NCBI GenBank assembly: GCA_905477545.1
Contig: CAJQGN010000002.1
Coordinates: 1-62,468 of the forward strand
Length of the DNA: 62,468 bases
Direction of reading: 5' to 3'
DNA from: an uncultured Acidimicrobiales bacterium
GTDB taxonomy: Bacteria > Actinomycetota > Acidimicrobiia > Acidimicrobiales > Poriferisodalaceae
Shown: positions 1 to 62,468 of the stretch, in pieces
Layout: each line of letters starts with the position of its first letter
Position numbering within the stretch: the first letter of the stretch is position 1
Program-made: the position numbers and the translations under genes
Notes under the pieces: model-generated
The model's input: only the letters and a program-made list of their open reading frames with translations
Told to the model about the DNA's origin: nothing
Database searches by the model: none

Positions 1-67
1 ACTAACGAAAAAATACTTTTGGCAGCAACTAATTCTGTACTCGTTTGATGAGTTAGCTCATGCCAAC

Positions 68-1567
68 TCAAGCCATTAACAGACCTATCTGCTCTCGGTC
101 TGCGTCAGCCGCGTCAAGTGTAGCTACAATTTTACCTTCGAAAAGTACTGCGATACGATCAGCCAGACCTATTATCTCATCGAGCTCAGCCGACACTAGA
201 AGAACTGCTGCGCCTTCATCCCGTTTTCTGATAATGCTTTTGTGAATGAACTCAATCGCACCAATATCTATTCCGCGAGTTGGTTGGGCAGCGATCAAAA
301 ACTTAATTTCTCCACTAAATTCTCGGCCGACAATTAATTTTTGTTTATTTCCCCCACTCAATGTTGCTACCGCAGTGTCTAGACGTGGAGTCCGCACATC
401 AAACTCGTCTACTACTTCTTTCGCATGGCTAGTGATTGCACTTCTTTGAAGCAAGCCGCGGAAAGAAAAGGGTTTCCGATGATAGCGATTAATCATCGCA
501 TTTTGTTCAACCGAATAGATTCCGATTACTCCATGTTTTTCTCTATCTTCGGGGATGTGGCCTACGCCTAAGCTTGCAATTTTTCGAGGACTTGTGTTCA
601 TAACAGCCTGAGTGCTAATTAATATTTCACCCGCCTCAGAAGGACGCAAACCCGTAACAGCTTCAACTAGCTCGCGTTGACCATTACCCTCTACACCCGC
701 GATTCCTAAAATTTCTCCCTCTCGAACTTTTAGCGAAAGATTATTGACCGCTCTTTGAGATCGATCGTCATCAACTTCCAAATTTAGAACTTCAAGAACT
801 ACTTCTCCCGGTTGAGAAATAGTTTTGTCAACCCGAAGCAACACGCTTCGTCCAACCATCATTTCTGCTAGCGCTGTTTCTGAAGTACCTGAAGGCGTTG
901 TTCTACCCACAACTTCGCCATTACGAAGAACAACAATGTCATCTGCAATTGCTAACACTTCTCGTAATTTATGCGTTATAAAAACTATGCCGACACCCCG
1001 TGCGGTTAGATCTCTCAATACTTGAAGTAGGTGGTCAGTTTCTTGTGGCGTCAACACAGCCGTTGGTTCGTCGAGAATCAATACCTCAGCATTACGGTAT
1101 AACGCCTTTAATATTTCAACTCTTTGCTGTGTCCCAACAGGGAGTTCCTCTACCAAAGCATCCGGATCAACATCTAAGCTGAAGCGCTTGACTAATTCTA
1201 AAACTCTTTTTCTCGCTTCCGGTAAATCAACTAACCCACGTCTTTTGGGTTCCGCTCCCAAAACAATATTTTCCACCACACTCATCGGCGGGACTAACTG
1301 AAAATGTTGATGAACCATTCCTATGCCACGTCGAATAGCGTCACTGGGACCCTGAAGATCAACAACCTCATCTTTTATGACTACGCTGCCTTCATCAGGT
1401 CGGCACATGCCGAATAGCATGTTCACAAGAGTGCTTTTACCCGCTCCATTTTCCCCTAACAGCGCTAGAATACGACCTGGTTTAAGTTCAATCGATACTT
1501 CGTTTGTAGCTACTACCCCTGGAAATCGTTTCGTAACATTTTGTGCTCCTATAAGAACGTCTACCAT
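68..1567 (-). CDS. ABC transporter ATP-binding protein, duplicated ATPase (BMP/nucleoside-sugar importer type)
   Basis: 499-aa ORF with two ABC halves. Motifs: Walker A GENGAGKST, Walker B VLILDEPT, second-half signature LSGGNKQK. It is the last gene of a minus-strand operon with two permeases and a BMP lipoprotein. Confidence 0.9.
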   Translation of the reverse strand: MVDVLIGAQNVTKRFPGVVATNEVSIELKPGRILALLGENGAGKSTLVNMLFGMCRPDEGSVVIKDEVVDLQGPSDAIRRGIGMVHQHFQLVPPMSVVENIVLGAEPKRRGLVDLPEARKRVLELVKRFSLDVDPDALVEELPVGTQQRVEILKALYRNAEVLILDEPTAVLTPQETDHLLQVLRDLTARGVGIVFITHKLREVLAIADDIVVLRNGEVVGRTTPSGTSETALAEMMVGRSVLLRVDKTISQPGEVVLEVLNLEVDDDRSQRAVNNLSLKVREGEILGIAGVEGNGQRELVEAVTGLRPSEAGEILISTQAVMNTSPRKIASLGVGHIPEDREKHGVIGIYSVEQNAMINRYHRKPFSFRGLLQRSAITSHAKEVVDEFDVRTPRLDTAVATLSGGNKQKLIVGREFSGEIKFLIAAQPTRGIDIGAIEFIHKSIIRKRDEGAAVLLVSAELDEIIGLADRIAVLFEGKIVATLDAADADREQIGLLMA

Positions 1568-1569
1568 TT

Positions 1570-2574
1570 CTAACTCTTCTCGTAGGTCTGGCCTAAAGCA
1601 GCTGGGTCTCGCATTGAACCAAATAGACCGCTAAGCGCAACAACCACAATTGTGACGACATAGGGCAGCATCCCCACAAACTGAGTCGGTATATCGAATG
1701 TACTATTTAGTTGAAACTGGTTTTGGAGCGCTGTGGCAAATCCGAAAAAAAGAGCGGCAGCGTACGCTCCGTAAGGTGTCCGACGACCAAAAATCATGAC
1801 CGCTAAGGCTAAGAAACCTCTACCTCCGGACATATTCCTACTGAAAGCTCCCACAGCCTCCAATGCTAAGTAAGCGCCCCCAAACCCGGCGAAGCCTCCC
1901 GCCAACGTCGCATTGAAATAGCGGAGGCGTAACACTTTTATGCCGACAGTATCGGCTGCTCCGGGATGCTCCCCAATGGCTCTGGTTCTCATACCCCAAA
2001 CGGAGCGGAACATAGCTATGTGGACAAGGACCACCAAACAAATTGTTACGTATGTGAGCAAGGGTCGACTAAAAAATACTCGTCCGATTAGCGGGATATC
2101 AGCAAGAGAACCCAACTCGATCGGCGAATATTTACCTACTCCTAATGAACGAGATCGATCATAAAAGAAAGAAGTCAAACCTATCGCTGCGATATTTATC
2201 ACTGTGCCAGCAATTATCTGATCTACTTTGAGACCAACTGCCATTGCCGCTAGGCACCAACCTAGGACAAGGCCTGTTGCTATTCCTGCAAAAACACCTA
2301 ACGCAAGCGATCCTGTTAACGAAGTAACTGTGAAAGCAGAAAACGCAGCTAATAAGAACTGGCCCTCAATACCGATGTTTACAATCCCAGACCTCTCACA
2401 TATCATTCCGCAAATAGCTCCTAGTACGAGCAATGTTGCAGCTCGAACGGTTCCGGCAAGCACAGCGGTAGTTTGGCCACTATTTATAGAGTAGAAGCCC
2501 AATACAAGAGCAATTAGAACTGCTACTAGAACCCATAGGAAAGTTCGGCGTCGAGATGTCACTTGTTCCCCCAT
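1570..2574 (-). CDS. ABC transporter permease (BMP-family importer)
   Basis: 334-aa polytopic hydrophobic ORF. It lies 2 nt from the ATPase gene and overlaps the upstream permease by 16 nt. Confidence 0.85.
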   Translation of the reverse strand: MGEQVTSRRRTFLWVLVAVLIALVLGFYSINSGQTTAVLAGTVRAATLLVLGAICGMICERSGIVNIGIEGQFLLAAFSAFTVTSLTGSLALGVFAGIATGLVLGWCLAAMAVGLKVDQIIAGTVINIAAIGLTSFFYDRSRSLGVGKYSPIELGSLADIPLIGRVFFSRPLLTYVTICLVVLVHIAMFRSVWGMRTRAIGEHPGAADTVGIKVLRLRYFNATLAGGFAGFGGAYLALEAVGAFSRNMSGGRGFLALAVMIFGRRTPYGAYAAALFFGFATALQNQFQLNSTFDIPTQFVGMLPYVVTIVVVALSGLFGSMRDPAALGQTYEKS

Positions 2575-3629
2575 CCAACACCTAATTTGAGGTCCTCGTC
2601 AGTTTGATTTTGAAACCGGAGAATCCATCGGAGAATAGTTGGAGCTGCGACGAAAAAAAGAATCAGAGCTTGAATCACATCTATTATTTCTGGTGCCACA
2701 TCAGCTTTAAACTGCATACGCGAAGCACCGGCTTGCATTAAACCGACTAATAAACCAGCTGGGATAACACCTATTGGATTTGCTCGCGCAAGCAACGCAA
2801 TAGTAATCCCCTCAAAACCTAGACCCACGTTTACGCCGGCTTCGAAACGGCCATCAACTCCTAAACTTTCTACAGCTCCACCAAAACCTGCAAGCATCCC
2901 TGAGATAGCCATTGTGGATGCTGTGATAACTCCAATTCTGATTCCGGAATATCGAGCTGCGTCCTTGTTGAAACCAACACTTTTGACTTGGAACCCGAAA
3001 GTTGTTCGCTCAAGCACAAACCAACAGATTATGGCGACCAAGATCGCAAGAAGAAACCCAACCGGCAGAGCACCCCAGGTCGGAATTTCAGCGGATGGCT
3101 CAATGGGTGGCGTTCGAGCAATAATTCGATCACCGGAATTATCTTTCCATGGGCTAGAAGACAACCAATCAGTAAGGTTTCCAGCCACAAAATTTAGCAT
3201 GATGGTAACGATCACCTCGTGAGCACCTGAGGTCGCTTTTAGAGCACCAGCAATTCCTCCCCAGATAGCTGCCGCTAGACCGCCTGCTATCAAAGCCAAG
3301 GGAAGGTGAATAACCATGGGCAGTCCATCCAAGCCGAAACCAACCCCAGCAGCAAAAACTGCACCGATTAGAAGTTGTCCCTGACCACCAATATTGAAAA
3401 GCCCCGCCTTAAAAGCAAAAGCTACCGCTAGGCCACCAAATATGAGAGGCGTCGCTTTTTGGAACGTTCTAAGAAGAGCATCACTGTCTCGAAGCCCTCC
3501 TACAAGCATCGCTTGATACGCAGTAATCGGCGAGCTTCCCTGAGAGGCAATCAAAATCGCCCCGATTATTAGGCCCAAAGCCACGGCGGCAACAGGCGTT
3601 ACGCAGCTACGAAAAAGTTTCTTATTCAT
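2559..3629 (-). CDS. ABC transporter permease (BMP-family importer)
   Basis: 356-aa polytopic membrane ORF between the binding protein and the second permease. Confidence 0.85.
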   Translation of the reverse strand: MNKKLFRSCVTPVAAVALGLIIGAILIASQGSSPITAYQAMLVGGLRDSDALLRTFQKATPLIFGGLAVAFAFKAGLFNIGGQGQLLIGAVFAAGVGFGLDGLPMVIHLPLALIAGGLAAAIWGGIAGALKATSGAHEVIVTIMLNFVAGNLTDWLSSSPWKDNSGDRIIARTPPIEPSAEIPTWGALPVGFLLAILVAIICWFVLERTTFGFQVKSVGFNKDAARYSGIRIGVITASTMAISGMLAGFGGAVESLGVDGRFEAGVNVGLGFEGITIALLARANPIGVIPAGLLVGLMQAGASRMQFKADVAPEIIDVIQALILFFVAAPTILRWILRFQNQTDEDLKLGVGWGNK

Positions 3630-3697
3630 AGGACGCGAACCGGGGGTGCCACTGCGAATAACAGTGACACCCCCATATCCGTAAGTCTGTCTAACAA

Positions 3698-4741
3698 TTA
3701 GCTAAGTGGGTAACCGGTCGAGATAGACCCGTCAGTTAGACCCGCTAATACCTCATCAAGCGTTGCGCGCATTTCAGCAGTAACGGTTGATTCGAAATCA
3801 TGGTACGGGGCGAGACCAACTTCTCCCATCGAGTTTCCACCTTCCATAACCCCTGCATATGCATCTGCGATTAACGAGGCAACTCCAACATCGATGAGTT
3901 TCATTGCGCTAGTAACTAGGCACGGTTGAGCTTCAGGGACAGTACCCCATTGATCGGTGTCTACGCCTACACAATAGAGACCTTCAGTCGAAGCAACTTC
4001 AATTAGCGCTCCGTTTCCAGTGGAACCACCGGCACCGAAGATTATGTCCGCTCCCTGATCAATCACTTGTCGGGAAGTAGTAGCTCCCCATTCCGGATCT
4101 CCGAATGCAACATCGATGCCACCAGGATGATAAGTCGAGATAGTTTTCACTGATGGGTTGGTGTATCTGGCGCCATTCTCCCAACCTTCTTTAAAAGCTA
4201 CGACAGGTGGAACTAGATCAGTACCTAAAACGGCTCCGACTATGTTCGATTCAGTTAGCATCCCAGCAAGAGCTCCGGCAAGGAAACCTGACTTATCTTC
4301 CGGGAAGATTAATCCAGCGAGGTTCGGAATCACGCCACCCCATTGTCCTTGATCAACTCCGATGAACATCACCTCAGGATTTGCATTTGCTGCTGCAATA
4401 GTCGCTTCACCCATACCGAAACCAACGGTCACAATAACGTTGGCACCGTCATCTAAGAAAAGCTGAATGTTAGCTTCATAATCTTTCGATGCTTCAGTTT
4501 CTATATAATCAACCTCTGCACCGATTGCTGTTGCAGCCTCTTGGGCCCCTTCCCATGCAGACTGATTGAAGCTTTTATCATCAACTTTCCCGGTGTCCGT
4601 TACTAAACCGATCTTAAAGTCGACAGCTTCTGCTTCTGGTTCTGCTTCAGAAGCGCTATCAGAATCATCACTGCCACAGGCAGCCGCAAGTAGTCCAAAA
4701 ACTGCTAGCAGTGCAAAGAGGCGCCGCCAAGTCGAAGTCAT
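3698..4741 (-). CDS. BMP-family ABC substrate-binding lipoprotein
   Basis: Signal peptide with lipobox (MTSTWRRLFALLAVFGLLAAAC) and BMP-family motif VDDKSFNQSAWEG. I trimmed the start to the ATG at 4741 that precedes the signal peptide; the ORF track extends to 4822. Confidence 0.85.
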   Translation of the reverse strand: MTSTWRRLFALLAVFGLLAAACGSDDSDSASEAEPEAEAVDFKIGLVTDTGKVDDKSFNQSAWEGAQEAATAIGAEVDYIETEASKDYEANIQLFLDDGANVIVTVGFGMGEATIAAANANPEVMFIGVDQGQWGGVIPNLAGLIFPEDKSGFLAGALAGMLTESNIVGAVLGTDLVPPVVAFKEGWENGARYTNPSVKTISTYHPGGIDVAFGDPEWGATTSRQVIDQGADIIFGAGGSTGNGALIEVASTEGLYCVGVDTDQWGTVPEAQPCLVTSAMKLIDVGVASLIADAYAGVMEGGNSMGEVGLAPYHDFESTVTAEMRATLDEVLAGLTDGSISTGYPLS

Positions 4742-4837
4742 TTCCACGTCCTTAGTAATTAAAATAATTTCGAAATCCAGTATAGATAACGAATAGCCAG
4801 AGCTTAGTCCTACTCCGGGCACGAAACCTAAACTAGC

Positions 4838-5476
4838 TCAGACTGCGTGCTGCTTAATCCAAGTATGCATAGCTATTCCAGACGCAACACCCGCATTAAT
4901 TGATCGTGTTGAACCAAATTGTGTTATCGATACAACGAGGTCAACAACATTTCTGATTTGCTCTGATAATCCAGGCCCCTCTTGACCAAAAACTAGAACA
5001 CAATTACGAGGCAAAGTTACCTCTTCAATTGGAACCGAACCTGGGAGATTGTCAACGCCTATCACCTGAAGTTCGCGTTCTTTCATTTCTTCCAAAAAAC
5101 CAGCGACGGTTGGATGATGCACCACATGCTGATACCGATCGGTCACCATTGCACCGCGACGATTCCATTTCCGTTTACCAACAATGTGCACCGACATTGC
5201 CATGAAAGCGTTTGCATTACGCACAACCGTTCCAATGTTTAAATCATGTTGCCAGTTTTCAATCGCCACATGGAAGGAGTGCCGTCGCAGATCTAAATCT
5301 TCCACGATGGCTTCAGTTCGCCAATAACGATAACGATCAACTACATTTCTACGATCACCATTTGTTAATAGTTCCGGATCGAAATAATCGGCGGTTGGCC
5401 AGGGTTCTGGATGTGGCCCCACTCCTACTGGCTCTGAATCATGCATAGGCTGCTCATTATTCACCAGCAAAACCAC
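4838..5476 (-). CDS. TrmH/SpoU-family RNA 2'-O-methyltransferase
   Basis: 212-aa ORF with a SpoU C-terminal knot motif (GSTRSINAGVASGIAMH). Confidence 0.75.
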   Translation of the reverse strand: MVLLVNNEQPMHDSEPVGVGPHPEPWPTADYFDPELLTNGDRRNVVDRYRYWRTEAIVEDLDLRRHSFHVAIENWQHDLNIGTVVRNANAFMAMSVHIVGKRKWNRRGAMVTDRYQHVVHHPTVAGFLEEMKERELQVIGVDNLPGSVPIEEVTLPRNCVLVFGQEGPGLSEQIRNVVDLVVSITQFGSTRSINAGVASGIAMHTWIKQHAV

Positions 5477-5511
5477 ATCCCTCGAACCAGTACTTCAACT
5501 ATCCTTGAAGT

Positions 5512-5913
5512 TTATTCCTGAACTAGCTCTATGAGAGTACCGAGACTTCCTTTCGGGTGCATAAAAGCTACCGTAGTTCCCCTAGAGCCAGGCCTAGGAG
5601 CCTTATCGATAGCAGTTGCACCAGCTAGGATCATTGCGTCAAGAGCGGCTTGACAGTCGTCCACTCTGTACCCGATATGATGGAGTCCTTCGCCTCTTTT
5701 TGTGAGGTGTTTAGCTATCGGGGAATCAGCACGAGTAGCAGCAGTCAGCTGAATATAACTATCAGCAACTTTGATCAGAGCTTCTTCTACTCCATCACTT
5801 TCAACTACTTCCCGATGATGAACTTTTGCACCAAATGCCTCTTCGTAATAGTTAATTGCTTGCTCCAAATCATTTACTGCTATCGCAACATGATCAATTT
5901 CAGTGAGAATCAT
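5512..5913 (-). CDS. mce: methylmalonyl-/ethylmalonyl-CoA epimerase (VOC/glyoxalase fold)
   Basis: 133 aa. The N-terminus IDHVAIAV.DLE.A...Y and the GEGLHHIGYRVDD motif are typical of the epimerase family. It sits immediately downstream of ccr. Confidence 0.8.
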   Translation of the reverse strand: MILTEIDHVAIAVNDLEQAINYYEEAFGAKVHHREVVESDGVEEALIKVADSYIQLTAATRADSPIAKHLTKRGEGLHHIGYRVDDCQAALDAMILAGATAIDKAPRPGSRGTTVAFMHPKGSLGTLIELVQE

Positions 5914-5921
5914 AGCCAGTC

Positions 5922-7280
5922 CTAATTGTTGATTTCAATTGCTTCAGCATGCCTGCTAAAAAGTGTAATTTTATTTTCACCAATCGATTGACGCTTCTCG
6001 AGATTCGTTATTCCCTCTCCAGCTTCTGGCGCTAAGCAAAGGATTCCAAGTTTTCCTTCGTGCAAGTTATGGTGGACTTGGTTTGCAGCCTCTCCTGTGT
6101 TCGCCAATGTAAAGGTTTTAGACAAAATCGGCTGAATCTTTCCCTGGTCTATCAATCGATTCATTGCTGACGCTTCTGCATAGTTTGCAAAATGACTCGA
6201 CAAAATTTTCTTTAAGCGCATCCAAAGATGCCGATTATCGTACTCAATCATGTAACCGCTAGTCGCCGCACAAGTAACGATTTTTCCACCGCGTTTAGCT
6301 ACAAATACGGACGCTCCCATAGTCGAACGTCCGGGATGTTCAAAAACAATATCTGGGTCTTCTCCGGTAAAGGACCTCACTTTTTTACCAAGCCGCCGCC
6401 ACTCTGCATCATCTTGATTAGTCTCATCTCGCCAGAATTTATACTCTTCAGCTCGCCGGTCGATCACATGTTGAACCCCTAATTCGTTCAACAAGCTAAC
6501 TTTGTCGTCAGAACTCACTACCGCCACGGGAGTTCCACCTCCATTTAGCACGAGCTGGCATGCATAACCGCCCAATCCGCCAGAAGCGCCCCATATTAGG
6601 ACATTGTCGCCTTGCTTCATTCTCGCAGCATTGTCTCCTACAAGCATTCGATATGACGTAGATGCGCAAAGAGCGTTAACAGCAGACTCTTCCCAACTCA
6701 AATGCTCCGGCTTGGGCATCAATTGATTCGCTTTAACAACTGACAGATCTGCAAGGCCACCAAAGTTAGTCTCGAAGCCCCATATTCTCTGGTTTGATGC
6801 CATCATCGAATCTTGATGCGCTGCAGGGTCTTGATCATCTACATAATTACAATGGACATTTACCCGATCGCCAGGCTTCCAATTGCGCACGGCTGAACCA
6901 GTTTGAATAATCACACCGCAAGCGTCTGACCCCAGCACATGGTGGTCTCGAGCATGCCTGGCGCCCCACTCACTTTCCTTTCCCAGTCTATCTAAGAAAC
7001 CAAAAGTTGGTAGCGGCTCAAAAATTGATGTCCACACTGTATTAAAATTAATTGAGCTCGCCATCACAGCCAGATACACCTCATCCGGTGCTAACTCCGG
7101 TGTAGCGACTTCGCCAATGTGTATCGACTCTCTTGGGTCTTTTTCCCAAGACTCGCGACCGTCAAATAGGTCTGCTTCATCACGTTTTACATAGGCAGCT
7201 CGATAACTTTCCGGAATCTTAAGATTAGAAATTTCCTCGCTTGAGGCTCCAGCTTTAATTGCTTCAAGAATGTGTTGCAT
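5922..7280 (-). CDS. ccr: crotonyl-CoA carboxylase/reductase
   Basis: 452 aa. Ccr-like along its length: PESYRAAYV, MASSINFNTVWTS, QRIWGFETNFGGLA, LIWGASGGLGGYA, DIVFEHPGR, YDNRHLWM, GKLGILCLAPEAGEG. Confidence 0.85.
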   Translation of the reverse strand: MQHILEAIKAGASSEEISNLKIPESYRAAYVKRDEADLFDGRESWEKDPRESIHIGEVATPELAPDEVYLAVMASSINFNTVWTSIFEPLPTFGFLDRLGKESEWGARHARDHHVLGSDACGVIIQTGSAVRNWKPGDRVNVHCNYVDDQDPAAHQDSMMASNQRIWGFETNFGGLADLSVVKANQLMPKPEHLSWEESAVNALCASTSYRMLVGDNAARMKQGDNVLIWGASGGLGGYACQLVLNGGGTPVAVVSSDDKVSLLNELGVQHVIDRRAEEYKFWRDETNQDDAEWRRLGKKVRSFTGEDPDIVFEHPGRSTMGASVFVAKRGGKIVTCAATSGYMIEYDNRHLWMRLKKILSSHFANYAEASAMNRLIDQGKIQPILSKTFTLANTGEAANQVHHNLHEGKLGILCLAPEAGEGITNLEKRQSIGENKITLFSRHAEAIEINN

Positions 7281-7416
7281 CGGTCAGAAGTTACTCTCTG
7301 GTAATAGTGTCAAGGGGAGAGCTTATTAGAAAGTACTGACAACAACTCCTCATCAAACCTACACTTATTAAATCGGAAGCTATTAGTGGCCCGATCGAAA
7401 CGATCAAGTAGGCAAA

Positions 7417-8598
7417 ATGTCAGGTTCAGTTATCGTCGGAGGCGCACGGACGCCTATCGGAAAATTCAATGGTGGACTTACCGAATTCAGTGGTGTTCAA
7501 CTAGGTGCTCTTGCTATCGAAGCAGCATTAGAACGAGCTGGTATCACAGGGGATCAAGTTGACCATGTAATTATGGGACAAGTTCTTCAAGCAGGACAGG
7601 GTCAAATAACTGCTCGACAAGCTGCGGTTCTCGCAGGCATTCCCATGAGTGTCCCAGCCATCACCATAAACAAAGTCTGTCTATCCGGGCTGAATGCTTT
7701 GTACATGGCAAACCAGATGATTTTATCCGGTGATGCTGATGTAGTGATTGCAGGCGGAATGGAGTCGATGACCAACGCTCCGTATATTTTAGCTGATGGC
7801 CGTAATGGCTTTCGTATGGGTCACAGCGAGGTTCGTGATGCGATGATTCATGATGGCTTGTGGTGCGCATTCGACAACGAGCACATGGGCGACGGAACAG
7901 AAAAGGATTCCAAAGCGGCTAAAATCAGCCGTACTCGAATGGATGAGTTCTCAGCTCAATCACACGAGCGTGCTGCTTTTGCCCAAAAAGAGGGACGGTT
8001 CGAATCAGAAATCGTTTCCGTTCTGATACCCCAACGAGGTGGCGAGTCTCTTGTGATGGAAACTGATGAGGGGGTACGGCCAGGCACGACTAGCGAGAGT
8101 CTGGGAAAACTCCGACCAGCTTTTGCTGACGACGGATCCGTCACAGCTGGAAACGCTTCACAAATTTCTGATGGTGGCGCAGCAATGGTGGTAATGTCTT
8201 CATCAAAAGCAGCGGAGTTAGGGCTTAGCGTCCAGGCTGAACTTTTAAGTTATGGCATGGTTTCAGGTCCAGGTACTTGTTTGCTAACGCAACCTTCTCA
8301 AGCTATTTTCAAAGCACTTGCAAAGAGTGACATTAAGCTCTCTGACATCAACTTATTCGAGCTTAACGAGGCATTCGCCGCTGTAGGGATTGCTGCAAGC
8401 GAAGACTTAGAAATAAGCTCAGATATCGTCAACGTCAACGGCGGCGCGGTCGCTCTCGGTCACCCAATAGGGATGTCTGGGACTCGTCTCGCTCTTACTT
8501 TAATGAATGAACTTGCGAGAAGAGGCGGTGGTTATGGTGCTGCTGCGCTTTGTGGCGGTGGCGGCCAAGGCGATGCATTAATAATGCGGGTGCCTTAA
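7417..8598 (+). CDS. acetyl-CoA C-acetyltransferase (thiolase II)
   Basis: 393 aa. Active-site Cys context NKVCLSGL, plus NEAFAA, GGAVALGHPIGMSG and ALCGGGGQG. Divergent from ccr. Confidence 0.9.
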   Translation: MSGSVIVGGARTPIGKFNGGLTEFSGVQLGALAIEAALERAGITGDQVDHVIMGQVLQAGQGQITARQAAVLAGIPMSVPAITINKVCLSGLNALYMANQMILSGDADVVIAGGMESMTNAPYILADGRNGFRMGHSEVRDAMIHDGLWCAFDNEHMGDGTEKDSKAAKISRTRMDEFSAQSHERAAFAQKEGRFESEIVSVLIPQRGGESLVMETDEGVRPGTTSESLGKLRPAFADDGSVTAGNASQISDGGAAMVVMSSSKAAELGLSVQAELLSYGMVSGPGTCLLTQPSQAIFKALAKSDIKLSDINLFELNEAFAAVGIAASEDLEISSDIVNVNGGAVALGHPIGMSGTRLALTLMNELARRGGGYGAAALCGGGGQGDALIMRVP

Positions 8599-8604
8599 CT
8601 CCGT

Positions 8605-9201
8605 TTACGCATTTAAATCCCGTCGACCTTCTAAAGCTCTTCCTAGCGTCAGTTCATCTGCATATTCCAGATCTCCCCCGACGGGGAGGCCACTTGCTAT
8701 TCGTGTGACTTTTATTCCCAGTGGTTTAAACTGACGAGCCAGATACATAGCGGTAGCTTCGCCTTCGATGTTTGGGTTTGTGCACACAATTAGTTCTTGA
8801 ATTTCCTCATTAGATAGACGAACTATCAACTCTTTAATTCGAAGTTGTTCCGGTCCTATTCCTTCCATTGGGTTAAGGGCGCCCTGAAGAACGTGGTAAC
8901 GACCTCTGTACCCAGCTTTTTCAAGAGCCGCTACATCTCTTGGTTCTTCAACAACGCAAAGAGAATCGTTATCACGGTGAATGTCTGAGCAAAGGCGACA
9001 AATTTGTTCTTCGGAAATGTTCCAACATTGTTCGCAGAACCCAACTCGTTCTTTCGCTTCAATAATGGCGTGGGCTAATCTTAGTGACTCAGTTTCAGGC
9101 AATTTCAATAGGTGGAAAGCTATCCTTTGCGCTGATTTTGGCCCGATACCGGGAAGTCGGCCAAACTCGTCAATTAAGTTTTGGACAGGAAGATCGTACA
9201 T
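8605..9201 (-). CDS. recR: recombination protein RecR
   Basis: Motifs [16 protein letters not shown]4 zinc finger [16 protein letters not shown] and a Toprim segment. Start trimmed to the ATG at 9201 ([13 protein letters not shown]). Confidence 0.9.
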
Positions 9202-9214
9202 TGCTATCTGGACC

Positions 9215-9538
9215 CTACTCTTTTGTTGCACGCAGCAATGTCGAAGTCTCTGCGCTCGACAAAGCCTGTGCTTGCACATTCCCACATTTTGTGAGTGCAT
9301 CTCTAAAAGCTGATGCCACAAGGTCTTCTAGCATTGTCACGTCGTCAGGATCGACTGCTTCTTCTCTGATTTTTACTCCAATAAGTATTCCATCTGCTTG
9401 CATCGAAACCCGGACAACGCCTCCGCCGGCTGTTCCCTCAACTATTGTCTTTGCAATACTATTTCTTTGTTCAATTAAATTTGATTGAATTTCAGTTGCC
9501 GCTTCAAGCATGCTTCTGACTTCATTATTTTCACCCAT
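9215..9538 (-). CDS. ybaB: YbaB/EbfC nucleoid-associated protein
   Basis: ORF of about 107 aa in the conserved dnaX-ybaB-recR position. Start uncertain (9538 or 9571). Confidence 0.8.
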
Positions 9539-9551
9539 TAGGTATCCAATC

Positions 9552-11309
9552 TTATGGTAAGTCACCATCATCTATAACAATCGCTCCGGGAAAAGCATCT
9601 TGGAATCTATCTACGGATGTTCGATTATCGGGCGGTGCATCTTCTAATTCAGCACGGATATTGTCATCTATTTGATCAATGATATTTTCGCTTGGGGCTA
9701 CTTTTTCGCTCTCATTAAAGTCATTTTCTTGAGAAGACTCTAATGACAACAAAATTGAAGTACCGACTACCTTGGACAACGCCAATTCAACCTCAGTTTT
9801 TAGCTGTTCACAGCGGTCACGATGCACAGGATTTGGAAGGGCAAAAATAACTGTTTGCCCCTCGACTCCTACAAGTCGAGATGCTTGAAAACGTGCTCGA
9901 ACTTTAGGCGCTAGTACCGGTAAAACTTCTTTTGTCCAAATTTGATCTATCTGAGAGTAGGACACAGCAACATCCTCGCCTACCGGAGACACATCATCGG
10001 CAAACTCTTCTTCAAGCGCTTCAGACTTGCTTTGTTGCTCTGGCGGGTGAGTAGCAATTTCTGACTGAACAACTGGCGGGGGCGGGATTGGGGTGAGAGG
10101 CGCTGCAACCGGCGTCTCCGCTTTTTGGGAGGCAGATTTTGCGTTAGTAATTGCTTCGCGAGCTGCCGATGCACCTTTTCGATCCAAGTCGAAATTTGCT
10201 ACTTCCCCAGCAGTATTTGGGATTTTGTTACTCTCAGATCCAGTAGTCGTAACTAATTGCGTTGCCTCAACATGGCTTCCTAGGAGGCGGACCAGTGACA
10301 CATCTAAAATTATTCTGGGGTCAGACGCATTTCGCATATCAACTAAAGCACTACCGATAACTTCGAGCGCTTGAACGTTCAGCGCCCGTCCCATCGACTT
10401 GGCTAACTCGCGTAATGCTTGAGCTTCATCATCGAATATTTGCGTCGGGGTTACTCCTGCGCCTATCAAAAACATATCTCGAAGACTTCGAGCAGTTCTT
10501 TCAGAAAAATCTCTCGGTTCCACTCCTCCAGCTGTTGCTGACGCAACGGCGCTCATCGCCGCTACTAAGTCCCTATCGGCAATCGCTCTTAGTAACTCCG
10601 TAACTGAAACTCGCTCTTCCGGAATCCCCCCGGCTGCAACTACCTGATCAAGAGCAGACAATGTGTCTCGCACAGAACCCATGCCACGGTTAACAACGTA
10701 ATTAACAATTTCATCAGAGATATCAATCTCCGATCTTTCGGCGATGTTTCTGACGTGCATCGAGAGTAAATCCACGTTGATTAGTGATAACTCAACGTGT
10801 TGGGTTCGGCTCCTAATTGTGGGTAAAACTTTTTGAGGATCTGTTGTTGCCAAAATGAAGACCACGTGACTCGGTGGTTCTTCTAGTGTTTTAAGCAAGG
10901 CATTCGATGCAGCAGTGGAAAGCATGTGAACTTCATCAAGGAGATAAACTTTGCGCCGGCCTGGGCTTCCCAAAGCGGCATTTGAGGTAATCTCTCGAAC
11001 ATTTTCGACTCGATTATTTGACGCAGCATCTAACTCGATTAAGTCCATAGAGCTGCCATTCTCTATTGAAACGCAGCTATCGCAATGACCGCAAGGCTCT
11101 CCAGCGTCTAGCTGTTCGCAGTTGAGAGCTTTCGCCAATATCCTTGCTGTAGATGTTTTCCCTGTTCCGCGAGGGCCACTTAATAAATAGGCATGCCCTA
11201 CGCGATCTTCAACAATCGCGTTTTTTAACGCGTTGACTAAATGTTCCTGCCCCACAACTTCGTTAAAGGTTTGGGGACGAAAACGTCTATAGAGCGACTG
11301 AAAGACCAT
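9552..11309 (-). CDS. dnaX: DNA polymerase III subunit gamma/tau
   Basis: 585 aa. Walker A GPRGTGKTS, Walker B LLDEVHMLS, Zn module CEQLDAGEPCGHCDSC. Confidence 0.92.
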   Translation of the reverse strand: MVFQSLYRRFRPQTFNEVVGQEHLVNALKNAIVEDRVGHAYLLSGPRGTGKTSTARILAKALNCEQLDAGEPCGHCDSCVSIENGSSMDLIELDAASNNRVENVREITSNAALGSPGRRKVYLLDEVHMLSTAASNALLKTLEEPPSHVVFILATTDPQKVLPTIRSRTQHVELSLINVDLLSMHVRNIAERSEIDISDEIVNYVVNRGMGSVRDTLSALDQVVAAGGIPEERVSVTELLRAIADRDLVAAMSAVASATAGGVEPRDFSERTARSLRDMFLIGAGVTPTQIFDDEAQALRELAKSMGRALNVQALEVIGSALVDMRNASDPRIILDVSLVRLLGSHVEATQLVTTTGSESNKIPNTAGEVANFDLDRKGASAAREAITNAKSASQKAETPVAAPLTPIPPPPVVQSEIATHPPEQQSKSEALEEEFADDVSPVGEDVAVSYSQIDQIWTKEVLPVLAPKVRARFQASRLVGVEGQTVIFALPNPVHRDRCEQLKTEVELALSKVVGTSILLSLESSQENDFNESEKVAPSENIIDQIDDNIRAELEDAPPDNRTSVDRFQDAFPGAIVIDDGDLP

Positions 11310-11365
11310 TAGAACTCGATACTACTTGTGTGTTGTCCTTGCGAGGGGCCAGTACGCTAAACAAC

Positions 11366-11499
11366 AATCATCAATCCACGTGGCGACCGGGTCCTGTGCA
11401 ACAGTGAACTGTGAACCGAGTCAGGGCCGGAAGGCAGCAGCTCTCAGCAGACTTCTCTGTGTGCCGCAGATAACCTGGTCGCCTCGTGGGTTGATGATT
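11366..11499 (+). ncRNA. ffs: signal recognition particle RNA (small bacterial SRP RNA)
   Basis: The plus strand carries the domain-IV core CAGGGCC-GGAA-GGCAGCAGC (GNRA tetraloop flanked by the conserved AGG/AGCA loop residues). It is closed by a long terminal helix: 5' aatcatcaatccacgtggcgaccgggt pairs with 3' acctggtcgcctcgtgggttgatgatt. Ends are approximate. Confidence 0.75.
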
Positions 11500-11501
11500 T
11501 T

Positions 11502-11593
11502 GGAGAGTTGCCAGAGCGGACGAATGGGCTCGCTTGGAAAGCGTGTGAGGTCTTAACGGGTCTCCGTGGGTTCGAATCCCACACTCTCCGCCA
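11502..11593 (+). tRNA. tRNA-Ser (anticodon GGA), long variable arm, CCA encoded
   Basis: Hand-folded 92-nt cloverleaf. Acceptor GGAGAGT/ACTCTCC, anticodon loop TT-GGA-AA (one T:T mismatch in the stem), T-arm GTGGG-TTCGAAT-CCCAC. Confidence 0.9.
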
Positions 11594-11633
11594 AGTGGTC
11601 GCTTAATTAAACAGACATTGCTACGTTAGCTAC

Positions 11634-12080
11634 ATGAATGACACTCAGGCAATGCAATTAGCCATTGAAGAGTCTTTGTTAGCTATTGAGCATGAAGACG
11701 TGCCCGTTGGAGCATTAGTGCTGGTCGACGGCCAGATTATCGCAAAGCGTCATAATGAACGTCAACTCACCGGCGACCCAACTGCACACGCTGAAATCTT
11801 AGCCCTTCGCGACGCCGCCGCACTTCGCGGTGGCTGGCGGCTACAAGATTCAACTCTCGTTGTGACTTTGGAGCCTTGCGCTATGTGTGCTGGTGCCGCT
11901 ATTAATGCTCGAGTTGGTCGTGTGGTTTTTGGCGCATATGACCCAAAAGCAGGTGCAGCCGGCACTCTGTATAATCTTCTAGTCGATCCACGTCTCAACC
12001 ACCAGTGTGAGGTCACGGGCGGTGTTCTGGCTGAAAAGTGCGGTAAAGTGGTGACCGACTTTTTCTCTGAGCGACGATAA
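11634..12080 (+). CDS. tadA: tRNA adenosine(34) deaminase
   Basis: 148 aa with deaminase zinc motifs HAEILALR and PCAMCAGA. Confidence 0.9.
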   Translation: MNDTQAMQLAIEESLLAIEHEDVPVGALVLVDGQIIAKRHNERQLTGDPTAHAEILALRDAAALRGGWRLQDSTLVVTLEPCAMCAGAAINARVGRVVFGAYDPKAGAAGTLYNLLVDPRLNHQCEVTGGVLAEKCGKVVTDFFSERR

Positions 12081-12101
12081 TAGTCTGCTGGTTCTGCAGC
12101 T

Positions 12102-12125
12102 GTTGCGGGGCTTTCGCCCAGCAAC
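12102..12125. terminator. possible bidirectional hairpin between tadA and tRNA-Ser(CGA)
   Basis: Imperfect stem gttgc-g-ggg-c / g-ccc-a-gcaac with a tttc loop and no clear U-tract. Confidence 0.25.
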
Positions 12126-12132
12126 AACCACG

Positions 12133-12222
12133 TGGCGGAAGGCATGGGATTCGAACCCACGGTGACCCTAAGGCCACAACGGCTTTCGAGGCCGCCCCAT
12201 TCGTCCGCTCTGGCAACCTTCC
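12133..12222 (-). tRNA. tRNA-Ser (anticodon CGA), long variable arm, CCA encoded
   Basis: The reverse complement folds as a 90-nt cloverleaf. Acceptor GGAAGGT, anticodon stem GCGGC/GCCGT with loop CT-CGA-AA, T-arm GTGGG-TTCGAAT-CCCAT. Confidence 0.9.
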
Positions 12223-12309
12223 ACTGATGACTCTAGCGAGATTGAAGCAAAGCCGAACAAGATCTATTCCACAATCTTGCACTAGCTGCAGTACCTTACG
12301 CCTAGCCTC

Positions 12310-14160
12310 ATGGTTATGCAGCCAATGCACCCCCACGCCTTGCTCAGAAATCCGAACGCGCCTGAACCGTCAGGCATAAGCCGCATTGGGGCTAAACGGA
12401 TTTGGCTTTTCGCAGCACCTTATAAATGGATGATTAGCCTATTCATCAGTGCGATAACCATTCAAGCTCTGCTTCAACTAGTTCCTAGAATTCTCTTTGG
12501 ACGTATTATTGACGACGGAATAATTCCTGGTAATCAAAAATTAGTCACAACTCTTGCACTATTGACAGTCGCTGCAGCATTGATTGAAGCACTTTTCGCG
12601 TTAGTTGAACGTTGGTTGTCCGCACAAGTCGGCGAGGGTCTTATCCACGATCTTCGAGCAACACTCTTTGATCATGTACAACGAATGCCGCTCGCTTTTT
12701 TTACCCATACCCAGACTGGGACGCTTGTTTCGCGACTAAACAATGACGTTATCGGGGCTCAAAGAGCTGTGACTGGAACATTGGGGACAATTCTTTCTAA
12801 CTTAATCGTGGCGGTCAGCACATTGGTAACGATGTTTATATTGGAATGGCGACTAACGTTTTTAGCTCTCCTGCTACTTCCTCTCTTTATTTGGCCAGCG
12901 AAACGAGTTGGTAAAAAACTATCTGATATCGCGCGCGAGCAGATGGACAGAAATGCTGAAATGAACTCAACGATGACTGAAAGATTTTCAGTATCAGGAG
13001 CTCAGCTCGTAAAACTTTTTGGCAATCACGATCGGGAGGCAACAACTTTTCGACACCGTGCAGCAGCAGTTAGAGATCTAGGAATTCGAAGCGCTATGTA
13101 TGGACGAGCTTTTATGCTGTCCCTGGGGTTAGTTGGGGCACTTGGCACCGCGTTGATCTATCTTGTCGGTGGCAATTACGCGATAAACGGAGATTTATCA
13201 ACAGGAGAACTGGTTACGTTCGCAGCTCTCGTTCCTCTTATTTACCAGCCGTTAACAGCTTTAACTGGTGCTCGAGTCGACATTATGACAGCTCTAGTAA
13301 GCTTTGAACGCGTATTCGAAGTGCTTGATACTCCGCACGGGATAAGAGACTCCAAAGAGGCCTTGGATATCGACAAAGTTACAGGCGAAGTCAAATTTGA
13401 GTCCGTTCATTTCGCGTACCCGACTTCTGACGCCGCATCAGTATCTCTAGGTGGAAACGGCAGCGGAAACGAACTTGGAGATGAAGTGCTTAATGACATT
13501 TCATTAACTCTTTTACCAGGGACTATGACAGCGCTTGTCGGCCCTTCTGGGGCTGGTAAAAGTACATTGGCTTCGTTGTTGCCTCGACTCTACGACGTTA
13601 GCTCAGGATCGATAAAAATCGACAACAGGGATCTCAGATTTATTACTCAAGAATCACTTCGAAGAAATGTTGGAGTTGTGACTCAAGATCCTCACCTGTT
13701 TCATGAAAGCGTGGCAGCTAATCTCCGATATAGCGACCCATCGGCATCACCACTGCAGATGGAAGAAGCATGCCGTTCTGCTCAAATCCATGACGTCATA
13801 GCTGCTCTGCCGGACGGATATGAAACTGTCGTGGGCGAACGCGGCTATCGACTATCAGGCGGTGAAAAACAAAGACTCGCTATCGCTCGGGTTCTACTAA
13901 AAAACCCGTCAATCGTGATTTTAGATGAAGCGACGAGCCACCTCGATGCCGAAAATGAACTCCTCGTGCAAAAAGCGCTTGACAAAGCCCTCTCAGGACG
14001 AACCTCTCTAGTAATTGCCCATCGTCTCTCCACGGTGCGTAATGCCGATTTAATTGTTGTTATTGATGATGGCTCTGTGGTCGAAAAAGGTCAACACAGT
14101 GATCTAATCAGCACCGGTGGCCTATATGCAGATTTCCATCAGACTCTTTCGGGAAATTAA
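12310..14160 (+). CDS. ABC exporter, fused permease/ATPase (MsbA/multidrug type)
   Basis: 616 aa. Six-TM N-terminal half, then Walker A GPSGAGKST, signature LSGGEKQR and Walker B IVILDEATS. Confidence 0.9.
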   Translation: MVMQPMHPHALLRNPNAPEPSGISRIGAKRIWLFAAPYKWMISLFISAITIQALLQLVPRILFGRIIDDGIIPGNQKLVTTLALLTVAAALIEALFALVERWLSAQVGEGLIHDLRATLFDHVQRMPLAFFTHTQTGTLVSRLNNDVIGAQRAVTGTLGTILSNLIVAVSTLVTMFILEWRLTFLALLLLPLFIWPAKRVGKKLSDIAREQMDRNAEMNSTMTERFSVSGAQLVKLFGNHDREATTFRHRAAAVRDLGIRSAMYGRAFMLSLGLVGALGTALIYLVGGNYAINGDLSTGELVTFAALVPLIYQPLTALTGARVDIMTALVSFERVFEVLDTPHGIRDSKEALDIDKVTGEVKFESVHFAYPTSDAASVSLGGNGSGNELGDEVLNDISLTLLPGTMTALVGPSGAGKSTLASLLPRLYDVSSGSIKIDNRDLRFITQESLRRNVGVVTQDPHLFHESVAANLRYSDPSASPLQMEEACRSAQIHDVIAALPDGYETVVGERGYRLSGGEKQRLAIARVLLKNPSIVILDEATSHLDAENELLVQKALDKALSGRTSLVIAHRLSTVRNADLIVVIDDGSVVEKGQHSDLISTGGLYADFHQTLSGN

Positions 14161-14163
14161 CGA

Positions 14164-15408
14164 ATGGCAGCATTAACTTGGACCGTTGACGAACTCTGTA
14201 CGTCTATTTCAGTAGGGCTTCAGAACGTTTTCCCAGAAGAAATCTGGCTCAGGGGACAAATCGTTGGGTTAACACGCTCACAAGCTGGGCACCTATATTT
14301 TGATTTGATTGAGCCAGAAGCAACGAATCGTAAAGCCAACAGCAAAATGTCGATCGTTGCGTTTAAGGGCCAACTGAACGGTATTGAATCAGTTCTAAAG
14401 AAGTTAGGAAACCTTACTCTTGAGGATGGAATTGAGGTACGTATTCGAGGACGTGTCAGCTACTACGCGCCGCAAGGCCGAATCCAATTCATCATGTCCG
14501 CAGTCGATCCTCAGTATACCCTCGGACACTTGGCAGCAGAAAGAGATCAGGTTCTTCGAACCCTGGCATCTGAAGGTCTATTAGAGCTTAATAAGAGCCT
14601 TACTCTTCCATTGCTTCCGCTTCGGATCGGCTTGGTCACCTCAGATGGCAGCGCAGCATATAACGACTTTACTAATGAGCTTCTTACTAGCCGCTACCCT
14701 TTTCAAATTTTTCTCGTTGATGCGAGAGTCCAGGGGTCAGAGGCTGAATCAGCAATAGTTAATGCCCTTAAAACCATTGCTCATGCGGAAGTTGATGTCA
14801 TTGCTGTGGTGCGAGGCGGGGGTGCCAAAACTGATCTACTTGCCTTTGATCTCGAAAGTGTAGCCAGAGCTGTTGCTAACTGCCCTAAACCAGTTTTTGC
14901 GGGAATAGGGCACGAGATTGATCGCTCAATAACTGATGAGGTTGCTCACACTTCAGTGAAAACTCCCACAGCATGTGCAGTAGCCCTTATCGAACAAGTT
15001 GGCAATTTTGAGGTTTTTCTTGACCGCTTAAGCTCCTCTATAGCTAACAAAGCTCAACAACGCCTTGCTCGGGCTAATGAAACGCTCGAGAACAGCGGTA
15101 GTCAAATTGCGAAGGCCCGAACAGTTATACATTCGCAAGATGTTCGGTTAGCTGAATTCTCAACCGATCTAACCCGATTTTCTAATCGCGCATTAGAACA
15201 AGCCAGAAAACGAGTTCAAGCCGCCGCTGATCTTCAACGAGCTTTCCATCCTCTTCAAGTTCTTCGTCGCGGTTTCTCAATCACACGTGACCAAAATGGC
15301 TTAATTCTGACGGATGAGGCACCTCTCGGTACTCAAATCATCACCGAAACTTTTGGTGCCACAATTTCAAGTCAAGTTATAACAAGTTCTCGAAAGGAGA
15401 CCCAGTGA
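14164..15408 (+). CDS. xseA: exodeoxyribonuclease VII large subunit
   Basis: 414 aa with an N-terminal OB-fold region and VRGGGAKTDLLAFD. It overlaps xseB by 4 nt. Confidence 0.9.
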   Translation: MAALTWTVDELCTSISVGLQNVFPEEIWLRGQIVGLTRSQAGHLYFDLIEPEATNRKANSKMSIVAFKGQLNGIESVLKKLGNLTLEDGIEVRIRGRVSYYAPQGRIQFIMSAVDPQYTLGHLAAERDQVLRTLASEGLLELNKSLTLPLLPLRIGLVTSDGSAAYNDFTNELLTSRYPFQIFLVDARVQGSEAESAIVNALKTIAHAEVDVIAVVRGGGAKTDLLAFDLESVARAVANCPKPVFAGIGHEIDRSITDEVAHTSVKTPTACAVALIEQVGNFEVFLDRLSSSIANKAQQRLARANETLENSGSQIAKARTVIHSQDVRLAEFSTDLTRFSNRALEQARKRVQAAADLQRAFHPLQVLRRGFSITRDQNGLILTDEAPLGTQIITETFGATISSQVITSSRKETQ

Positions 15409-15602
15409 CAAAAAATGAACAAAGTTATGTCAGCGCTATTTCAGAAATCGAAGAAATCCTACGCTCACTCGATACAGAAAACGTTGATATTGATCGACTT
15501 GCAACCGATGTGCAAAAGGCCGCAGAACTAATCGCTTTTTGCCGAGATCGGCTAGCTTCTACACAAACAGAAGTAGAGCGCATTGTCTCCTCATTTGACT
15601 AA
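15405..15602 (+). CDS. xseB: exodeoxyribonuclease VII small subunit
   Basis: 65-aa helical ORF, translationally coupled to xseA. Confidence 0.85.
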   Translation: MTKNEQSYVSAISEIEEILRSLDTENVDIDRLATDVQKAAELIAFCRDRLASTQTEVERIVSSFD

Positions 15603-15609
15603 AAATAGC

Positions 15610-15647
15610 GTGGGCCGAGGGAGTCGGTGGGAGCTCCCTCGGCCCAC
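15610..15647 (+). terminator. strong GC hairpin downstream of xseB
   Basis: Perfect 14-bp stem gtgggccgagggag / ctccctcggcccac with a 10-nt loop, starting 8 nt after the xseB stop. There is no U-tract. Confidence 0.5.
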
Positions 15648-15816
15648 TAGGCGCGCACAAGTTGGTGGGAAACTCATGGCGCACGTCTCAGCGCAACCAG
15701 ACAGTTGAACCGAGAAACGATGACTAAAATTTAAGAGTTACTCTGTAATAATATGAACTTGCCCCACTTGATCACTTTAGAAATTACATGCAAAACAACC
15801 TCTTTGGTAAACGCAT

Positions 15817-17736
15817 ATGATAAATAACAGGAAAATTATTACTGCTCCCTTCGGGACCTGGGACTCTCCATTAAGCGCAGAAGACTTAGCAGTTTCTTCT
15901 GTACGATTAGCTGAACCGCGGGTCTTCAAAGATCAAATTTTTTGGGCAGAAGGAAGACCAACAGAATCAGGAAGAACCGCAATAGTTCATTACGTAAATG
16001 GCCGGGCATCTGATTTAGGGCCCCCTCAGGCAAATGTAAGATCTCTGGTTCACGAATATGGTGGAGGGGCATGGATACCAACAAAGCTTGGAGTAATCGG
16101 TGCGTTATTCGATGACCAGCGCCTGTACCATTTTTCGAATAGTGGTTTGAGTCCTTTAACTATAGAACCAAGTATTAACCGCAGTTATAGATACGCTGAT
16201 CCATGCTTACTACCTGATGAGGTTTCGACTATTTGGGTTTTTGAGGATCACGATCACAAGGGTTTTGAACCGACCAATTCACTCATCTTAGTTGACTCAG
16301 ATGGATCGTTTAAAAGAATTGCTGAAGGCCACGATTTCTATTCATCACCCGTCTGCAGCCCAAATGGAAATCAAATTGCATACATTGCTTGGGATCATCC
16401 ATCAATGCCATGGGATAGGACGTTTTTACGAGTAATTGATCTCGAAAAAAATGAAGTTGTAAATGACCAGATCGTGCTAGAGGGGTTTGCTTTTCAGCAA
16501 CCGCGCTGGAGTCCAACAGGTCAGTTGCATGTAATAAGCGATGAGACCGGATTTTGGAACATTCACAGTGTCAATGTCAATGACAGAAGTTCTACTCCCA
16601 TAATTGATTGTTCGGGCGAATTCGGTGTTCCAGGCTGGGTTTTTGCCCAATGCACGTATCAGTGGAGCAACGACAATATTTGGTGTAGCTGGGTAGACCA
16701 TGGCATTGGTCACATAGGTTTCATTGAAGAGAAAAAACTGAATGAGTTAGAAACAGACTTTACTGAATTCGGACGACTTGATGTTTTGTCTGATGGTCGG
16801 GTGGTGACAGTTGCCGCAAGTTGGACGGCGCCTTCAGCACTCGTTGTAATAAGTAAAGACGGCACGACCGAAATATTAAATAATCAGACGCCCCCAATTT
16901 TAAACGCCAACAATATCTCGCAGCCAAAACCTATTTCATTTACTTCTGGTGACAATCTAGAAGCTCACGCCTTTTATTTTGAACCCAAAAACGAACATTT
17001 TGAATCGTTAAATGAACTGCCACCTCTAATTGTTTTAAGTCATGGTGGCCCAACCAGCAGTGCCCGTTCTTCATTTGATCCTGCCGTTCAGTTCTGGACT
17101 AATCGAGGTTTTGCTGTTGTTGATGTCAACTACGGAGGAAGCACAGGTTTTGGGACTGAGTACAGAAATCGTCTAAACGGCAACTGGGGTATTACCGATA
17201 CGCAAGATTGTGTCGAAGCTGCTAAATATCTTGCAGAAAATGGACTCGCCGATAGAGACCGATTAATCATCAAGGGGGGGTCGGCTGGCGGATACACAAC
17301 ACTTTGCGCGCTTACTTGGCACAATATTTTTGCAGCCGGCATTAGCAGATACGGAGTCGCTGATCTAGAGACTTTAGCCAGAGACACTCACAAATTTGAA
17401 TCAAAGTATCTTGACTCTCTGATTGGTCCATGGCCCGAGGAATCAGGCATTTATATAGAACGTTCACCCATTCATCACACACATTTGTTGTCTACACCAA
17501 TGATTATTTTACAAGGGACTGAAGATGCCGTTGTACCGCCATCCCAAGCAGAGTCTCTTGTAAGGTCCTTAGCTTCAGCAAATATTCCCCATTCATATTT
17601 ACTTTTCGAGGGAGAGGGTCATGGATTTAGACAAGCTGAGAATATTGCTACAGCCTTAGAGTCTGAGCTCTCTTTCCTTGGTCAAATTCTTGGATTCGAG
17701 CCAGCTACATCCAAAACACACGTAGAAATTAAGTAG
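15817..17736 (+). CDS. S9-family serine peptidase (prolyl oligopeptidase/dipeptidyl aminopeptidase-like)
   Basis: 639 aa. N-terminal beta-propeller-like region, then an alpha/beta hydrolase with nucleophile elbow GGSAGGY and C-terminal EGEGHGF. Confidence 0.85.
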   Translation: MINNRKIITAPFGTWDSPLSAEDLAVSSVRLAEPRVFKDQIFWAEGRPTESGRTAIVHYVNGRASDLGPPQANVRSLVHEYGGGAWIPTKLGVIGALFDDQRLYHFSNSGLSPLTIEPSINRSYRYADPCLLPDEVSTIWVFEDHDHKGFEPTNSLILVDSDGSFKRIAEGHDFYSSPVCSPNGNQIAYIAWDHPSMPWDRTFLRVIDLEKNEVVNDQIVLEGFAFQQPRWSPTGQLHVISDETGFWNIHSVNVNDRSSTPIIDCSGEFGVPGWVFAQCTYQWSNDNIWCSWVDHGIGHIGFIEEKKLNELETDFTEFGRLDVLSDGRVVTVAASWTAPSALVVISKDGTTEILNNQTPPILNANNISQPKPISFTSGDNLEAHAFYFEPKNEHFESLNELPPLIVLSHGGPTSSARSSFDPAVQFWTNRGFAVVDVNYGGSTGFGTEYRNRLNGNWGITDTQDCVEAAKYLAENGLADRDRLIIKGGSAGGYTTLCALTWHNIFAAGISRYGVADLETLARDTHKFESKYLDSLIGPWPEESGIYIERSPIHHTHLLSTPMIILQGTEDAVVPPSQAESLVRSLASANIPHSYLLFEGEGHGFRQAENIATALESELSFLGQILGFEPATSKTHVEIK

Positions 17737-17900
17737 CAAAAGAATTACTAGATTTTGGCGATGGTCACTATCGGAAGCCATTGATCACAAATAGCTACAC
17801 AGAATTCCATCACTGAAAGTTATTCTCGTTTCAGTTTTTAAAATAACGAGAGAGCACCACTTGCGCTGCTGATTAGCGAAGCACCGCTAGCTTTAAGTAC

Positions 17901-18638
17901 GTGTACGAATTTGTTCGCCAACCAAAGTGGATAATTGCTCATTTGCTCACTGGCTTACTACTAACGGTTTTTATTTTCGCCGGCTTCTGGCAGCTTGACC
18001 GTCACGACAAGCGCGTGAAGTTGAACAACACAATTGCGACTCAAATAGAAAGTAAGACTCTTCCGCTGGAAGCTTTTAGCGCTACGGAAGCAAAAAGTCT
18101 CGAATATCGTATCTTCCAGGGCCAGGGCTCATGGATACCAGAGGACGCCGTTTTAATTCGGAATCGGAGTTACCAGGAACTAAGTGGTTGCCACCTGGCA
18201 GTTCCAGTAATGGTTCAACCACAAGAAGCCATCATTGTAATCGTTGGTTGGCTGCAAGACACAGAATGTGTTTCTCCCAATTCATTTGTTCCAGAGGGCG
18301 AAGTTACCTTGACCGCCCGAGCCAGACTTACTCAAAAACGAGGTGCCATTGGGCCAAAAGATGCCGAAAATGGTCGACTCGAAAGTTTGGCCCGAGTTGA
18401 CGTTGCTCGTATTGATAAACAGACCTCCATTAATCTAGCGCCGCACTATTTAGAGCTCATAAACGCAGAGCCCACTGTGAAAAATGTATTTTCTGTAGAC
18501 CCACCATCGACTAATAATGGGCCACATCTCGCATACGCCATCCAATGGTTGTTATTTTTCGGAGTAGGTGTTGTTGGATATCCACTGTTTCTTCGAAGAC
18601 AAGCGATTCATGGTGAAAGCGAATCATTAGATAGTTAA
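17901..18638 (+). CDS. SURF1-family cytochrome oxidase assembly protein
   Basis: 245 aa with a GTG start. TM helices at both ends and C-terminal PHLAYAIQW typical of SURF1/Shy1. Confidence 0.75.
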   Translation: MYEFVRQPKWIIAHLLTGLLLTVFIFAGFWQLDRHDKRVKLNNTIATQIESKTLPLEAFSATEAKSLEYRIFQGQGSWIPEDAVLIRNRSYQELSGCHLAVPVMVQPQEAIIVIVGWLQDTECVSPNSFVPEGEVTLTARARLTQKRGAIGPKDAENGRLESLARVDVARIDKQTSINLAPHYLELINAEPTVKNVFSVDPPSTNNGPHLAYAIQWLLFFGVGVVGYPLFLRRQAIHGESESLDS

Positions 18639-19786
18639 AGAATTTTGCCCATTCGTTCTAGCGTGCTAGTAAGCAGCTCCGGTGAGGTAGCAAAATTTAA
18701 TCGCACAAACCCGGAGCCACTCTCTCCAAAATCAAGTCCAGAATTAAGTCGGACGCTAGCTCTCTCCAGAAACACCGAACCTGGATCATCGCCTAAGCCG
18801 AGATCGTTACAATCTAACCAAGATAGATAAGTAGCTTTTGGCTGGTGGTAAACAACTCCGGGTAGATGTTCAACAATTAGCTCCGACAGCATTTGACGAT
18901 TTCCGTCGAGCCCCGATAGCAACTCTGCAATCCAAGCATCACCATATTCCCATCCAGCAACCGTGGCAATCTGTCCCAAACCGTTTATGCCTCCAAAAAG
19001 ACGCGGAGGAATTGCTTTCAAGAGTGGCCCATGCTTATCCGAGGCCGTGTGCATAAACGACATCCGCAAGCCAGCTATATTAAACGTCTTAGTCGCGGCA
19101 GTCACCGTTACAGTTCGTTGTTTAGCGATATCGCTGATAGATGCAGCTGGTATGTGCTTGTTCGGCTCGTAAACAAGATCGCTGTGAATCTCATCTGAAA
19201 TAACTAACAAATCGTTTTCTTCAGCAATTGAATAAATAGTACGCAAATCACTTTCACTGAACACAACTCCACAAGGATTATGTGGGTGGCATAACATCAA
19301 TGTTCTCACATTAGACCTTTTGGCCACTTCGCTTAAATGATCAAAGTCAAGGTGCCAACCATGTTCATCGCTAACCCTAAGAGGGTTTGAGATAACTACT
19401 CGGCCTAAATCTTCAATGCTTTTATAGAAGGGAGGGTAGGCAGGAGTTTGAAGCACAATGCCCGAACCTGGTTCGGTTAAAACATTGATGGCCCATTGGA
19501 TACTTTGTACGACATCATGTTGTCGAATAACATCATCACCAGAAATTTCCCAATTAAATTTGGCCAGCATTCGATTAACGAAAGCTTCAATCACCGGTAT
19601 CGGCTCATCATAAAAATCGTAGCCTAAGCCACCGGTATCAATTCGTTTTTTTATTGCGTCAATAATAAAATCAGGGACCTCGACGTCCATGTCCGCTACC
19701 CAGGCAGCCATGACATCAGGTCCGTGACGTTGCCACTTGATACCTGGTCTATTTTTTACACGATCTGTATCCAAATCAAAGATCAT
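18635..19786 (-). CDS. PLP-dependent aminotransferase/C-S lyase (PatB/MalY family)
   Basis: 383 aa. PLP-lysine context ATKTFNIAGLR and LCHPHNPCG. Confidence 0.8.
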   Translation of the reverse strand: MIFDLDTDRVKNRPGIKWQRHGPDVMAAWVADMDVEVPDFIIDAIKKRIDTGGLGYDFYDEPIPVIEAFVNRMLAKFNWEISGDDVIRQHDVVQSIQWAINVLTEPGSGIVLQTPAYPPFYKSIEDLGRVVISNPLRVSDEHGWHLDFDHLSEVAKRSNVRTLMLCHPHNPCGVVFSESDLRTIYSIAEENDLLVISDEIHSDLVYEPNKHIPAASISDIAKQRTVTVTAATKTFNIAGLRMSFMHTASDKHGPLLKAIPPRLFGGINGLGQIATVAGWEYGDAWIAELLSGLDGNRQMLSELIVEHLPGVVYHQPKATYLSWLDCNDLGLGDDPGSVFLERASVRLNSGLDFGESGSGFVRLNFATSPELLTSTLERMGKIL

Positions 19787-19838
19787 AGGAAGAGGCTAGA
19801 GACTGCTGACTATCAATGTCGTGAAAAGCAAATGATCT

Positions 19839-20576
19839 CTAGAATACTCCAATCATTCTTAACGCTAGGGCAACTACAGCAATGATGAGAACAGGTCGAA
19901 TTACTCTATCCCCGCCTCGCACTGCGAGACGCGCACCAATCCAACCTCCGAGTGCAAAACCTAAGGCAAGTACCGCAGCGAAACCCCAATCCACCTGACT
20001 TCGTATTATGAAAACCGGTAGTGCAAAAAACGTTAGAACTAAAATTACAAATACTTTCACTGCATTTGCGTTAACTAGGTCGAGTCCCGATCGTGCTAGA
20101 GCAACCACTAAAACCAAACCTACTCCGGCTTGGAACGCTCCTCCATAAATACCTATCGCGAAAAAAACTACATATGTAGTAATGGGCCGCCAAGTGATTT
20201 CGACACTCGATACTTTCGGCGGCCGAAGGCTCAAAAACAAAATAGGCAGCATCAAAACACCAAAGACACGTTCAAAACTTTCGCTCGTAAGGCTCGAAAC
20301 AACTAGTGAACCAAAGATTGATCCAATAATTATTGGTATCAACACTGGTACGGCCCGTGATAAGCCAGAAATCCCCTCACGTCTATATCCAGCAACAGAC
20401 GCAATGTTCTGAACGGCCACACCAACCCGATTAGTGCCATTAGCTACAAGCCCGGGTAAATCGCCAAAGATAGTCAAAAGGGCAACCGTCAGCAATGAAC
20501 CTCCGCCCGCCATTGCATTCACTATGCCCGCAATAAGACCGGCGCTAACAATAACTATTGCTTGAGTAACGGTCAT
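19839..20576 (-). CDS. TauE/SafE-family anion exporter membrane protein
   Basis: 245-aa, roughly 8-TM ORF with a glycine-rich N-terminal helix (AGIVNAMAGGGS). Confidence 0.7.
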   Translation of the reverse strand: MTVTQAIVIVSAGLIAGIVNAMAGGGSLLTVALLTIFGDLPGLVANGTNRVGVAVQNIASVAGYRREGISGLSRAVPVLIPIIIGSIFGSLVVSSLTSESFERVFGVLMLPILFLSLRPPKVSSVEITWRPITTYVVFFAIGIYGGAFQAGVGLVLVVALARSGLDLVNANAVKVFVILVLTFFALPVFIIRSQVDWGFAAVLALGFALGGWIGARLAVRGGDRVIRPVLIIAVVALALRMIGVF

Positions 20577-20671
20577 CTAGCCATAATGACCGCTAATTAC
20601 CCGAGTTCCTTTGATACTAAGTATCTAATTGGGTTCACCGAACGGCCTCACGGCCTCTACCCTCTTTAAAG

Positions 20672-21757
20672 ATGGGCGGTAATTCTTTTGGCGAACGATT
20701 CCGAGTCACTACTTTTGGTGAATCTCACGGTGGCGGAGTAGGAGTAATAATTGATGGCTGTCCACCAATGCTTGAACTAGATGAAGCTTTAATACAAACG
20801 GAGCTTGACCGCAGAAGACCAGGACAGAGTCGTTTGGTGACCCAACGTCAAGAAGCTGACCGAGTTCAAATATTTTCTGGGCTCTTCGAAGGTCTTACCT
20901 TGGGGACGCCAATCGGCATGCTTGTCATGAATACCGATGCCAGGCCAGGTGCATACGATAATATGCGAGATGTTTTTCGTCCAAGCCATGCTGACTACAC
21001 CACCGAAGCAAAATTCGGTATACGCAATTGGCAAGGCGGTGGAAGGGCTTCTGCCCGAGAGACAATTGGGCGAGTGGCTGCCGGAGCAATTGCTCGAAAA
21101 GTAATTGAAAAAGCAGCGGGCATAGAAGTACTAGGCTGCGTCACCTCAGTTGCTTCAATTCAGGCCGAGATTAATTTAAATTCATTCACGCGTGCCGATG
21201 TAGAAGCTGACCCAACTAGATGCCCTGACCCTGATGCCGCATCTAAGATCACTGGAGCTATTGATTCAGCTAGGCGTGATGGTAATTCCCTAGGTGGCAT
21301 CGTAACTTGCGTAGCAAGATCAATGATCCCAGGTTTAGGCGAACCAGTTTTCGACAAATTAGATGCGGATTTAGCTGGAGGATTAATGTCTCTCCCCGCA
21401 GCTAAGGGAATAGAAATTGGAAGCGGTTTCGCCGGTACTTTAATGACCGGTCGAGAGCACAATGACCTTTTTGTTCCAGGACCAGAAGGAATGCCCAAAA
21501 CCACTACTAATAATAGTGGCGGCATTCAAGGAGGTATTAGCAACGGCGCAGACTTAGTTATTCGTGTTGCTTTTAAGCCCACTGCAACAATTAGTTCACC
21601 ACAAGAAACAGTGGATAGAGAAAATAATTCACAAGTCCTTGAAGCAAAAGGTCGACACGATCCATGTGTTCTACCTCGAGCCGTTCCTATGGTTGAGGCA
21701 ATGGTTTGTTTAGTATTAGCCGATCATTTTCTTCGACAACAATCAACAAACATTTAA
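20672..21757 (+). CDS. aroC: chorismate synthase
   Basis: 361 aa with [17 protein letters not shown] and [10 protein letters not shown]. Confidence 0.93.
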
Positions 21758-21768
21758 ATTGACGTAAT

Positions 21769-22620
21769 CTATTCGTCGCGCTGTTCTCGCAGAAACTTTT
21801 GGAATTCCGCAGCAAGGTCGTCACCAGATGGGAGATCTGTCTCAGATGCCCTTTCAACTTCTTCTTCAAGTTGGCGGACATAGTCCATTATTTCCGGATC
21901 TTGGGAAACTGCATCAGCTACACGCTCTTCCCATTCAAGTGAGCTCACGTCAAGATCGTTATAACCCGTCAGGACCCCTGTGACGTGCTCAAATTCTTGG
22001 AGGAGAGCACGAGTGCCTTTTGGATTTGGAGGCCCGGCGACATAATGAGGTATCCCAACTCTCAGAGAAACCACGGGCAACGAAGCTCGGTCCAGGGAAT
22101 CATGTAGCGTCCCTATTATTCCAGTAGGCCCTTGATAACTTGGTCGATCTAAACCAAGGCGTCGCGCCAGCTCAGGATTTGCCGCGCTGCCTTTTACTTC
22201 TGAAGGCCTTGAATGGGGAACGCCGGCCGCCATAGCTCCAAGAGTTACAACCATTTCACAATTAGTATCGGTCGCAATTTCTACTACTGACTCACAAAAC
22301 GTTCGCCATCGCATTCTTGGCTCAATCCCCTGTAACAAAACCAGATCGTGTGACAAATTATTTTCGATTACGTGAACGTCCAAAGAAGGCCACCGAACTA
22401 AGCGATCACCTTCTTCATTGATATACACTTCCGGTCGTACTTCTTGGAAGTCATAAAACTCTTCCGGATCAATGTGAGCGATACGACGAGCTTTATGGTG
22501 ATTAATTATCCAATCAATTGCCCCAGTGGCACACTCGCCAGCATCAAACAAACCTTGAAATGCGACCACTAAAAGCGGACGCTGGAGGCTGGGCGCTTCA
22601 CCCCATACAACTTCACTCAT
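21769..22620 (-). CDS. PAC2-family (proteasome assembly chaperone-like) protein
   Basis: N-terminal PLLVVAFQGLFDAGE typical of PAC2. Start trimmed to the ATG at 22620 (MSEVVWGE). The ORF-track extension to 22854 begins with TTG and looks like non-coding AT-rich sequence. Confidence 0.7.
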   Translation of the reverse strand: MSEVVWGEAPSLQRPLLVVAFQGLFDAGECATGAIDWIINHHKARRIAHIDPEEFYDFQEVRPEVYINEEGDRLVRWPSLDVHVIENNLSHDLVLLQGIEPRMRWRTFCESVVEIATDTNCEMVVTLGAMAAGVPHSRPSEVKGSAANPELARRLGLDRPSYQGPTGIIGTLHDSLDRASLPVVSLRVGIPHYVAGPPNPKGTRALLQEFEHVTGVLTGYNDLDVSSLEWEERVADAVSQDPEIMDYVRQLEEEVERASETDLPSGDDLAAEFQKFLREQRDE

Positions 22621-22918
22621 ATGTAATAATAAGGCCAAAAAACGCTGCAATGTCTTATTCACTGCAGGATCTTTATTCTTTTTAATTCCTCTTGAAGTAG
22701 CTATCGGTAACTTCGCTTCAAAAGAAAATTGGCTCTTAGTAACAGAAGTGACAAAATTTGGACAAACCAACCTTCTACCAGAGAACGTATAAATAGTTCG
22801 CTTAGCCTGCCCTAACGCTAGGGCTACTTTCAACGGACAGACTGCAAAAATCAAGTCCGACTATGTTAGAACTCACGAAAGCTTTGCTCAGCAACTGCCA
22901 TTTCTGCCAGTATGTACT

Positions 22919-23608
22919 GTGCAGCAATTACCAACTGGGACTCAATTAGTTCGTGGAGAAGCCTGGGCGATCGGTCTCACTTACTTCACAGTGGCTATAA
23001 CAGTCTCAATTGTTCATCGCACCGCTGGGACTGATCCATGGTTGATTGTCGCAGCTGCTCTAATAGTAAATTCCGCGACAGCCACATTAGCCTTTGCATC
23101 AGCCACCGCTTCGGGAGGAAGCGCTGTGACTGGGGTTCTTAGCTCTTGGATAGTTAGCACTAGATTTGGTTTGCTTGCCGCTACTATTGCTCCCCGTCTC
23201 TGGTCATCACGTAAAAAAAGACTTTTCGCCGCTTATAGTTGCTTTGACCCTAACGTGGCTCTCGCTCTTCGTGAAGAAGAAGATAGCAACCTGCGACGCG
23301 TATACGTTTCGTTGTCACTATGGCTCATAATACCTTGGTGGGTAGGTTCCGTTGTCGGCGTCTTCGTCGGCAATATTATTTCTAATCCTCTAGCGCTCGG
23401 CCTAGACGTCATGTTCCCAGCTTTATTTGTTGCACTATTATGGCGGCAGTTAGACCACGGGCTTAGTAAATTAGTCGGATTAGCTGGGGCTGCAGTCGCT
23501 CTTGGGACCGTGGAATTCGTTCCCGGTGGCCTGCCGATCCTCTTAGCAGCTTTCACTGCCCTACTTGGACTCCGCAAAAAAAACACTCCTCCCAACGAGC
23601 TCCATTAA
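22919..23608 (+). CDS. azlC: AzlC-family branched-chain amino acid exporter subunit
   Basis: 229-aa polytopic membrane ORF followed after 5 nt by a 101-aa AzlD-sized membrane ORF. The call rests on size, topology and pairing. Confidence 0.6.
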   Translation: MQQLPTGTQLVRGEAWAIGLTYFTVAITVSIVHRTAGTDPWLIVAAALIVNSATATLAFASATASGGSAVTGVLSSWIVSTRFGLLAATIAPRLWSSRKKRLFAAYSCFDPNVALALREEEDSNLRRVYVSLSLWLIIPWWVGSVVGVFVGNIISNPLALGLDVMFPALFVALLWRQLDHGLSKLVGLAGAAVALGTVEFVPGGLPILLAAFTALLGLRKKNTPPNELH

Positions 23609-23613
23609 ACGGT

Positions 23614-23919
23614 ATGTTGACTTGGGGAGCACTGTTGTTTATCGCCGCTGGCGTTTACGGTCAGCGACTTTTAGGTATGACCTCATCCAGTTCTAAGCGA
23701 CTCTCTGGTCCTTGGATCATCGTACTTAGCTATATACCAGTCGCTATTTTAGCTGCAGTAATAGCTTTGCAGACCTTGACTCACCAAGGCGAATTACAAA
23801 TAGATGCTCGAGTGGTTGGCATTACCGCAGCCGCGTTTTGTTGCTGGCGTCAATGGCCAATGGCCGCAGTTGTAACCATAGCCGCTCTAGCTACGGCATC
23901 CACACGACTGATTTTGTGA
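23614..23919 (+). CDS. azlD: AzlD-family small membrane protein
   Basis: 101-aa ORF with 3-4 TM helices, paired with the AzlC-like gene. Confidence 0.55.
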   Translation: MLTWGALLFIAAGVYGQRLLGMTSSSSKRLSGPWIIVLSYIPVAILAAVIALQTLTHQGELQIDARVVGITAAAFCCWRQWPMAAVVTIAALATASTRLIL

Positions 23920-23941
23920 CTATCTTCTAGTTGGAGGCATC

Positions 23942-24337
23942 ATGACTACATTGCGTTCTCGATACCCAGATCTTCTCAAACTCGTCGATCCGCCCCTCAT
24001 TGTCGGAGGGATTTGCAGACTCTGTGATTACCTTACTTTCCCGAGAGACCCTTATGGATGCGAAAACTGCGGATCGACAAGCGAGGAAATAGATTCGTAT
24101 GAGTTTTCACCAAGGGGCTTCATCCAGGCAGTAGCTACCGTTCATCGACACCACCACCCGAGCCCCGAAGTACCTTTTAACGTAGCTGTGATTACTTTAT
24201 CTGAAGGCCCATTGATTAAAGGAATCATTGAGGGTCACAACCCCAAAGTTGGTTCACTCGTTGAAGGCATCATCGCAGCTAGTAAGCCTGACTCAGAGGG
24301 TATTTCATGGGCTGATTTACGTTTCAGGTTGATTTAA
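23942..24337 (+). CDS. Zn-ribbon/OB-fold protein (DUF35, acyl-CoA-associated)
   Basis: 131 aa. Rubredoxin-like CRLC...CENCGS followed by an OB-like region. It lies 2 nt upstream of a thiolase-like partner, the classic DUF35-thiolase pair. Confidence 0.75.
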   Translation: MTTLRSRYPDLLKLVDPPLIVGGICRLCDYLTFPRDPYGCENCGSTSEEIDSYEFSPRGFIQAVATVHRHHHPSPEVPFNVAVITLSEGPLIKGIIEGHNPKVGSLVEGIIAASKPDSEGISWADLRFRLI

Positions 24338-24339
24338 CA

Positions 24340-25488
24340 ATGACCAAAAATATCTTGGCTAACAATCCTGTTTACGTTGTTGGCATTGGGTTTCACCGAT
24401 ACCAACGAACAAGTTCGCAAAGCTACGTTTCACTTGGATTAGCAGCTACTCGTGAAGCCCTCAAGGATGCAGCGATAGGTTGGCCCGGCGTCGAGGTTGC
24501 TTATACAGGCACAGCGATGTTAGGGATGGGCGCTAGCAGAATTATGTTAAGCCGGCTCGGGGCCACGGGGATTCCGATGACTCAAATTGAGAATGCCTCA
24601 GCTAGTGGATCATCCGCTGTTGCTTTAGCTTCTTTAGAAATTGCTTCTGGAAAATCGGATATCGCCTTGGCTTTGGGAGTGGACAAACAGTCCGGCGGTT
24701 TAGGAGCTGCGCCGGCAAAAGCGGGAATCAACAATCTCGAAGCTGGCGCTATAGTTCCATTCACTCATTTCGCTCTTTTAGCTTCTGAGTACATGCATCT
24801 GCACGGGACCAAGCCCGAACACGTGGCAGCCGTTGCGTTTAAGAACCACAGAAATGGAGCTAACAATCCATACGCGCAGCGTCAAAAGCATCGATCCCTC
24901 GAAGAGATAATGAGTGAGCCCATTTCCGGTTCGCTTACTCGACTTCAATGCTGCCCTGTTGGGGAAGGAGCTGCGGCGGTTATTTTGGCTTCTGAGGCAG
25001 GAATTAAAAAGCTCGGGATAGACAAAAGGCGGTCAGTCAAAATACTTTCCTCGGTCACTCGAACCGAAGGTTTGTATCCGCCAGGTGAAGGAATTGATGC
25101 CGCTCTAACTGCTGAAACAGCTCGGCTGGCTTTCGATCAATCATCTGTCGAGCCTTCGGACATCGATGTTTTAGAAGTCCATGATGCTTTTTCTATTGAA
25201 GAACTTCTATATGCCGAAGCACTTGGTATAACAAAACCTGGGGAAACAGCTTCTCTCATCCAATCAGGAAGCCTGGATATTGGCGGTAAATGCGCTATTA
25301 GCCCTTCCGGAGGGCTGTTAGCTATGGGTCATCCTATCGGACCAACTGGAGTCGGACAGATTGCTGAAATCACCCGTCAGCTACGCGGGGAGGCAGGGGT
25401 CCGCCAACAACCGAACGCTCAAACAGCGTTAGCCCACATGGTTGGTATTGGAGCAGTATGCGTGGTTCATGTTCTACAAAAAAACTAA
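24340..25488 (+). CDS. thiolase-like protein (SCP-x/nonspecific lipid-transfer thiolase type)
   Basis: 382 aa. Active-site Cys context ENASASGSSAV, C-terminal SPSGGLLAMGHPIGPTGVGQ. Confidence 0.8.
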   Translation: MTKNILANNPVYVVGIGFHRYQRTSSQSYVSLGLAATREALKDAAIGWPGVEVAYTGTAMLGMGASRIMLSRLGATGIPMTQIENASASGSSAVALASLEIASGKSDIALALGVDKQSGGLGAAPAKAGINNLEAGAIVPFTHFALLASEYMHLHGTKPEHVAAVAFKNHRNGANNPYAQRQKHRSLEEIMSEPISGSLTRLQCCPVGEGAAAVILASEAGIKKLGIDKRRSVKILSSVTRTEGLYPPGEGIDAALTAETARLAFDQSSVEPSDIDVLEVHDAFSIEELLYAEALGITKPGETASLIQSGSLDIGGKCAISPSGGLLAMGHPIGPTGVGQIAEITRQLRGEAGVRQQPNAQTALAHMVGIGAVCVVHVLQKN

Positions 25489-25504
25489 GTAAAGAAGCTG
25501 GTTA

Positions 25505-26989
25505 TTAATTGCGCGGGAATCCTAAGTCGACGCTACTTGTCCCCGGGTCTGGCCATCGTGCTGTTACAACTTTCGCTCGAGTGAAAAATCTGACCCCGTC
25601 AGGTCCGTACATGTGTGCGTCACCAAAAAGTGATGCTTTCCAGCCGCCAAAAGAATGGTATGCAACAGGTACTGGAATTGGCACGTTAATTCCTACCATC
25701 CCTACCTCTACCTCATGTTGGAATTTACGTGCTGCGCCTCCGTCACGGGTAAATATCGCCGTTCCATTACCGTAGGGATTTGAATTAATAAGTGTAATCG
25801 CCTCTTCAAATGTCGTTACTCTCACCACACTAAGCACGGGACCAAATATCTCATCTCTGTAACACTCCATATCTCGAGTTACCTGATCTAACAACGTCGG
25901 TCCATAAAAAAATCCCGCTTTAGGAAGATTTCGATCTGCTCCATCTTCCACTACTACAGCTCCCGCCTCACGAGCTCGCATCACATACGCCGCAACTTTA
26001 TCTCTATGTTCTGCCGTTATTAGAGGTCCCATTTCTGAGTCCGGTGCATCGCCTGGTCCGATTTTCACATTGGGGATGCGACTTGCAATTGCTTCGACTA
26101 TCTCATCAGCAGCAGTACCTACTGCAACTACCGCACTTATCGCCATACATCTTTCGCCAGCTGATCCATATGCAGCGCTTACTGCTGCATCAGCAGCCAT
26201 TTCAATATCAGCATCTGGTAACACAAGCATGTGGTTCTTCGCTCCTCCCAAAGCTTGAACCCGTTTCCCCGCCTGAGTCCCACGTTCATAGACGTAGCGC
26301 GCTATTGGGGTAGAACCCACAAAACTTATTGCCGATATCCCCGGATGGTTTATTAACCCATCTACAGCAACTTTGTCACCGTTCAGTACGTTAAACACTC
26401 CATCAGGCAGGCCTGCCTCTTTGAACCATTCAGCGATAAGCATCGAGGCTGAAGGATCACGCTCCGAAGGTTTGCAAATAAAGGTATTCCCACTAGCTAT
26501 TGCTGTAGCAAACATCCAACATGGAACCATGGCTGGAAAGTTGAATGGGGTAATTCCGACCACAACCCCCAAGGGCTGCCGCAAGCTATACACCTCTATC
26601 CCTGCTGAAACTTGCTCGTTTATTTCTCCCTTTAAATGCTGGCCAATACCGCATGCGAATTCAACATTTTCAATCCCGCGCGCCACCTCACCAAAAGCAT
26701 CCGAGATCACTTTTCCATGTTCTCTACTGATAATTTTCGCTAACTCATTTGCGCGAGCTGAAAGAATTTCTCGAAACGCAAACATTATTTGAGTGCGTTG
26801 CGTCAATGAACTTTCTTTCCACGATAACGCCGCTTCTTGGGCTACCGTCACAGCCTCATTGACCTCATCGAGCGATGCTAAATCCACCTCAGCTTGTACT
26901 AGCCCGCTTGACGGATCATAGACGTTGTGCACACGGCCACTCGTCCCTATTTGCTTCTGACCGCTAATGAAATGATGAATTTTTCTCAC
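25505..26989 (-). CDS. mmsA: CoA-acylating methylmalonate-semialdehyde dehydrogenase
   Basis: 494 aa. Catalytic Cys GERCMA, plus FTRDGGAARKF and VGINVPIPVPVAYHSFGGWK, which are hallmarks of MMSDH. Confidence 0.88.
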   Translation of the reverse strand: MRKIHHFISGQKQIGTSGRVHNVYDPSSGLVQAEVDLASLDEVNEAVTVAQEAALSWKESSLTQRTQIMFAFREILSARANELAKIISREHGKVISDAFGEVARGIENVEFACGIGQHLKGEINEQVSAGIEVYSLRQPLGVVVGITPFNFPAMVPCWMFATAIASGNTFICKPSERDPSASMLIAEWFKEAGLPDGVFNVLNGDKVAVDGLINHPGISAISFVGSTPIARYVYERGTQAGKRVQALGGAKNHMLVLPDADIEMAADAAVSAAYGSAGERCMAISAVVAVGTAADEIVEAIASRIPNVKIGPGDAPDSEMGPLITAEHRDKVAAYVMRAREAGAVVVEDGADRNLPKAGFFYGPTLLDQVTRDMECYRDEIFGPVLSVVRVTTFEEAITLINSNPYGNGTAIFTRDGGAARKFQHEVEVGMVGINVPIPVPVAYHSFGGWKASLFGDAHMYGPDGVRFFTRAKVVTARWPDPGTSSVDLGFPRN

Positions 26990-27049
26990 TTAAATACATT
27001 AATCCTAAACGCGACAAATTCTCAGTTGAAAATCTACCTAACCGAAATT

Positions 27050-28216
27050 TCAATACAAGCCAGCTCGTCCAAGACGATCCAAACAAACCTCTACACTCCA
27101 TGGAAGCATCGTGGCACCGCACCGAGCATCACGGTAATGCTGTTCTAATTTGCTTGGGCGAAGCATCGATCTACCTCCGCATATACGTATTGCTTCAGAA
27201 GCAATCGCTGGAGCGCCTTCCATGGTTGTTATCATCGCAGACCAAGCCCTTCTCAACGCTGCCGGTGACGGGTCTACAGATGACTCTTCTAACACCCGGT
27301 ACATAAGCGCCTGCGTTTGGTCATACTTGAGTTGCATACCAGCCCAACCAGCTTGTTTTATATGGTTATCCTTTCGGGATTCAACCCCATGTTCTCCTCT
27401 CAGATACTCCTCGGTAGTATCTATGACAGCTTTCATAAGGCCCAAGTAGCTGAAACTCAACGTCATGTAGAAGTACGGGAACCGCCGGCTCATTGCATCA
27501 AAGGCCCCAGGTGGAACAACTTCATTGTCACCTGGGACAAATACGTTATTCATTATCAAATTTCGCGAATCGGTTCCCCTCATCCCCAATGGATCCCACA
27601 CACCTTCAACAGATAGGCCTTCGCTACCAGCTGGCACTCCAAGAAGCCTCAGCCTTCTATCACCTTCAACGATTGCAACCACATTGTGGATGTCAGCCGC
27701 ACCACTTAACGACGCAAATATTTTTCTCCCCGTAACTCTGTACCCGCCAGCCACTGGCACCGCAATCGTATTAACAGGTGACGTACTTCCGAGACTTCTA
27801 CCTTCTGAGAATGGTTGCGAGTGAATAAGATGTTGAGAGCACATTCCTTCCCACAACGCGGGTCGAGTGCGCTTAAGGTGTTGCTTCATTTCATTATCAA
27901 AATCTAACTCCTCAGAAATCCAACCAGCAAGCAACGCTGTTGCGGTGTGCATATTAAACGTCAAGGCAGTAGTAGGACATGCACGCGCGAGTTCTTCAGA
28001 CACGAGAGCGTACCCAACGAAATCAGCCTCATACCCGCCATATTCTTTTGGGGCGCAGAGGCCAAGAAAACCTTCTGCGGCGAGCTCCGTCCAATTTTCA
28101 TAAGGAAAAGAAGCGTCTCGATCATATTGTGCTGATCGCGAAGAAAAGCTTGGTGCGAGCTGAGCTACCTGCTCGACTAAAGTCATTCGTTCTTTTGTCT
28201 GAATAGGGTGGGGCAT
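27050..28216 (-). CDS. acyl-CoA dehydrogenase family protein
   Basis: 388 aa with ACAD-like three-domain length and motifs (LCAPKEYGG, C-terminal ICGGRSM...YRDAR). Confidence 0.75.
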   Translation of the reverse strand: MPHPIQTKERMTLVEQVAQLAPSFSSRSAQYDRDASFPYENWTELAAEGFLGLCAPKEYGGYEADFVGYALVSEELARACPTTALTFNMHTATALLAGWISEELDFDNEMKQHLKRTRPALWEGMCSQHLIHSQPFSEGRSLGSTSPVNTIAVPVAGGYRVTGRKIFASLSGAADIHNVVAIVEGDRRLRLLGVPAGSEGLSVEGVWDPLGMRGTDSRNLIMNNVFVPGDNEVVPPGAFDAMSRRFPYFYMTLSFSYLGLMKAVIDTTEEYLRGEHGVESRKDNHIKQAGWAGMQLKYDQTQALMYRVLEESSVDPSPAALRRAWSAMITTMEGAPAIASEAIRICGGRSMLRPSKLEQHYRDARCGATMLPWSVEVCLDRLGRAGLY

Positions 28217-28394
28217 TCACTTCTCCCTGAACCACGTAGACCAATTAGCGTAGGTTGATAGCTGCAAGTCTGCTTAATTTAAGGGCTACGAAAAACAAAT
28301 TCCCTTGTTATCGCACTGATTAGACGCCATAGCCAAACCCTTAAACTTTTCTAGAACGTTCACTAACGAGTTCTGCAATCAAGAATGAAACAAT

Positions 28395-31300
28395 TTAATT
28401 CTTATCCCCCAAAGGTTTTAAGCCATACCCACCACCACCCGGTGTGTCTATCTGAACAGAATCACCTGCTTCGACCTCGAATCGAGCAAATCCTTCTAAG
28501 AGCAATTGCTCTTCCTCAAAAGGTATAAGAATATTAACGCCCGTCTGTCCTGATTCTCCACCGGCAACACCATAGGGCGCTATTTTTCTCCTCGAAGACA
28601 GAATATTTACCGTCATCGGTTCTAGAAACTTAACCCGTCGACTAACCCCGTCACCACCTGGATTCTTACCATCACCACCAGAGTTTTGTCTGATCCGAAA
28701 ATGTTCCAGTCGAACTGGATGACGTATCTCCATTATCTCAGGGTCAGTAAGGCGAGTATTTGTCATATGCGTATGCACTGCCGACGCGCCGGCTTGGTTG
28801 GTAGTAGCTCCCGCCCCGCCGCATATAGTTTCGTAATATTGATGTTCATCATTACCCCAAATAAAGTTGTTCATTGTGCCTTGGGAACCGGCCATCACTC
28901 CCATCGCCCCCAGCAATGTGTCAACTATTAATTGGCTTGTCTCCACATTGCCAGCGATGACAGCTGCCGGGAAATGGGGACTTATTATAGATGGATCTGG
29001 AATAACTATTTCTAGCGGCTTCAAACAGCCAGCATTCAGCGGGATTGAGTCTTCAACCATTAGACGAAAGGCATACAACACTGCTGATCGACATACGGCT
29101 TGGGGAGCGTTCATGTTGCCTGCATGTTGAGCGCTTGTACCTGTGAAATCTATTTTTGCACTTCTTGCTAACGGATCCACACTGATGGTTACAACTATTT
29201 TATTTCCGTCATCCATTTCACAAGTAAAACTGCTGTCAACGAGGTTCGCGATGACGCGACGAACTGATTCTTCCGCATTATTTTTTACGTGCTCCATATA
29301 CGCGTGAACTACTCCTAGGCCGTAGTAACTAATTATGCGCTGGAGTTCAGAAGCTCCTCGTTCACATGCAGCCACCTGAGCTTTCAAATCCGCAATATTA
29401 TAGTCAATATTTCGTGCAGGCCAGGGGCCATCTCCTAGCAGCGTTCGTATCTCATTTTCTAAAAACCGATCTTTCTCAATCAATTTGAAGTTATCTATGA
29501 CTATGCCCTCCTCGTTAATTGTTGTTGAATCCGCAGGAGCAGAACCAGGCACTACGCCACCGATATCAGCATGGTGACCTCTAGCTGCCACATAAAAAAG
29601 CTTCTCATTCCCAAGCTTCTCAAATATTGGTTTCACAACCGTGATATCTGGGAGATGGGTTCCACCGTTGTAGGGAGCATTAAGGACAAATCCATCACCG
29701 TTAGCCATATTAGGATTATTAGTAATAACGGTTTTGATCGCTTCGCTCATTGAACCTAAATGAATTGGTAGATGAGGAGCATTGGCAATTAGCTCTCCGT
29801 CAGCGTCGAAAATCGCACAACTAAAATCTAACCGTTCTTTAATGTTGACTGATACGGACGTGTTCTCTAAGACAACACCCATCTGCTCAGCAATATTCAT
29901 AAACAAGTTGTTAAATATTTCTAGTTGTATTGGGTCAACATCTATCGCTAGATCAATATTTGGCGTTTGTTTTTTTATTCGATGTAGAATAAGAGATCCT
30001 GCATCTGATAGTTCAGCTTGCCAACCAAGTTCAACTACAGTCGTTCCATTTTTTTCGATGATTACAGCTGGGCCAGGCGTTTGCGTACCTGATTCCATAG
30101 CAGATCGAAATAGAAATGGTGCCTCTTTCACTTCACCATCAATGGTCATGGGGTAATTGATCGTGGTTTCGTTCGTTCGCTGAATTGTGTCGTTTATACC
30201 TAAATTAGATTTTTTTTTGCTCGATGCCTCATGCTGTATTGATTCAACTATTAATTCTTTTTCTGGTGATATAAAACCGAACCGGGCTAGATGAAGTCCT
30301 TCAAAACTTTCTATAATTTCAGCTTTTTTACCAAATGCGACGTGTATCGCTGTGTCAGAACCTGCATATCGAATAGCTAAACGCTTTACGGTCAGAATGT
30401 TAGTAATCTCTATTCCTTGGTCCGCTAAAGTTTTTTGGCCCTTCGTCTCCAGTTCTAACCATGTTTCTTGTAGATCGGAGATCAATTTCTGAGATAATGG
30501 TAACTCAACTGATTTTTCTTTGACGTCACGAACATCTGCAAGGCCCATTCCTAATGCAGAAAGCACTCCACCATATCGGTGAAGAAAAACTGTTTCGATT
30601 CCTAGTTTGTCAGCGATCAAACACGCGTGTTGACCACCAGCACCTCCGAAACAGCAAAGAGTGTAGGTACTAACATCATGACCTCTTTCGACACTAATTT
30701 TTTTTATCGCGTTAGCCATATTTTCTACAGCTATTTCAATGAAGCCTTCTGCTATAGCCCCCACTGTTTGTTTTTTCCCTGTGGCTTTTGATATTTCTTG
30801 TCTTAATAATTCAAACTTTTTTTCGGTTCCTTCAATGTCCAATGGGGCATCTCCATTAGGACCAAAAACTTTCGGGAAATATTCGGGTCTGAGTTTGCCT
30901 AAAATTACGTTGCAATCGGTGATAGTTAATGGCCCATTATTTCCATAACACGTTGGTCCTGGCTGAGCGCCTGCAGAAGCAGGCCCTACTCTCTGGCGAG
31001 TCCCGTCAAAAAAGACTATCGAACCGCCGCCCGCAGCAACAGTATTAATATCCATCATCGGGGCACGCACGCGAACCCCTGCTACTTCCGTTTCGTCGCT
31101 TCTTTCAAGTTCTCCCGCAAAGTGGCTTACATCAGTTGATGTTCCCCCCATGTCAAAACCGATGAGATGGTCGAAGCCTTCAAGCTGAGCTGTCTCAACC
31201 ATTCCAACTACTCCGCCTGCAGGTCCAGACAACAGAGCATCTTTACCTTTGAACTGATTTGCTTGCGTTAACCCGCCATTTGATTGCATGAACATTAATG

Positions 31301-32021
31301 CTGGACTGTTTTCACTATCTTTCAAATGATTTTCTACTTGGCTAATGTAACGCCTCAAAACCGGTGATAGGTAAGCATCTACAACGGTCGTATCACCTCT
31401 TGGGACCATCTTCGTTAACGGATTAACTTGATGGCTCACTGAGACTTGTTCAAAACCAATTTGACGGGCTATTTGTTCTATTTGTTTTTCGTGGACAACG
31501 TAGCGATAACCATGAAGAAGAACAATCGCTACAGCGTTAATTCCACGGTCATAGGACTCTCTGAGGCTAGTTTCAATTTCTGGCTGATTAAGCGGTTTGA
31601 GAACATCACCATTTGCGCTAACGCGCTCATCAACTTCCAGAACACTGGAATAAAGCATCTCAGGAAGTCTTATATCTTTCGCAAACAAATCAGGCCGAGT
31701 TTGATATCCGATTTGCAACAGGTCTCCTAAGCCTTTAGTTATGACAAGGAGTGTTGGTTGCCCTCGACGTTCCAACAATGCATTCGTAGCAACTGTCGTA
31801 CCCATTTTGACAGAACCAATGTGTTCAAGCGGGATGTGTTCACTTGGATCCAGTTCTAAAGCACGTCTAATCCCCTCGATCACCGCATCGGGATAGTGAG
31901 AAGGGTTTTCTGACAGCAACTTGTAAGCATTAGTCACTCCGTCCGGACTCCGGCCAATTACATCAGTAAAGGTGCCGCCACGATCAATCCAAAAATCCCA
32001 TTTTTTTTCTTCATGAGCCAT
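28395..32021 (-). CDS. 5-oxoprolinase (ATP-hydrolysing) / fused hydantoinase A-B
   Basis: 1208 aa. The N-terminus FWIDRGGTFTD (hydantoinase A) is followed by a hydantoinase B/oxoprolinase half in one ORF. Confidence 0.88.
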   Translation of the reverse strand: MAHEEKKWDFWIDRGGTFTDVIGRSPDGVTNAYKLLSENPSHYPDAVIEGIRRALELDPSEHIPLEHIGSVKMGTTVATNALLERRGQPTLLVITKGLGDLLQIGYQTRPDLFAKDIRLPEMLYSSVLEVDERVSANGDVLKPLNQPEIETSLRESYDRGINAVAIVLLHGYRYVVHEKQIEQIARQIGFEQVSVSHQVNPLTKMVPRGDTTVVDAYLSPVLRRYISQVENHLKDSENSPALMFMQSNGGLTQANQFKGKDALLSGPAGGVVGMVETAQLEGFDHLIGFDMGGTSTDVSHFAGELERSDETEVAGVRVRAPMMDINTVAAGGGSIVFFDGTRQRVGPASAGAQPGPTCYGNNGPLTITDCNVILGKLRPEYFPKVFGPNGDAPLDIEGTEKKFELLRQEISKATGKKQTVGAIAEGFIEIAVENMANAIKKISVERGHDVSTYTLCCFGGAGGQHACLIADKLGIETVFLHRYGGVLSALGMGLADVRDVKEKSVELPLSQKLISDLQETWLELETKGQKTLADQGIEITNILTVKRLAIRYAGSDTAIHVAFGKKAEIIESFEGLHLARFGFISPEKELIVESIQHEASSKKKSNLGINDTIQRTNETTINYPMTIDGEVKEAPFLFRSAMESGTQTPGPAVIIEKNGTTVVELGWQAELSDAGSLILHRIKKQTPNIDLAIDVDPIQLEIFNNLFMNIAEQMGVVLENTSVSVNIKERLDFSCAIFDADGELIANAPHLPIHLGSMSEAIKTVITNNPNMANGDGFVLNAPYNGGTHLPDITVVKPIFEKLGNEKLFYVAARGHHADIGGVVPGSAPADSTTINEEGIVIDNFKLIEKDRFLENEIRTLLGDGPWPARNIDYNIADLKAQVAACERGASELQRIISYYGLGVVHAYMEHVKNNAEESVRRVIANLVDSSFTCEMDDGNKIVVTISVDPLARSAKIDFTGTSAQHAGNMNAPQAVCRSAVLYAFRLMVEDSIPLNAGCLKPLEIVIPDPSIISPHFPAAVIAGNVETSQLIVDTLLGAMGVMAGSQGTMNNFIWGNDEHQYYETICGGAGATTNQAGASAVHTHMTNTRLTDPEIMEIRHPVRLEHFRIRQNSGGDGKNPGGDGVSRRVKFLEPMTVNILSSRRKIAPYGVAGGESGQTGVNILIPFEEEQLLLEGFARFEVEAGDSVQIDTPGGGGYGLKPLGDKN

Positions 32022-32123
32022 TTGTTCTAGATTACCCGCAGGTATTGCTCACTATGATTTCAAATTGAATAACAAACAGTTTTAGAGCACCTATATGTTA
32101 GTCCTTTAAAAGGTACGATTAGA

Positions 32124-32930
32124 TTGATGGCTCCTGACTTAGAAAATGGGTTAGTAGAAGTTTCAGGTATTGAAGTTCTTATCGCCGGCGAGCAAAATGA
32201 TCTCTACTTTCAGCAATGTTTAGAACAACGCAACCTTTTCGAGCCATCAGTCGAGGTTGCTACTCGTCTATTAAAAACAAATCCGATTATTCTCGACATT
32301 GGGGCCTCTATCGGAGGAGTTACCTCCGCGTTGGCTAAATACTTTGTTGACGGCAGGGTTATAGCTTTTGAAGCCGCACCATCAGTCCACCGATCGCTCA
32401 GGGAGACGGTTCGTCTATCTAAAGGCGGACAAATTACGGTAGTAGAGAAAGCTGTTGGTTCTTCTTCCGGATCACTTATGTTCCATGAGGACGGGAATGG
32501 GAGCGGTTGGGGGTTTTTAGCGCCTGATTTAGGCGCCGTTGAAGTTGCTGTCACAACTGTTGACGAAACCATTGAAACCTTAGCGTTGCCAACTGTTGAT
32601 TTCATAAAAATTGATGTTGAAGGCAGTGAAATGGCGGTTCTTTTAGGTGCCGAAAATGCTCTTTCTGAATTTAAGCCAATACTCATTTTCGAAGTAAATA
32701 CGTTTTGTTTATGGCGATATGGGAGGACTTTCCCGCAGGATTTAATTCAGTGGGTTCGTGACCGTTATCCGTTCACAGCAGCCATCTTCTCAGATGGCTC
32801 AGTTACAGAGATAGTTGATGATGCAACTGTCAACCACCTTCTTCACCTAGTGGGCTCTCAAGGAGGGTTACTAGATATTGTCGCAAGCCCTGAACCTTTT
32901 ATCCGAAAACTTGAGAATATCCATCGCTAG
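32124..32930 (+). CDS. FkbM-family SAM-dependent methyltransferase
   Basis: 268 aa. SAM motif I LDIGASIGG and FkbM motif DFIKIDVEGSE. Confidence 0.75.
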   Translation: MMAPDLENGLVEVSGIEVLIAGEQNDLYFQQCLEQRNLFEPSVEVATRLLKTNPIILDIGASIGGVTSALAKYFVDGRVIAFEAAPSVHRSLRETVRLSKGGQITVVEKAVGSSSGSLMFHEDGNGSGWGFLAPDLGAVEVAVTTVDETIETLALPTVDFIKIDVEGSEMAVLLGAENALSEFKPILIFEVNTFCLWRYGRTFPQDLIQWVRDRYPFTAAIFSDGSVTEIVDDATVNHLLHLVGSQGGLLDIVASPEPFIRKLENIHR

Positions 32931-33046
32931 GTTTTTGCCTTAAACAAGTGCGTTAGTGCCACTAGGTATCAACTGATTAAGCTCGGTTATATTAATCAAC
33001 TCAAACCCTCGCAACCATTTCAGAGACCGCTGCGGGAGCCGATTCA

Positions 33047-33280
33047 GTGGGTACCGCAGAAGCTTTAACCGCCTGGTCACCGTTACACGAAACACTCATT
33101 ATGGCAGTGGTGGAATCAATCAAAGGAACCGCATCAGGTTCGATACCTACCCGAGTTGTTTCAGAAATGCGTGAAGCTAAAGCTGTAACTCTCAAACAGG
33201 GACGCACCGCCCGACGTCAAATACGCACACTTACCGACGCTATCCACGCAAACATCTTGGGTCGCTTCACCTTCATCTAA
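33047..33280 (+). CDS. hypothetical small protein (77 aa)
   Basis: GTG start preceded by GGGAG about 8 nt upstream. The stop is followed 11 nt later by a canonical intrinsic terminator. I recognise no motif. Confidence 0.4.
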   Translation: MGTAEALTAWSPLHETLIMAVVESIKGTASGSIPTRVVSEMREAKAVTLKQGRTARRQIRTLTDAIHANILGRFTFI

Positions 33281-33291
33281 ACCAACAACCA

Positions 33292-33327
33292 GGGCCGCTC
33301 CTTCGGGGGCGGTCCTTTTGTCGTTTT
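33292..33327 (+). terminator. rho-independent terminator
   Basis: 10-bp stem gggccgctcc / ggggcggtcc (two G:U pairs) with a ttcg loop, followed by ttttgtcgtttt. Confidence 0.65.
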
Positions 33328-33397
33328 CAACCCTAAGACAATCAACCCCCGTCGACGTCATCACCCTCAGGAGCATTTACTTCTTCTTTAACTTCTA

Positions 33398-34033
33398 CTA
33401 CGATTTCTGTTCGCAATTTCGTTCGTGAAGGTCGACGAGGTCGTCGCGGAGGGCGTCGAAGTCGAGGTCATAGCTGATGTCGTAGTAGAGGCGGTCGAGG
33501 AGGTCGGTGTAGTCGTAGAGGCGGTCGAGGTTGTCGAGGTTGCCGAGGAGGTCGTTGTCGTAGAGGCGGTCGAGGAGGTCGAGGTGGTCGGGGTTGTAGA
33601 ACGCGATGGATTGTTCAATTTTATTGCCTATGCGTTTTTCTTGGAAGGTCCAGCGGTAGAGGAGGTCCCTGAGGTCGTAGACGCCGTCGCAGTCGGCTTC
33701 ACTAGGAGCACCAGACGCATCTATACCTGGCGCAGCGTTTTTTGAACGGCTTTGAAACTGCACGGCATCATCTGTTTGGTCGTCGAACTCATTTTCGAGG
33801 CTTCTTAGTTCATCATTCTCTGAGATGCTTATTGTTGAGTTTGGGTCGAGCGTTAAGTTTGTTACACGGCTTTTAGCTTGCTCTTCGAGAGCATCGACTC
33901 GGGCTTCGAGCTGAGTAATCTCAGTTTCGAGCTGAGTATTCTCAGTTTCGAGCTGAGTAATCTCATCTGAACCGCATCCAGTAACACCGAACAACATTAC
34001 AAACGCTATCGAGACAGCAACCACAAGTTTCAT
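33398..34033 (-). CDS. repeat-containing lipoprotein (coiled-coil heptads plus acidic LLDRLYD repeats)
   Basis: Signal peptide with lipobox (MKLVVAVSIAFVMLFGVTGC). The N-terminal part has TQLETE heptads and the C-terminal part has an Asp/Leu/Tyr-rich periodic region. Confidence 0.7.
   Translation of the reverse strand: MKLVVAVSIAFVMLFGVTGCGSDEITQLETENTQLETEITQLEARVDALEEQAKSRVTNLTLDPNSTISISENDELRSLENEFDDQTDDAVQFQSRSKNAAPGIDASGAPSEADCDGVYDLRDLLYRWTFQEKRIGNKIEQSIAFYNPDHLDLLDRLYDNDLLGNLDNLDRLYDYTDLLDRLYYDISYDLDFDALRDDLVDLHERNCEQKS
33485..33575. repeat. in-frame 15-nt-periodic GC-rich repeat tract
   Basis: The exact 16-mer gtagaggcggtcgagg occurs at 33485, 33515 and 33560 (spacings 30 and 45 nt). 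It sits in a visibly GC-richer tract in which three overlapping >=60-aa ORFs (two minus-strand frames, one plus-strand frame) are open. Confidence 0.85.
33905..33967. repeat. three tandem 21-nt repeats
   Basis: ttcgagctgagtaatctcagt / ttcgagctgagtattctcagt / ttcgagctgagtaatctcatc. These encode (I/N)TQLETE heptads of the lipoprotein. Confidence 0.9.
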
Positions 34034-34372
34034 TGGGCCAGAGTAACCGCTTGGTTACAGTTCAGGGCTAATAACCCAGCCGTAACGCCCTATATGAGGG
34101 GCATGAGTTACAGCGGAGATATAACAAACTTGGATGACAGCTACAGAGATCACGCCAAGAAAACTGTCCTTTTAACCTTGTCAGTGTTAGCTAAAAAAGC
34201 TGGTTACTCGTCGCCTACTCCAGCATGTTCAGGTAACGAAGATTTACCTGTAGAGCTCTATGTGACGATCGCTAGACGAAATGTGTCCTAAAGTCATGAC
34301 ATACAGACTTATCGTTAGTCCTTGCAATTTTATTTTCCATATGGAAACCGCACAAAAACAAAGTAGAGGAAC

Positions 34373-34588
34373 ATGTCTGAGAAACAACACTGGTCATGCG
34401 GGAAATGTAATAACCAAGAAGCAGAAACTGGAACCATTCGTACCACGGGAGATGGAGCGTCCCGTTACCTTAATATGCAGAACCAAAAGTTCGACTACGT
34501 CAGTTGCGCACAATGCGGCTACACCGACTTCTTCCGCTCTGCAAGCAAGGGTGGATGGCGAAACGTGCTCGACGTCTTGACTAACTAA
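34373..34588 (+). CDS. zinc-ribbon domain protein (predicted nucleic-acid-binding, Zn_ribbon_13-like)
   Basis: 71 aa. CGKC...(T)GTIRTTG...CAQCGYTDFF arrangement; GAGG 3 nt upstream of the ATG. Confidence 0.75.
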   Translation: MSEKQHWSCGKCNNQEAETGTIRTTGDGASRYLNMQNQKFDYVSCAQCGYTDFFRSASKGGWRNVLDVLTN

Positions 34589-34635
34589 ACAACATAAACA
34601 GTTCCACCTCAACCAACAATGTGGACAAAATATTT

Positions 34636-35007
34636 TTAAGGATCTTCGGTATAGAACTTCGAGCCGATATCAAATTTATTGGGTGCCATAAACATTCCAA
34701 GAATTACAGCGCCATTGCGACTTCGTGCTGTATGCCGATTACCCGCAGGACGCCAGATGTATTGGCCTGCTAAAGCAACGCCCTCTTCATCTTCAAAATC
34801 TCCCGAGATAACCCAAGTTTGCTCGACATCCATATGTTCATGCGCTGGTACCACAGCACCTGGGGCCAACTTAAATAGTATTGTGGACCGGCCGGTTTCA
34901 GAATCAGACCACAGGATTTTATGCTCAATCCCATCGAACGTCGATGGCTGCCAGCTCAAATTTTCTGGGTCGATGTAGATCGACCGCTTTGAAGCATCAA
35001 TGTTCAT
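34636..35007 (-). CDS. cupin-domain protein (ChrR C-terminal cupin type)
   Basis: Metal-site context VPAHEHMDVEQTWVISG. Start set at the ATG at 35007, with AGGAG 9 nt upstream; the ORF track starts at the GTG at 35013. Confidence 0.75.
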   Translation of the reverse strand: MNIDASKRSIYIDPENLSWQPSTFDGIEHKILWSDSETGRSTILFKLAPGAVVPAHEHMDVEQTWVISGDFEDEEGVALAGQYIWRPAGNRHTARSRNGAVILGMFMAPNKFDIGSKFYTEDP

Positions 35008-35448
35008 AACCACATACTCCTGAGTCTTGTTCGATCAACAGTACTTCAAAATTGATTCCTCAATATCGTCCTCAGTTCCCTCACTTTGCAGCTCCTACCA
35101 AAACCGCACCGATCTATATAAAAGATATTAGAAGTCAAGCGCTCTCACGCTGAGTACGCGACTAATGATGCAGCTGTAGCTGATTGAGACGTTGTAACAC
35201 TAAATATTGATGCAATAGCTTCTTAACATGGACAGGAAAGAGCGAATCAGAACGCTAATTATCTTCGAGAGTGTACGAAATTAGAATAAAAAATTAAAAG
35301 ATCAGTTTTTCATTAGGCATATGGTCATCGCGTTGGGCTATGTTCAAAACACGCTCTAAACAAATCGTCAAAATTTCAGTTTTTCTCAAAAGTTAATCTG
35401 AGAGGTTTGGCTTCCTCACAAATGTGTGGGAAGGCTGTTTAGGACGGC

Positions 35449-35479
35449 GAAGAAGGTCCTTATCTTTAGGGCCTTCTTC
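35449..35479. other. stable hairpin in a long intergenic gap (possible terminator of the mshA-ybjN unit or part of an ncRNA)
   Basis: 11-bp stem gaagaaggtcc / gggccttcttc (one G:U pair) with a 9-nt loop and no U-tract on either strand. Confidence 0.3.
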
Positions 35480-35596
35480 TCGCGAAGCTAAGCGTTATCG
35501 CCTTTCTTGAGACGCAGCCCAGCAAATCCAGACATCACTAATAAACATTTACTACTGACGCAAATTTTCTATTAGGACAAAATATTAATTTGCTCA

Positions 35597-36067
35597 CTAG
35601 GAGTCTTTTGCGAATCGTGAGCTAAAACCTAGCCGTAAAGATGCATCCCAATAACGCTCAACAAAATCCCAAATCGAGCCGATAACTCTATCTAATTCCA
35701 ATTCATCGACCGCATCGACCGGTAACTCACCAGTCAGAAACAGTGCATTTTCAGGACCTATCCCGAACTGAGCCCCGACTAACTCATAATTTCGTCGTAA
35801 CAGAAATTCATAAAGTTCAAGCTTGTTTTCTTCTGGTTCAGGTAAAAAATAGGTTTCATACTTCAGAGTGCGTTGTCTTAAGGTCAACCAAATAGTTGTA
35901 ACGTCTCTACTTTCTGCATTAAGTCGGATATACCACCGGCCTGGTATTTGATCATCACGAGATACGTCGAGAATCACTGAAGACTCTTGTAGCTCATTTG
36001 TCAACCAAGTATCAATTCGCTTCTCAAGTTCCACAAGTTGTTCATCAGATGCTGGCGCTTTCGTCAT
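35597..36067 (-). CDS. YbjN-domain (T3SS-chaperone-like fold) protein
   Basis: About 156 aa. ATGA start/stop overlap with mshA if the start is at 36067. Same position as the YbjN-like gene downstream of mshA in mycobacteria (recalled synteny). Confidence 0.65.
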   Translation of the reverse strand: MTKAPASDEQLVELEKRIDTWLTNELQESSVILDVSRDDQIPGRWYIRLNAESRDVTTIWLTLRQRTLKYETYFLPEPEENKLELYEFLLRRNYELVGAQFGIGPENALFLTGELPVDAVDELELDRVIGSIWDFVERYWDASLRLGFSSRFAKDS

Positions 36068-37314
36068 ATACATGTCACTAGCTCGCGATGCGACAACATT
36101 TCAAATACTTGAATAGCCTCAGAAGCACTCGATTGCCACGTATGAGCACCAGCTCTTAACGCTCCTTGCTCACCAACACGAATCGCAAGCAACGGATCAT
36201 CAATCAGCTCATCTATTTGTTTAGCGAACGTCTCTGGATTTCGACCGCTCACCAGAAAGCCCGTGACACCATCGACAACATTATTACGAAGTCCACCGAC
36301 ATCTGATGCGACGACGGGTGTCCCGCACGCAGCGGCTTCTAATGCAACTAATCCAAAAGATTCAGAGTGGCTCGGCACTAAGCAAATATCTGCAGCCCGG
36401 TAATAAGTTGATAACAAATGATGGGCCTGCGGCGCAACAAAATGAACTCTCTCACTCAATCCCAAGCCATCAACCATTGAAAGTAAGTCGCTCATCGTTT
36501 TTTCGCCCTCAGCCCCGCTCGGGCCGCCCACAACTACAAGAAAAGCATCTTTGCTTCGTAGCTGGGACAAACTTGCAATGGCTAGATCAATTCCTTTTAA
36601 AGGTTGAATCCGCCCAACAAACAAAAGCATTGGCGCCTTCCCCAGACTAATTGCCTTCCGAGCAGCCCACTGTTGACCAGGCGAAAAAAGCGCCCGATCC
36701 ACACCAGGCGTCAGAATTTTAATTCGATCAAAGGGGACGTCATAAAGTCGAGCCAACTGAGTAGCTTCGACCTCACCTGAAGCGAACACTGCGTCAGCGC
36801 AGCCAATCACTTGCTCCTCAGCAGTTATTCGTTCAATGGGCTCGGATTCACCCGCGTCAACTTTCACTCTTCCTAACGTATGGAAGGTTACTGCCAAAGG
36901 AATCTCTAATTCATGTTTTAACTGATGCCCAGCTACCGCTGAAAGCCAATAATGAGCATGAATAGAGTCCACAGGGCTCTGTTCTAGATATTCTCGGACC
37001 TTGCGTGTATAGCTATCGATTACTAACGGCAAGTCTTCTTTGAGTAAATCTGACGGGCCAGCCTCAATTTGTATGACTCTTAACCCTGGTTCTATCTCAA
37101 CTATCTCTTCAGTAAAGTCATCAGATCGTCGAACGTAAACGTCACATCTGATCCCTAAATGAGCCATCGAAGTTGCTAGTTCACGTACATAAATATTTAG
37201 TCCACCACCATCTCCGCTGCCTGCTTGAGCTAGCGGAGAAGTGTGCATAGACAGTATTGCTACAGATTTGACCGCACCAGTTGTAGCAAAGTCAAAGCTA
37301 AGAGATCTCTTCAC
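36064..37314 (-). CDS. mshA: D-inositol-3-phosphate glycosyltransferase (GT4, mycothiol biosynthesis)
   Basis: 416 aa. N-terminal SMHTSPLAQAGSGDGGGLNIYVRELA matches the MshA signature region, and the C-terminal GT4 EX7E region is ESFGLVALEAAACGTPVV. Confidence 0.8.
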   Translation of the reverse strand: MKRSLSFDFATTGAVKSVAILSMHTSPLAQAGSGDGGGLNIYVRELATSMAHLGIRCDVYVRRSDDFTEEIVEIEPGLRVIQIEAGPSDLLKEDLPLVIDSYTRKVREYLEQSPVDSIHAHYWLSAVAGHQLKHELEIPLAVTFHTLGRVKVDAGESEPIERITAEEQVIGCADAVFASGEVEATQLARLYDVPFDRIKILTPGVDRALFSPGQQWAARKAISLGKAPMLLFVGRIQPLKGIDLAIASLSQLRSKDAFLVVVGGPSGAEGEKTMSDLLSMVDGLGLSERVHFVAPQAHHLLSTYYRAADICLVPSHSESFGLVALEAAACGTPVVASDVGGLRNNVVDGVTGFLVSGRNPETFAKQIDELIDDPLLAIRVGEQGALRAGAHTWQSSASEAIQVFEMLSHRELVTCI

Positions 37315-37385
37315 AGACTCCTAAGATACGCGATATCAGCACATATCTCCATATGAGGGCTCTCTTATATTCTCAAAACCTCTGA

Positions 37386-38117
37386 CTAATAGCCAACACT
37401 TGCCCCAATAAACAAATAACAAGACATCCCACTAACAAGGTAACACCCAATTCTTCTAAGAGCCCACCCCGGTTTCTGCCCTAAATATCGACTGACTAGC
37501 CAGCTAATATTGACTGAAATGACCATTACTAAAGCAAATTGCTCTAAATAGTTTGGCGTCACTGGAACAAGATTAAGCTCATTAGTCGTATAGATCAGCC
37601 CCAGCGACCCGGCAGAACCTAGCAGGGGTCCCAGCCAACGTTTTTTACTTGGTCCCATTAAATAAGTAGTTGCATCGAAAACGGCAGTTGTCACGAATAG
37701 AAGCCCAAGGGTTCGTTGGTCTTCCATCGAAAGCAATGAAACTGAAGCACCAGCCAAGCCAGCTGGGAACCACGCGCCTACTAGCTGCGTCGCAGTTATA
37801 GCTGATTTCTTAACTCCCCCCCAACCCACTAATGAGATCAAACCGCTAGCTAGTAGAGCTCCCCCTACAGCCAGGATGACTATCTGTAGTCTGGAAGAGA
37901 ATCCGGAGAGGCTGACAGTGGCTGCAAGGAGTACCGAACACAAGCGATCACTAGCAAATTTACGAGCTAACTGGTTCGCAGCTCCGCACGCAACAATCGT
38001 AAATAGTGCAGCGAATGCTGCGGCTTCTACTACTAGTGATAATGAAAACAGCACAAAAAAAAACAGGCTCAGTAGAACTTGAATAATTGGTGACCCCAGG
38101 ACCTTGTACCCCTTCAT
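37386..38117 (-). CDS. polytopic membrane protein, unknown function
   Basis: 243-aa ORF with about 7 hydrophobic segments. ATGA overlap with the upstream MoaD-like gene. No family motif recognised. Confidence 0.6.
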   Translation of the reverse strand: MKGYKVLGSPIIQVLLSLFFFVLFSLSLVVEAAAFAALFTIVACGAANQLARKFASDRLCSVLLAATVSLSGFSSRLQIVILAVGGALLASGLISLVGWGGVKKSAITATQLVGAWFPAGLAGASVSLLSMEDQRTLGLLFVTTAVFDATTYLMGPSKKRWLGPLLGSAGSLGLIYTTNELNLVPVTPNYLEQFALVMVISVNISWLVSRYLGQKPGWALRRIGCYLVSGMSCYLFIGASVGY

Positions 38118-38359
38118 AAACCGCCCGAAACGGGCGGTAACACCGCTACTTCGTCTCCTTCGACAAGAACCGTATTCTTATCAACTGATTCCCCATTTAC
38201 CCATACCCGGCTAGCGTTCAGAATTTTTAAAAATTCCTCTCCATACTTATTTACCGCCGCCTTCATCAAATCGTCCAGAGTCTCAACTTCAAAAGAAGCT
38301 GTTCCTGTACCGGCAGCCTCTCTAGCACCAGCAAAAAGTCGAAGATCAACAGTTGGCAT
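38114..38359 (-). CDS. MoaD/ThiS-family ubiquitin-like sulfur carrier (C-terminal GG followed by Leu)
   Basis: 81 aa from the ATG at 38359 (MPTVDLRLFAGAREAAG...). It ends LPPVSGGL. The ORF-track start at 38425 would overlap the divergent phosphatase gene. Confidence 0.65.
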   Translation of the reverse strand: MPTVDLRLFAGAREAAGTGTASFEVETLDDLMKAAVNKYGEEFLKILNASRVWVNGESVDKNTVLVEGDEVAVLPPVSGGL

Positions 38360-38412
38360 AGCTATAAGGTTACCCGTCGCAATCGCACCACCCAGCAAGT
38401 ACCTTTCTGTGG

Positions 38413-39000
38413 GTGACATATTCATCTAATGTGCTAATTCTTCGTCATGGTGAATCTGAATGGAATGCACTTGGCAAATGGCAAGGCCAAGCAAACCCAC
38501 CCCTTACGATAAAAGGCCAAAATCAGGCCAAAATAGCAGCAAGTAATTTAAACGACACTTTTGATTTGATTGCAGCTAGCGACCTAACCAGAGCTACTGA
38601 AACCGCCAGAATAATCGCAAATCATCAGCTAAAAACAGATGTTTCGTTACACAGCGAACTGAGAGAACGAGCTGCGGGACCATGGGAAGGTCTCACCCGA
38701 AACGAAATAGAGATTAAGTACCCCGGTGCTATATCAAAACGGCTCTGGCCTGCCGGTTACGAACATGACGAAACTGTGCTTCAAAGAGTCCTACCAATTT
38801 TGCATCATTTTGCTTCACTCCACGAAAAAATATTAGTGGTCGCGCATGGCGGCCTAATCCGAGCCCTAGATCGGTCTCTTGGAGCTCCTGATCTCCCGAT
38901 TCCAAACCTTGGAGGCCGTTGGTACCAAATCGGCGCTTCCGTAACTTACGGAGAACACATTAATCTCGTGAGCGCTAATGCTGAGATCAACGTCGAGTAG
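38413..39000 (+). CDS. histidine phosphatase family protein (phosphoglycerate mutase-like)
   Basis: 195 aa with the RHG motif LRHGESEWN and a second catalytic His in VVAHGG. Confidence 0.85.
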   Translation: MTYSSNVLILRHGESEWNALGKWQGQANPPLTIKGQNQAKIAASNLNDTFDLIAASDLTRATETARIIANHQLKTDVSLHSELRERAAGPWEGLTRNEIEIKYPGAISKRLWPAGYEHDETVLQRVLPILHHFASLHEKILVVAHGGLIRALDRSLGAPDLPIPNLGGRWYQIGASVTYGEHINLVSANAEINVE

Positions 39001-39020
39001 CGAACTATCGTATGGCAAAA

Positions 39021-39170
39021 TTACTGTTCCAAATTAATTGCCCAAGACACAACTTCATCAGGATCACTTCGATCTTCAGCTAATTGATGCAACGAAGATT
39101 CCACCCTGGCAAGTAAGAGCTCAATTTCATCTAAATCAGATTCGGTAAGATGACTCTGATCATTGCGCAT
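39021..39170 (-). CDS. possible 49-aa acidic helical protein
   Basis: ATG...TAA ORF found by hand, below the track cutoff: MRNDQSHLTESDLDEIELLLARVESSLHQLAEDRSDPDEVVSWAINLEQ. No obvious SD. Confidence 0.25.
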   Translation of the reverse strand: MRNDQSHLTESDLDEIELLLARVESSLHQLAEDRSDPDEVVSWAINLEQ

Positions 39171-39322
39171 GGTTAAAGTTTATAGCGTTTTGTGTCTAGC
39201 TGCAGCCATATGAGGATATCGACTGTCACTTACCAAAAGCTTTGCGACTAGCCTTCTCTCCACTTTCATATACTCAAAATTCACAGGCAACTCACGCCCG
39301 TCTACTTAAACCCAATCGAAAC

Positions 39323-40690
39323 ATGACCATGAACGTACAAGAACCAAAACCACGCATCTCACTCATGGTTTTCACGAGAGACCTAAGAATCACAGATAAT
39401 CCAGCCTTATCTGCTTCACTAAAAAACACTAAAACATATTGTCTTTTTGTATTTGACGACAGTCTTATCTCAGGTTCACGCCCTCCCTTAAACAGACTAA
39501 AATTTCTTAAGGATTCGCTTCAAGATCTCGCTCTAAGCCTCAAATCTATTGGGGGAGAGTTGATTATTGCTAGTGGTAAGTGGGCAGATACAGTCCTTGA
39601 TGTTGCTAAAAAAATCCATGCTTCAGAAATCAACATCGCAGATGACTACAGCACCTATGCCACCAATCGGATTACTAATCTTGAGAATTATTGCGCTGCA
39701 AATAAAATCACCTTGAACAAACATCCCGGAATATCTATCGTCGAACCAGGGGTTCTAGCTCCGACGGCAGGTTCTGAATATAAAATTTTCACGCCATATT
39801 TTCGTAAATGGATAAACGCCTCATGGCGACGCCAAGCGGTTTTGCCTAAAACAATCGAATTTGGGAAGACCGACCACCAATTCTCTCTTTCTCAAAAGAG
39901 TAAAGATCTTCTTTCAATCAGTTCTTCGGGTTATGGCGGAGAAACTAGTGGTAGCGAAAAGATGAATCAATGGTTGAGTAGGTCTTCAAATGCCTATAAC
40001 AGCACTAAGGATGTTCCTTACCTCGATAGCACTTCTCACCTCTCCGCATTTTTACATTTTGGTTGCATCTCACCGTTGAACTTGGCTATCCAAGCCCAAT
40101 CGTTCCCGGAAACTGAAAATTTTGTACGTCAGCTATGTTGGCGAGATTTTTTTCTTCAAATTCTCGCTGTCAGGCCTGATGCATCAATAAACGACTACAG
40201 AAATCGTAATGATATTTGGGCAAAAGACCCAGAATCATTTATCGCTTGGAAAGAAGGAAAGACTGGATTTCCGCTAGTTGATGCTGGAATGCGTCAACTA
40301 AAAGCTGAAGGATTTATGCACAACCGAACTCGAATGGTAACTGCTTCTTTTTTAGTAAAGGACCTATATCTAGATTGGCGAGTAGGAGCAAGTCATTTCA
40401 TGGAACATCTCATAGATGGCGATATAGCTAATAACCAACTCGGCTGGCAATGGGTTGCAGGCACTGGAACAGATTCTAACCCACATAGAATTCTTAACCC
40501 AATTCGCCAAAGCGAACGCTTTGATCCTTCGGGCTCATACATTCAAAAATGGGTTCCCGAGCTTTCAGGGCTAACACCTAAAACTATTCATGACCCTCCC
40601 TTGGTCATAAGACAACAATGTGGATATCCAGAACAAATTGTCAATCATCACGACGCCGTAGAATTATTCCGGAATAGAAGAGCAAGATAA
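39323..40690 (+). CDS. phr: deoxyribodipyrimidine photolyase / cryptochrome family protein
   Basis: N-terminal photolyase fold (VFTRDLRITDNPAL). FAD-binding C-terminal motifs: WRDFF, GFMHNRTRMVTASFLVKDL, DGDIANNQLGWQWVAGTG, RILNPIRQSERFDP. Start set at the ATG at 39323. Confidence 0.88.
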   Translation: MTMNVQEPKPRISLMVFTRDLRITDNPALSASLKNTKTYCLFVFDDSLISGSRPPLNRLKFLKDSLQDLALSLKSIGGELIIASGKWADTVLDVAKKIHASEINIADDYSTYATNRITNLENYCAANKITLNKHPGISIVEPGVLAPTAGSEYKIFTPYFRKWINASWRRQAVLPKTIEFGKTDHQFSLSQKSKDLLSISSSGYGGETSGSEKMNQWLSRSSNAYNSTKDVPYLDSTSHLSAFLHFGCISPLNLAIQAQSFPETENFVRQLCWRDFFLQILAVRPDASINDYRNRNDIWAKDPESFIAWKEGKTGFPLVDAGMRQLKAEGFMHNRTRMVTASFLVKDLYLDWRVGASHFMEHLIDGDIANNQLGWQWVAGTGTDSNPHRILNPIRQSERFDPSGSYIQKWVPELSGLTPKTIHDPPLVIRQQCGYPEQIVNHHDAVELFRNRRAR

Positions 40691-40746
40691 TTGCAACGAT
40701 TAGGATACAAAAGTCTAAATGGTGCAAAGATAGGTATCTTCGTTGT

Positions 40747-41778
40747 ATGCCATCTTTAGCGCATACTTCGATCGGGCGAGCGCGACTTCGACGCCGAATA
40801 GTTACTATCCCCGGAGTATTTTTGGTAACTGCACTTCTTTTACTTTTACTGGTACCAGTTTTAGTAATTGGTGGACTTATTGATATCTGCTACCGCAGAC
40901 CACTTTCTACAGTTCGCTTAATTCTTTTTACTCTTTGGTGGCTACTTGTTGAAAGCTTTGGGCTCATAGCCGGTTTCATTCTTTGGGGGTATTTTCGTCC
41001 TGGTAAAAGACTCGCCAATCAACGTTCCATCCAGGCACATACTGTTGTACAACGAATCTGGATTAAAGCGTTAGTGACGGCTGCACGCTTATTCCTTGGC
41101 CTAAAGATCAAAGTAGAAGGAGACTCCTTAGAAAATAAAGTAGGTCCTTTCATAATTCTGGCACGCCATGGAAGCCAAGGAGATGCATTGCTTATCGCTG
41201 CGATGCTCGGACGTTTAAAAATTCGCCCTCGTGTAATTCTGAAAAAAGAACTTTTACAAGACCCCTGTTTTGACGTATTCGGCAATCGCCTGCGTAATTA
41301 CTTTGTTGATCGTGACACAGTCGACAATTTCGAAGAAGTTGCATCGATAGGACAGTTAGCAGCTGAAATGAACCCCGATGAAGCCACTCTTATATTTCCT
41401 GAAGGTACGCGCTTCTCATTACCAAAATTAAAGAAATCTATAGCCTCTCTACAAGCAACTGCTCCGTCACGAGTCAAGTCAGCAAAAAATTTACGCTCTG
41501 TTCTCCCAATTAGAAGCCCGGGCATCCTAGCAATACTAAAAAACGCCCCCGAAGCGAACCTGATTTTTATAAATCACGTTGGCGTCAGTCAATTCCGTTC
41601 GATAAAAGATATATGGCGTAACACGCCACTACCAACCGACCTTCACTTCAACATCACATTTCTTCCTAGAAATGAAGCACCAGATAGCGCTTCCCAGGAC
41701 GAACTGATTAAGTTCATTGATTCAAGATGGGAAGAGATCGACGATTGGGTAGTTACAAATCAACAGGCCTTGAGCTGA
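40747..41778 (+). CDS. membrane-anchored lysophospholipid (PlsC-family) acyltransferase
   Basis: 343 aa. Two N-terminal TM helices, HX4D motif HGSQGD and FPEGTR. Confidence 0.75.
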   Translation: MPSLAHTSIGRARLRRRIVTIPGVFLVTALLLLLLVPVLVIGGLIDICYRRPLSTVRLILFTLWWLLVESFGLIAGFILWGYFRPGKRLANQRSIQAHTVVQRIWIKALVTAARLFLGLKIKVEGDSLENKVGPFIILARHGSQGDALLIAAMLGRLKIRPRVILKKELLQDPCFDVFGNRLRNYFVDRDTVDNFEEVASIGQLAAEMNPDEATLIFPEGTRFSLPKLKKSIASLQATAPSRVKSAKNLRSVLPIRSPGILAILKNAPEANLIFINHVGVSQFRSIKDIWRNTPLPTDLHFNITFLPRNEAPDSASQDELIKFIDSRWEEIDDWVVTNQQALS

Positions 41779-42643
41779 TTTTTGTTCTAAACGGGAAGAG
41801 CACAGGAGTGGAAGCTTTATATCGTTCGTATTCCAAATCGCCTTTCCATCTTCGATCAGCTTTTTTTTCTAACATTGGTATACCACTTATCTTGGTCAAA
41901 AGTAGCCACACGAATAGTGGGGAAACTAAAGTTACAAAACTCCATCCAGAAAGAGCCGGGATAGCGATTATGGCTACGCCTGTCCACAAGAGAATTTCAC
42001 CTAAATAATTAGGGTGACGAGAAATCGCCCACAGACCAGACGATATAAAACGATCTTTGTTCTCTTCTTGGCTCCTAAATTTACGTTTGGCTTCATCAGA
42101 AATTACTTCGACTGAGAAGCCGAGAACCCATACTAGAAGACCTAAAAACCCAATTAAACCAAAATTTTTGTCATCTGCAGAAGTAATTGCGGCCAACGCT
42201 GCTGACGCCGTAACTAGAACCCATAATCCCTGAACAGTCCAGGTAAATAAGAACCAAGCAAACTTATGTTTCATGACGTTGAATCTAGAATCTGAACCTT
42301 GACGCTTCACCCTCAAGACAAGGAACGAACCTAGTCGTAATGCCCAGGTGATAACGATGATTGCTAAGATGACTGATCGAGTGCCTACGTTTTTTGAAAA
42401 TAGGAGAGCTATGGATATGACAGTTACATAAGTAATTGAGCCTGTTAAGTCAAAAAAATGCTCTGTGTGTTTTAACCATGCTGCAACGAAACCAACCCAT
42501 TGAACTCCATAGGCAACTATCCCACACAATAAGAAAACTGAGATAGCGCTATCAGAGCCGATGCTTGCACTCACCGCTACAGAAAGTACCGTCCCTAAAA
42601 TAACCGATATTAAAATTCCGAATACGGCTTGGTTTGTTTTCAT
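41753..42643 (-). CDS. DUF1295 / steroid-5-alpha-reductase-like membrane protein
   Basis: 296-aa polytopic ORF with C-terminal WAISRHPNYLGE. ATGA overlap with the upstream SDR gene. Confidence 0.75.
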   Translation of the reverse strand: MKTNQAVFGILISVILGTVLSVAVSASIGSDSAISVFLLCGIVAYGVQWVGFVAAWLKHTEHFFDLTGSITYVTVISIALLFSKNVGTRSVILAIIVITWALRLGSFLVLRVKRQGSDSRFNVMKHKFAWFLFTWTVQGLWVLVTASAALAAITSADDKNFGLIGFLGLLVWVLGFSVEVISDEAKRKFRSQEENKDRFISSGLWAISRHPNYLGEILLWTGVAIIAIPALSGWSFVTLVSPLFVWLLLTKISGIPMLEKKADRRWKGDLEYERYKASTPVLFPFRTKISSRPVDL

Positions 42644-44169
42644 TGGATATTTCTCCGCTTTTCAGCTGCCGAAAGCTCTTCGGCTAATGCCACTATGCGA
42701 TCTAGCATCTTTTTAAAGATTAGAGTGTGCGGTGGAACCAATGCATACCAATAAAGACGCCCTAATAAACCACGAGGTACGAACAAGGCTCGCTGAATAA
42801 TTTCTGCACCATTTTCATTTTCTACTACTTGCCACTCCAACCATGCATGGCCCGGGTTTCTCATTTCACCAAGTAGCCGCAAAGAATGCGAGTTAACGGT
42901 CACCACCTTAAAAAAGTCGACGGTGTCGCCTACTCGTAAATCCGTAGGGTGCCGACGTCCACGTCTTATCCCAACTCCACCAAGAATCTTGTCGATAAAA
43001 CCGCGCAAATTCCAAAGCCAGTTAAAGGCAAACCATCCATTATCTCCCCCAACAGTTCGAAGTACCGCCATCAAATCTGCGCACCTAGCATTTGTGACCT
43101 GAGTTCTCTGATCGCTAAGAACACGTCCGCCAGACCATGCAGGGTCACTCAAAGCCGGCATTGCGGGGCCGGTTAGAGTAGAGATTTGTTTACCACCAGA
43201 AGCATTTGTCCATCGAGTAGGCATCTCAAGATCTCGGACTCTCGCTAATGCCCGATTTATTGATTGATTTAGATTAAATGAGGTAGATCGCCCTTTGTTT
43301 CGAATATCTCTATTTCCAACGACAACATCACTGGTTAATGAATCTATAAGTGATCGCGCTAGCCGAATCGGAAGAGGACTTACAAGGTTTACCCAGTGAG
43401 AAGATAAGCGCGGGGTCAAAACTGGAACTGCGATAATCAAACGACGGCGTAAGCCCGCAACCTCCGCGTACACGTCCATCATCTGTCGATATGTAAGAAC
43501 TTCAGGGCCACCAATCTCAAATACCTCACCAATTACTTCTTCATCACCGAGCACCCCTACAAGATGACTAAGTACGTCTTCAATTGCTATCGGTTGACAG
43601 CGTGTTCGAGATACCCATCTCGGGACAACCATTACCGGGAGCACCTCGACCAAAGAGCGAAGCATTTCAAATGACGCACTTCCAGAGCCAATAATAACTG
43701 CAGCACGTAATTCTGTAACTGGTGTAATTCCAGAAGCAAGTATTTCACCGACAGCGTGACGGCTTGCTAAATGAGCTGAATGAGTTTCATTATCATGGCC
43801 GAGGCCACCCAAGTAGATGATTTGCTCAAGCCCAGCATCGTCAGCGCATTTGACAAATATTTCTGCCATCTCGCTTTCCAGAGTTTCAAAAGAGCCGGAA
43901 GATGACATCGAATGAACTAGGTAGTACGCAGCCTGCGCACCTTCAAGAACTTGATTCACTTCAGAAGCGACAGAAAGATCTGCCTCCACTACTTCGACTC
44001 TCTCTCGCCACGGACGGTCATCTAAAGCCGCCGAGCTTCGCGTTGTGCATCTAACTCTGTAACCAGCTTCTAAAAGTTCCGGGACCAATCGACCACCAAC
44101 GTAACCAGTAACGCCCGTAACAACCACTGTCCCAATATCTGACTGTTCAGCAACATTGCTCTCACCCAT
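42640..44169 (-). CDS. NAD(P)H-binding SDR-type protein with C-terminal DUF2867-like domain
   Basis: 509 aa. Rossmann VVTGVTGYVGGRL, then a C-terminal lipid-binding-like extension of about 170 aa. 8-nt overlap with the upstream gene. Confidence 0.7.
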   Translation of the reverse strand: MGESNVAEQSDIGTVVVTGVTGYVGGRLVPELLEAGYRVRCTTRSSAALDDRPWRERVEVVEADLSVASEVNQVLEGAQAAYYLVHSMSSSGSFETLESEMAEIFVKCADDAGLEQIIYLGGLGHDNETHSAHLASRHAVGEILASGITPVTELRAAVIIGSGSASFEMLRSLVEVLPVMVVPRWVSRTRCQPIAIEDVLSHLVGVLGDEEVIGEVFEIGGPEVLTYRQMMDVYAEVAGLRRRLIIAVPVLTPRLSSHWVNLVSPLPIRLARSLIDSLTSDVVVGNRDIRNKGRSTSFNLNQSINRALARVRDLEMPTRWTNASGGKQISTLTGPAMPALSDPAWSGGRVLSDQRTQVTNARCADLMAVLRTVGGDNGWFAFNWLWNLRGFIDKILGGVGIRRGRRHPTDLRVGDTVDFFKVVTVNSHSLRLLGEMRNPGHAWLEWQVVENENGAEIIQRALFVPRGLLGRLYWYALVPPHTLIFKKMLDRIVALAEELSAAEKRRNIQ

Positions 44170-45058
44170 GCGAACCTGCTAGTTCTTCAGCAGCGGAATC
44201 AAGATTTGGATGCTCGAAAATGAAGCCCGATTCGGTCAGCGCGTCAGGTTTAACTCGCGCGCTCGCTAGCAGCAAACCGTCAGCCATTTCCCCTAGCAAC
44301 AACCTCAGCGCTAATGAAGGAGCTACGAGAAAAGATGGCCGTCTCATTTGTTTTCCAAAAATTCTGACAAATGACTTATTCGTTACAGGCTCCGGGGCAA
44401 CAAGATTTACCGCACCCTCAAGTTCTGAATCAAGCAAATGCAACAAAGCACGAATTTCGTCTTCCAAGCTTATCCATGACCACCATTGCTTGCCGGAACC
44501 TAATGGTCCTCCGACAAAAAATTTAAGCGTTTGCAATATTTTCGGCAGAGCACCGCCCAGCGGTGTACACACTATTCCTGTTCTTGCTATCACTAACCGG
44601 GTCTTCGGACTTGCAATAACGCTCGCTTCAAGCTCCCATTTTTTGCAGACCTCTGACAAAAATCCCGATCCACTAACAGAATTTTCTGAGAGAATCTCAT
44701 CACCTCGATTCCCATAGAAACCGATCGCAGAAGATGACACAACTACCTTCGGAGGGTTATCTAATTCTGAAATCTTGTCTGCTAGCAGAGAAGTTCCTAA
44801 AACTCGGCTGTTAAGAATCCGCTCTTTCTTTCCTTTGCTCCAACGGCCTTCGATGCTTTCACCTGCAAGGTGCACTAAACCGTCCAAACCTTCTAAATCG
44901 CTTGCATCTAAAACAGCTGTAGCCGGATCCCATTCAATATCGGCATCTTTGTTCGGACCGCGGCCTATACGAAGAACAGAATCTCCTCTTTCCTCGAGAG
45001 CTTTCGCCAATGCCGAACCAATCAGCCCTGATGCTCCAGTAATCGCATATTTAGCCAT
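44162..45058 (-). CDS. TIGR01777-family epimerase-like protein (YfcH-like, DUF1731 C-terminus)
   Basis: 298 aa with Rossmann ITGASGLIGSAL. 8-nt overlap (ATGGCTAA) with the regulator gene. Confidence 0.75.
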   Translation of the reverse strand: MAKYAITGASGLIGSALAKALEERGDSVLRIGRGPNKDADIEWDPATAVLDASDLEGLDGLVHLAGESIEGRWSKGKKERILNSRVLGTSLLADKISELDNPPKVVVSSSAIGFYGNRGDEILSENSVSGSGFLSEVCKKWELEASVIASPKTRLVIARTGIVCTPLGGALPKILQTLKFFVGGPLGSGKQWWSWISLEDEIRALLHLLDSELEGAVNLVAPEPVTNKSFVRIFGKQMRRPSFLVAPSLALRLLLGEMADGLLLASARVKPDALTESGFIFEHPNLDSAAEELAGSHG

Positions 45059-45875
45059 CAGCTAACCTTTCTATAAGATCTAGACCCAATCTAAAATCGG
45101 ACATTATGTGGTCTGCCCCAACTGATTCAGCTGTCAAACCGAACAGTCCTGAACCACCCACTACCAATGGGACATTTATATTTTCACGCCTCAGGGATTC
45201 AGTTACATCGCGCAGCCCCTCTAATGAGCCGGCGGTCGAAACTGATAATGCTACCGCAACCAGGCGGTCCGCATCTAAACAAACTTCAACAAACGATACC
45301 GGAGGAGTATTCGAACCAAGGTCGTGCACGTCGAATTTACGGCCTCTAAGCAATAAAGCCAACACGCTTGTAACTAGTCCATGTTCTTCCGTCGGTGGAC
45401 AACCCACTATTACCAGCCCGCGCTTACGGCCACGGACTGCTGAGGTGGCCTGTAGACGTCCAAGTAGTGATGGCACAATAGCTGAAGCACGATGTTCAGC
45501 AGCTATAGAAAAGGTTCCTTCTGCCCATCCCCTACCTATTGATCCCATCGCTGGGAATAGTAAATCAATACAAAAATCTTCGACATCGCAACCTGCAGCT
45601 CTGACAGACTCAGCTATCTTCCACACTCCTTCTTGGTCACCATTAATTAAACAATTCATTAATGGCTCGATCCGTGTCGACAGATCTCGATTGCCGCGTC
45701 CGACTGCAGCGGGCGCTTTATTTTTCAGTTTCTCTAATTCTTCCTTTTCAATTACCCAAGTTCCATTTTCTTTACTCGCTAGTAACATTCCCGTTCGCAC
45801 ATAGCGGTAAATAGTCATGTAGTGGAGATCTAGGATTTCAGCAGCCTCGTGAAGCGTGCACGTTTGACTGTTCAC
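45051..45875 (-). CDS. HTH (excisionase/MerR-type) + cobalamin-binding domain regulator, CarH/LitR-like
   Basis: 274 aa. N-terminal HTH LHEAAEILDLHYMTIYRYVRTG, helical-bundle motif W-x9-EH (GWAEGTFSIAAEH), and B12-binding Rossmann PPTEEHGLV...VHDLGSNTP. Confidence 0.75.
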   Translation of the reverse strand: MNSQTCTLHEAAEILDLHYMTIYRYVRTGMLLASKENGTWVIEKEELEKLKNKAPAAVGRGNRDLSTRIEPLMNCLINGDQEGVWKIAESVRAAGCDVEDFCIDLLFPAMGSIGRGWAEGTFSIAAEHRASAIVPSLLGRLQATSAVRGRKRGLVIVGCPPTEEHGLVTSVLALLLRGRKFDVHDLGSNTPPVSFVEVCLDADRLVAVALSVSTAGSLEGLRDVTESLRRENINVPLVVGGSGLFGLTAESVGADHIMSDFRLGLDLIERLADG

Positions 45876-45893
45876 TTATTGACCTTAGTTATT

Positions 45894-48854
45894 CTATTCA
45901 TCGTCAGAAACCGCCGAAATACTTTGAGGTGACAAACGTTCCATCATCGAAACTCGACGATCTTGCATCTCACGCCATGTCAGAGTCTTGACTTCATCAC
46001 GCACACCAACCGCCCGCCGTAAAGACACATCTGAAATATCTTTCGCTTCGACGGAAAACCCTATTTCCGTTGCTACACGAACACCATTCCGACCAAAAAA
46101 ACCCATCGCTATTTGAGAAAATTCGGCTAAGAGGTCCATATCTGGGTCAAGCTCTTGAACCACTGATGAAAGATAGGCAAAATTCTTTACGAAAAGCATC
46201 AGTTCTTTAGGAATTCGAGCTCCATGAGACAACAAGCCTCGAACCAGATTCCTGAACTCTGCAACAAATTCTTCCTCAGTAAGTTCTAACGGATCAAAGT
46301 CATCACGATCTAATTGGAACTCACTTATCAACAGCCCTATGTCAGTGTCAGAAGAAAAGGCTCCCAAATCACGAATCCCAGATACTTGAGCCTCCAAGTC
46401 GCCAGTCATTAGGCCAACAACATATCGCAGAAACGCGATTCGCCTTTCTCCATCAAGACGACCGGTTATACCAAAATCGACTAGTCCTACTTCTCCCTCG
46501 GTCCCTAGGAAAACATTTCCAGCATGAAAATCACCATGGAATATTCCATGAATCACAGCACCCTCAAGTAAACCATCCACCATTTGTCGAAAGATTCGCC
46601 GCACATCCACTGGTTCTATTGATAACGAGCTGAGATCTCCAAGCGGAACTCCGCTGACGCGACTCATTACAATTACCCGATCGGACACTAACTCTAGGTA
46701 TGGATCTGGCAGTTCCCAGCTATTTCGCGCGTTCGATTTTAAGGCTCGCCCAGTCTCAAACAAATTTGCCACTTCGAGTCGAAAATCTAACTCTTCACAG
46801 ATCGTCTCTGCAAACAGCTCAACTAATGCCGGCGGATTAGCCAAGGCGGCGACTGGTAACTTACCAACTAACCGGGGGGCGACCCACGCCATAACACGTA
46901 AGTCACTTGTAACCCGACGACGAATTTTAGACCGTTGGATTTTCACAACGACTGGTGTTCCATCTAATAATTGCGCCAAATGTACTTGCGCTATCGAAGC
47001 CGCAGCAATTGGAACACTCTCTACATTAAGAAAATTATTTTTTAACGGACCCAGGTCATTAACAAGTATTTTCTTTGCCTTTAACCAAGGTTCAGGGCTA
47101 ACTTGGTCCCGACATTTCCGACATTCTTCTACGAGCGCTTCTGGAAAAACTCCTTCAGCTGCCGAAATCAACTGCGCGAGCTTGACATAAGCAGGACCTT
47201 GTTTCTCACCAGCTCGAATAAGCCGCCTATAAAGAGATGCTCGGTTATCTAGATCATTTAATTTTCGGTCACAAACCTTCCATAAAATAACTGCTTTCCC
47301 AAAACGAAAAGCAGTCGTTATCAATCGCCCCAATGGAGGAAACTTTGGGCTCCTAATTAATTGTGGTATCGACGATCGAACTGAATCCCTAATAGTTGAA
47401 GCAGCACGTATCCATTCATCTTCGGGACTAGTAGAAACATCTCCAAAAACTTCCTCATTAGAAATATCAACAGCTTTAAAGGAAGAATCAATGCGAGGCT
47501 CATCACCTTTCTTAAAATTTTCCTCTATAGCAATATGTAATTCCGCAGGCCCCCAGATGCCCATTGACAGTGGCTTCCAGATAACCGGAGAAGTTAAACG
47601 AAAAGCGGGAACGAGCTCAACGAATGCAGTTAACGCCTCCTGTAACTCAGCTCGAGCTAAGGATGCGCCAAGACAATGATGTGCTCCTGCACCAAAAGCT
47701 AAATGCGGGCACCCCTTTGTTCTAGCAATATTAAACTCGTACCCATCATCCTCGGTCGATTCCGATAATCCTGCGGCATGAAGACCAAGCAAAACTGTTG
47801 TACCAGCTGGGAACCGAATACCATCGACCACTATGTCCCGTGCGGCTAATCTAGCCGTCGTCCGAACTGCACTGATGTAACGCAGCGACTCTTCAACTGC
47901 TGATGGAATAAGCGACGGATCCTCTCTCAGAGCCTCGTATTGATCGGGATGATCAGCTAAGACTGCAATCATTGCGCCTAGTTGGTTTCTAGTGGTATCT
48001 GTACCAGCAAGCAATATTGCTTGAACCATTGCAATGAGCTCATCGCTCGTTAACCGATCTTCCTCCTCTTTCCCTCGAATGAGTTCACTCAAAAGATCGT
48101 TCGTCGGTTCCTTGGACCTCTTTTCGATTAGCTCAAAGACATAAGCATCAAGTTCAGATTGAGCTTGTACAACGTCGTCCAAACGATCAATAACTGCCTC
48201 AGTATCAGCATCTAAAGCAGAAAAAATTATGTCCGCCCAATTATCGAACAGTCTCCAGTCAGCATCATCAACTCCAAGTAGTCGGCAGATTATTGGCACC
48301 GGATATGGTCGGCAGAACTCACTTACTAGTTCACCACTACCACGGTCACACATCGTTGAAATCAATGACTGTGCATGCGATTTCATAAAGGGACGCAGAT
48401 CTCTCGCCCCACCCATAGTAAAAGAACCGTTAACTAATTGACGCAAGCGGCGATGATCTTTACCTTCAACAGAAAGAACGTTTGGTCTTATTTTGAACGA
48501 ACTTGGCGCCTCAGGAACAGACAGCTGAGATCGGGACACAAACTCATTAAAGTCCGTCGACAATGAATCCATTTCTTCCAACATTGAAACGCCAGATAGA
48601 ACCGATATCCAATTGGGGTCTCTAAGAATGGACTTAACCTGTTTGAATCCTAGGACTAGGGGCCCCGCAGGGGTCGAGACCACCCAACCCGCCTCGGCAG
48701 CAAGTTTTTTACTTGCGGCGACAATTTCACCAAAATTTTGCGGCGAAATATTAACAAATGAAAGAGCCCCAGGATCATTTACATCAACTACATCTATCTG
48801 ATCAAAAGCCGAACCTATCTCATCCGCCATAGTTCTCAGACTCCTCAAAAACAT
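45894..48854 (-). CDS. cytochrome P450 fused to ABC1/UbiB/ADCK-type atypical kinase
   Basis: Uninterrupted 986-aa ORF. P450 half: LLAGTDTT (I-helix), EESLRY (ExxR), FGAGAHHCLGASLA (Cys ligand loop). ABC1 half: PIAAASIAQVHLAQLLDGTPVVVKIQR, DFRLEVANL, HGDFHAGNVF, LVDFG. Confidence 0.8.
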   Translation of the reverse strand: MFLRSLRTMADEIGSAFDQIDVVDVNDPGALSFVNISPQNFGEIVAASKKLAAEAGWVVSTPAGPLVLGFKQVKSILRDPNWISVLSGVSMLEEMDSLSTDFNEFVSRSQLSVPEAPSSFKIRPNVLSVEGKDHRRLRQLVNGSFTMGGARDLRPFMKSHAQSLISTMCDRGSGELVSEFCRPYPVPIICRLLGVDDADWRLFDNWADIIFSALDADTEAVIDRLDDVVQAQSELDAYVFELIEKRSKEPTNDLLSELIRGKEEEDRLTSDELIAMVQAILLAGTDTTRNQLGAMIAVLADHPDQYEALREDPSLIPSAVEESLRYISAVRTTARLAARDIVVDGIRFPAGTTVLLGLHAAGLSESTEDDGYEFNIARTKGCPHLAFGAGAHHCLGASLARAELQEALTAFVELVPAFRLTSPVIWKPLSMGIWGPAELHIAIEENFKKGDEPRIDSSFKAVDISNEEVFGDVSTSPEDEWIRAASTIRDSVRSSIPQLIRSPKFPPLGRLITTAFRFGKAVILWKVCDRKLNDLDNRASLYRRLIRAGEKQGPAYVKLAQLISAAEGVFPEALVEECRKCRDQVSPEPWLKAKKILVNDLGPLKNNFLNVESVPIAAASIAQVHLAQLLDGTPVVVKIQRSKIRRRVTSDLRVMAWVAPRLVGKLPVAALANPPALVELFAETICEELDFRLEVANLFETGRALKSNARNSWELPDPYLELVSDRVIVMSRVSGVPLGDLSSLSIEPVDVRRIFRQMVDGLLEGAVIHGIFHGDFHAGNVFLGTEGEVGLVDFGITGRLDGERRIAFLRYVVGLMTGDLEAQVSGIRDLGAFSSDTDIGLLISEFQLDRDDFDPLELTEEEFVAEFRNLVRGLLSHGARIPKELMLFVKNFAYLSSVVQELDPDMDLLAEFSQIAMGFFGRNGVRVATEIGFSVEAKDISDVSLRRAVGVRDEVKTLTWREMQDRRVSMMERLSPQSISAVSDDE

Positions 48855-48942
48855 TGATCTACATTTACGCCGTTTTTATTGTTCAACACCAGACACCAAG
48901 CTGCGATAAACTTGATGAAATAGTGTTTAACAACCAAGCAAT

Positions 48943-48958
48943 TATTTAGTGCTAAATA
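48943..48958. promoter_or_regulatory. perfect 7-2-7 palindrome, candidate operator
   Basis: TATTTAG-TG-CTAAATA in the 139-nt gap upstream of the P450-ABC1 gene. The surrounding sequence is AT-rich, so a chance occurrence is plausible. Confidence 0.2.
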
Positions 48959-48993
48959 TACAGGTATTTCCCTATTCCGACAGATTCAAGCGG

Positions 48994-50280
48994 TTAAACC
49001 TTATTTAAAATTGTTTCAGCGGCGCGACGGCCAGAGACCAACGCCCCTTGGATAGAAGGAGTGTCTCGATGATCACCACACACAAAACAATTATCTGAAA
49101 TTTCAAGTCGTCGTCGAAAAGGTCTACCTGGTTCGAACAATGGTTGACTATGGGCAATAGCGAAAGTCTTTAAATGGCGCCATTCATCTACGCATTCTCC
49201 AAACCACCGATGCATTTGACTGAGGACCTCACCTTCGGTGACGTCATTGTTTCCTGGCATAGCCGCAACGATCAACGCCTCTGTTCCTGTCGCGTAACTT
49301 GACGCTACGTTCGACAAAATAGCCATATTCCTTACTGGCCCCTGACCGTCTCCTGCAAGGAAAATAGCACTGTCTTTTGAGGGCGCCGCAGGAGCCGAGA
49401 AATACATGCATCTTTGAGAACGTGAATAAACAGTTTCGATTCCTAGAAGTTGCGATGCGCTAGGGCCATCGGTTGCCACAATTAACTGAGCCGGTTGAAA
49501 CTTCAGTCCGTTCTTAAGAAAAACGTCTCGACCCGCTATCGACTCAACCGGTGAATTCAACATAAGGCTATCTTCAGGTAAACGCTGAGACATTTGCTTC
49601 GGTATTTCACCCATTCCTCGACTTGGCAACGCAGCACTGCCACGAAACAAACAACCAAGAATATAAAACCCAAGCCGAGCCGATCCCTCAAGCCGAGGCG
49701 TTAACTGAATGCCAGAAAGAAGCGGAAAGAAAAAACTCCCAATTGCCTCTCGCGAAAAACCGAACTCTTGAAGCGCTAGCTCCATCGAAATATCAGACTT
49801 AGGTTCCCAAGACTTGCTTAATAAAATTCGCAACTTCAATAGTCTTAGCTTGTCCTTAGTCTTTAAGGAGCGAGAGAGCGCAGCTGGAAAAACAGCCAAA
49901 GGTCTTTTCGCTGGATCTATTAAACGACTTAATTTATCTTCTTTCACCAGCACGGCACCAGACTCGAAATAACACAGATCCAGTGCATCTAGATCAACAT
50001 GTCGCTCAAGCTCTGGGTAAGCAGTCAACAGAACTTGAAATCCGCGGTCAAAAAGAAATTCTCCATGAACATCAGTACGAACCCGACCGCCCACTTCACC
50101 AGCTGCTTCGATAACTAGGACTTCTCTCTTATTTGCTTTAAGAAAAGAAGCTGCCGCTAAGCCGGCTAGGCCCGCCCCAACTATTAGCGTTTCAGGGCTA
50201 GAGCTATTTTTTGGCTCTCGATGAATACTCACAGTCAAAGGCTTACCTGCAAAAAACTTGGCTGTCGAAAACAAACTCAA
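48994..50280 (-). CDS. NAD(P)/FAD-dependent oxidoreductase (amine-oxidase / CrtI-like fold)
   Basis: 428 aa. Dinucleotide motif LIVGAGLAGLAAA followed by VLVIEA...VGGR. The TTG start is uncertain. Confidence 0.75.
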   Translation of the reverse strand: MSLFSTAKFFAGKPLTVSIHREPKNSSSPETLIVGAGLAGLAAASFLKANKREVLVIEAAGEVGGRVRTDVHGEFLFDRGFQVLLTAYPELERHVDLDALDLCYFESGAVLVKEDKLSRLIDPAKRPLAVFPAALSRSLKTKDKLRLLKLRILLSKSWEPKSDISMELALQEFGFSREAIGSFFFPLLSGIQLTPRLEGSARLGFYILGCLFRGSAALPSRGMGEIPKQMSQRLPEDSLMLNSPVESIAGRDVFLKNGLKFQPAQLIVATDGPSASQLLGIETVYSRSQRCMYFSAPAAPSKDSAIFLAGDGQGPVRNMAILSNVASSYATGTEALIVAAMPGNNDVTEGEVLSQMHRWFGECVDEWRHLKTFAIAHSQPLFEPGRPFRRRLEISDNCFVCGDHRDTPSIQGALVSGRRAAETILNKV

Positions 50281-50417
50281 TTTTGGTTAACAAATTGTTG
50301 CTAAGAAAGAATTTCACAAGCTTCATATAGGAAAGTTCTCCCTGTTATAAGTCGCCTGTACGCTACGAGGAAGTCGATCTTTAGGTCTTTCATCTAGATC
50401 TCTATCGAACTTCTGTA

Positions 50418-50490
50418 GGGCCGCTAGCTCATCTGGTAGAGCAGGGGACTTTTAATCCCAAGGTGCCGGGTTCAAGCCCCGGGCGGCCTA
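50418..50490 (+). tRNA. tRNA-Lys (anticodon TTT)
   Basis: Hand-folded 73-nt cloverleaf. Acceptor GGGCCGC/GCGGCCT, anticodon loop CT-TTT-AA, T-arm CCGGG-TTCAAGC-CCCGG. CCA is not encoded. Confidence 0.9.
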
Positions 50491-50558
50491 CAACTACAAA
50501 TCACTTCAAGTAAATCAAAAGCTAGCTCTTAGGCGATGGTTGAACTCGCAGTGAACAA

Positions 50559-51044
50559 CTACTTATTGGTCAATCCAGGAACTGCCTGAGCGTTAATCAC
50601 TCTCAGCAACTCTTTCGGACTGATCGAAATTTCTAAACCTCTTCTACCACCGCTGCAATACAGAATTTCATAATTGTTAGCAGATTCATCGATCAGAGTT
50701 CGTAACGTTGTGCGGGTTCCTAACGGGCTAATCCCTCCCACCACATAGCCAGTCACTCTCTCCGCATCAACCCCACTCGCCAAGAAAGCCTTCTTTGCCT
50801 TCATTACCGACGACACAACTTTTAAATTTACGGTCTTAACAACTGGTACTAAAACCATAACCAGCTCGCTTTTTAAATCAGTTCGAATCAAATTCACCAC
50901 AAGCGTTTTAAATACTTGTTCTGAAGCCACTTTTAAAGCTTCAACTACTTCAAGCCCGTAACTCTTGTGTGAAGGATCATGTTTATAAGAATGAACTCCT
51001 ACTTCAATACCTAACGAGGCAACAAGATCAAGAGCCGGAGTCAC
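50559..51044 (-). CDS. ybaK: YbaK/EbsC-type Cys-tRNA(Pro)/aminoacyl-tRNA deacylase
   Basis: YVVGGISPLG motif and YbaK-like length (161 aa) if it starts at the GTG at 51044 (MTPALDL...). The ORF track extends to 51095. Confidence 0.75.
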   Translation of the reverse strand: MTPALDLVASLGIEVGVHSYKHDPSHKSYGLEVVEALKVASEQVFKTLVVNLIRTDLKSELVMVLVPVVKTVNLKVVSSVMKAKKAFLASGVDAERVTGYVVGGISPLGTRTTLRTLIDESANNYEILYCSGGRRGLEISISPKELLRVINAQAVPGLTNK

Positions 51045-51046
51045 TA

Positions 51047-51328
51047 TCAGCCGCCATCTTCGACTAGGTACATTGTGTTTTCTCGTTGTTTCCAATATCT
51101 AAGATCTATCTCATCGGCTTCAAAACGTCGTCGATGCAATCTCGATACAGCAGATCTACGAAGCTGAACCACTCGGGTGTCTTCACCTTTCTGCATACGA
51201 AAAAAATTCATTTCTCGAACTGCTGACTGAGTTATTAGATAATTTCTCGAACCCACGTGATCTGAATTTTCACGATCTCTTAGAGAAGGATGTTGCGACA
51301 ATGACCTGGGGAAACGACGGTTTTGCAT
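51047..51328 (-). CDS. hypothetical Arg-rich small protein (93 aa, or 54 aa from the ATG at 51211)
   Basis: It fills the dut-ybaK gap on the same strand. Its TGA lies 2 nt from the proposed ybaK GTG. No motif recognised. Confidence 0.3.
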   Translation of the reverse strand: MQNRRFPRSLSQHPSLRDRENSDHVGSRNYLITQSAVREMNFFRMQKGEDTRVVQLRRSAVSRLHRRRFEADEIDLRYWKQRENTMYLVEDGG

Positions 51329-51367
51329 ACCTGCTAGTTATAACTCTGAGCTGGGACAATAAATCCA

Positions 51368-51832
51368 TTAACGCCCCGAGTGCCCAAACCCACCCGTACC
51401 ACGAACTGAAGAACCTAAATCATCAACTAAATCCCATTCAGCCTGCTCCACAGCTTGAATTACCAACTGCGCAATCCGGTCTCCGCGCCGCACTTCGTAA
51501 TCATTTTCAGGGTCAGTATTAATTAGTAAGACTTTCAATTCATCTCGATACCCGCTATCAATCAAGCCAGGAGAATTAAGACATGTAACACCATGTTTTA
51601 AGGCCAATCCGCTCCTCGGTTGAATAAAGCCTGCGAATCCGTCCGGAATGGCAATAGCGATACCAGTAGCGACCAAGGCACGACCACCCCCAGCGGTCAG
51701 GAATAAACTTTCAGCCGCTACTAAATCAGCTCCGGCATCACCCGGTTTGGCATAAGTAGGTAAAGCTATTTCAGAATCTAAACGTCGAATCGGTAGTGAG
51801 ATCACAATTAAGACTTTAGGCATAAGAAACAC
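51368..51832 (-). CDS. dut: dUTP diphosphatase
   Basis: Motifs GDAGADL, PRSGLALKHG, GLIDSGYRDE and RGTGGFGHSG. Confidence 0.9.
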   Translation of the reverse strand: MFLMPKVLIVISLPIRRLDSEIALPTYAKPGDAGADLVAAESLFLTAGGGRALVATGIAIAIPDGFAGFIQPRSGLALKHGVTCLNSPGLIDSGYRDELKVLLINTDPENDYEVRRGDRIAQLVIQAVEQAEWDLVDDLGSSVRGTGGFGHSGR

Positions 51833-51881
51833 TTAGCTGGAGTATCCTCCTCTCAGTGCCTGGACAGCGTACGATGCCATT

Positions 51882-52433
51882 GTGCTTGTATGGATGGATT
51901 TAGAAATGACTGGCCTCGAACCCAAACGCCATGTCATCGTGGAAATCGCAACAATCGTTACTGACAACAACCTTCAAATTATTGCTGAGGGTCCCGAACT
52001 AGTTGTTCACGCTACAGAGACACAACTCTCAGAGATGGATGACTATGTCACTAAAATGCACACTCAATCGGGGCTAATTCACCAAATAAGAGATTCGCAA
52101 ACAACACTTCAAGAAGCTGGACAATCGACTTTAGAATTTATAAAAAAATATGTTCCCAACCCTCGGACCGTTCCACTGTGTGGGAACTCCATAGGCACAG
52201 ATAGAAGATTTTTAGATGCATATCTACCAGAAATAGAAAATTATCTGCACTACCGATCAATAGATGTTTCCACGATTAAAGAACTGGCGCGCCGATGGCA
52301 ACCGGCAATCTTAAAATCGCTCCCTCATAAAAAAACTTCACATCGAGCATTAGATGACATTCGAGAAAGCATTAGCGAACTCCGTCATTACCATGATCAT
52401 TTTTTTCTGATCCCAGATACTTCCGAGGCATAA
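51882..52433 (+). CDS. orn: oligoribonuclease
   Basis: 183 aa. DEDDh motifs LVWMDLEMTGL and HRALDDIRESI. Confidence 0.9.
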   Translation: MLVWMDLEMTGLEPKRHVIVEIATIVTDNNLQIIAEGPELVVHATETQLSEMDDYVTKMHTQSGLIHQIRDSQTTLQEAGQSTLEFIKKYVPNPRTVPLCGNSIGTDRRFLDAYLPEIENYLHYRSIDVSTIKELARRWQPAILKSLPHKKTSHRALDDIRESISELRHYHDHFFLIPDTSEA

Positions 52434-52472
52434 AATCAAATATTAGTTAGAGAATAAGCTAGAATCTTCGCC

Positions 52473-53561
52473 GTGAATCTTTCAGTACGCGAGGAACAAC
52501 AACCACCTGACCAAAAAGTTGTTGAAATAGCGAAAAACATCCGCCGGCTTCAGTTGCCTATGTCAATGCCGGGCTTAGGCCACGTTAATTGTTACATACT
52601 CGATGACGAGAATGGAGCTGCACTTGTAGATCCAGGGCTTCCAGGACCTCAAAACTGGAAAGCTCTTATGGCCGGGCTTAAGCAAGCAGAACTCCCGCCT
52701 GAACGCGTACATTCCATAATTATCACCCATAGTCACCCTGACCACTTCGGAGCATCTGGGCATTTTAGAGAGCAATACGGTGCCGAGATAATCACCCACA
52801 AAAATTTTAAACTTTGGTGGGACACTGCGGATGAAGACGATGATGTGGTGGAGTCAGTTGACAACGACGGAGACAACTCCGAAATTCTAGACAACACGCT
52901 ATTTCTCAACCGTGAAACGGGCCCTCGTGCTCCAACTCCATGGGGAGGTAAACGCTATAAATTGCCTCTGCATCGCCGCCTCGGTTATAGCTTTATGAAA
53001 CATGGCTGGGGTGGCAGGTGGTTTGCTACACCTCAACCAACTTCACATCTTGAAGATGCCGATCATATTTCATTAGCCGGCAGAGAGTTTGTCGCTGTAC
53101 ACACGCCCGGCCACACTCCAGATCACCTCTGTCTTTATGATCCTGAAGAAGAGGTAATGATTTGTGGTGACCACGTTCTCCCAACAATTACGCCGCACAT
53201 ATCAGGCATGGGAACAGCTCTTGATCCACTAAAAGATTTCTTCACAAGTCTGGACCGCGTTAAGGAATTTAACTCAGTAAAACTTGGGTTACCTGCTCAC
53301 GGCCAACCATTTACAGATCTACCAGGACGAGTTACAGATATTAAACGGCATCATGAAGAAAGACTTCAACTGCTTAGAGACTCATCAGATCGACTCGGAC
53401 GCGCACCAGTCGATCGCTATATGAAGGAACTTTTTAAAGAAAGATCCTGGGGGCCAATGGCCGAATCTGAAACCTTCGCTCATTTAGAGCACCTTCGATA
53501 CGTCGGTGAAACCGACGCAACGAGAAACAATACAGGCGCTATAGAGTACTCGTTCCGGTAG
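52473..53561 (+). CDS. MBL-fold metallo-hydrolase
   Basis: 362 aa with THSHPDHFG and a later HTPGHTPDH. It contains an acidic insert (DTADEDDDVVESVDNDGDN). Confidence 0.8.
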   Translation: MNLSVREEQQPPDQKVVEIAKNIRRLQLPMSMPGLGHVNCYILDDENGAALVDPGLPGPQNWKALMAGLKQAELPPERVHSIIITHSHPDHFGASGHFREQYGAEIITHKNFKLWWDTADEDDDVVESVDNDGDNSEILDNTLFLNRETGPRAPTPWGGKRYKLPLHRRLGYSFMKHGWGGRWFATPQPTSHLEDADHISLAGREFVAVHTPGHTPDHLCLYDPEEEVMICGDHVLPTITPHISGMGTALDPLKDFFTSLDRVKEFNSVKLGLPAHGQPFTDLPGRVTDIKRHHEERLQLLRDSSDRLGRAPVDRYMKELFKERSWGPMAESETFAHLEHLRYVGETDATRNNTGAIEYSFR

Positions 53562-53719
53562 CTATTTGTGAGGTTTTTACGACTAGAAACAGTTACTAAA
53601 CCAGAAATATCTAGTCTGTTGAAGTCGTCAACATAAGCTTCGGGCCTGCAACAGTTCGCTCCTTTAACACAATCCAAACATTTGCGGTTACGGTGTTTAA
53701 ATAAGAACAACGGATCAAC

Positions 53720-54277
53720 TTGATGACTTTCTTAGGTATTGAATCACCCAGACGTAAGCGTCTTATTTTCTTACTTACAACGTACATAATCATCGCCACT
53801 GTTTTTCTTTTTTCAGGTCAAGGTGGCCCGAGTACTTCAAAACTCGATGACGACGTTCTGGGTTCACAAAATACCGAAACTATTTATTCATCAATTTTTA
53901 CCAATTTCAAAGGCGTTAACAAGTCGCTAAAAATATTTAAAGGCCAACCACTAATTATTAATTTTTTCGCGTCTTGGTGCACTCCATGTGTACAAGAAAT
54001 GCCAGATTTCGAAAAAATCCATCAGGAATTTGGAGATGAAGTAACTATTCTTGGCCTTGCAATAGAGGGGATCACCCAAGCACAAAAAATCGTAAAAACC
54101 ACCGGAGTAACATACCAGACAGGTATTGACGACAGTGACTTGCTCGCCGAATTCGGTGGGATAGCAATGCCAACAACTATCTTTGTTTCGATCGAAGGTT
54201 TAATTGTTGATCGCTACAGTGGTGTCTTAACTTATGAAGATCTGCGCAACAAAATGACGACAGAGTTTGGCATATGA
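53720..54277 (+). CDS. TlpA/ResA-like membrane-anchored thiol-disulfide oxidoreductase
   Basis: 185 aa. N-terminal TM anchor and thioredoxin motif WCTPC. It overlaps ccdA by 4 nt. Confidence 0.8.
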   Translation: MMTFLGIESPRRKRLIFLLTTYIIIATVFLFSGQGGPSTSKLDDDVLGSQNTETIYSSIFTNFKGVNKSLKIFKGQPLIINFFASWCTPCVQEMPDFEKIHQEFGDEVTILGLAIEGITQAQKIVKTTGVTYQTGIDDSDLLAEFGGIAMPTTIFVSIEGLIVDRYSGVLTYEDLRNKMTTEFGI

Positions 54278-55128
54278 CATCAGCAAGTCTTACTTTCGCA
54301 TTTACTGCCGGTTTAGTTGCAACCATCAACCCTTGTGGGTTCGCAATGCTTCCGGCTTATCTCTCCTATTTTCTTGGAACAGAAGAAGCAGAAGCTCTTA
54401 ATGAAAAAACTGGTATCGGACGAGCCCTAATAACTGGCTTAACAGTCTCGTCTGGATTCGTAGCGGTTTTCAGCATTATCGGATTGCTCGTATCTGCCGG
54501 TCTTAGCGCTGTGCGCCAGGTCGTTCCATGGCTCACCATCTTTATTGGGAGTACTCTCATAGCTCTCGGAATAGCTTTTATTCTTGGCTATCGTTTAAGA
54601 ATTTTTCTTCCTAATTTTAAAGAGGGCCCTGATAACCGGAATCTTAAATCGCTCTTTTTCTTTGGGGTCAGCTACGCAATCGCTTCTATTTCTTGCGGAT
54701 TGCCAACTTTTATCGTGGTCGTATCGACCTCCGCAAATAACTTCACAACCGGCCTTATTTCTTTTTTTGCTTATTCAATCGGAATGGCGTTAGTGCTAAC
54801 TGCACTGACGATAAGTCTGGCAATAGCGCGACAATCGCTACTTGTTAAACTTCGATTGTTTCTTCCAAAAGTTGACCGCTTGGCGGGCTCCTTAATGATT
54901 ATGGCTGGAATGTATCTAGTTGTGTTTTGGATTACTGAACGACTAGGAGCTAGCCCTAACCGAGTCATTCTTGAAGTGGAAAGCTGGAGCGCCAGTCTTA
55001 GTAACCAGATATCGAATATAGGCGGAGTGCGTGTGGGCGTATCTCTCAGCATTATTGTGTCAGCCGCTATGATTTTCTTACTATCAAGTCCGAAAGAGAA
55101 TCAACTTACTGATGATTCATCAACTTAA
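54274..55128 (+). CDS. ccdA: cytochrome c biogenesis thiol-reductant transporter CcdA (DsbD family)
   Basis: 284-aa polytopic ORF with conserved Cys contexts TINPCGFAMLP and IASISCGLP. Confidence 0.8.
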   Translation: MTSASLTFAFTAGLVATINPCGFAMLPAYLSYFLGTEEAEALNEKTGIGRALITGLTVSSGFVAVFSIIGLLVSAGLSAVRQVVPWLTIFIGSTLIALGIAFILGYRLRIFLPNFKEGPDNRNLKSLFFFGVSYAIASISCGLPTFIVVVSTSANNFTTGLISFFAYSIGMALVLTALTISLAIARQSLLVKLRLFLPKVDRLAGSLMIMAGMYLVVFWITERLGASPNRVILEVESWSASLSNQISNIGGVRVGVSLSIIVSAAMIFLLSSPKENQLTDDSST

Positions 55129-55154
55129 AACTACGTTCTCAAGGAATTCTTAAA

Positions 55155-55811
55155 ATGGCTCTGCACCTCGGTCAACATGCCCTACTGGAGACGGAGAAAC
55201 CATTTGCATCGCTTCTGAGTAAACCTGGAGTGAATGAAGTGCTAGAGCTTCGGTCCAAATTTGGATTCATGGCATTCCATGGAGGTTGGCTAGAAGAAGT
55301 AACAGATGATATCGCTCAAGTCGCTGCTGAACGATCTGACTCCTCATTTTACGCTGTACTTCAGGGGCCAGACGAGCAGTGGCATATCCCTTCACACCTA
55401 GTAGCCCCTGCAGACTCTGCGTTGCTAACACAATTCATTGAACATGTGGACGTCGTAGTAGCAGTCCATGGCTTCGGTAGACCGGATCTTTTGAAATCCG
55501 TGCTGCTCGGTGGTAGGAACCGCCAGCTTGCAGAGTTCGTGGCTTGCCGCCTAATGACTCGCCTTCCACATTATGAAATTCTTTACGACTTAGAAAAAAT
55601 ACCCAAGAGCTTGCGTGGCCAACATTCTCAAAATCCTGTCAATCTACCTCGGGAGGGAGGTATACAGCTAGAGCTTCCGCCAAGGATTCGGGGGAAGAGT
55701 CCTTTATGGACAGGTTTTAAAGGGCCTGGCCGAGTTCCACATCATGAAGCTCTTATCGAAGGACTAGCAGCAGCAGCTAGGGACTGGATAACACTCAATA
55801 GCGCCACATAA
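55155..55811 (+). CDS. poly-gamma-glutamate hydrolase-like protein (YjqB/UPF0714 family)
   Basis: 218 aa. FMAFHGG and VVAVHGF motifs as recalled for this family. Moderate confidence without a search. Confidence 0.5.
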   Translation: MALHLGQHALLETEKPFASLLSKPGVNEVLELRSKFGFMAFHGGWLEEVTDDIAQVAAERSDSSFYAVLQGPDEQWHIPSHLVAPADSALLTQFIEHVDVVVAVHGFGRPDLLKSVLLGGRNRQLAEFVACRLMTRLPHYEILYDLEKIPKSLRGQHSQNPVNLPREGGIQLELPPRIRGKSPLWTGFKGPGRVPHHEALIEGLAAAARDWITLNSAT

Positions 55812-55819
55812 ATTCAACG

Positions 55820-56467
55820 CTAAGGAGCCAACCTGCTAACTACCCATCCTTGCGGTGACTTCTCGTATACCAATCGATCATGCAACCTGTTTGGGCGACC
55901 TTGCCAAAATTCGATGCGGTTAGGAGTTAGTTGATAGCCACCCCAATGCACAGGACGGGATGGATCAGCACCATCTAATTCATCAAACAGATTTGCCCAA
56001 AGAAGCTCTAACTCTCCTCTTCCGGCCACAACCTCACTTTGCTTCGAAATGACTGCCGAAATTCGCGATTTCCTTGCTCGCGTTTTAAAATAATTGTCAG
56101 AGACATCAACTGACACTTTTGCCACCGAACCCGAGAATCTAACCTGACGTTCCAGCGGAAGCCAACTAAAAATACTTGCAGCAAAGGGATTAGCATCTAA
56201 CTCTCTGCCCTTTTGGCTCAAGTAATTTGTGTAAAAAAGTAATCCGTCAGTAGATAATCCTCGCATTAACACGTTCCTCATTGATGGAATAACGTTTTCA
56301 GAAACAGTTGATACAACCATTGCCTCTGCATTGTAAAATCCTAAGTCTTGAGCGACCGTTAACCATTCTTTGAAAAAATTAATAGGATTATCGACAATGT
56401 CAGACTCCAATAACCCGCGCGCCATAAGCTGATCACGTAACGCTTTTACCTCTTCAGGATCATTCAT
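55820..56467 (-). CDS. pdxH: pyridoxamine 5'-phosphate oxidase
   Basis: Motifs RIEFWQGRPNRLHDR and a C-terminal RLAP. Start trimmed to the ATG at 56467. Confidence 0.88.
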   Translation of the reverse strand: MNDPEEVKALRDQLMARGLLESDIVDNPINFFKEWLTVAQDLGFYNAEAMVVSTVSENVIPSMRNVLMRGLSTDGLLFYTNYLSQKGRELDANPFAASIFSWLPLERQVRFSGSVAKVSVDVSDNYFKTRARKSRISAVISKQSEVVAGRGELELLWANLFDELDGADPSRPVHWGGYQLTPNRIEFWQGRPNRLHDRLVYEKSPQGWVVSRLAP

Positions 56468-56508
56468 CTGACTAAACTCCTTCGGTCTCGAAACAACTGG
56501 CAAATCAC

Positions 56509-56853
56509 ATGACCTCAAGTTTGGTGTTAAAAATCTCGTTAGGTGCGATCATCGCGTCGTTATTACGGTGGGCTTTCCAATCTGCTAGCGACCCTGCTCT
56601 CGGCCTTCTAGTCGCAAACACCATTGGCTGTTTTATCATCGGTTGGGCTACTAAAAGCCAATGGTCGACACAATCTTGGTTGACTGTGGGTTTTTGCGGT
56701 GCTCTAACTAGCTTCTCAGCTCTTTGTTTTCATGTCGCTACTTCTATCAACGACGCTAATTATCTAGCTGCTCTCTCCGAAATATTTGTAACAATTATTT
56801 TCTGCTCAATTGCATTTCTGTTAAGCCGACGGGTCCGATGGCGTACCTCATAA
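56509..56853 (+). CDS. crcB: fluoride channel CrcB/Fluc, paralog 1
   Basis: 114 aa, 4 TM helices, NTIGCFIIG and GFCGALTSFS motifs. Confidence 0.85.
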   Translation: MTSSLVLKISLGAIIASLLRWAFQSASDPALGLLVANTIGCFIIGWATKSQWSTQSWLTVGFCGALTSFSALCFHVATSINDANYLAALSEIFVTIIFCSIAFLLSRRVRWRTS

Positions 56854-57167
56854 TTATTAGTTTTATCGTTCTAGTCAGCACTGGCGCCATAATTCGATGG
56901 TACGCAACTAGATACTTTGGCCTAATAGGAACTTTGCTAATTAACCTTTTAGGGGCATTTGCGCTCGGCCTACTTACCAATACTGGCGGGTCAACCGCAG
57001 TGGTACTTGGAACAGGCGCACTAGGTTCTCTAACGACTATTTCAGGGCTGGCACTTCATTTGGATCAGCTATTGAGAAACGACAAAAAGCTAGCTATTGG
57101 CTATCTAGTACTTTCTATATCCGGAGGCATCGCAGCAGCATTATTAGGAATAAAACTGGTCGACTAA
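56838..57167 (+). CDS. crcB: fluoride channel CrcB/Fluc, paralog 2
   Basis: 109 aa with INLLGAFALG and GALGSLTTIS. It overlaps paralog 1 by 16 nt. Confidence 0.85.
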   Translation: MAYLIIISFIVLVSTGAIIRWYATRYFGLIGTLLINLLGAFALGLLTNTGGSTAVVLGTGALGSLTTISGLALHLDQLLRNDKKLAIGYLVLSISGGIAAALLGIKLVD

Positions 57168-57168
57168 C

Positions 57169-58422
57169 CTATTTAGGTCCGTCGATCCGCTCATAGCCCA
57201 CATATTTTTGGAGCACTTCAGGCACCTCTATTGAACCATCTTCCATCTGGCAGTTTTCCATCAAAAAAACTAACGTGCGCGATATTGCACACGCAGTCCC
57301 ATTCAATGTGTGAACCAAACCACTGCCGGAATCATCTTTATATCGACTCGACATTCTGCGTGCTGAATAATCAGTGTAATTAGAGCACGACGTGACTTCC
57401 CGGTAAGCGCCTTCAGACGGTAACCAAACCTCAAGATCATATTTTTTTGCGGCCGCAGCTCCTAGATCTCCAGCTGCGACGGCAATAACTCTGTACGGTA
57501 AATTTAATGAACTAACAATTTTTTCTTGCAGGTCTCGAAGCTTTTCAAGTTCTTCCCAGCTCGAGTCAGGGTCACAAAATGAAAACATTTCAACTTTATC
57601 GAACTGGTGAACTCTAAAGATACCGCGTGTATCTTTACCATAAGTTCCAGCTTCTCTGCGAAAACATGATGAGAACCCAGCGTATCGGATAGGTAATTTA
57701 GCCCTATCAAGCCTTTCACCCCGATGGAGCCCCGCAAGTGCCACCTCAGCCGTTCCAGTAAGAAACAAATCATCGCCCGCTATCTCATACACCTGATTAC
57801 GATCAGTGGGGAAAAACCCAGCATCGATCATCATCTCTTCACGCACCAGCACAGGAGGGACAACGGGAATAAAGTCATTCATTTCTAATAGATCAAAGAC
57901 ATACTGGATCAACGCGAACTCTAGTCGAACTGCTGGGCCCATTAAATAGGCAAACCGACTGCCACTGTTTTTTACGGCGCGTTCACTATCGACCATCCCG
58001 AGTAGCTCACCAAGATCTGCATGGTCGTATTCTCTAGGCTCAGTACGTTCTCCTACTTCTTTAATAACGATAAATTCTTCTTCACCGCCTTCAGGAACGC
58101 TTTCGTGCGCGGGGTTTGGTACCTGAAGAATCAGTTCTTCAACAAGCTGTTTAGCTATCGTCTCGGCGTTCTCTAATTTCTCAAGCGAGATTTTTAAAGT
58201 TCCAGCGTGACTTATTTTTTCTGGACGCTCATCAGCCGTCGCACGTCCAATTTCTTTGCTGGCAGCGTTGTGCGCAGCTCTCGCTTCATCAGCTTCATGA
58301 GTAACAGATCGCGAAGCTATATCAGCTTCAAGTAAACGATTTATGACATCGCTATCAGTGCCCTTTTTGATCGCACCTGCACGATAACTAAGTTCATTGC
58401 GGAGACGTCTGAGATCTATCAC
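57169..58422 (-). CDS. serS: serine--tRNA ligase
   Basis: 417 aa. N-terminal coiled coil and class II motif 2: FRREAGTYGKDTRGIFRVHQFDKVE. Confidence 0.93.
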   Translation of the reverse strand: MIDLRRLRNELSYRAGAIKKGTDSDVINRLLEADIASRSVTHEADEARAAHNAASKEIGRATADERPEKISHAGTLKISLEKLENAETIAKQLVEELILQVPNPAHESVPEGGEEEFIVIKEVGERTEPREYDHADLGELLGMVDSERAVKNSGSRFAYLMGPAVRLEFALIQYVFDLLEMNDFIPVVPPVLVREEMMIDAGFFPTDRNQVYEIAGDDLFLTGTAEVALAGLHRGERLDRAKLPIRYAGFSSCFRREAGTYGKDTRGIFRVHQFDKVEMFSFCDPDSSWEELEKLRDLQEKIVSSLNLPYRVIAVAAGDLGAAAAKKYDLEVWLPSEGAYREVTSCSNYTDYSARRMSSRYKDDSGSGLVHTLNGTACAISRTLVFLMENCQMEDGSIEVPEVLQKYVGYERIDGPK

Positions 58423-58496
58423 GAACTTTGACCGTACCGGTTAAACGCACTCAAAAGAAAGCCGCTATCTCAAACAGCGCAGAAAAGAAACCATTT

Positions 58497-58850
58497 TTAA
58501 CAGAACCGTCCAGCATCACAACCCGCTGGATCAGTCCAAAAGACCAGTGAAGTAGCCATGGCTGCAAAAACAACGACTGCTAAGACGAGCCCAGTTATGA
58601 ATAAATAACTGAAAATTTTATTATCAAACTTAAGATGCATGAAGTACGAGATTACGATTTGAAACTTTACGACCATCAAGATGAGTAATGATGGAACTTC
58701 CAAAACTCCAAAGTCAACAAAATAAGTTAATACTTCGATAGCAGTTAACACGGCTAAAAGTAAAGCTATTTTGATGTAACCAACATCACTTAAACCGTGG
58801 TCTTCGTGTTCGTCGGTTCCCTCTGCATGGGAGTCGGTGATAACATTCAT
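58497..58850 (-). CDS. ctaF: cytochrome c oxidase subunit IV (prokaryotic COX4/CtaF-Bacillus type)
   Basis: 117 aa with 3 TM helices. It is the last gene of the cta operon. N-terminal HEDHGLS...YIKIALLLAVLTAIEV. Confidence 0.7.
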   Translation of the reverse strand: MNVITDSHAEGTDEHEDHGLSDVGYIKIALLLAVLTAIEVLTYFVDFGVLEVPSLLILMVVKFQIVISYFMHLKFDNKIFSYLFITGLVLAVVVFAAMATSLVFWTDPAGCDAGRFC

Positions 58851-58863
58851 CGGACCAATACTC

Positions 58864-59547
58864 CTATGGGATTAGATAAACGACGGCAAAAATTACGATC
58901 CAAACAATATCTACAAAATGCCAGTAGAGACCAATTATCTCTACTGTCTCAGCACGCTCAGCACCAATGTTACCCCGGCTTATAAGTGACCAAAGGGTTA
59001 CTAGCATTATGATGCCGAGTGATACGTGCACACCGTGAAAGCCAGTGAGCGTGAAAAAGGCAGACGACGAGATATTCGTCGTGAAGCCGAGCCCCTCACG
59101 GTAAAATCCCGTGAACTCGTATACCTGACCGGCTATGAACACTGTCCCTAATATGGCAGTGGTGAGCAGCCACATTTTGCAACGCTCTAACTCACCTCTA
59201 CCTATTGAGGTAACTGCTAACACCATTGTCAGTGAACTCATCAAAAGAACAAACGAACTGACTGACGTAAACGGGATATCGAACAGATCTGCAGCGGTGG
59301 AGCCTTCGGTATCCGGACCAACACGATTACGAAGCAAAAGATATGTTGATATCAGTGACGCAAACAATAGACAATCAGAGCCTAGGAAAGCCCACATCGT
59401 CATTTTTTCGTTACTGAGCCCCGTGGTAAGAGGGGGCACATCGTAGTCATCCCATTCAGTCGGACCATATGCCAACTGTGAGGTCTTGACCTCAGTTGCA
59501 TTATCCAACGGGAGCCTCCTCCGTGCTTTCATCTTTTGGTAAATCAA
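58864..59547 (-). CDS. ctaE: cytochrome c oxidase subunit III
   Basis: 227 aa. WAFLGSDCLLFASLISTYL and FHGVHVSLG motifs. The start (59547 or 59532) overlaps the end of ctaD. Confidence 0.85.
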   Translation of the reverse strand: MIYQKMKARRRLPLDNATEVKTSQLAYGPTEWDDYDVPPLTTGLSNEKMTMWAFLGSDCLLFASLISTYLLLRNRVGPDTEGSTAADLFDIPFTSVSSFVLLMSSLTMVLAVTSIGRGELERCKMWLLTTAILGTVFIAGQVYEFTGFYREGLGFTTNISSSAFFTLTGFHGVHVSLGIIMLVTLWSLISRGNIGAERAETVEIIGLYWHFVDIVWIVIFAVVYLIP

Positions 59548-61516
59548 TTAAATTTTCTGACTGGTCACCATCAGGCTCATCATGGTCATCGCCATGTCCA
59601 TGACCTGCATCTGGATCAGTATGTGGTTCCAAACTCCAGCCATATATGGCTGCTACCAGAACTAAAAGCCCAATGCCAGTTAACCAAAGAGTGTAAATGA
59701 GCCCTAAAGCTATTAAAGGAAGCCCAGAAGCTAACACAATCGGCCAGTAAGACGGAGACGGCAGGTGAGGATGTTGATCACCTAGTTGCGCAATCGCGTT
59801 ACCATCGGCCACTTTGCGAAGTTTACCGTTCTCATCTTTTTGGTATTTTTTATGCCAAAAGTCGTCTACATCAGTTACCACTGGCACGTAGTCAAAGTTG
59901 TGTTCTGGCGTTGGTGAAGGAATTGCCCATTCTAGAGTTCTCCCATCCCAAGGATCAGCTGGAGATTGCTCGATTGTTCCGGCTTTATAACCAAGCCAAG
60001 TCTTAACGATGTTTATAGCGAAGACAATCATTCCAATTAAGATGACGAACGCTCCAATTGAAACCATCAAGTTCCAGAAATCAAAACCATCTTCTGGTCC
60101 ATATCTACTATGTCGCCTTGCCATTCCTTGTAAGCCCAAAATATGCATTGGCCCGAAGGTCAAATTAAAGCCGACTAGAACGATCCAGAAATGCCATTTG
60201 CCTAGAGTGTCGTTCAGTTTGTATCCGAACGCCTTTGGCCACCAGTAGTACATTCCAGCGAACAGCCCCATTAGAGCGCCACCAAATAGTACGTAGTGAA
60301 AGTGAGCGACAATGAAATAGGTATCAGTTTGCTGTGTGTCCGCTGGCGCCACCGAATGCATCACGCCCGACAAGCCGCCAATAGTAAACATAGACACTAG
60401 CGATATTGAGAACATCATCGGAACGGTGAAAGTGATTTTGCCGCCCCACATTGTGGCTATCCAGTTCAAAATCTTAACACCTGTCGGAACTGCGATAAAC
60501 ATGGTAGTTGCCGAGAATGCTGCAACGCTCACTGGTCCAAGCCCGGATACGAACATATGGTGAGCCCATACGCCCCAGCCCATAAATCCAATTGCGGCTC
60601 CAGATATAACAATCACCGAGTAACCAAAGAGCGGTTTCCGACTAAATACTGGGAGCGTCTCAGAAACGATACCAAATGATGGGAGTATCAAAATATAGAC
60701 TTCCGGATGCCCGAATATCCAAAATAGATGCTGCCAGAGAAGCGGATCAGCTCCCATGCCGACATTGAAGAAGTTGGCGTCAAATGTTCTGTCCATAGAC
60801 AAAAGCACCAGAGCGACAGTTATGACAGGTAATGCAAATAGTAACAAAAACTGAACTACCAAAATCATCCAGGTAAAGACCGGCATACGAAGAAGGGTCA
60901 TTCCGGGAGCACGCATATTAATAATTGTGACAATCAGGTTTATCGCCCCAACTAGCGATGCAATACCAGCTATTTGTAGACCCAACGCATAAAAATCCAT
61001 TCCTGCGCCAGGGCTAAACGTCACACTGGTATTTGGAGCGTACGCAAACCAACCGCCGTCTGGCCCACCACCAAGAAACCAGCTTAAGTTGAGAAAAATG
61101 CCACCGAAAACAAAAATCCAAAGTCCCAGGGCATTCATCCGTGGAAACGCTACGTCACGGGCACCAATTTGGAGAGGGACAATGTAGTTGGCAAACGCAG
61201 CTGCAAGTGGCATAACCACTAGAAACACCATTGTGGTGCCATGCATTGTAAAGATTTGGTTGTATTGCTCAGCGGTTAAAACTGTTCCATCTGGAGTTAA
61301 AAGTTGGCTTCGTATTAGGAGCGCTTCGATACCACCCCAAAAAAACCAAAACATCGCGACTGCGCCGTACATTATTCCAATTTTTTTATGATCAACGGTA
61401 AAAACCCAAGCCCTCCAACCTTTTGCATTCGTTGGTCGAGCAAACGCGCCGGTAGAAGGCTTTGTCTCACCACTCTCAATTTCGAGGATTAGAGGAGGTT
61501 CCTCTGTAATCGCCAT
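59501..61516 (-). CDS. ctaD: cytochrome c oxidase subunit I (extended, about 14-TM form)
   Basis: 671 aa with WIFGHPEVYILILP and the HHMF region. It has two extra C-terminal TM helices and an acidic/His-rich tail. Confidence 0.95.
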   Translation of the reverse strand: MAITEEPPLILEIESGETKPSTGAFARPTNAKGWRAWVFTVDHKKIGIMYGAVAMFWFFWGGIEALLIRSQLLTPDGTVLTAEQYNQIFTMHGTTMVFLVVMPLAAAFANYIVPLQIGARDVAFPRMNALGLWIFVFGGIFLNLSWFLGGGPDGGWFAYAPNTSVTFSPGAGMDFYALGLQIAGIASLVGAINLIVTIINMRAPGMTLLRMPVFTWMILVVQFLLLFALPVITVALVLLSMDRTFDANFFNVGMGADPLLWQHLFWIFGHPEVYILILPSFGIVSETLPVFSRKPLFGYSVIVISGAAIGFMGWGVWAHHMFVSGLGPVSVAAFSATTMFIAVPTGVKILNWIATMWGGKITFTVPMMFSISLVSMFTIGGLSGVMHSVAPADTQQTDTYFIVAHFHYVLFGGALMGLFAGMYYWWPKAFGYKLNDTLGKWHFWIVLVGFNLTFGPMHILGLQGMARRHSRYGPEDGFDFWNLMVSIGAFVILIGMIVFAINIVKTWLGYKAGTIEQSPADPWDGRTLEWAIPSPTPEHNFDYVPVVTDVDDFWHKKYQKDENGKLRKVADGNAIAQLGDQHPHLPSPSYWPIVLASGLPLIALGLIYTLWLTGIGLLVLVAAIYGWSLEPHTDPDAGHGHGDDHDEPDGDQSENLIDLPKDESTEEAPVG

Positions 61517-61556
61517 AGGTTGGGTCTCCTAGAAGCCGCTACGGGCGGATATCAGA

Positions 61557-62468
61557 TCAGCTGGGCATCAACGGCGGTTTTCCGCCGAGGGTTTGTAAAT
61601 AACTAACAATGTCATCGAGTTCAGGTCCATTCAGGATCTCAGCAAATGACATCATTCCCTGCCGATTTTCCGGTCGGGAAGGTTTTTGGCCAGGTGCATT
61701 TCGAACCCATTCACGAAGATCAGCAACGTTAACTGACTGGTCTTCGTTGTATAGCTCGAAAAGACTACCTCCAAAAGAGGTGCGACTCATTAAATGAGTC
61801 AAGTTGGGAGCGACACCGGAGGCTAAATTAGCGTTACCGCCTGCTGCACCTTCATAAACGCCGTTTATGACATGGCAACTAATGCAATGAACACCAAACA
61901 AATCATACCCTCGTTTAGCAATTTCATCAGTTGGTATAGATGACTCGGCGATCTGGCTTTCCTGCCAAATTTTGTAGTCAGCAGCTTCTAGTGCCACAGC
62001 CCGTATTTGCATATTTGCGTGACTTAAGCCACAGAACTCTGTGCATTCTCCATAGAAAATTCCGGGTACTGGCGAACTAATACGCCAGTGATGAACTCGT
62101 CCCGGTACAGCATCTTTTTTGCCATTCAATTGCGGAATCCAGAACGAATGAATTACATCATTGGACGTGATTTCAAGATTAACTTCTTGACCAACGGGTA
62201 TCACAATTTCATTAGAGGTAATAATATCTGATTGGCCGTCATCGTCTAAGTCATAGCTAAACTGCCACCACCACTGTTGACCAGTCACCTGGATGGTTGG
62301 CCCGTCGCCTTTGTCGTGTAAGTCAAACACTGAAGGGATGGTCGCAACTGCTAGAAATAAAAGCATTACCACAGGGATAAGAGTCCACGTCAATTCAGCT
62401 TTTTTATTTCCGTGCACCTGCTCTGGGAGTTCATCGGGATCATCGCCAGGCCGAACTCGAAATTTAAA
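61557..62468 (-). CDS. ctaC: cytochrome c oxidase subunit II with fused C-terminal cytochrome c domain (5' end outside the window)
   Basis: CuA site CTEFCGLSHANM and heme-c motif CISCH. The reading frame stays open upstream of the GTG at 62417 to the window edge (..FRVRPGDDPDELPEQVHGNKK), so the gene is N-terminally truncated here. Confidence 0.9.
   Translation of the reverse strand, partial: FKFRVRPGDDPDELPEQVHGNKKAELTWTLIPVVMLLFLAVATIPSVFDLHDKGDGPTIQVTGQQWWWQFSYDLDDDGQSDIITSNEIVIPVGQEVNLEITSNDVIHSFWIPQLNGKKDAVPGRVHHWRISSPVPGIFYGECTEFCGLSHANMQIRAVALEAADYKIWQESQIAESSIPTDEIAKRGYDLFGVHCISCHVINGVYEGAAGGNANLASGVAPNLTHLMSRTSFGGSLFELYNEDQSVNVADLREWVRNAPGQKPSRPENRQGMMSFAEILNGPELDDIVSYLQTLGGKPPLMPS

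Follow-up and report, generated by a model that had tools for sequence, protein, structure and literature searches.

What a run of enzyme genes around a B12-binding regulator does in an uncultured Acidimicrobiales bacterium, and whether light controls it, is the question raised by the 62,468-nucleotide stretch of DNA analysed here (the window). Its source genome belongs to a marine member of the Acidimicrobiaceae. An earlier note had read eight adjacent genes as a light-induced module under a B12 photoreceptor-type regulator. The reading favoured here, with a probability of roughly 0.6, is that the locus is a light-responsive operon in which a CarH-type regulator represses five genes in the dark, and that its likely target is an isoprenoid, quinone or lipid of the membrane. 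What was computed directly is the gene content, the signature residues of the photoreceptor, the synteny, and the operator motif together with its statistics.

ORF calls and profile (HMM) searches bear out the eight genes, their overlaps, the DUF1295, DUF2867, TIGR01777 and amine-oxidase assignments of the earlier note, and the Cupin_7 gene (Table 1). On the minus strand, the ORF coordinates directly give overlaps of 8 nt (regulator/TIGR01777), 8 nt (TIGR01777/SDR-DUF2867) and 4 nt (SDR-DUF2867/DUF1295), with 18 nt between the P450::ABC1 stop and the regulator start and 139 nt between the FAD oxidase and P450::ABC1 genes. P450::ABC1 more likely starts at the ATG at 48830, preceded by GAGGAG, than at 48854, and the FAD oxidase may instead start at an in-frame GTG at 50232. 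The photolyase and acyltransferase genes are separated by 56 nt and are probably co-transcribed; the latter converges on the DUF1295 gene, the two 3' ends overlapping by 26 nt. A GT4 glycosyltransferase gene lies 2 kb from the module. No sigma factor is found in the whole 62-kb window, in line with the earlier observation that an ECF sigma is missing, and a consensus promoter scan gave nothing exceeding chance level.

Table 1. Features of the locus, with window positions, strand and supporting evidence
Feature	Position	Strand	Evidence
Photolyase	39242/39323..40690	+	ORF call; FAD_binding_7 3.6e-69 and DNA_photolyase (Pfam)
PlsC-family membrane acyltransferase	40747..41778	+	PF01553 3e-12
DUF1295 membrane protein	41753..42643	-	Pfam DUF1295 2.4e-56
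SDR-DUF2867, 509 aa	42640..44169	-	DUF2867 1.6e-31; N-terminus NAD_binding_10/NmrA
TIGR01777/DUF1731 atypical SDR	44162..45058	-	NCBIfam 302.7 bits vs cut-off 207; DUF1731
HTH+B12 regulator, 274 aa	45051..45875	-	Pfam HTH_17, B12-binding_2, B12-binding
P450::ABC1, 986 aa	45894..48854	-	p450 6e-27 and ABC1 1.2e-46, single ORF
Candidate operator, perfect 14-bp palindrome ATTTAGTGCTAAAT	48944..48957	.	Family consensus ATTTAGYRCTAAAT
FAD amine-oxidase-like flavoprotein	48994..50280	-	Pfam Amino_oxidase 4.7e-33
Stand-alone Cupin_7 (ChrR-type cupin), 125 aa	34636..35013	-	Pfam 9e-25

The regulator is predicted from its sequence to be an AdoCbl photoreceptor-repressor. The AdoCbl-binding signature consists of W131, E141, H142 and H177 (PMC11796333), and the window regulator's W117, E127-H128 and H165 align with TtCarH W131, E141-H142 and H177 and are invariant across the regulator family; where the published signature has GxxH, the window protein has TxxH. 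An AF2 model (pLDDT 84.5) finds its best Foldseek matches in a photocobilin, full-length CarH and the CtMerR B12 domain. These features support the B12 photoreceptor-type assignment of the earlier note. Likeness to CarH of Thermus thermophilus and Myxococcus xanthus and to class I LitR of Streptomyces and Bacillus comprises the four-helix bundle and Rossmann B12 domain with W-x9-EH and the lower-ligand His, a full-length match of the modelled fold, a regulator gene inside or beside its own target operon, and neighbours that include photolyase, ECF sigma/anti-sigma pairs and photoprotective genes. Those proteins have a MerR DNA-binding domain, whereas the window regulator has HTH_17 (PF12728), for which no sequence alignment with the CarH DNA-binding domain was found.

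A candidate operator was recognised in a set of 83 regulator loci (1.23 Mb, 67% GC). In these loci the consensus ATTTAGYRCTAAAT has 53 exact strand-hits, compared with 0.05 expected from shuffled sequence; allowing up to one mismatch gives 45 sites. Control loci that contain SDR-DUF2867 but no regulator have none over 785 kb. Most sites are found either 50-130 nt 5' of the regulator or within divergent regions shared with ECF sigma genes or a flavoprotein-DUF1365-CMAS unit. In the 62-kb window, ATTTAGTGCTAAAT is the sole perfect site and falls between the FAD oxidase and P450::ABC1 genes, P450::ABC1 being the first gene after it. Its place is kept in relatives whose regulators are merely 37-47% identical to that of the window, exactly in L008 and, 11-12 nt ahead of the P450::ABC1 start, with one mismatch in L091 and L176; in L178 a one-mismatch site precedes a fasciclin>P450::ABC1 pair. 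The 14-bp palindrome is proposed as a newly recognised candidate operator site. The CarH operator consists of 11-bp direct repeats, and as the predicted site is instead a single palindrome, the oligomeric mechanism may differ.

No site with up to three mismatches lies upstream of the window photolyase, and the photolyase/acyltransferase pair and the FAD oxidase have no operator upstream in the window. Given one operator at 48944-48957 and none at these genes, the light-controlled unit is predicted to comprise five genes (P450::ABC1, regulator, TIGR01777, SDR-DUF2867 and DUF1295), a smaller unit than the eight-gene light module of the earlier note. In L176 and L064 the photolyase-acyltransferase pair does lie behind an operator. 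In the dark, an AdoCbl-dependent oligomer of the regulator would sit on ATTTAGTGCTAAAT and keep P450::ABC1, TIGR01777, SDR-DUF2867, DUF1295 and the regulator gene itself from being transcribed; on illumination the Co-C bond would be photolysed, the repressor would leave the DNA and all five genes would be induced. Sequence comparison supports such light control well, and the operon is probably switched on by light. Repression and the light response, like the substrate discussed below, are what we infer.

The co-localisation that the earlier note proposed to check is found in diverged marine Acidimicrobiia. The gene families occur together across five gene orders (types A-E) at 45-73% protein identity, one order being without the regulator; type E relatives keep the enzymes and have neither regulator nor operator nearby. 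The SDR-DUF2867/DUF1295/photolyase trio persists through all five arrangements, and FAD oxidase and P450::ABC1 through four. The arrangement is not mere coincidence, since diverged relatives have kept it; the start/stop overlaps are kept as well. The five operon genes form part of a conserved set in marine Acidimicrobiia that also includes the flavoprotein, photolyase and membrane acyltransferase. The TIGR01777 gene is within the operon only in the window's lineage (the window and L008); in L049, L065, L070 and L074 it lies directly 3' of the regulator, or of a regulator-photolyase pair, behind an operator. SDR-DUF2867 follows the regulator in L005, L010, L011, L037, L091, L173, L176 and L178, lies directly 5' of it in L057, and is frequently alone in other loci, including some relatives. 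DUF1295 is directly 3' of SDR-DUF2867 in every module-bearing relative, an order that L115 and L139, unrelated metagenome loci, also show. P450::ABC1 adjoins the regulator in types A-C, overlapping it by 4 nt in L091 and L176, is placed elsewhere in L001-L004, and is also found apart from the module. The photolyase is convergent on the operon in all five types and is paired with the acyltransferase in L008, L010, L011, L091, L176, L178 and L064 (there as plsC-photolyase); independent links to the regulator, which speak for the favoured reading, are those of photolyase in L053 and L074, the plsC-photolyase pair in L064, SDR-DUF2867 in L037 and L057, TIGR01777 in the four loci named above and a stand-alone ABC1 in L025. 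FAD oxidase orthologues (44-49% identity) occur within the module in L091, L176, L174 and L177, and L178 has a gene of the same family at the equivalent position.

The P450::ABC1 fusion has the motifs AGTDT283, ESLR322, FGAGAHHCLG387, HGDFHAGN773 and DFG793. About 95 of the matches found have both p450 and ABC1, mostly in marine Acidimicrobiales and also in Ca. Poriferisodalis, and the literature searched yielded no description of a fusion of this kind. The ABC1 part resembles the UbiB/ABC1/ADCK (COQ8) family (1.2e-46; catalytic HGDFHAGN and DFG, with KLAQ for KxGQ); however, it scores 246 bits, under the UbiB equivalog cut-off of 487, and the window protein is soluble, with no TM segment, and joined to a complete P450. 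The TIGR01777 product is SDR39U1/ThyD-like, SDR-DUF2867 matches the complex I 39-kDa subunit (NDUFA9-like) in PDB sequence and fold searches, and DUF1295 is a polytopic membrane protein of the steroid 5-alpha-reductase/ICMT type (PDB match SRD5A2, 4.9e-5). Upstream of the operator, the FAD oxidase belongs to the amine-oxidase/phytoene-desaturase superfamily. The photolyase is of the class-I-type photolyase/cryptochrome family, with NCBIfam scores under the equivalog cut-offs, and the acyltransferase has HGSQGD141, FPEGTR and two N-terminal TM segments. These folds (UbiB-family::P450, NDUFA9-like and SDR39U1/ThyD-like SDRs, a steroid-5-alpha-reductase-like membrane protein and a phytoene-desaturase-superfamily flavoprotein), the only basis for assigning a chemistry, suggest that the products most likely modify a hydrophobic isoprenoid, quinone or lipid of the membrane in photo-oxidative stress, by oxidation, reduction or re-acylation. 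On the same footing, the lipid or quinone repair or remodelling proposed in the earlier note is plausible.

Four other explanations deserve consideration. That the eight genes are functionally unlinked and lie together simply through genome compactness is disfavoured and has very little probability: P450::ABC1 and SDR-DUF2867 each stand alone in some relatives and TIGR01777 is lineage-specific in the operon, but the cohesion through five gene orders, one without the regulator, and the conserved overlaps and operator position argue against it. It is also quite unlikely that the signal sensed by the regulator is cobalamin supply or redox state instead of light, the operon being a general stress or B12-linked unit. 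B12-binding domains do have non-photosensory roles, the regulator's NCBIfam matches include corrinoid methyltransferase proteins, and Streptomycetaceae SDR-DUF2867 genes sit among SigB-type stress genes; nevertheless, every family member keeps the Wx9EH cap motif that distinguishes light-responsive B12 domains, photoreceptors head the structural matches, and photolyase, heliorhodopsin, SOD and a singlet-oxygen-type gene set recur as neighbours. Modification of carotenoids or xanthophylls, as in the CarH/LitR clusters of Thermus and Streptomyces, is unlikely. The P450 would hydroxylate, the flavoprotein desaturate or ketolate, and the PlsC-type enzyme acylate, consistent with the 32% identity (E 2e-56) between the FAD oxidase and an oxidoreductase whose gene comes immediately after that of a MerR/B12 regulator, in a carotenoid (crt) cluster of Streptomyces atratus that has lycopene cyclase and phytoene synthase, with the nearby GT4 gene, and with heliorhodopsin genes running in the same direction as the regulator in L005 and L173. 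Within ~15 kb of carH, Thermus thermophilus HB8 pTT27 has SDR-DUF2867 (44% identical, ~3 kb from ldrP-carH-crtB-phr), photolyase, DUF4397, a P450, a FAD-dependent oxidoreductase and an acyltransferase; the acyltransferase of this light cluster is of the lysophospholipid type, and the cluster also includes a glycosyltransferase. That cluster, however, is centred on carotenoid synthesis, and detectable homology to window genes is limited to SDR-DUF2867 and photolyase; Thermus P450, acyltransferase, GT, CrtB and CrtI have no tblastn match in the window (E 1e-3). The predicted window targets, in contrast to those of CarH, are not carotenoid genes, crtB, crtI, lycopene cyclase and rhodopsin genes are absent from the 62-kb window and every module-bearing relative, and the ABC1/UbiB and NDUFA9-like parts suggest quinones over pigments.

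Modification of acyl chains to furan or cyclopropane fatty acids, equivalent to the core sigmaE-ChrR operon of Rhodobacter sphaeroides, is very unlikely. There, furan fatty acid synthesis requires both the flavoprotein UfaD (RSP1091) and the DUF1365 protein UfaO (RSP1090) (PMC7380195). The window shares with that regulon a photolyase accompanied by flavoprotein, SDR and membrane-protein genes, and has a PlsC-type acyltransferase. In other Actinomycetota, the regulator family and operator adjoin a UfaD-position flavoprotein, DUF1365, CMAS and an SDR, these genes lying behind the operator and matching the families of RSP1091-1087, and the regulator family also adjoins ECF sigma/ZAS anti-sigma pairs; the two kinds of regulon are thus genuinely connected, and the resemblance pointed out in the earlier note stems from this. 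It does not extend to the window itself, where, as in types A-E, DUF1365, CMAS/UfaM and ECF sigma are absent and the ChrR-type cupin stands alone with no anti-sigma domain. Nor is the FAD oxidase a UfaD orthologue, its kinship to UfaD-position proteins being only at superfamily level (best 26% over 275 aa, E 7e-8), with most other matches confined to the N-terminal FAD-binding region. Precedents for the favoured light-controlled operon are the SDR-DUF2867 homologue near carH-phr on Thermus pTT27, the Streptomyces LitR, paired with the ECF sigma LitS (PMC11519972), and the Pseudomonas class II LitR, which controls phrB, SDR, FAD oxidoreductase and ufaM genes (PMC9758184). The latter (PplR1/PmlR1) differs in using a LOV partner instead of B12 and a MerR-type DNA-binding domain (PMC9758184); its cluster includes ufaM and has no P450::ABC1, DUF1295 or DUF2867, whereas the window has all three and no UfaM, UfaO or CMAS.

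The Cupin_7 gene is real but at most a putative member of the module: the best operator-like site upstream has three mismatches, none of the related loci compared has the gene, and its linkage is not conserved. DUF4397 recurs beside the actinobacterial regulator. Stand-alone ABC1 genes occur near the regulator family in 11 of 80 loci, in L025 behind a one-mismatch operator site.

The eight-gene layout described in the earlier note on this DNA was reproduced by the ORF map, with the gene overlaps of 8, 8 and 4 nt exact, and every domain assignment made there, including that of the stand-alone Cupin_7 protein, was upheld by Pfam and NCBIfam. The regulator gene starts 18 nt past the end of the P450::ABC1 gene, the gap between the flavoprotein and P450::ABC1 genes is 139 nt, and the remaining genes in the window are housekeeping genes. 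The acyltransferase and DUF1295 genes converge and share 26 nt at their 3' ends (window 41753-41778), and this overlap is kept in two loci fetched from other genomes or metagenomes, L008 (26 nt) and L091 (21 nt). The annotated sources of homologues of P450::ABC1 and the regulator are marine MAGs of Acidimicrobiales or Acidimicrobiaceae, and L008 (Acidimicrobiaceae FRAM18_bin006) is syntenic with the window, at 85-96% protein identity across 20 kb.

Positions of the module genes and of the cupin gene in the window
Feature	Position	Strand	Source
Photolyase	39323..40690	+	ORF map
Acyltransferase	40747..41778	+	ORF map
DUF1295	41753..42643	-	ORF map
SDR-DUF2867	42640..44169	-	ORF map
TIGR01777	44162..45058	-	ORF map
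HTH+B12 regulator	45051..45875	-	ORF map
P450::ABC1	45894..48854	-	ORF map
FAD amine-oxidase-like flavoprotein	48994..50280	-	ORF map
Stand-alone Cupin_7	34636..35013		Pfam/NCBIfam

B12-based photoreceptors are best known from the CarH/LitR proteins. In the window regulator, a B12-binding_2 four-helix bundle (PF02607, 1.3e-11) is followed by a Rossmann B12-binding domain (PF02310, 3e-11), with the motifs GRGW-x9-EH and PPTEEH. Residues W117, E127, H128 and H165 are invariant across eight members of the regulator family, at identities down to 37%, and pair in BLASTP with W131, E141, H142 and H177 of TtCarH, the residues central to AdoCbl binding in light-responsive B12 domains (PMC11796333). 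The GxxW element of the light-type signature from that paper is present, and the GxxH element reads TEEH. The best PDB matches of the AlphaFold model (pLDDT 84.5) are photocobilins, full-length CarH and the CtMerR B12 domain, with Foldseek TM scores of 0.66-0.69 for the photocobilin and CtMerR B12 domains. The predicted B12 photoreceptor module, with its cap motif and lower axial histidine, is like that of CarH/LitR, but the MerR-type N-terminus is absent: Pfam assigns the N-terminal domain to HTH_17 (PF12728), not MerR, and it is unalignable with TtCarH. More distant matches bearing PF13411 have only the B12 part in common with the regulator.

The family comprises at least 586 confirmed loci (one genome per species), mostly from Acidimicrobiia and other Actinomycetota, plus Dormibacterota; the best 80 of these were inspected, and align over both domains. 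Light-type B12 domains fused to HTH domains, HTH_17 combinations included, have already been noted in database-mining papers, and the literature searched yielded no study characterising the family, the operator or the regulon. The window locus is read as a predicted light regulon akin to those of CarH/LitR, in a form not described before.

A candidate operator was recognised only through comparison with the diverged locus L091. The palindrome TATTTAGCACTAAATA lies at 48944-48957, between the flavoprotein and P450::ABC1 genes, and is kept in L008; at the equivalent position L091 has TATTTAGTGCTAAAC. When ATTTAGNNCTAAA was searched in all fetched loci, matches fell almost exclusively in regulator loci, and 83 such loci (1.23 Mb, mean 67% GC) gave 53 exact strand-hits versus 0.05 in shuffles. 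The consensus is ATTTAGYRCTAAAT, with a central dinucleotide that is always YR. There are 45 sites with at most one mismatch, and none in 79 SDR-DUF2867 loci without this regulator (785 kb, 61% GC) or upstream of P450::ABC1 where that gene is distant from the regulator. In 18 loci the site is 50-130 nt ahead of the regulator, and in six it is in the gap that separates the regulator from a divergent ECF sigma gene. Six loci have it before an unknown gene preceding the regulator, four between an SDR gene and a divergently oriented flavoprotein-DUF1365-CMAS unit, and two before ABC1 genes. This palindrome differs in form from the CarH operator, which consists of direct repeats. Pairs of sites 16-17 bp apart occur at L041 9481-9510, L091 14338-14368 and L176 17320-17349, and the two palindromes may be bound by a higher-order oligomer.

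The palindrome at 48944-48957 is the sole perfect site in the window, and even with up to three mismatches allowed, none is present upstream of the photolyase or flavoprotein genes. The next-best sequence, AGTTAGCACTAGAT at 23152-23165 (two mismatches), is inside an AzlC-family gene and is probably due to chance. The 12-mers common to the upstream regions of the photolyase, P450::ABC1 and FAD-oxidase genes are chance matches only, scans for consensus sigma-70 promoters and terminators gave no excess over shuffles, and Rfam detected no riboswitch in the window. The earlier proposal of a light-regulated eight-gene module is retained in part. Control by a B12 photoreceptor is strongly suggested, and the predicted operator now allows a direct test of it. 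The predicted regulated unit probably comprises five genes, P450::ABC1 to DUF1295, and has as its conserved companions the flavoprotein, the photolyase and the acyltransferase.

Co-occurrence in relatives, which the same note had proposed as a test, was assessed in contexts sampled from regulator-anchored and SDR-DUF2867-anchored loci, which sort into five arrangement types. SDR-DUF2867, DUF1295 and photolyase genes are linked in all five; the flavoprotein and P450::ABC1 are present in four, the regulator in four and the acyltransferase in three. TIGR01777 is inside the operon in type A only. Elsewhere it directly follows the regulator or a regulator-photolyase pair behind an operator (L049, L065, L070 and L074). 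SDR-DUF2867 stands alone in two sampled relatives, and P450::ABC1 in four.

Arrangement types among the sampled loci (op, operator; SDR, SDR-DUF2867; plsC, acyltransferase; SOD, superoxide dismutase; a slash splits the two convergent arms)
Type	Loci	Arrangement
A	window, L008	flavoprotein, op, P450::ABC1-regulator-TIGR01777-SDR-DUF1295 / plsC-photolyase
B	L091, L176 (SDR 59-61% identical)	flavoprotein-op-P450::ABC1-regulator-SDR-DUF1295 / plsC-photolyase-sigma-nitrobindin-like-SOD
C	L010, L011, L178	flavoprotein-op-fasciclin-P450::ABC1-regulator-SDR-DUF1295 / plsC-PNPOx-photolyase
D	L005, L173	fasciclin-heliorhodopsin-regulator-SDR-DUF1295 / PNPOx-photolyase
E	L174, L177 (39% GC)	SDR-DUF1295-flavoprotein / PNPOx-photolyase-DCC1-P450::ABC1; without regulator or operator

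In the type B relatives a perfect operator (L176 15934-15947) also precedes a minus-strand run of genes for an Fe/Mn SOD, a THAP4/nitrobindin-like haem protein, a group-3 sigma factor, photolyase and the acyltransferase (L176 13858-15894; L091 12043-14368), and this placement would tie the regulator directly to oxidative-stress genes. In type C, the fasciclin and P450::ABC1 genes are separated by DNA with an inverted repeat rich in G+C, CCCCCCGGGG ... CCCCGGGGGG (L010 ~60-160, L011 ~745-830), which is possibly a terminator or attenuator within the predicted operon. In type D, a heliorhodopsin gene is directly upstream of, and co-directional with, the regulator, SDR-DUF2867 and DUF1295 genes (L005 2546-4239, L173 7276-8969), and a weak operator-like site with two to three mismatches lies further upstream, ahead of fasciclin. 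Published work describes DUF1295, photolyases and cobalamin-binding proteins as over-represented in heliorhodopsin neighbourhoods, for which it proposes a part in lipid remodelling.

Some of these genes also appear near other light systems. On Thermus HB8 pTT27, a 44%-identical SDR-DUF2867 gene is found at a distance of about 3 kb from ldrP-carH-crtB-phr, and genes for DUF4397 and an FAD oxidoreductase are close by; only SDR-DUF2867 and photolyase are common to that cluster and the window. In Pseudomonas, class II LitR governs a light-inducible cluster with phrB, SDR, FAD oxidoreductase, ufaM and unknown genes (PMC9758184), and in V. cholerae a MerR-like regulator and ChrR both take part in the response to blue light. 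In L179 (8392-10464), SDR-DUF2867 directly follows the gene for GTP cyclohydrolase I (folE), which is light-induced in the Pseudomonas LitR regulon. The SDR-DUF2867 contexts on Streptomycetaceae plasmids suggest a tie to SigB-type stress genes rather than to light.

The locus had also been likened to the sigmaE-ChrR regulon. Among the best 80 of at least 586 regulator-family loci, the neighbours include an amine-oxidase-family flavoprotein (21/80), an adh_short SDR (20/80), CMAS (13/80), an ECF sigma factor with a ZAS/RskA anti-sigma (12/80) and photolyase. In L046, DUF1365 (7.5e-73) sits between the flavoprotein and CMAS, and in L064 an operator is followed by ECF sigma, ZAS/RskA anti-sigma, acyltransferase, photolyase and AlkZ genes. 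The R. sphaeroides operon RSP1091-1087 encodes the flavoprotein UfaD (RSP1091) and the DUF1365 protein UfaO (RSP1090), each of which is required for furan fatty acid synthesis (PMC7380195). The flavoprotein, SDR, DUF1365, CMAS and ECF sigma neighbours indicate that the proposed resemblance reflects a real evolutionary theme in the other loci of the family. It does not carry over to the window itself, which is without the flavoprotein-DUF1365-CMAS unit and has a flavoprotein of a different subfamily, whose similarity to the UfaD-position proteins is weak and at superfamily level only. Neither DUF1365 nor CMAS was found in scans of the window ORFs or in the module relatives, and profile scans of the window ORFs found no carotenoid or rhodopsin genes. 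No sigma factor was detected in the 62 kb window (Pfam, ORFs of at least 120 aa), and the pair of ECF sigma and ChrR anti-sigma (zinc anti-sigma domain plus cupin) is absent; relatives instead combine ECF sigma with a zf-HC2/RskA anti-sigma. The Cupin_7 protein, earlier placed near the module as ChrR-type, is 125 aa long without an anti-sigma domain, its best upstream operator-like site has three mismatches, and it is judged not to be linked.

ABC1/UbiB proteins are linked to prenylquinone metabolism. The P450 part of the fusion has AGTDT283 (I-helix), ESLR322 and the haem-thiolate loop FGAGAHHCLG387-396 (PF00067, 95 bits), and the ABC1 part carries HGDFHAGN and DFG. No hydrophobic or membrane segment was found in the fusion. 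Its TIGR01982 (UbiB) score of 246 bits is under the equivalog cut-off of 487.55 and there is no C-terminal anchor; the fusion can be assigned to the ABC1 superfamily but not to UbiB itself. The TIGR01777 protein scores 302.7 bits (NCBIfam cut-off 207.35) with a C-terminal DUF1731 (1.8e-17); as a ThyD equivalog it was rejected, at 245 versus a cut-off of 400. DUF1295 (PF06966, 191.3 bits versus gathering 20.4) has several hydrophobic segments and a weak SRD5A2 match, a distant relation to steroid 5-alpha-reductase. The acyltransferase preserves HX4D as HGSQGD141, and FPEGTR217 (PF01553, 46.9 bits versus 23), and is below the TIGR00530 cut-off, so that its substrate is not defined by the family model. 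The SDR part of SDR-DUF2867 is nearest, by sequence and fold, to NDUFA9 (the complex I 39-kDa subunit), and the predicted model of its DUF2867 part shows a beta-sheet and then, at the C-terminus, a long helix, a secondary structure that hints at a helix-grip. The flavoprotein belongs to the phytoene-desaturase/HpnE/protoporphyrinogen-oxidase superfamily, and is 32% identical (E 2e-56) to an oxidoreductase in a Streptomyces atratus carotenoid cluster; the gene for this oxidoreductase comes directly after those for a MerR/B12 regulator and an ECF sigma factor, in what is probably the litQ position.

Together, the affinities of the NDUFA9-like SDR, DUF2867, DUF1295, ABC1/UbiB and flavoprotein families favour, by inference, a hydrophobic isoprenoid, quinone or lipid substrate in or at the membrane. 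In the full reading, which is tentative and to which we give a probability of about one in four, a new HTH_17-class B12 photoreceptor-repressor would run an undescribed light-induced pathway in marine Actinomycetota. The enzymes of this pathway would be the P450-UbiB fusion, the steroid-reductase-like membrane protein, both atypical SDRs and the flavoprotein with its relative beside a Streptomyces B12 regulator, and they would mend or remodel photodamaged menaquinone or another isoprenoid lipid of the membrane.

With a DNA-binding domain unlike that of CarH/LitR and a sharp 14-bp predicted operator, the family would make a light regulon readable straight from genomes, and that operator could serve as a compact new optogenetics part. 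In abundant marine bacteria the predicted regulon connects light and photo-oxidative stress with DUF1295, SDR-DUF2867, TIGR01777/SDR39U1 and ABC1/UbiB fusions, all widespread families without a known function, for which concrete testable hypotheses are now at hand. It also brings these families together with the genes of the furan-fatty-acid set and with the neighbourhoods of heliorhodopsin.

Elsewhere in the window, the Rfam matches are tRNAs and a small bacterial SRP RNA, which at 11385-11483 adjoins tRNA-Ser genes and is ordinary. Cytochrome c oxidase subunit I (59501-61516, minus strand) is a single ORF of 671 aa with a C-terminal Cyt_c_ox_IV match. A 49-codon ORF (MRNDQSHLTESDLDEIELLLARVESSLHQLAEDRSDPDEVVSWAINLEQ; 39010-39182, minus strand) is divergent from the photolyase gene, and their common upstream region is nearly identical in L008, where nearby intergenic DNA has diverged.

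Follow-up and report, generated by a model that had tools for sequence, protein, structure and literature searches.

The operon described here, in a 62,468-nt stretch of DNA (the window), contains a regulator that is probably an AdoCbl-based photoreceptor and repressor, CarH-like in its action but with a different DNA-binding head, and that would be relieved by light and autoregulated. The 274-residue protein (Table 1) has the three parts that an initial annotation had read from its open reading frame, namely an HTH domain, a helical bundle and a B12-binding Rossmann domain, all of which score above their Pfam gathering cut-offs. Its proposed membership of the CarH/LitR group, on the other hand, is not borne out. 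The NCBIfam CarH equivalog model NF052513, whose cut-off is 400 bits, gives 51.1 bits for a match limited to residues 72–257, and the DNA-binding head is of the HTH_17 type.

An AAGG Shine-Dalgarno sequence is located 7 nt 5' of the GTG start codon. In some public annotations the gene is called from Met20 (255 residues), with the result that the first HTH helix is missing; the GTG start is supported by the conservation of residues 8–19 across the family. Naming of these proteins is also inconsistent among public pipelines, which use 'MtbC1', 'excisionase family' and 'light-induced regulator'. The AF2 model of the regulator has a pLDDT of 87.3, and its linker, residues 53–62, is disordered.

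Table 1. Positions in the window of the regulator, its domains and motifs, the neighbouring genes and the predicted operator.
Feature	Position	Strand	Description	Basis
Regulator gene	45051..45875	minus	274 aa, GTG start; HTH_17 + B12-binding_2 + B12-binding	ORF list, translation, Pfam
HTH_17 winged helix	45717..45857	minus	residues 7-53	Pfam E=1.8e-8
Four-helix-bundle cap, B12-binding_2	45453..45668	minus	residues 70-141	Pfam E=1.3e-11
Wx9EH motif	45492..45527	minus	W117-x9-E127-H128 (WAEGTFSIAAEH)	CarH/photocobilin alignments
Rossmann-type B12-binding domain	45147..45416	minus	residues 154-243	Pfam E=3e-11; Foldseek
His loop	45372..45389	minus	E163-E-H165-G-L-V168	Aligned to TtCarH ERHEIG His
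Cytochrome P450 + ABC1/UbiB-like atypical kinase fusion	45894..48854	minus	986 aa; first operon gene	Pfam p450 + ABC1
Epimerase/SDR with DUF1731	44162..45058	minus	298 aa	Pfam
NAD(P)-binding + DUF2867 protein	42640..44169	minus	509 aa	Pfam
DUF1295 membrane protein	41753..42643	minus	296 aa; last operon gene; kept in L001, L006, L007	Pfam
Flavin amine-oxidase-family gene	48994..50280	minus	upstream of predicted operator	Pfam
DNA photolyase	39242..40690	plus	acyltransferase follows; convergent with operon	Pfam
tRNA gene	50418-50490	opposite strand	bounds intergenic stretch 50281-50417	
Predicted operator	48943..48958	.	16-bp palindrome TATTTAG-TG-CTAAATA	k-mer enrichment, PWM

The HTH_17-B12 regulators of Actinomycetota, to which this protein belongs, form a large family that is unnamed and apparently unstudied. 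Among representatives of 50%-identity clusters, 167 match the regulator over its full length at E<1e-30, and the family occurs in at least 591 species genomes, mainly of Acidimicrobiia and other Actinomycetota, the hosts including abundant marine and freshwater Acidimicrobiia. Its proteins are 265–300 residues long, and the regulator shares with them this length, the HYMT.YRYVR.G signature, the Wx9EH motif and the (D/E)xHxL(P/A/G/V) loop. In 126 representatives the Trp is conserved in 123, the Glu in 125, the His equivalent to H128 in 121 and that equivalent to H165 in 125, with the whole Wx9EH motif present in 121; all four residues are retained in the regulator and in its relatives at 46–58% identity. 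The literature that we searched, on HTH_17/excisionase-B12 regulators, on the palindrome described below and on mycobacterial photochromogenicity, does not characterise the family, and we found in it no biochemical or genetic evidence on any member.

The B12 module has its closest solved structures among light sensors, namely photocobilin and CarH. In the AF2 model the bundle is formed by helices 65–77, 81–93, 98–118 and 124–145, and the segment GWAEGTFSIAAEH, which comprises W117-x9-E127-H128, falls in HMMER alignments exactly on ...EAWHRGEIGVAEEH... of Thermus CarH (8c35, 5c8a). W117, E127, H128 and H165 are thus in register with W131, E141, H142 and H177 of the Thermus protein. The initial annotation had itself named a register mismatch with CarH as grounds for abandoning its reading, and on this point the reading stands; the motif is in register with both photocobilins as well. 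The lower-axial His that it had sought is also found, H165 of the EEHGLV loop being aligned onto the His of CarH ERHEIG, and H165 (CAT, 45381–45383) is the predicted lower-axial cobalt ligand.

Around this His, the sequence is less orthodox. The classic lower-face motif of CarH is D/E-x-H-x2-G/P-x41-S-x-T/V-x22-27-G-G (PMC9304148). The regulator has E163-x-H165-x2-V168-x42-S211-V-S213-x26-G240-G241, so that the His and the Gly-Gly pair are kept while G/P is replaced by V168 and T/V by S213, and these two replacements could reduce the affinity for B12. The reading of the loop as E-E-H-G-L-V was correct, but its non-canonical character is less marked than the initial annotation suggested: CarH proteins themselves are described with D/ExHx2G/P (PMC9304148), and the consensus of the present family is (D/E)xHxLP. 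Position 168 is Pro in 85 of the 126 representatives, Ala in 18, Gly in 15 and Val in 5, which leaves Val as a minority variant. A further difference concerns the residue that follows W117, which is Ala where TtCarH has His132; this His forms the bis-His adduct in the light, implying that the light-state chemistry must differ from that of TtCarH.

Structural comparison leads to the same group of proteins. The top Foldseek match of the regulator model is full-length TtCarH, and every one of the best PDB folds is a B12 light sensor: TtCarH, the photocobilins, the B12 domain of a Chloracidobacterium MerR protein, and AerR, which the regulator also matches weakly by sequence (E=0.005). Superposition on photocobilin 8j2w gives an rmsd of 1.9 Å over 211 columns. 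NCBIfam scores alone (CarH 51 bits, MtgC 45 bits) do not separate sensors from methyl-transfer corrinoid proteins, but motif register and fold together support the assignment of the module to the B12-photoreceptor type.

The DNA-binding domain is a minimal winged helix like those of Xis, BldC and RacA. Pfam assigns it to HTH_17, and neither of the MerR models (PF13411/PF00376) matches the regulator; the N-terminus is also similar to the NCBIfam 'excise' model TIGR01764. The fold is nevertheless that of the MerR superfamily, without the long MerR dimerisation helix. A model of the domain alone gives TM scores of 0.70–0.77 with RacA, Pukovnik Xis, BldC and MerR N-terminal domains, the best matches being BldC, RacA and phage Xis (TM 0.73–0.77, rmsd 1.1–1.7 Å, 47–51 columns). 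The Foldseek E-values for the isolated domain are modest (6e-3 to 2e-2), as the domain is small, and a sequence search with it matched no PDB chain. Across the 126 representatives the domain carries a signature of near-invariant residues, L.EAA..L.(V/L)HYMT.YRYVR.G.L.A.K.G.W, and at the place of the CarH RxWERRY helix the regulator reads HYMTIYRYVRTG.

Co-transcription of the regulator with its likely targets, as the initial annotation had proposed, is very probable. The gene overlaps its downstream neighbour by 8 nt (ATGGCTAA, 45051–45058) and is separated from the P450-ABC1 stop codon by 18 nt (45876–45893), both as first described, and co-expression is further supported by conserved synteny, by a predicted operator at the head of the operon and by an RNA contig that crosses the P450-ABC1/regulator junction. 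Marine metatranscriptome contigs cover the operon, spanning this junction and that between the SDR and DUF2867 genes; they are assembled at low depth and may include DNA carry-over. Other RNA contigs, also of low depth, extend from the 3' end of the amine-oxidase gene into the intergenic region.

Relatives of 46–58% identity keep the order P450-ABC1, regulator, NAD-DUF2867, DUF1295 and have a photolyase close by. The P450-ABC1 fusion, which scores 246 bits with the NCBIfam UbiB model, under the cut-off, lies directly 5' of the regulator in the related loci L002 and L005–L007 and on the contig of P0001, a 95%-identical homolog. The NAD-DUF2867 gene lies directly 3' in L001, L002 and L005–L007 (68–72% identity); the SDR-DUF1731 gene is absent at this place in the 46–58% relatives and is thus a lineage-specific insertion. 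The photolyase-acyltransferase pair likewise adjoins the operon in both L006 and L007. Elsewhere a 58%-identical homolog adjoins heliorhodopsin and photolyase genes, and another homolog photolyase and WhiB genes. The window contains no CrtJ/PpsR-like or photoglobin-like neighbour, no B12 synthesis or uptake genes and no cobalamin riboswitch, a result that covers the window only.

Neighbour families were counted more widely by clustering all ORFs within 4 kb at 84 related loci; a gene caller based on length and GC3 had been dropped, since at 34 loci it missed the ORF of the regulator itself. The families that recur are SRPBCC proteins (33), flavin amine oxidases (25), CMAS-type methyltransferases (22), DUF1365 proteins (19) and photolyases (11), and in some loci an ECF sigma factor gene is divergent from the regulator. 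UfaD and UfaO, the latter a DUF1365 protein, produce furan fatty acids that protect against singlet oxygen and belong to the Rhodobacter sigma-E regulon (PMC7380195). In several loci the gene before the regulator encodes about 228 residues with no Pfam match, and comparison with photoglobin, other known families and the photocobilin chains gave none either.

The same 84 loci allow a conserved operator for the family, the palindrome TTTAG-YR-CTAAA, to be predicted here as a newly described element. Derived by k-mer enrichment, it is present in 44 exact copies against 0.05 expected, and in 72 copies with at most one mismatch against 1.55 expected, with a site in 50 of the 84 loci. In the window, the sole exact match is the 12-bp core TTTAGTGCTAAA at 48945–48956, some 96 nt 5' of the ATG of P450-ABC1; the site has a PWM score of 22.8, compared with 10.8 for the next site and a shuffle maximum of 17.7. 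Two intergenic regions had been put forward for EMSA, and the first of them, 48855–48993, holds this predicted operator, whereas the second, 50281–50417, has no site. The PWM scan likewise placed none at the photolyase or amine-oxidase genes of the window, which makes for a smaller local regulon than one would expect from the gene context. Matches with two mismatches, of which the window has 10 against 10.4 expected, were rejected as being at chance level; they include one 180 nt upstream of a ChrR-cupin gene and one at 41780. Comparison by eye of the upstream regions of the window with those of the 46–58% relatives revealed no common element, and scans for consensus sigma-70 promoters and terminators over 38900–51200 did no better than chance, with nothing of use assigned to the intergenic regions. 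CIRCE, the HrcA operator, has the word TTAGCACT in common with the palindrome; this identity was rejected, since the N9-spaced inverted repeat is lacking and no chaperone genes are nearby.

The placement of the palindrome points to the genes that it may control. Of the 72 sites, 27 are within 200 nt upstream of a regulator start and 13 more are upstream of the preceding gene. When downstream genes were read from ORFs anchored on the sites, those directly 3' encoded the regulator (about 20), amine oxidases (15), SDR or epimerase proteins (11), SRPBCC proteins (10), ECF sigma factors (7) and polyprenyl synthases (3). The palindrome overlaps -10-like hexamers 5' of regulator, flavin amine-oxidase, SRPBCC, ECF sigma and SDR genes, and in the window two such minus-strand hexamers, TAAATA (48943–48948) and TATATT (48955–48960), overlap the predicted operator. 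In at least six loci, CTAAAT(T/A) ends 6–8 nt before the regulator start codon, a position that corresponds to the -10 box of a leaderless mRNA, and a protein bound there would therefore repress. Pairs of sites are spaced at 100–102, 50–51 and 16–18 bp. From the co-localisation of palindrome and regulator genes we infer that it is the binding site of the regulator.

These features suggest a mechanism in which the C-terminal module would hold AdoCbl in the dark, with H165 serving as the lower axial ligand while the adenosyl group is capped by the bundle through its W117/E127/H128 face. The holo-protein would oligomerise, and its Xis/BldC-like winged helices would bind TTTAG-YR-CTAAA at 48943–48958. 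As the palindrome overlaps a -10-like hexamer, binding there would block the promoter of the operon that runs from P450-ABC1 through the regulator, SDR and NAD-DUF2867 genes to DUF1295. Near-UV to green light would cut the Co–C bond, whereupon the oligomer may dissociate or lose affinity and the operon would be derepressed. The location of the regulator gene within its own operon would make for negative autoregulation, which would reset the switch.

Could the same module serve a purpose other than light sensing? A sensor of cobalamin as a nutrient would regulate by corrinoid supply whatever the illumination, and B12 limitation is common among marine bacteria; the B12-binding module is intact, and the scores are blind to the form of the cofactor. 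AdoCbl held in the Wx9EH-capped manner is, however, inherently photolabile, and the neighbours and predicted targets are concerned with photoprotection and photorepair, not with B12-dependent enzymes or B12 transport or synthesis. Wx9EH caps the Ado group and is linked with photoreceptor activity (PMC9304148), and its near-invariance in the family further argues against a nutrient sensor, which we consider distinctly unlikely. Equally improbable is a lineage-specific decay of the B12 pocket that would leave the protein to answer another signal or to act constitutively, like B12-independent CarA and class II/III LitR. The V168 and S-x-S replacements would fit such a loss, which is known from CarH paralogues that do not depend on B12, but the CarA-type loss drops the Trp of Wx9EH (PMC9304148), whereas Trp, Glu and both His residues are kept here, and Val, Ala and Gly are all found at position 168 in a family whose pocket is conserved in other respects. 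The idea of a corrinoid methyl carrier comes from the IMG name of cluster members, 'methanogenic corrinoid protein MtbC1', and from NCBIfam MtgC and pyl_corrinoid scores slightly under that for CarH. It is effectively refuted by the architecture, in which a strongly conserved N-terminal DNA-binding domain is fused to the module, and it has hardly any probability left: the NCBIfam methyl-transfer corrinoid models give 45, 43 and 32 bits where 370, 215 and 420 would be needed, a wide shortfall in each case, neither the window nor the 84 loci has methyltransferase partners nearby, and the hosts are actinobacteria rather than methanogens or acetogens.

The sign of regulation is a separate matter. 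A B12 photoreceptor of opposite or mixed sign, whether a MerR-style activator or an AerR-like protein that binds in the light state, would stimulate the operon after photolysis, and the MerR superfamily fold of the DNA-binding domain, the structural match to AerR and the paired sites, whose spacings suggest higher-order complexes, are all compatible with this. The domain has no long MerR dimerisation helix, however, and the palindrome is just 12–16 bp; moreover, a site on the -10 hexamer, 6–8 nt before the start at leaderless promoters, is the typical geometry of repression, and the characterised CarH proteins are dark-state repressors (PMC9304148). We therefore think an opposite or mixed sign unlikely and retain the light-relieved repressor as the preferred reading.

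How does such a repressor compare with the systems already known? CarH and class I LitR are MerR-type repressors that sense light through AdoCbl and are known from Thermus thermophilus, Myxococcus xanthus, Bacillus megaterium and Streptomyces. Like them, the regulator combines, in this order, a winged helix, a flexible linker, a Wx9EH four-helix bundle and a B12-binding Rossmann domain that has a lower-axial His, and its family too is associated with photoprotection genes. In M. xanthus, carA and carH sit at the end of the carB operon, and the regulator gene is similarly located inside its own target operon. The differences are equally marked. Identity with CarH is only about 25%, in the B12 module, and the HTH_17 head with HYMT.YRYVR.G contrasts with the MerR head (PF13411) and RxWERRY helix of CarH; the (D/E)xHxLP consensus of the His loop and the Ala in place of TtCarH His132 also set the family apart. 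The operators of TtCarH and BmCarH are tandem 11-bp direct repeats that overlap the promoter, whereas the predicted operator is a short palindrome, the sole conserved element found. The predicted targets in the window, P450-ABC1, SDR, DUF2867 and DUF1295, include no carotenoid genes. The ECF sigma factor that is divergent at some family loci recalls LitS, the partner of LitR (PMC11519972).

The closest solved B12 modules are those of the photocobilins from Saccharothrix syringae and an Acidimicrobiaceae bacterium (8J2W/8J2X/8J2Y; E=9e-13, rmsd 1.8–2.2 Å), which have the same Wx9EH motif, the same E-x-H-x-L-P-type loop as the regulator family, and actinobacterial hosts in common with it, Acidimicrobiia among them. 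Photocobilins have a C-terminal biliverdin-binding photoglobin domain and no DNA-binding domain (PMC10979010). The regulator, by contrast, has an N-terminal HTH, and its C-terminus at residue 274 comes immediately behind the Rossmann domain; the PDB alignments take in the B12 part only. Schneider et al. (2021) listed architectures that combine HTH_17, photoglobin and B12-binding domains, with no experiments, operator or regulon (PMC8717448); the present family, with no photoglobin, has the simpler layout HTH_17-B12. No sensor accompanies the DNA-binding domain in BldC, RacA and phage Xis, which are stand-alone domains, whereas here one is fused. The SCHIC antirepressors AerR and PpaA differ in the opposite respect, having no DNA-binding domain and acting on CrtJ/PpsR, while the regulator has its own.

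We judge the chances to be evenly balanced that this protein is the founding example of a large family of B12 photoreceptor-repressors with an Xis/BldC-like head, a palindromic operator on the -10 box and a photo-oxidative-stress regulon. That regulon would comprise UfaD/UfaO-type furan-fatty-acid genes, SRPBCC proteins, ECF sigma factors and SDRs, to which marine lineages would add the P450-UbiB-kinase fusion and the DUF2867 and DUF1295 proteins. To our knowledge, B12-based light sensing is established only in the MerR-type CarH/LitR proteins, the AerR-type antirepressors and, recently, the photocobilins; here a CarH-like sensor would be joined to another kind of DNA-binding head, in a family found in hundreds of actinobacterial species. 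With an operator and a regulon predicted, a loose annotation becomes a testable one as regards the DNA that is bound, the genes that are controlled and the sign of control. A compact palindromic operator paired with a repressor that light releases would suit optogenetics in high-GC Gram-positive hosts and, if the proposal is true, would provide a second DNA-binding chassis for green-light control, orthogonal to CarH. For the organism itself, the P450-UbiB-kinase fusion and the DUF2867 and DUF1295 proteins become candidates for light control in a common marine planktonic bacterium, with a response tied to B12 availability. If this is so, the light responses of major ocean heterotrophs would hinge on the supply of an exchanged vitamin.

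The three-part protein proposed in the initial annotation is recovered by Pfam, each domain scoring above its gathering threshold (Table). The regulator GTG is preceded at 7 nt by an AAGG Shine-Dalgarno sequence; in some public annotations the start is placed at Met20, giving 255 residues and a truncated HTH, but conservation of residues 8-19 across the family of full-length HTH_17-B12 homologues supports the GTG. In HMMER alignments with solved structures, the segment GWAEGTFSIAAEH, which contains W117-x9-E127-H128, superposes exactly on the motif of wild-type Thermus CarH, ...EAWHRGEIGVAEEH..., and H165 of the EEHGLV loop pairs with the histidine of the CarH ERHEIG loop. Register with CarH had been set beforehand as the point on which the CarH likeness could fail, and the motif is in register.

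Table. Features of the window and of related loci (L numbers)
Feature	Position	Strand	Remarks
Regulator ORF	45051-45875	-	GTG start, 274 aa
HTH_17	residues 7-53		Pfam E=1.8e-8
B12-binding_2	residues 70-141		Pfam E=1.3e-11
B12-binding	residues 154-243		Pfam E=3e-11
P450-ABC1/UbiB-like kinase fusion	45894-48854	-	986 aa, Pfam
Flavin amine oxidase	48994-50280	-	Pfam
Epimerase-DUF1731	44162-45058	-	3' of regulator, translationally coupled to it
NAD-binding-DUF2867	42640-44169	-	Pfam
DUF1295	41753-42643	-	Pfam
ChrR cupin-like (Cupin_7)	34636-35013	-	stand-alone, 125 aa
tRNA gene	50418-50490	+	
Exact palindrome	48945-48956		single copy in window
16-bp palindrome	48943-48958		TATTTAG-TG-CTAAATA
P450-ABC1 fusion, relatives	L002 151-3078; L006 206-3154; L007 879-3824		directly 5' of regulator, 63-69% identity
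Heliorhodopsin	L001 2546-3322		immediately 5' of regulator homologue
ECF-type sigma factor	L030 9283-9915; L049 9262-9864; L053 9233-9856	-	divergent from regulator
~228-aa gene	L014 9258-9941; L016 5350-6036; L042 9238-9948	+	directly 5' of regulator, co-directional
imuA'-like gene	L019 10898-11662		just 3' of regulator, same strand; NCBIfam repair_Rv3395c, 112 bits
ImuB/Y-family-like gene	L065 11615-13306		representative; just 3' of regulator, same strand

A word-indexed search returned only eight close relatives of the same architecture, followed by MerR-type CarH-like proteins; an exhaustive search of 50%-identity representatives gave 167 proteins at E<1e-30, nearly all of 265-300 aa and matched over their full length. 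Among 126 aligned representatives the whole Wx9EH motif is present in 121 (W117 in 123, E127 in 125, H128 in 121) and H165 in 125, and the N-terminal signature L.EAA..LGVHYMT.YRYVR.G.L.A.K.GG.W is near-invariant. The family His loop follows (D/E)-x-H-x-L-P, its last residue being Pro in 85 representatives, Ala in 18, Gly in 15 and Val in 5. Most family members thus have a residue other than glycine here, as do photocobilins (EWHALP), and for CarH the motif has already been written as D/ExHx2G/P (PMC9304148); the Val of EEHGLV is a minority variant. When genomes, one for each species, were scanned with a pattern, at least 591 were confirmed to have a relative, the best 80 belonging to Acidimicrobiia, other Actinomycetes (Streptosporangiaceae, Mycobacterium) and a few Dormiibacterota.

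The closest solved proteins by sequence are the B12 modules of photocobilins (8J2W, 8J2X and 8J2Y, E ~1e-12), photoreceptors that use B12 plus biliverdin (PMC10979010), with Thermus CarH (TtCarH) next at E ~1e-7. An AlphaFold2 model of the regulator (pLDDT 87.3, residues 53-62 forming a disordered linker) matches full-length TtCarH over ~290 columns and the photocobilin modules with an rmsd of 1.8-2.0 Å, and also a Chloracidobacterium MerR-family B12 domain and AerR. The DNA-binding domain finds no match by sequence in the PDB. Modelled alone (pLDDT 87), it most resembles RacA, mycobacteriophage Pukovnik Xis and BldC, then MerR-family N-terminal domains (TM 0.70-0.77), and the model shows the winged helix of the MerR superfamily in minimal form; the excisionase/MerR-type HTH suggested at the outset is of Pfam class HTH_17. 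The protein pairs a probable B12 light sensor of the CarH/photocobilin type with an HTH_17 head resembling Xis and BldC. The CarH/LitR likeness holds for the sensor motifs and not for strict family membership: the protein scores 51 bits on the NCBIfam CarH equivalog, whose cut-off is 400, and matches it in the sensor half only. In TtCarH, moreover, the Trp is followed by His132, which serves as upper ligand in the bis-His adduct of the light state, whereas the regulator has Ala there (His occurs in only 8 of the 126 representatives); its light state, if it is photoactive, must therefore differ from that of TtCarH.

Because the recognition helix is near-invariant, k-mer enrichment was sought in the 300 nt upstream of regulator genes at 82 loci. 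One AT-rich palindrome, ATTTAG-CA-CTAAAT, stands out in these mostly GC-rich genomes. Its core, TTTAGNNCTAAA, occurs exactly 44 times in 1.26 Mb against 0.05 expected from first-order Markov simulations, and 72 times with at most one mismatch, in 50 of 84 loci, against 1.55. Of the 72 sites, 27 are found no more than 200 nt upstream of the regulator start and 13 at 600-900 nt upstream, before a co-directional preceding gene; another 9, ~4.1-4.2 kb downstream, fall where amine-oxidase and SRPBCC genes diverge across a short gap. The ORF just 3' of the site is most often the regulator itself (~20), followed by amine oxidase (15), SDR/epimerase (11), SRPBCC protein (10), ECF-type sigma factor (7), DUF4397 protein (4), polyprenyl synthase (3) and fasciclin-domain protein (3). 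Paired sites are spaced by 100-102 bp (L024, L026, L027, L039), 50-51 bp (~51 bp in L008, L011, L079), 40 bp or 16-18 bp (L010, L016, L040), discrete values that suggest a higher-order oligomer binding cooperatively or looping the DNA. In three loci the palindrome or palindromes occupy the intergenic region shared by the regulator and a divergent ECF sigma gene, an arrangement resembling the Streptomyces LitR-LitS pairing. A text search of the literature for the palindrome returned unrelated primer sequences only.

The window copy scores 22.8 with a PWM built from family sites, whereas the runner-up in the window reaches 10.8 and the highest value seen in 20 shuffles is 17.7. The amine-oxidase stop and the P450-ABC1 start are 139 bp apart; the copy falls in this gap, ~96 nt 5' of the P450-ABC1 ATG, making that gene the first behind the predicted operator, and it overlaps the -10-like hexamers TAAATA and TATATT on the transcribed strand. 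One-mismatch sites also precede the fasciclin-like gene heading a fasciclin - P450-ABC1 - regulator operon (L007) and, at position 1179 of L001, a fasciclin - heliorhodopsin - regulator string, so that a predicted operator at the head of the regulator-containing operon is a conserved feature. The PWM scan found no site upstream of the window photolyase or amine oxidase (50281-50417); the latter region, bordered by a tRNA gene on the opposite strand, is a divergent tRNA/amine-oxidase gap.

How might such a protein act? The reading that we favour, and consider probable, is that of an AdoCbl-dependent, light-relieved, negatively autoregulated repressor, CarH-like in action though outside the CarH family. 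What the data show is the domain architecture, the register and conservation of the motifs, the shared gene order, and the frequency and positions of the palindrome; binding of the cofactor, photochemistry, oligomeric state, regulatory sign and recognition of the palindrome by this protein are inferred. In at least 6 loci the right arm of the palindrome and the next base, CTAAAT(T/A), make up a TAnnnT hexamer whose end is 6-8 nt short of the regulator start codon. Leaderless actinobacterial promoters have this geometry, and a palindrome-bound protein would block such a promoter. The same sensor motifs could serve a light sensor with activator logic, which seems unlikely beside this placement. 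Slightly less likely still is a nutrient B12 sensor, which would equally use a B12-binding domain. We give the same low weight to a lineage with a degenerate B12 pocket: the loop carries the minority Val, and the lower-face motif of the regulator reads E163-x-H165-x2-V-x42-S-x-S-x26-GG. Public names of cluster members include 'methanogenic corrinoid protein MtbC1' and 'excisionase family DNA binding protein', and one member is a 'MerR family ... light-induced transcriptional regulator'. That the protein is a corrinoid methyl carrier, which is how some of these names have it, is highly improbable; the corresponding NCBIfam models score nearly as well as CarH on the regulator, all far below cut-off. 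On the question of B12 supply, the window contains no cobalamin riboswitch, and none of its genes examined is for B12 synthesis, salvage or transport.

The genes co-expressed with the regulator had been put forward as its probable targets. Both spacings given initially are correct: the regulator and its downstream neighbour overlap by 8 nt (ATGGCTAA), and 18 nt separate the P450-ABC1 stop from the regulator. Many marine plankton metagenomes contain contigs near-identical to the window, and as much as a third of its words recur in marine metatranscriptomes. At low depth, assembled RNA contigs extend over the entire regulator operon, one bridging the P450-ABC1/regulator junction (45826-46080) and another the SDR/DUF2867 junction (43832-44401), and further ones lead from the 3' end of the amine-oxidase gene through the intergenic region; these support transcription and co-transcription in situ, as had been supposed, though DNA carry-over is possible in such contig data. 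A single metatranscriptome contig follows the window over 44660-45056 and beyond that carries 60 nt of unrelated sequence, at the regulator 3' end (window 45063); it may come from a co-occurring strain with a different junction or C-terminus.

The order P450-ABC1/regulator/NAD-DUF2867/DUF1295/acyltransferase/photolyase is common to L002 and L005-L007 (marine Acidimicrobiaceae/Acidimicrobiales contigs with regulators 46-58% identical) and to the contig of a 95%-identical regulator; in the window the photolyase-acyltransferase pair is convergent with the regulator operon. Epimerase-DUF1731 is missing from the corresponding place in all the 46-58% relatives, where NAD-DUF2867 lies directly 3' of the regulator, and looks like a lineage-specific insertion. 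The P450-ABC1 fusion, which also precedes the regulator in marine Acidimicrobiia relatives, scores 246 bits with NCBIfam UbiB (cut-off 488). In L001 a heliorhodopsin gene, itself preceded by a fasciclin-domain gene, adjoins a 58%-identical homologue and may belong to the regulon in some marine lineages; on a further marine contig whiB and photolyase adjoin the regulator. A ~228-aa gene with a predicted operator in front, conserved in Streptosporangiaceae- and Mycobacterium-type loci and without a match in Pfam, NCBIfam or PDB, may encode a partner of the regulator. At 14 loci imuA'-like and ImuB/Y-family-like genes follow the regulator, placing a DNA-damage mutasome cassette beside a putative light sensor, with no operator seen between them.

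Within 4 kb of the regulator, the 84 loci encode SRPBCC (Polyketide_cyc2) proteins in 33 cases, flavin amine oxidase in 25, CMAS-type methyltransferase in 22, DUF1365 in 19, photolyase in 11 and DUF2867 proteins in 10. Rhodobacter makes furan fatty acids, which give protection from singlet oxygen, by means of RSP1091 (UfaD), the DUF1365 protein UfaO and the methylase UfaM; deletion of the anti-sigma factor ChrR leads to accumulation of the products of a set of genes that includes the ufaD-ufaO operon (PMC7380195). The recurrent neighbours and this parallel point to photo-oxidative stress as the family context. The window also encodes a stand-alone Cupin_7 protein, the sensor domain of the singlet-oxygen anti-sigma ChrR without its zinc-binding anti-sigma part; a two-mismatch palindrome 180 nt 5' of its gene (35193-35204) is at chance level.

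The architecture was already visible in databases, and HTH_17 joined to B12-binding is listed, without experiments, among photoglobin-containing architectures (PMC8717448), the only paper mentioning the combination that our literature searches found; they returned no characterisation of the family, and no experimental work, operator or regulon for the HTH_17-B12 form. What the present analysis adds to this family is a predicted operator and a predicted regulon.

Follow-up and report, generated by a model that had tools for sequence, protein, structure and literature searches.

The 986-codon open reading frame at 45894..48854 encodes a genuine bifunctional protein, a cytochrome P450 joined to a UbiB/ABC1 domain, which is conserved in marine Acidimicrobiia and whose catalytic function is assigned from sequence. 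In the window (the whole stretch of DNA analysed, 62,468 nucleotides) the open-reading-frame listing shows it on the minus strand as one ORF of 986 aa with an ATG start; the plus-strand frame over the same interval is riddled with stops, and the minus-strand translation runs without interruption. An earlier note on this DNA, silent on the strand, had described a single 986-codon frame with two domains. The ORF listing, the translation, and Pfam agree with that description, and every motif the note quoted lies where it was placed in the minus-strand translation. Profile-HMM assignment, also proposed there, put the p450 and ABC1 models both above cutoff. The parts of the ORF are as follows.

45894..48854, minus strand: P450–UbiB fusion ORF, 986 codons as called, 978 aa if the start is Met9.
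47520..48782, minus strand: cytochrome P450 domain, residues ~25–445 (Pfam, PDB sequence matches, AF2 with Foldseek, motifs).
47430..47519, minus strand: inter-domain linker, residues ~446–475 (homologue alignment columns 616–715; pLDDT 59–73).
46017..47429, minus strand: UbiB/ABC1 atypical-kinase/ATPase domain with N-terminal KxGQ extension, residues ~476–946 (Pfam, NCBIfam, alignments).

The true start of the fusion is probably Met9 (ATG at 48830, with GAGGAG 5' of it), since in a homologue at 95% identity a stop codon follows the upstream ATG and the protein begins MMADE. The linker, for which structure prediction with AF2 gave the pLDDT listed above, differs in length and sequence among the aligned homologues. 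Across all 986 residues the AF2 model has a pTM of 0.79, which suggests that the two domains pack in a defined arrangement; a Foldseek search of this model against the PDB returned P450 chains only and found no two-domain precedent.

A check for orthologous fusions recovered the same architecture across marine Acidimicrobiia genomes: it is uninterrupted in ~90 protein clusters, drawn from NCBI, JGI, ENA, and Logan, and in 80 genome loci, at 49–95% identity. By tblastn, a single continuous alignment covers both domains in 77 of the 80 genome loci (80/83 of all loci), and the loci with an unbroken fusion include complete Ca. Poriferisodalis chromosomes. An assembly or gene-calling artefact uniting two neighbouring genes is a possibility a priori, to which the two-piece alignments in three of the 80 loci (L074, L079, and L083) lend something, but the single ORF in the window, the continuity of the other 77 independent loci with finished chromosomes among them, and the range of databases behind the ~90 clusters refute it short of read-level evidence in this assembly, and we put its probability as negligible. 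The closest stand-alone relatives of the two halves (P0105 for UbiB, P0269 for the P450) are not encoded side by side, which rules out split-gene neighbours as support for coupling.

The N-terminal half is best explained as a P450 monooxygenase that activates O2 and belongs to class I, the three-component bacterial type. Pfam p450 (PF00067) matches residues 104–413 with 95 bits (cutoff 22.8) and, together with the full set of signature motifs, upholds the description of this half as a complete P450. The I-helix motif LLAGTDTT occupies residues 281–288 (AGTDTT, 283–288, coded at 47991–48008), the ExxR motif is EESLRY at residues 321–326 (coded at 47877–47894; EESLR, 321–325), and the Cys-ligand loop FGAGAHHCLGASLA spans residues 387–400, with the codon of the heme-ligand Cys394 at 47673–47675. 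FGAGAHHCLG matches the FxxGxxxCxG pattern, and F387, G388, G390, H392, H393, C394, L395, and G396 are invariant in 21 sequences; the AGTDTT acid–alcohol pair and EESLR are likewise unchanged in 21 homologues at 52–95% identity. The PDB sequence matches are to CYP107-type P450s (E~1e-54), and Foldseek aligned the AF2 model of this half with CYP107P2, P450BioI, and AurH (target TM 0.82–0.86; 0.86 for CYP107P2/P450BioI). The B–C loop (residues 95–121) is long, variable in the alignment, and of low confidence in the AF2 model.

In the fusion protein, searches with Pfam and NCBIfam found only p450 and ABC1-type domains, and no FMN, FAD, or Fe–S electron-transfer domain. That the window encodes neither ferredoxin nor ferredoxin reductase, as had been noted before, held in two ways: no ferredoxin Cys motif was found in any of its frames, and neither Pfam domain occurs among the ~58 larger ORFs scanned. 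Bacterial class I P450s usually have redox partners whose genes lie elsewhere.

By its profile scores, the C-terminal half is a UbiB-family member other than a ubiquinone UbiB orthologue. ABC1 (PF03109) matches residues 581–821 with 159 bits (cutoff 22.9), and the alignment to NCBIfam UbiB (TIGR01982) spans residues 523–911; the equivalog cutoffs of TIGR01982 (246 vs. 487.55 bits) and PRK04750 (150 vs. 667 bits) are not reached, which rules out the ubiquinone orthologue. Acidimicrobiia are not known as ubiquinone makers, and COQ8/UbiB biochemistry applies here by analogy only. This half also matches the NCBIfam model of MABP-1, a macrolide-binding ATPase.

The motifs of the family lie at residues 615–641 (PIAAASIAQVH...VVVKIQR), 773–782 (HGDFHAGNVF), and 791–795 (LVDFG), with the A-rich loop AAASIAQ (617–623) in place of a Gly-rich loop. 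Lys638 (codon 46941–46943), Glu687/688, Asp775, Asn780, and Asp793 align with the catalytic residues of COQ8A and MABP-1, which, with the PF03109 score, bears out the claim of a complete ABC1/UbiB domain. These residues, K558, Q561, and the AAAS loop are invariant in 21 homologues (52–95% identity). The KxGQ position reads K558-L-A560-Q561, its Lys and Gln invariant and its Gly replaced by an invariant Ala, and the gating KxGQ region also holds a family-specific CxxC (Cys578/Cys581, 47112–47123), which might add redox control. No transmembrane helix was found in the fusion with 19-residue hydropathy windows (highest KD19 1.38), a feature that had been overlooked; the stand-alone relatives P0098, P0099, and P0102 reach KD19 values of 2.3–2.8. 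The best explanation is that the membrane helices present in the stand-alone relatives were lost from the UbiB half.

The fusion is the first gene of a tight five-gene operon (fusion, CarH/LitR-like, YfcH-like, NAD-binding/DUF2867, DUF1295). The earlier note had passed over this operon, the photolyase neighbourhood, and the palindrome upstream.

48994..50280, minus strand: flavin amine-oxidase/CrtI/HpnE-like oxidoreductase directly upstream of the fusion, kept in 15 loci.
48945..48956, unstranded: palindrome TTTAGTGCTAAA (consensus TTTAGYRCTAAA) in the 139-bp gap 5' of the fusion gene.
45051..45875, minus strand: CarH/LitR-like regulator (HTH_17 + B12-binding_2 + B12-binding), beginning 18 nt past the fusion stop.
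44162..45058, minus strand: YfcH/TIGR01777-type NAD epimerase-like oxidoreductase (+DUF1731), with an 8-nt overlap with the CarH/LitR-like gene.
42640..44169, minus strand: NAD(P)-binding domain + DUF2867 protein, with an 8-nt overlap with the YfcH-like gene.
41753..42643, minus strand: DUF1295 membrane protein (steroid-reductase/ICMT-like), whose gene closes the operon and overlaps the DUF2867 gene by 4 nt.
40747..41778, plus strand: PlsC-type acyltransferase downstream of the photolyase, kept as a neighbour in 14 loci.
39242..40690, plus strand: DNA photolyase, convergent with the operon, kept as a neighbour in 13 loci.

Synteny of the fusion with CarH, photolyase, DUF1295, DUF2867, and the amine-oxidase-like gene extends over at least four deep clades. 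In the Poriferisodalis clade and two planktonic subclades, which hold most homologues, the fusion is not beside CarH or photolyase, so that light control would be lineage-specific and not intrinsic to the fusion protein. A context conserved in all homologues is ruled out by the loci of P0058 and P0002, which have unrelated neighbours. The genes around the fusion are lipid- or redox-flavoured. The upstream flavoprotein scores far under the cutoffs for a CrtI carotenoid desaturase or HpnE and thus gives no pathway assignment, and its domain content rules out a P450 reductase.

Pfam confirms the HTH, B12-binding_2, and B12-binding architecture of the regulator, which has the Wx9EH motif (W-AEGTFSIAA-EH) and the lower-ligand His (EEH) and is homologous to TtCarH (5c8a/5c8d), LitR (3whp), and B12 photoreceptor modules (8j2x). 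It scores 51 bits where the equivalog cutoff for CarH is 400, and its HTH is matched by HTH_17 and by no MerR model. The palindrome is a candidate operator of this regulator: related loci totalling 1.3 Mb contain 27 exact sites where 0.25 would be expected, and TTTAGYRCTAAA is confined to loci with a CarH-like gene (14/14 site-bearing loci, Fisher p 8e-12). One related locus, L029, has three sites, all promoter-proximal, and there the palindrome stands also before an SOD–sigma70–photolyase operon. The window itself contains one site, and comparison of the promoter regions of its fusion, amine-oxidase, and photolyase genes found weak AT-rich matches only and no shared operator, so the regulon picture rests on related loci such as L029. 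A sigma-70 consensus scan upstream of the fusion found nothing convincing and fewer sites than in shuffles. The CarH/LitR-like gene, the photolyase, and the operator-like palindrome together point to a role in light or photo-oxidative stress.

The architecture had been put forward as novel, which does not stand: a large ABC1→P450 family and other small ones are present in public data, and their IMG annotation already bears both domain names. Such fusions have at least three independent origins and occur in both domain orders. The large family is of ABC1→CYP110-like P450 type (~870 aa, >80 clusters, Myxococcota and Binatia); P0130 and P0203 are ABC1→P450, P0249 is P450→ABC1, P0248 combines ABC1 with an AurF-like domain, and the Myxococcota ABC1+P450 fusions include P0130 and P0274. 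When P0287 and P0327 were read through, the motifs of both halves were intact. These fusions share with the Acidimicrobiia protein the same two Pfam families within one protein and lie beside regulators of their own (an ECF sigma factor) or lipid genes (a CMAS methyltransferase/SDR), but their order is mostly reversed, their P450 classes and phyla are different, and they are only 27–33% identical to either half, as separate fusion events that are likewise uncharacterised. A literature search on P450 fusions with UbiB, ABC1, or AarF found no description of any such protein. The repeated welding of ABC1 to oxygenases is strong Rosetta-stone evidence that ABC1/UbiB serves such enzymes.

The explanation we favour, with confidence a little short of an even chance, is a light-induced, anchor-free P450–UbiB protein whose UbiB ATPase hands an isoprenoid lipid to the P450. 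The UbiB half would dock on the membrane surface and, by binding and hydrolysing ATP, take hold of a hydrophobic isoprenoid lipid by its head group; this lipid could be a carotenoid, menaquinone or one of its precursors, or some other lipid of the membrane. The UbiB half would then present the lipid to the tethered P450 for hydroxylation or oxidation, and a ferredoxin and ferredoxin reductase whose genes lie elsewhere would supply the electrons. In this genome, as in several planktonic clades, the fusion leads the five-gene operon, which the CarH/LitR-like B12 photoreceptor-repressor may control via the palindromic operator. With the palindrome upstream and the photolyase alongside, light most likely switches the system on, as one element in a response to photo-oxidative stress or in the remodelling of membrane lipids. 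We observed which domains the protein holds, that their motifs are intact and the fusion conserved, how the operon is built, and that operator and regulator occur together; we infer that light induces the system, that ATP drives the hand-over, and what kind of substrate is handed over. Coupled extraction or activation and oxidation, the reading of the earlier note, fits the recurrent ABC1–oxygenase fusions and the model of UbiB/COQ8 as an ATP-driven chaperone that draws quinone intermediates out of the membrane and passes them to tailoring enzymes (bioRxiv 10.64898/2026.02.03.703536; 10.64898/2026.03.05.709815); the prenyl-lipid, quinone, or carotenoid substrate it named is not singled out by any result. 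Held more tentatively still is the wider proposal that UbiB domains are general ATP-driven lipid hand-over modules for oxygenases, of which the Acidimicrobiia protein would be a soluble single-chain version, light-induced via a B12 photoreceptor and oxidising a membrane isoprenoid (e.g. menaquinone or a carotenoid) in photo-oxidative stress.

The coupling could instead be regulatory: the UbiB half, a protein kinase or a switch worked by ATP, would phosphorylate or conformationally gate the attached P450 (or other proteins) to tune its activity under stress, and would leave lipid untouched. The fully conserved kinase-like catalytic residues and the CxxC within the gating region would suit this, as would some plant ABC1K members, which are reported to be Mn2+-dependent protein kinases (PMC8956952). 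We nevertheless consider it unlikely: the A-rich loop and KxGQ extension (here KLAQ), which occlude the protein-substrate cleft in COQ8A, are retained here, recent biochemistry favours ATPase/lipid-chaperone activity (the two bioRxiv reports above), and repeated fusion to oxygenases (two P450 classes and an AurF-like protein) suits metabolic channelling better than generic regulation.

Decidedly less probable is defence against, or by, a small molecule (a xenobiotic or secondary metabolite), in which an MABP-1-like ligand-binding ATPase and a macrolide-type P450 would inactivate or tailor a soluble hydrophobic compound and not a membrane lipid. It draws on the nearest solved structures (M. tuberculosis 5yjz for the UbiB half, E 4e-21; MycG, EryF, OleP, and PikC, which tailor macrolides/polyketides, for the P450), on the match to the MABP-1 model, and on the predicted solubility of the fusion by hydropathy, but these similarities, at identities of ~30%, mirror which actinobacterial members were crystallised. 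The Pfam scan of the window found no PKS/NRPS or resistance genes near the fusion, the genes kept beside it code for a photolyase, lipid-type enzymes, and a regulator resembling a B12 photoreceptor, and planktonic MedAcidi genomes are described as streamlined (PMC4337565). We give still less weight to the P450 half as a heme-based sensor of O2, NO, CO, or redox state that governs the UbiB ATPase and is no catalyst itself, which is improbable. The oxidative or light-stress context and the lack of a redox partner in the window would suit it, but the invariant D286–T287 acid–alcohol pair, ExxR, and Cys loop are hallmarks of O2-activating catalytic P450s, and in bacterial class I P450s redox partners are usually unlinked.

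The role of UbiB/ABC1/COQ8 proteins, which bear on human CoQ deficiency and plant high-light tolerance, has been disputed for decades, with kinase, ATPase, lipid extractor, and latterly decarboxylase all proposed. The absence of a membrane anchor and the heme as a spectroscopic reporter make the Acidimicrobiia fusion attractive for testing the hand-over model: with a heme protein as acceptor, ATP-dependent substrate delivery could show directly as a P450 spin-state shift, which, if the hand-over reading is true, would be the first simple assay for UbiB/COQ8 protein function. The analysis also provides a candidate regulon and operator for a B12 photoreceptor in abundant planktonic marine Actinobacteria and would add an unstudied enzyme to their light response. 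Should the mechanism be wrong, the analysis still puts on record an uncharacterised family of P450s that is conserved, and a domain architecture that recurs and that annotation pipelines now reduce to "cytochrome P450" or "ubiquinone biosynthesis protein".

Among known systems, COQ8A/COQ8B (ADCK3/4) and bacterial UbiB share with the fusion the ABC1/UbiB fold family, the N-terminal extension that holds the KxGQ position, the A-rich loop, and the catalytic Lys/Glu/Asp/Asn/Asp, and the proposed role in the CoQ/Ubi hydroxylase metabolon, ATP-driven extraction and delivery to oxygen-dependent tailoring enzymes, is the same. Here, however, the oxygenase is part of the same chain, with a P450 in place of a flavin or di-iron hydroxylase, the protein is without a transmembrane helix, KxGQ reads KLAQ with a CxxC added, and the UbiB equivalog cutoff is not reached. 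The nearest solved structures of the UbiB half, Mycobacterium MABP-1 (Rv3197; PDB 5yjz, E 4e-21) and an M. smegmatis ABC1 protein (7cy2, 2e-18), are likewise actinobacterial and of soluble type, but both are stand-alone and the likeness is ~30% identity over the kinase core only; the macrolides reported as MABP-1 ligands are without support as a ligand class for the fusion.

CarH/LitR systems (Thermus, Myxococcus, Streptomyces, Pseudomonas) have the same HTH, 4-helix-bundle, and Rossmann B12 module, Wx9EH, and lower-ligand His as the regulator here, whose gene lies inside an operon presumably under its own control. LitR regulons elsewhere are of similar flavour, with photolyase, SDR, and FAD oxidoreductase, and the targets named there do not include a P450–UbiB gene (PMC9758184). 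The regulator differs in its HTH_17-type HTH and in a score far under the CarH equivalog cutoff, and its candidate operator is a 12-bp palindrome.

CYP107-type class I P450s (HmtT 3wvs, MycG, EryF, OleP, P450BioI, Vdh) are the best sequence and fold matches of the P450 half (TM 0.78–0.87), which differs from them in its long, variable, low-confidence B–C loop, in the attached non-redox domain, and in an identity of ~26–33% in structural alignments, under the customary 40% CYP-family line. P450BM3/CYP102 and CYP116B/RhF are single-chain fusions of a P450 with a helper domain. The likeness to these, and to the natural P450–ferredoxin fusion CYP51fx (PMC7947880), is that of one polypeptide with a P450 and a helper domain; whereas such self-sufficient fusions carry an electron-transfer partner, the Acidimicrobiia protein has no redox domain and pairs its P450 with an ATPase/kinase-like domain.

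The fusion gene is the sole entry in the ORF list of the window to cover both halves of the protein:

45894-48854 (-): fusion gene, cytochrome P450 half followed by UbiB/ABC1 atypical-kinase half, 986 aa

On translation its minus-strand frame is open throughout, against many stops in the plus-strand frame, which bears out the single 986-codon frame described in an earlier note; each motif quoted there was also found at its residue position. Profile HMMs agree with the domain assignment, both Pfam families exceeding their cutoffs: p450 over residues 104-413 (95 bits vs. 22.8) and ABC1 over residues 581-821 (159 bits vs. 22.9), with several NCBIfam class-I P450 models aligning over residues ~94-442 and the NCBIfam UbiB model over 523-911. 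Met9 (ATG at 48830) is probably the true start, because a Shine-Dalgarno GAGGAG lies 10 nt upstream and a 95%-identical homologue has a stop directly after the upstream ATG, its protein starting MMADE.

A search of 5.8 billion proteins, clustered at 90% identity, returned ~90 clusters with both Pfam domains (963-1208 aa, 49-95% identity), drawn from NCBI, JGI, ENA, and Logan and in some cases lying on megabase contigs. Scanning one genome per GTDB species gave 175 genomes with a relative, and the best 80 loci are all from marine Acidimicrobiia MAGs or SAGs, including MedAcidi-G1/G2B/G3, “Acidimicrobiaceae” and Ca. Poriferisodalis sponge symbionts (some finished chromosomes). A single tblastn alignment from residue ~20 to ~975 was obtained in 77 of these 80, confirming the orthologous fusions in related Acidimicrobiia for which the earlier note had proposed a search; the locus in the Arctic marine Acidimicrobiia MAG FRAM18_bin006 (L004) shares 95% identity and gene order with the window, which marks the source of the window as closely related to that MAG. 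The fusion is not an assembly artefact, an explanation left with a negligible probability. Two MAGs carry two copies on separate contigs (SP142, loci L017 and L065; ERR3589563_binner12_42, loci L039 and L040), which could be paralogues or variants from different strains placed in the same bin.

Residue conservation was judged on an alignment of 21 diverse fusion members. In the P450 half, no member departs from the AGTDTT acid-alcohol pair, from EESLR, or from the Cys394-containing loop FGxGxHHCLG; Cys181 and Cys190 are likewise invariant. The closest solved P450s by sequence are of the CYP107-type class I (HmtT, MycG, EryF, and OleP at E ~1e-54), and the fold matches CYP107P2 and P450BioI with a TM of 0.86 at 26-33% identity. 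The nearest stand-alone P450 relative is 43% identical, and the P450 half probably represents a new CYP family. The linker (residues ~446-475) varies in length and sequence among the 21 members. An AlphaFold2 model of the whole chain (89 sequences) reached a mean pLDDT of 78 and a pTM of 0.79, above expectation for two freely hinged domains, which suggests a defined domain interface.

Invariant in the UbiB half are K558/Q561 of the KxGQ motif (which reads KLAQ in the fusion family), the AAASIAQ A-rich loop, Lys638, Glu687/688, Asp775, Asn780, and Asp793, and these match the equivalent positions of COQ8A and Mycobacterium tuberculosis MABP-1 (5yjz), its closest structures. The UbiB half scores under the UbiB equivalog cutoffs and shares 37-44% identity with its nearest stand-alone relatives. 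A hydrophobic helix was sought across the fusion protein and none was found (maximum hydropathy in a 19-residue window, KD19, 1.38); transmembrane segments are evident in the stand-alone relatives P0098, P0099, and P0102. A helix of the KxGQ (gating) extension carries an invariant, fusion-family-specific CxxC (Cys578/Cys581, window 47112-47123), a possible redox or metal site; related stand-alone UbiB proteins have a single cysteine of this pair.

Exhaustive scanning of 1.84 billion representatives with phmmer turned up the query layout in one 50%-identity cluster only (P0077); the Acidimicrobiia fusion family thus forms one group that stands well apart. Other proteins combine ABC1 with an oxygenase:

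P0130: Myxococcales, ABC1 then P450
P0203: ABC1 then P450
P0249: P450 then ABC1, ~30% identical
P0248: ABC1 with an AurF-like di-iron oxygenase
P0272-P0361 (e.g. P0287, P0327, P0355): family with N-terminal ABC1/UbiB and C-terminal CYP110-like P450
L089 6001-8643 and L090 6001-8670: genes of the CYP110-like family in two unrelated genomes

The CYP110-like family, retrieved by searching with P0130, is large (~860-880 aa), spans Myxococcota, Binatia, Thermodesulfobacteriota, and many metagenomes, and is apparently undescribed; IMG labels its proteins “cytochrome P450/predicted unusual protein kinase...”. At L089 and L090, the fusion gene and an ECF sigma factor gene point away from each other, and two small ORFs come after the sigma factor gene. 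The claim of a never-seen architecture was thus overstated, as P0130, P0203, P0249, and this family share both domains, and a full-text literature search found no published description of any ABC1 and P450 fusion. Given both domain orders and several separate families with differing P450 classes, sequence comparison argues that ABC1 and P450 were fused independently at least three to four times. The P0249 operon also holds a CMAS-type lipid methyltransferase and an SDR, and Binatia-type fusions adjoin ECF sigma factors, both compatible with a lipid or stress theme. ABC1/UbiB was also seen fused to a NucS C-terminal domain (P0123) and to DUF3159 (P0132).

The genomic context of the fusion gene was overlooked in the earlier note:

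Upstream: CrtI/HpnE-like flavoprotein
45051-45875 (-): CarH-like regulator, 274 aa, second operon gene, 18 nt after the fusion gene
Third operon gene: YfcH/TIGR01777 oxidoreductase
Fourth operon gene: NAD-binding/DUF2867 protein
Fifth operon gene: DUF1295 membrane protein
Convergent on the operon: DNA photolyase and PlsC-type acyltransferase

The regulator comprises HTH_17, B12-binding_2, and B12-binding domains, retains the Wx9EH signature and the lower-ligand His, and is homologous to Thermus CarH, LitR, and other B12 photoreceptor modules; the three genes after it overlap by 8, 8, and 4 nt in order. This neighbourhood is kept in 13-19 of the best 80 loci, which are spread over no fewer than four deep planktonic clades in the tree of fusion proteins; among those 80 it was not found in the sponge-symbiont clade or two planktonic subclades. 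Elsewhere in the window lie:

11502-11593 (+) and 12133-12222 (-): two tRNA-Ser genes
28395-32021 (-): 1208-aa single chain, hydantoinase A and hydantoinase B/oxoprolinase
33398-34033 (-), 211 aa, and 37386-38117 (-), 243 aa: no Pfam match at E<=0.001
34636-35013 (-): 125-aa protein, a ChrR-type cupin domain on its own, ~11 kb away from the operon
50418-50491 (+): tRNA-Lys(ttt) in the gap upstream of the amine-oxidase-like gene (the CrtI/HpnE-like flavoprotein gene above)
59501-61516 (-): cytochrome oxidase subunit I, 671 aa, whose C-terminal Cyt_c_ox_IV domain makes it look like a fused subunit I+IV
61557-62417 (-): adjacent cytochrome oxidase subunit II with a cytochrome c domain

The ChrR domain of anti-sigma factors is tied to singlet-oxygen responses. 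Owing to the tRNA-Lys, the promoter of the amine-oxidase-like gene must fall within the ~140 nt between tRNA and start.

Alignment of the regions upstream of fusion genes revealed a conserved 12-bp palindrome, TTTAGYRCTAAA, which in the window occupies 48945-48956, inside the 139-bp gap 5' of the fusion gene, as the sole good match in 62 kb. The best 80 loci (1.3 Mb) contain 27 exact sites, where 0.25 would be expected. Sites are confined to loci with the CarH-like gene: it is present at every one of the 14 loci that have a site, and the 61 loci lacking it have none (Fisher p 8e-12, 80 loci). The palindrome sits ~35-45 nt upstream of the start codon in most clades, a position that would overlap the core promoter and has the look of a putative dark-state repressor site. 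One relative, L029, has three sites, each promoter-proximal:

Site 1: before the fusion operon
4758-4769 and 18652-18663: before the superoxide dismutase operon and the DUF4864/MpaB-Lcp unit

The former operon (superoxide dismutase, THAP4-like heme-binding, sigma-70, photolyase, and acyltransferase) begins 41 nt after its site, and the latter unit is a divergent oxygenase unit. Second and third sites also occur in L024-L028, L038, L063, and L070. The genes behind the L029 sites sketch, for planktonic Acidimicrobiia, a candidate regulon for light or oxidative stress; known LitR/CarH regulons also hold photolyase, SDR, and FAD-oxidoreductase genes (PMC9758184).

In recent work, COQ8 is presented as an ATP-driven chaperone that recognises the head groups of quinone intermediates, pulls them from membranes, and supplies a tailoring metabolon, and bacterial UbiB as an ATPase giving the soluble Ubi complex access to intermediates (bioRxiv 10.64898/2026.02.03.703536, 10.64898/2026.03.05.709815). 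A soluble P450 reaches a membrane-buried substrate poorly, and a tether to a UbiB module would therefore be a simple solution. On these two grounds we tentatively favour, at somewhat less than an even chance, a model in which the UbiB half would capture a hydrophobic isoprenoid lipid in an ATP-dependent manner and pass it to the P450 half, which would oxidise it with electrons from an unlinked ferredoxin/reductase; as the earlier note had stated, the window encodes neither ferredoxin nor ferredoxin reductase. Menaquinone and carotenoids are candidate substrates, with mycobacterial CYP128, which hydroxylates MK-9, as precedent for the former and Thermus CYP175A1, which lies in a light-inducible cluster, for the latter. 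In the lineage of the window, expression is probably light-induced via the co-encoded B12 regulator.

Set against this capture-and-oxidation model, a UbiB half acting on the P450 as a regulatory kinase or switch seems unlikely. The resemblance to MABP-1 brings to mind a similar device for small-molecule defence, which we consider distinctly improbable, and a P450 half serving as a heme sensor is less probable still. The earlier proposal of coupled extraction or activation and oxidation of a prenyl-lipid, quinone or carotenoid-like substrate is partly supported: it is reasonable in its direction and has gained independent comparative support, shorn of its architectural novelty.

The recurrence of such fusions and the heme read-out make the long-standing question of UbiB function directly testable, and new ground is also opened by the candidate B12-photoreceptor regulon of these abundant marine Actinobacteria. 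Cooperation of UbiB and oxygenase domains will in itself not surprise the specialist: a UbiB-family helper partnering an oxygenase is known, and what is new here is the covalent joining, the lack of an anchor, and the probable regulation by light.
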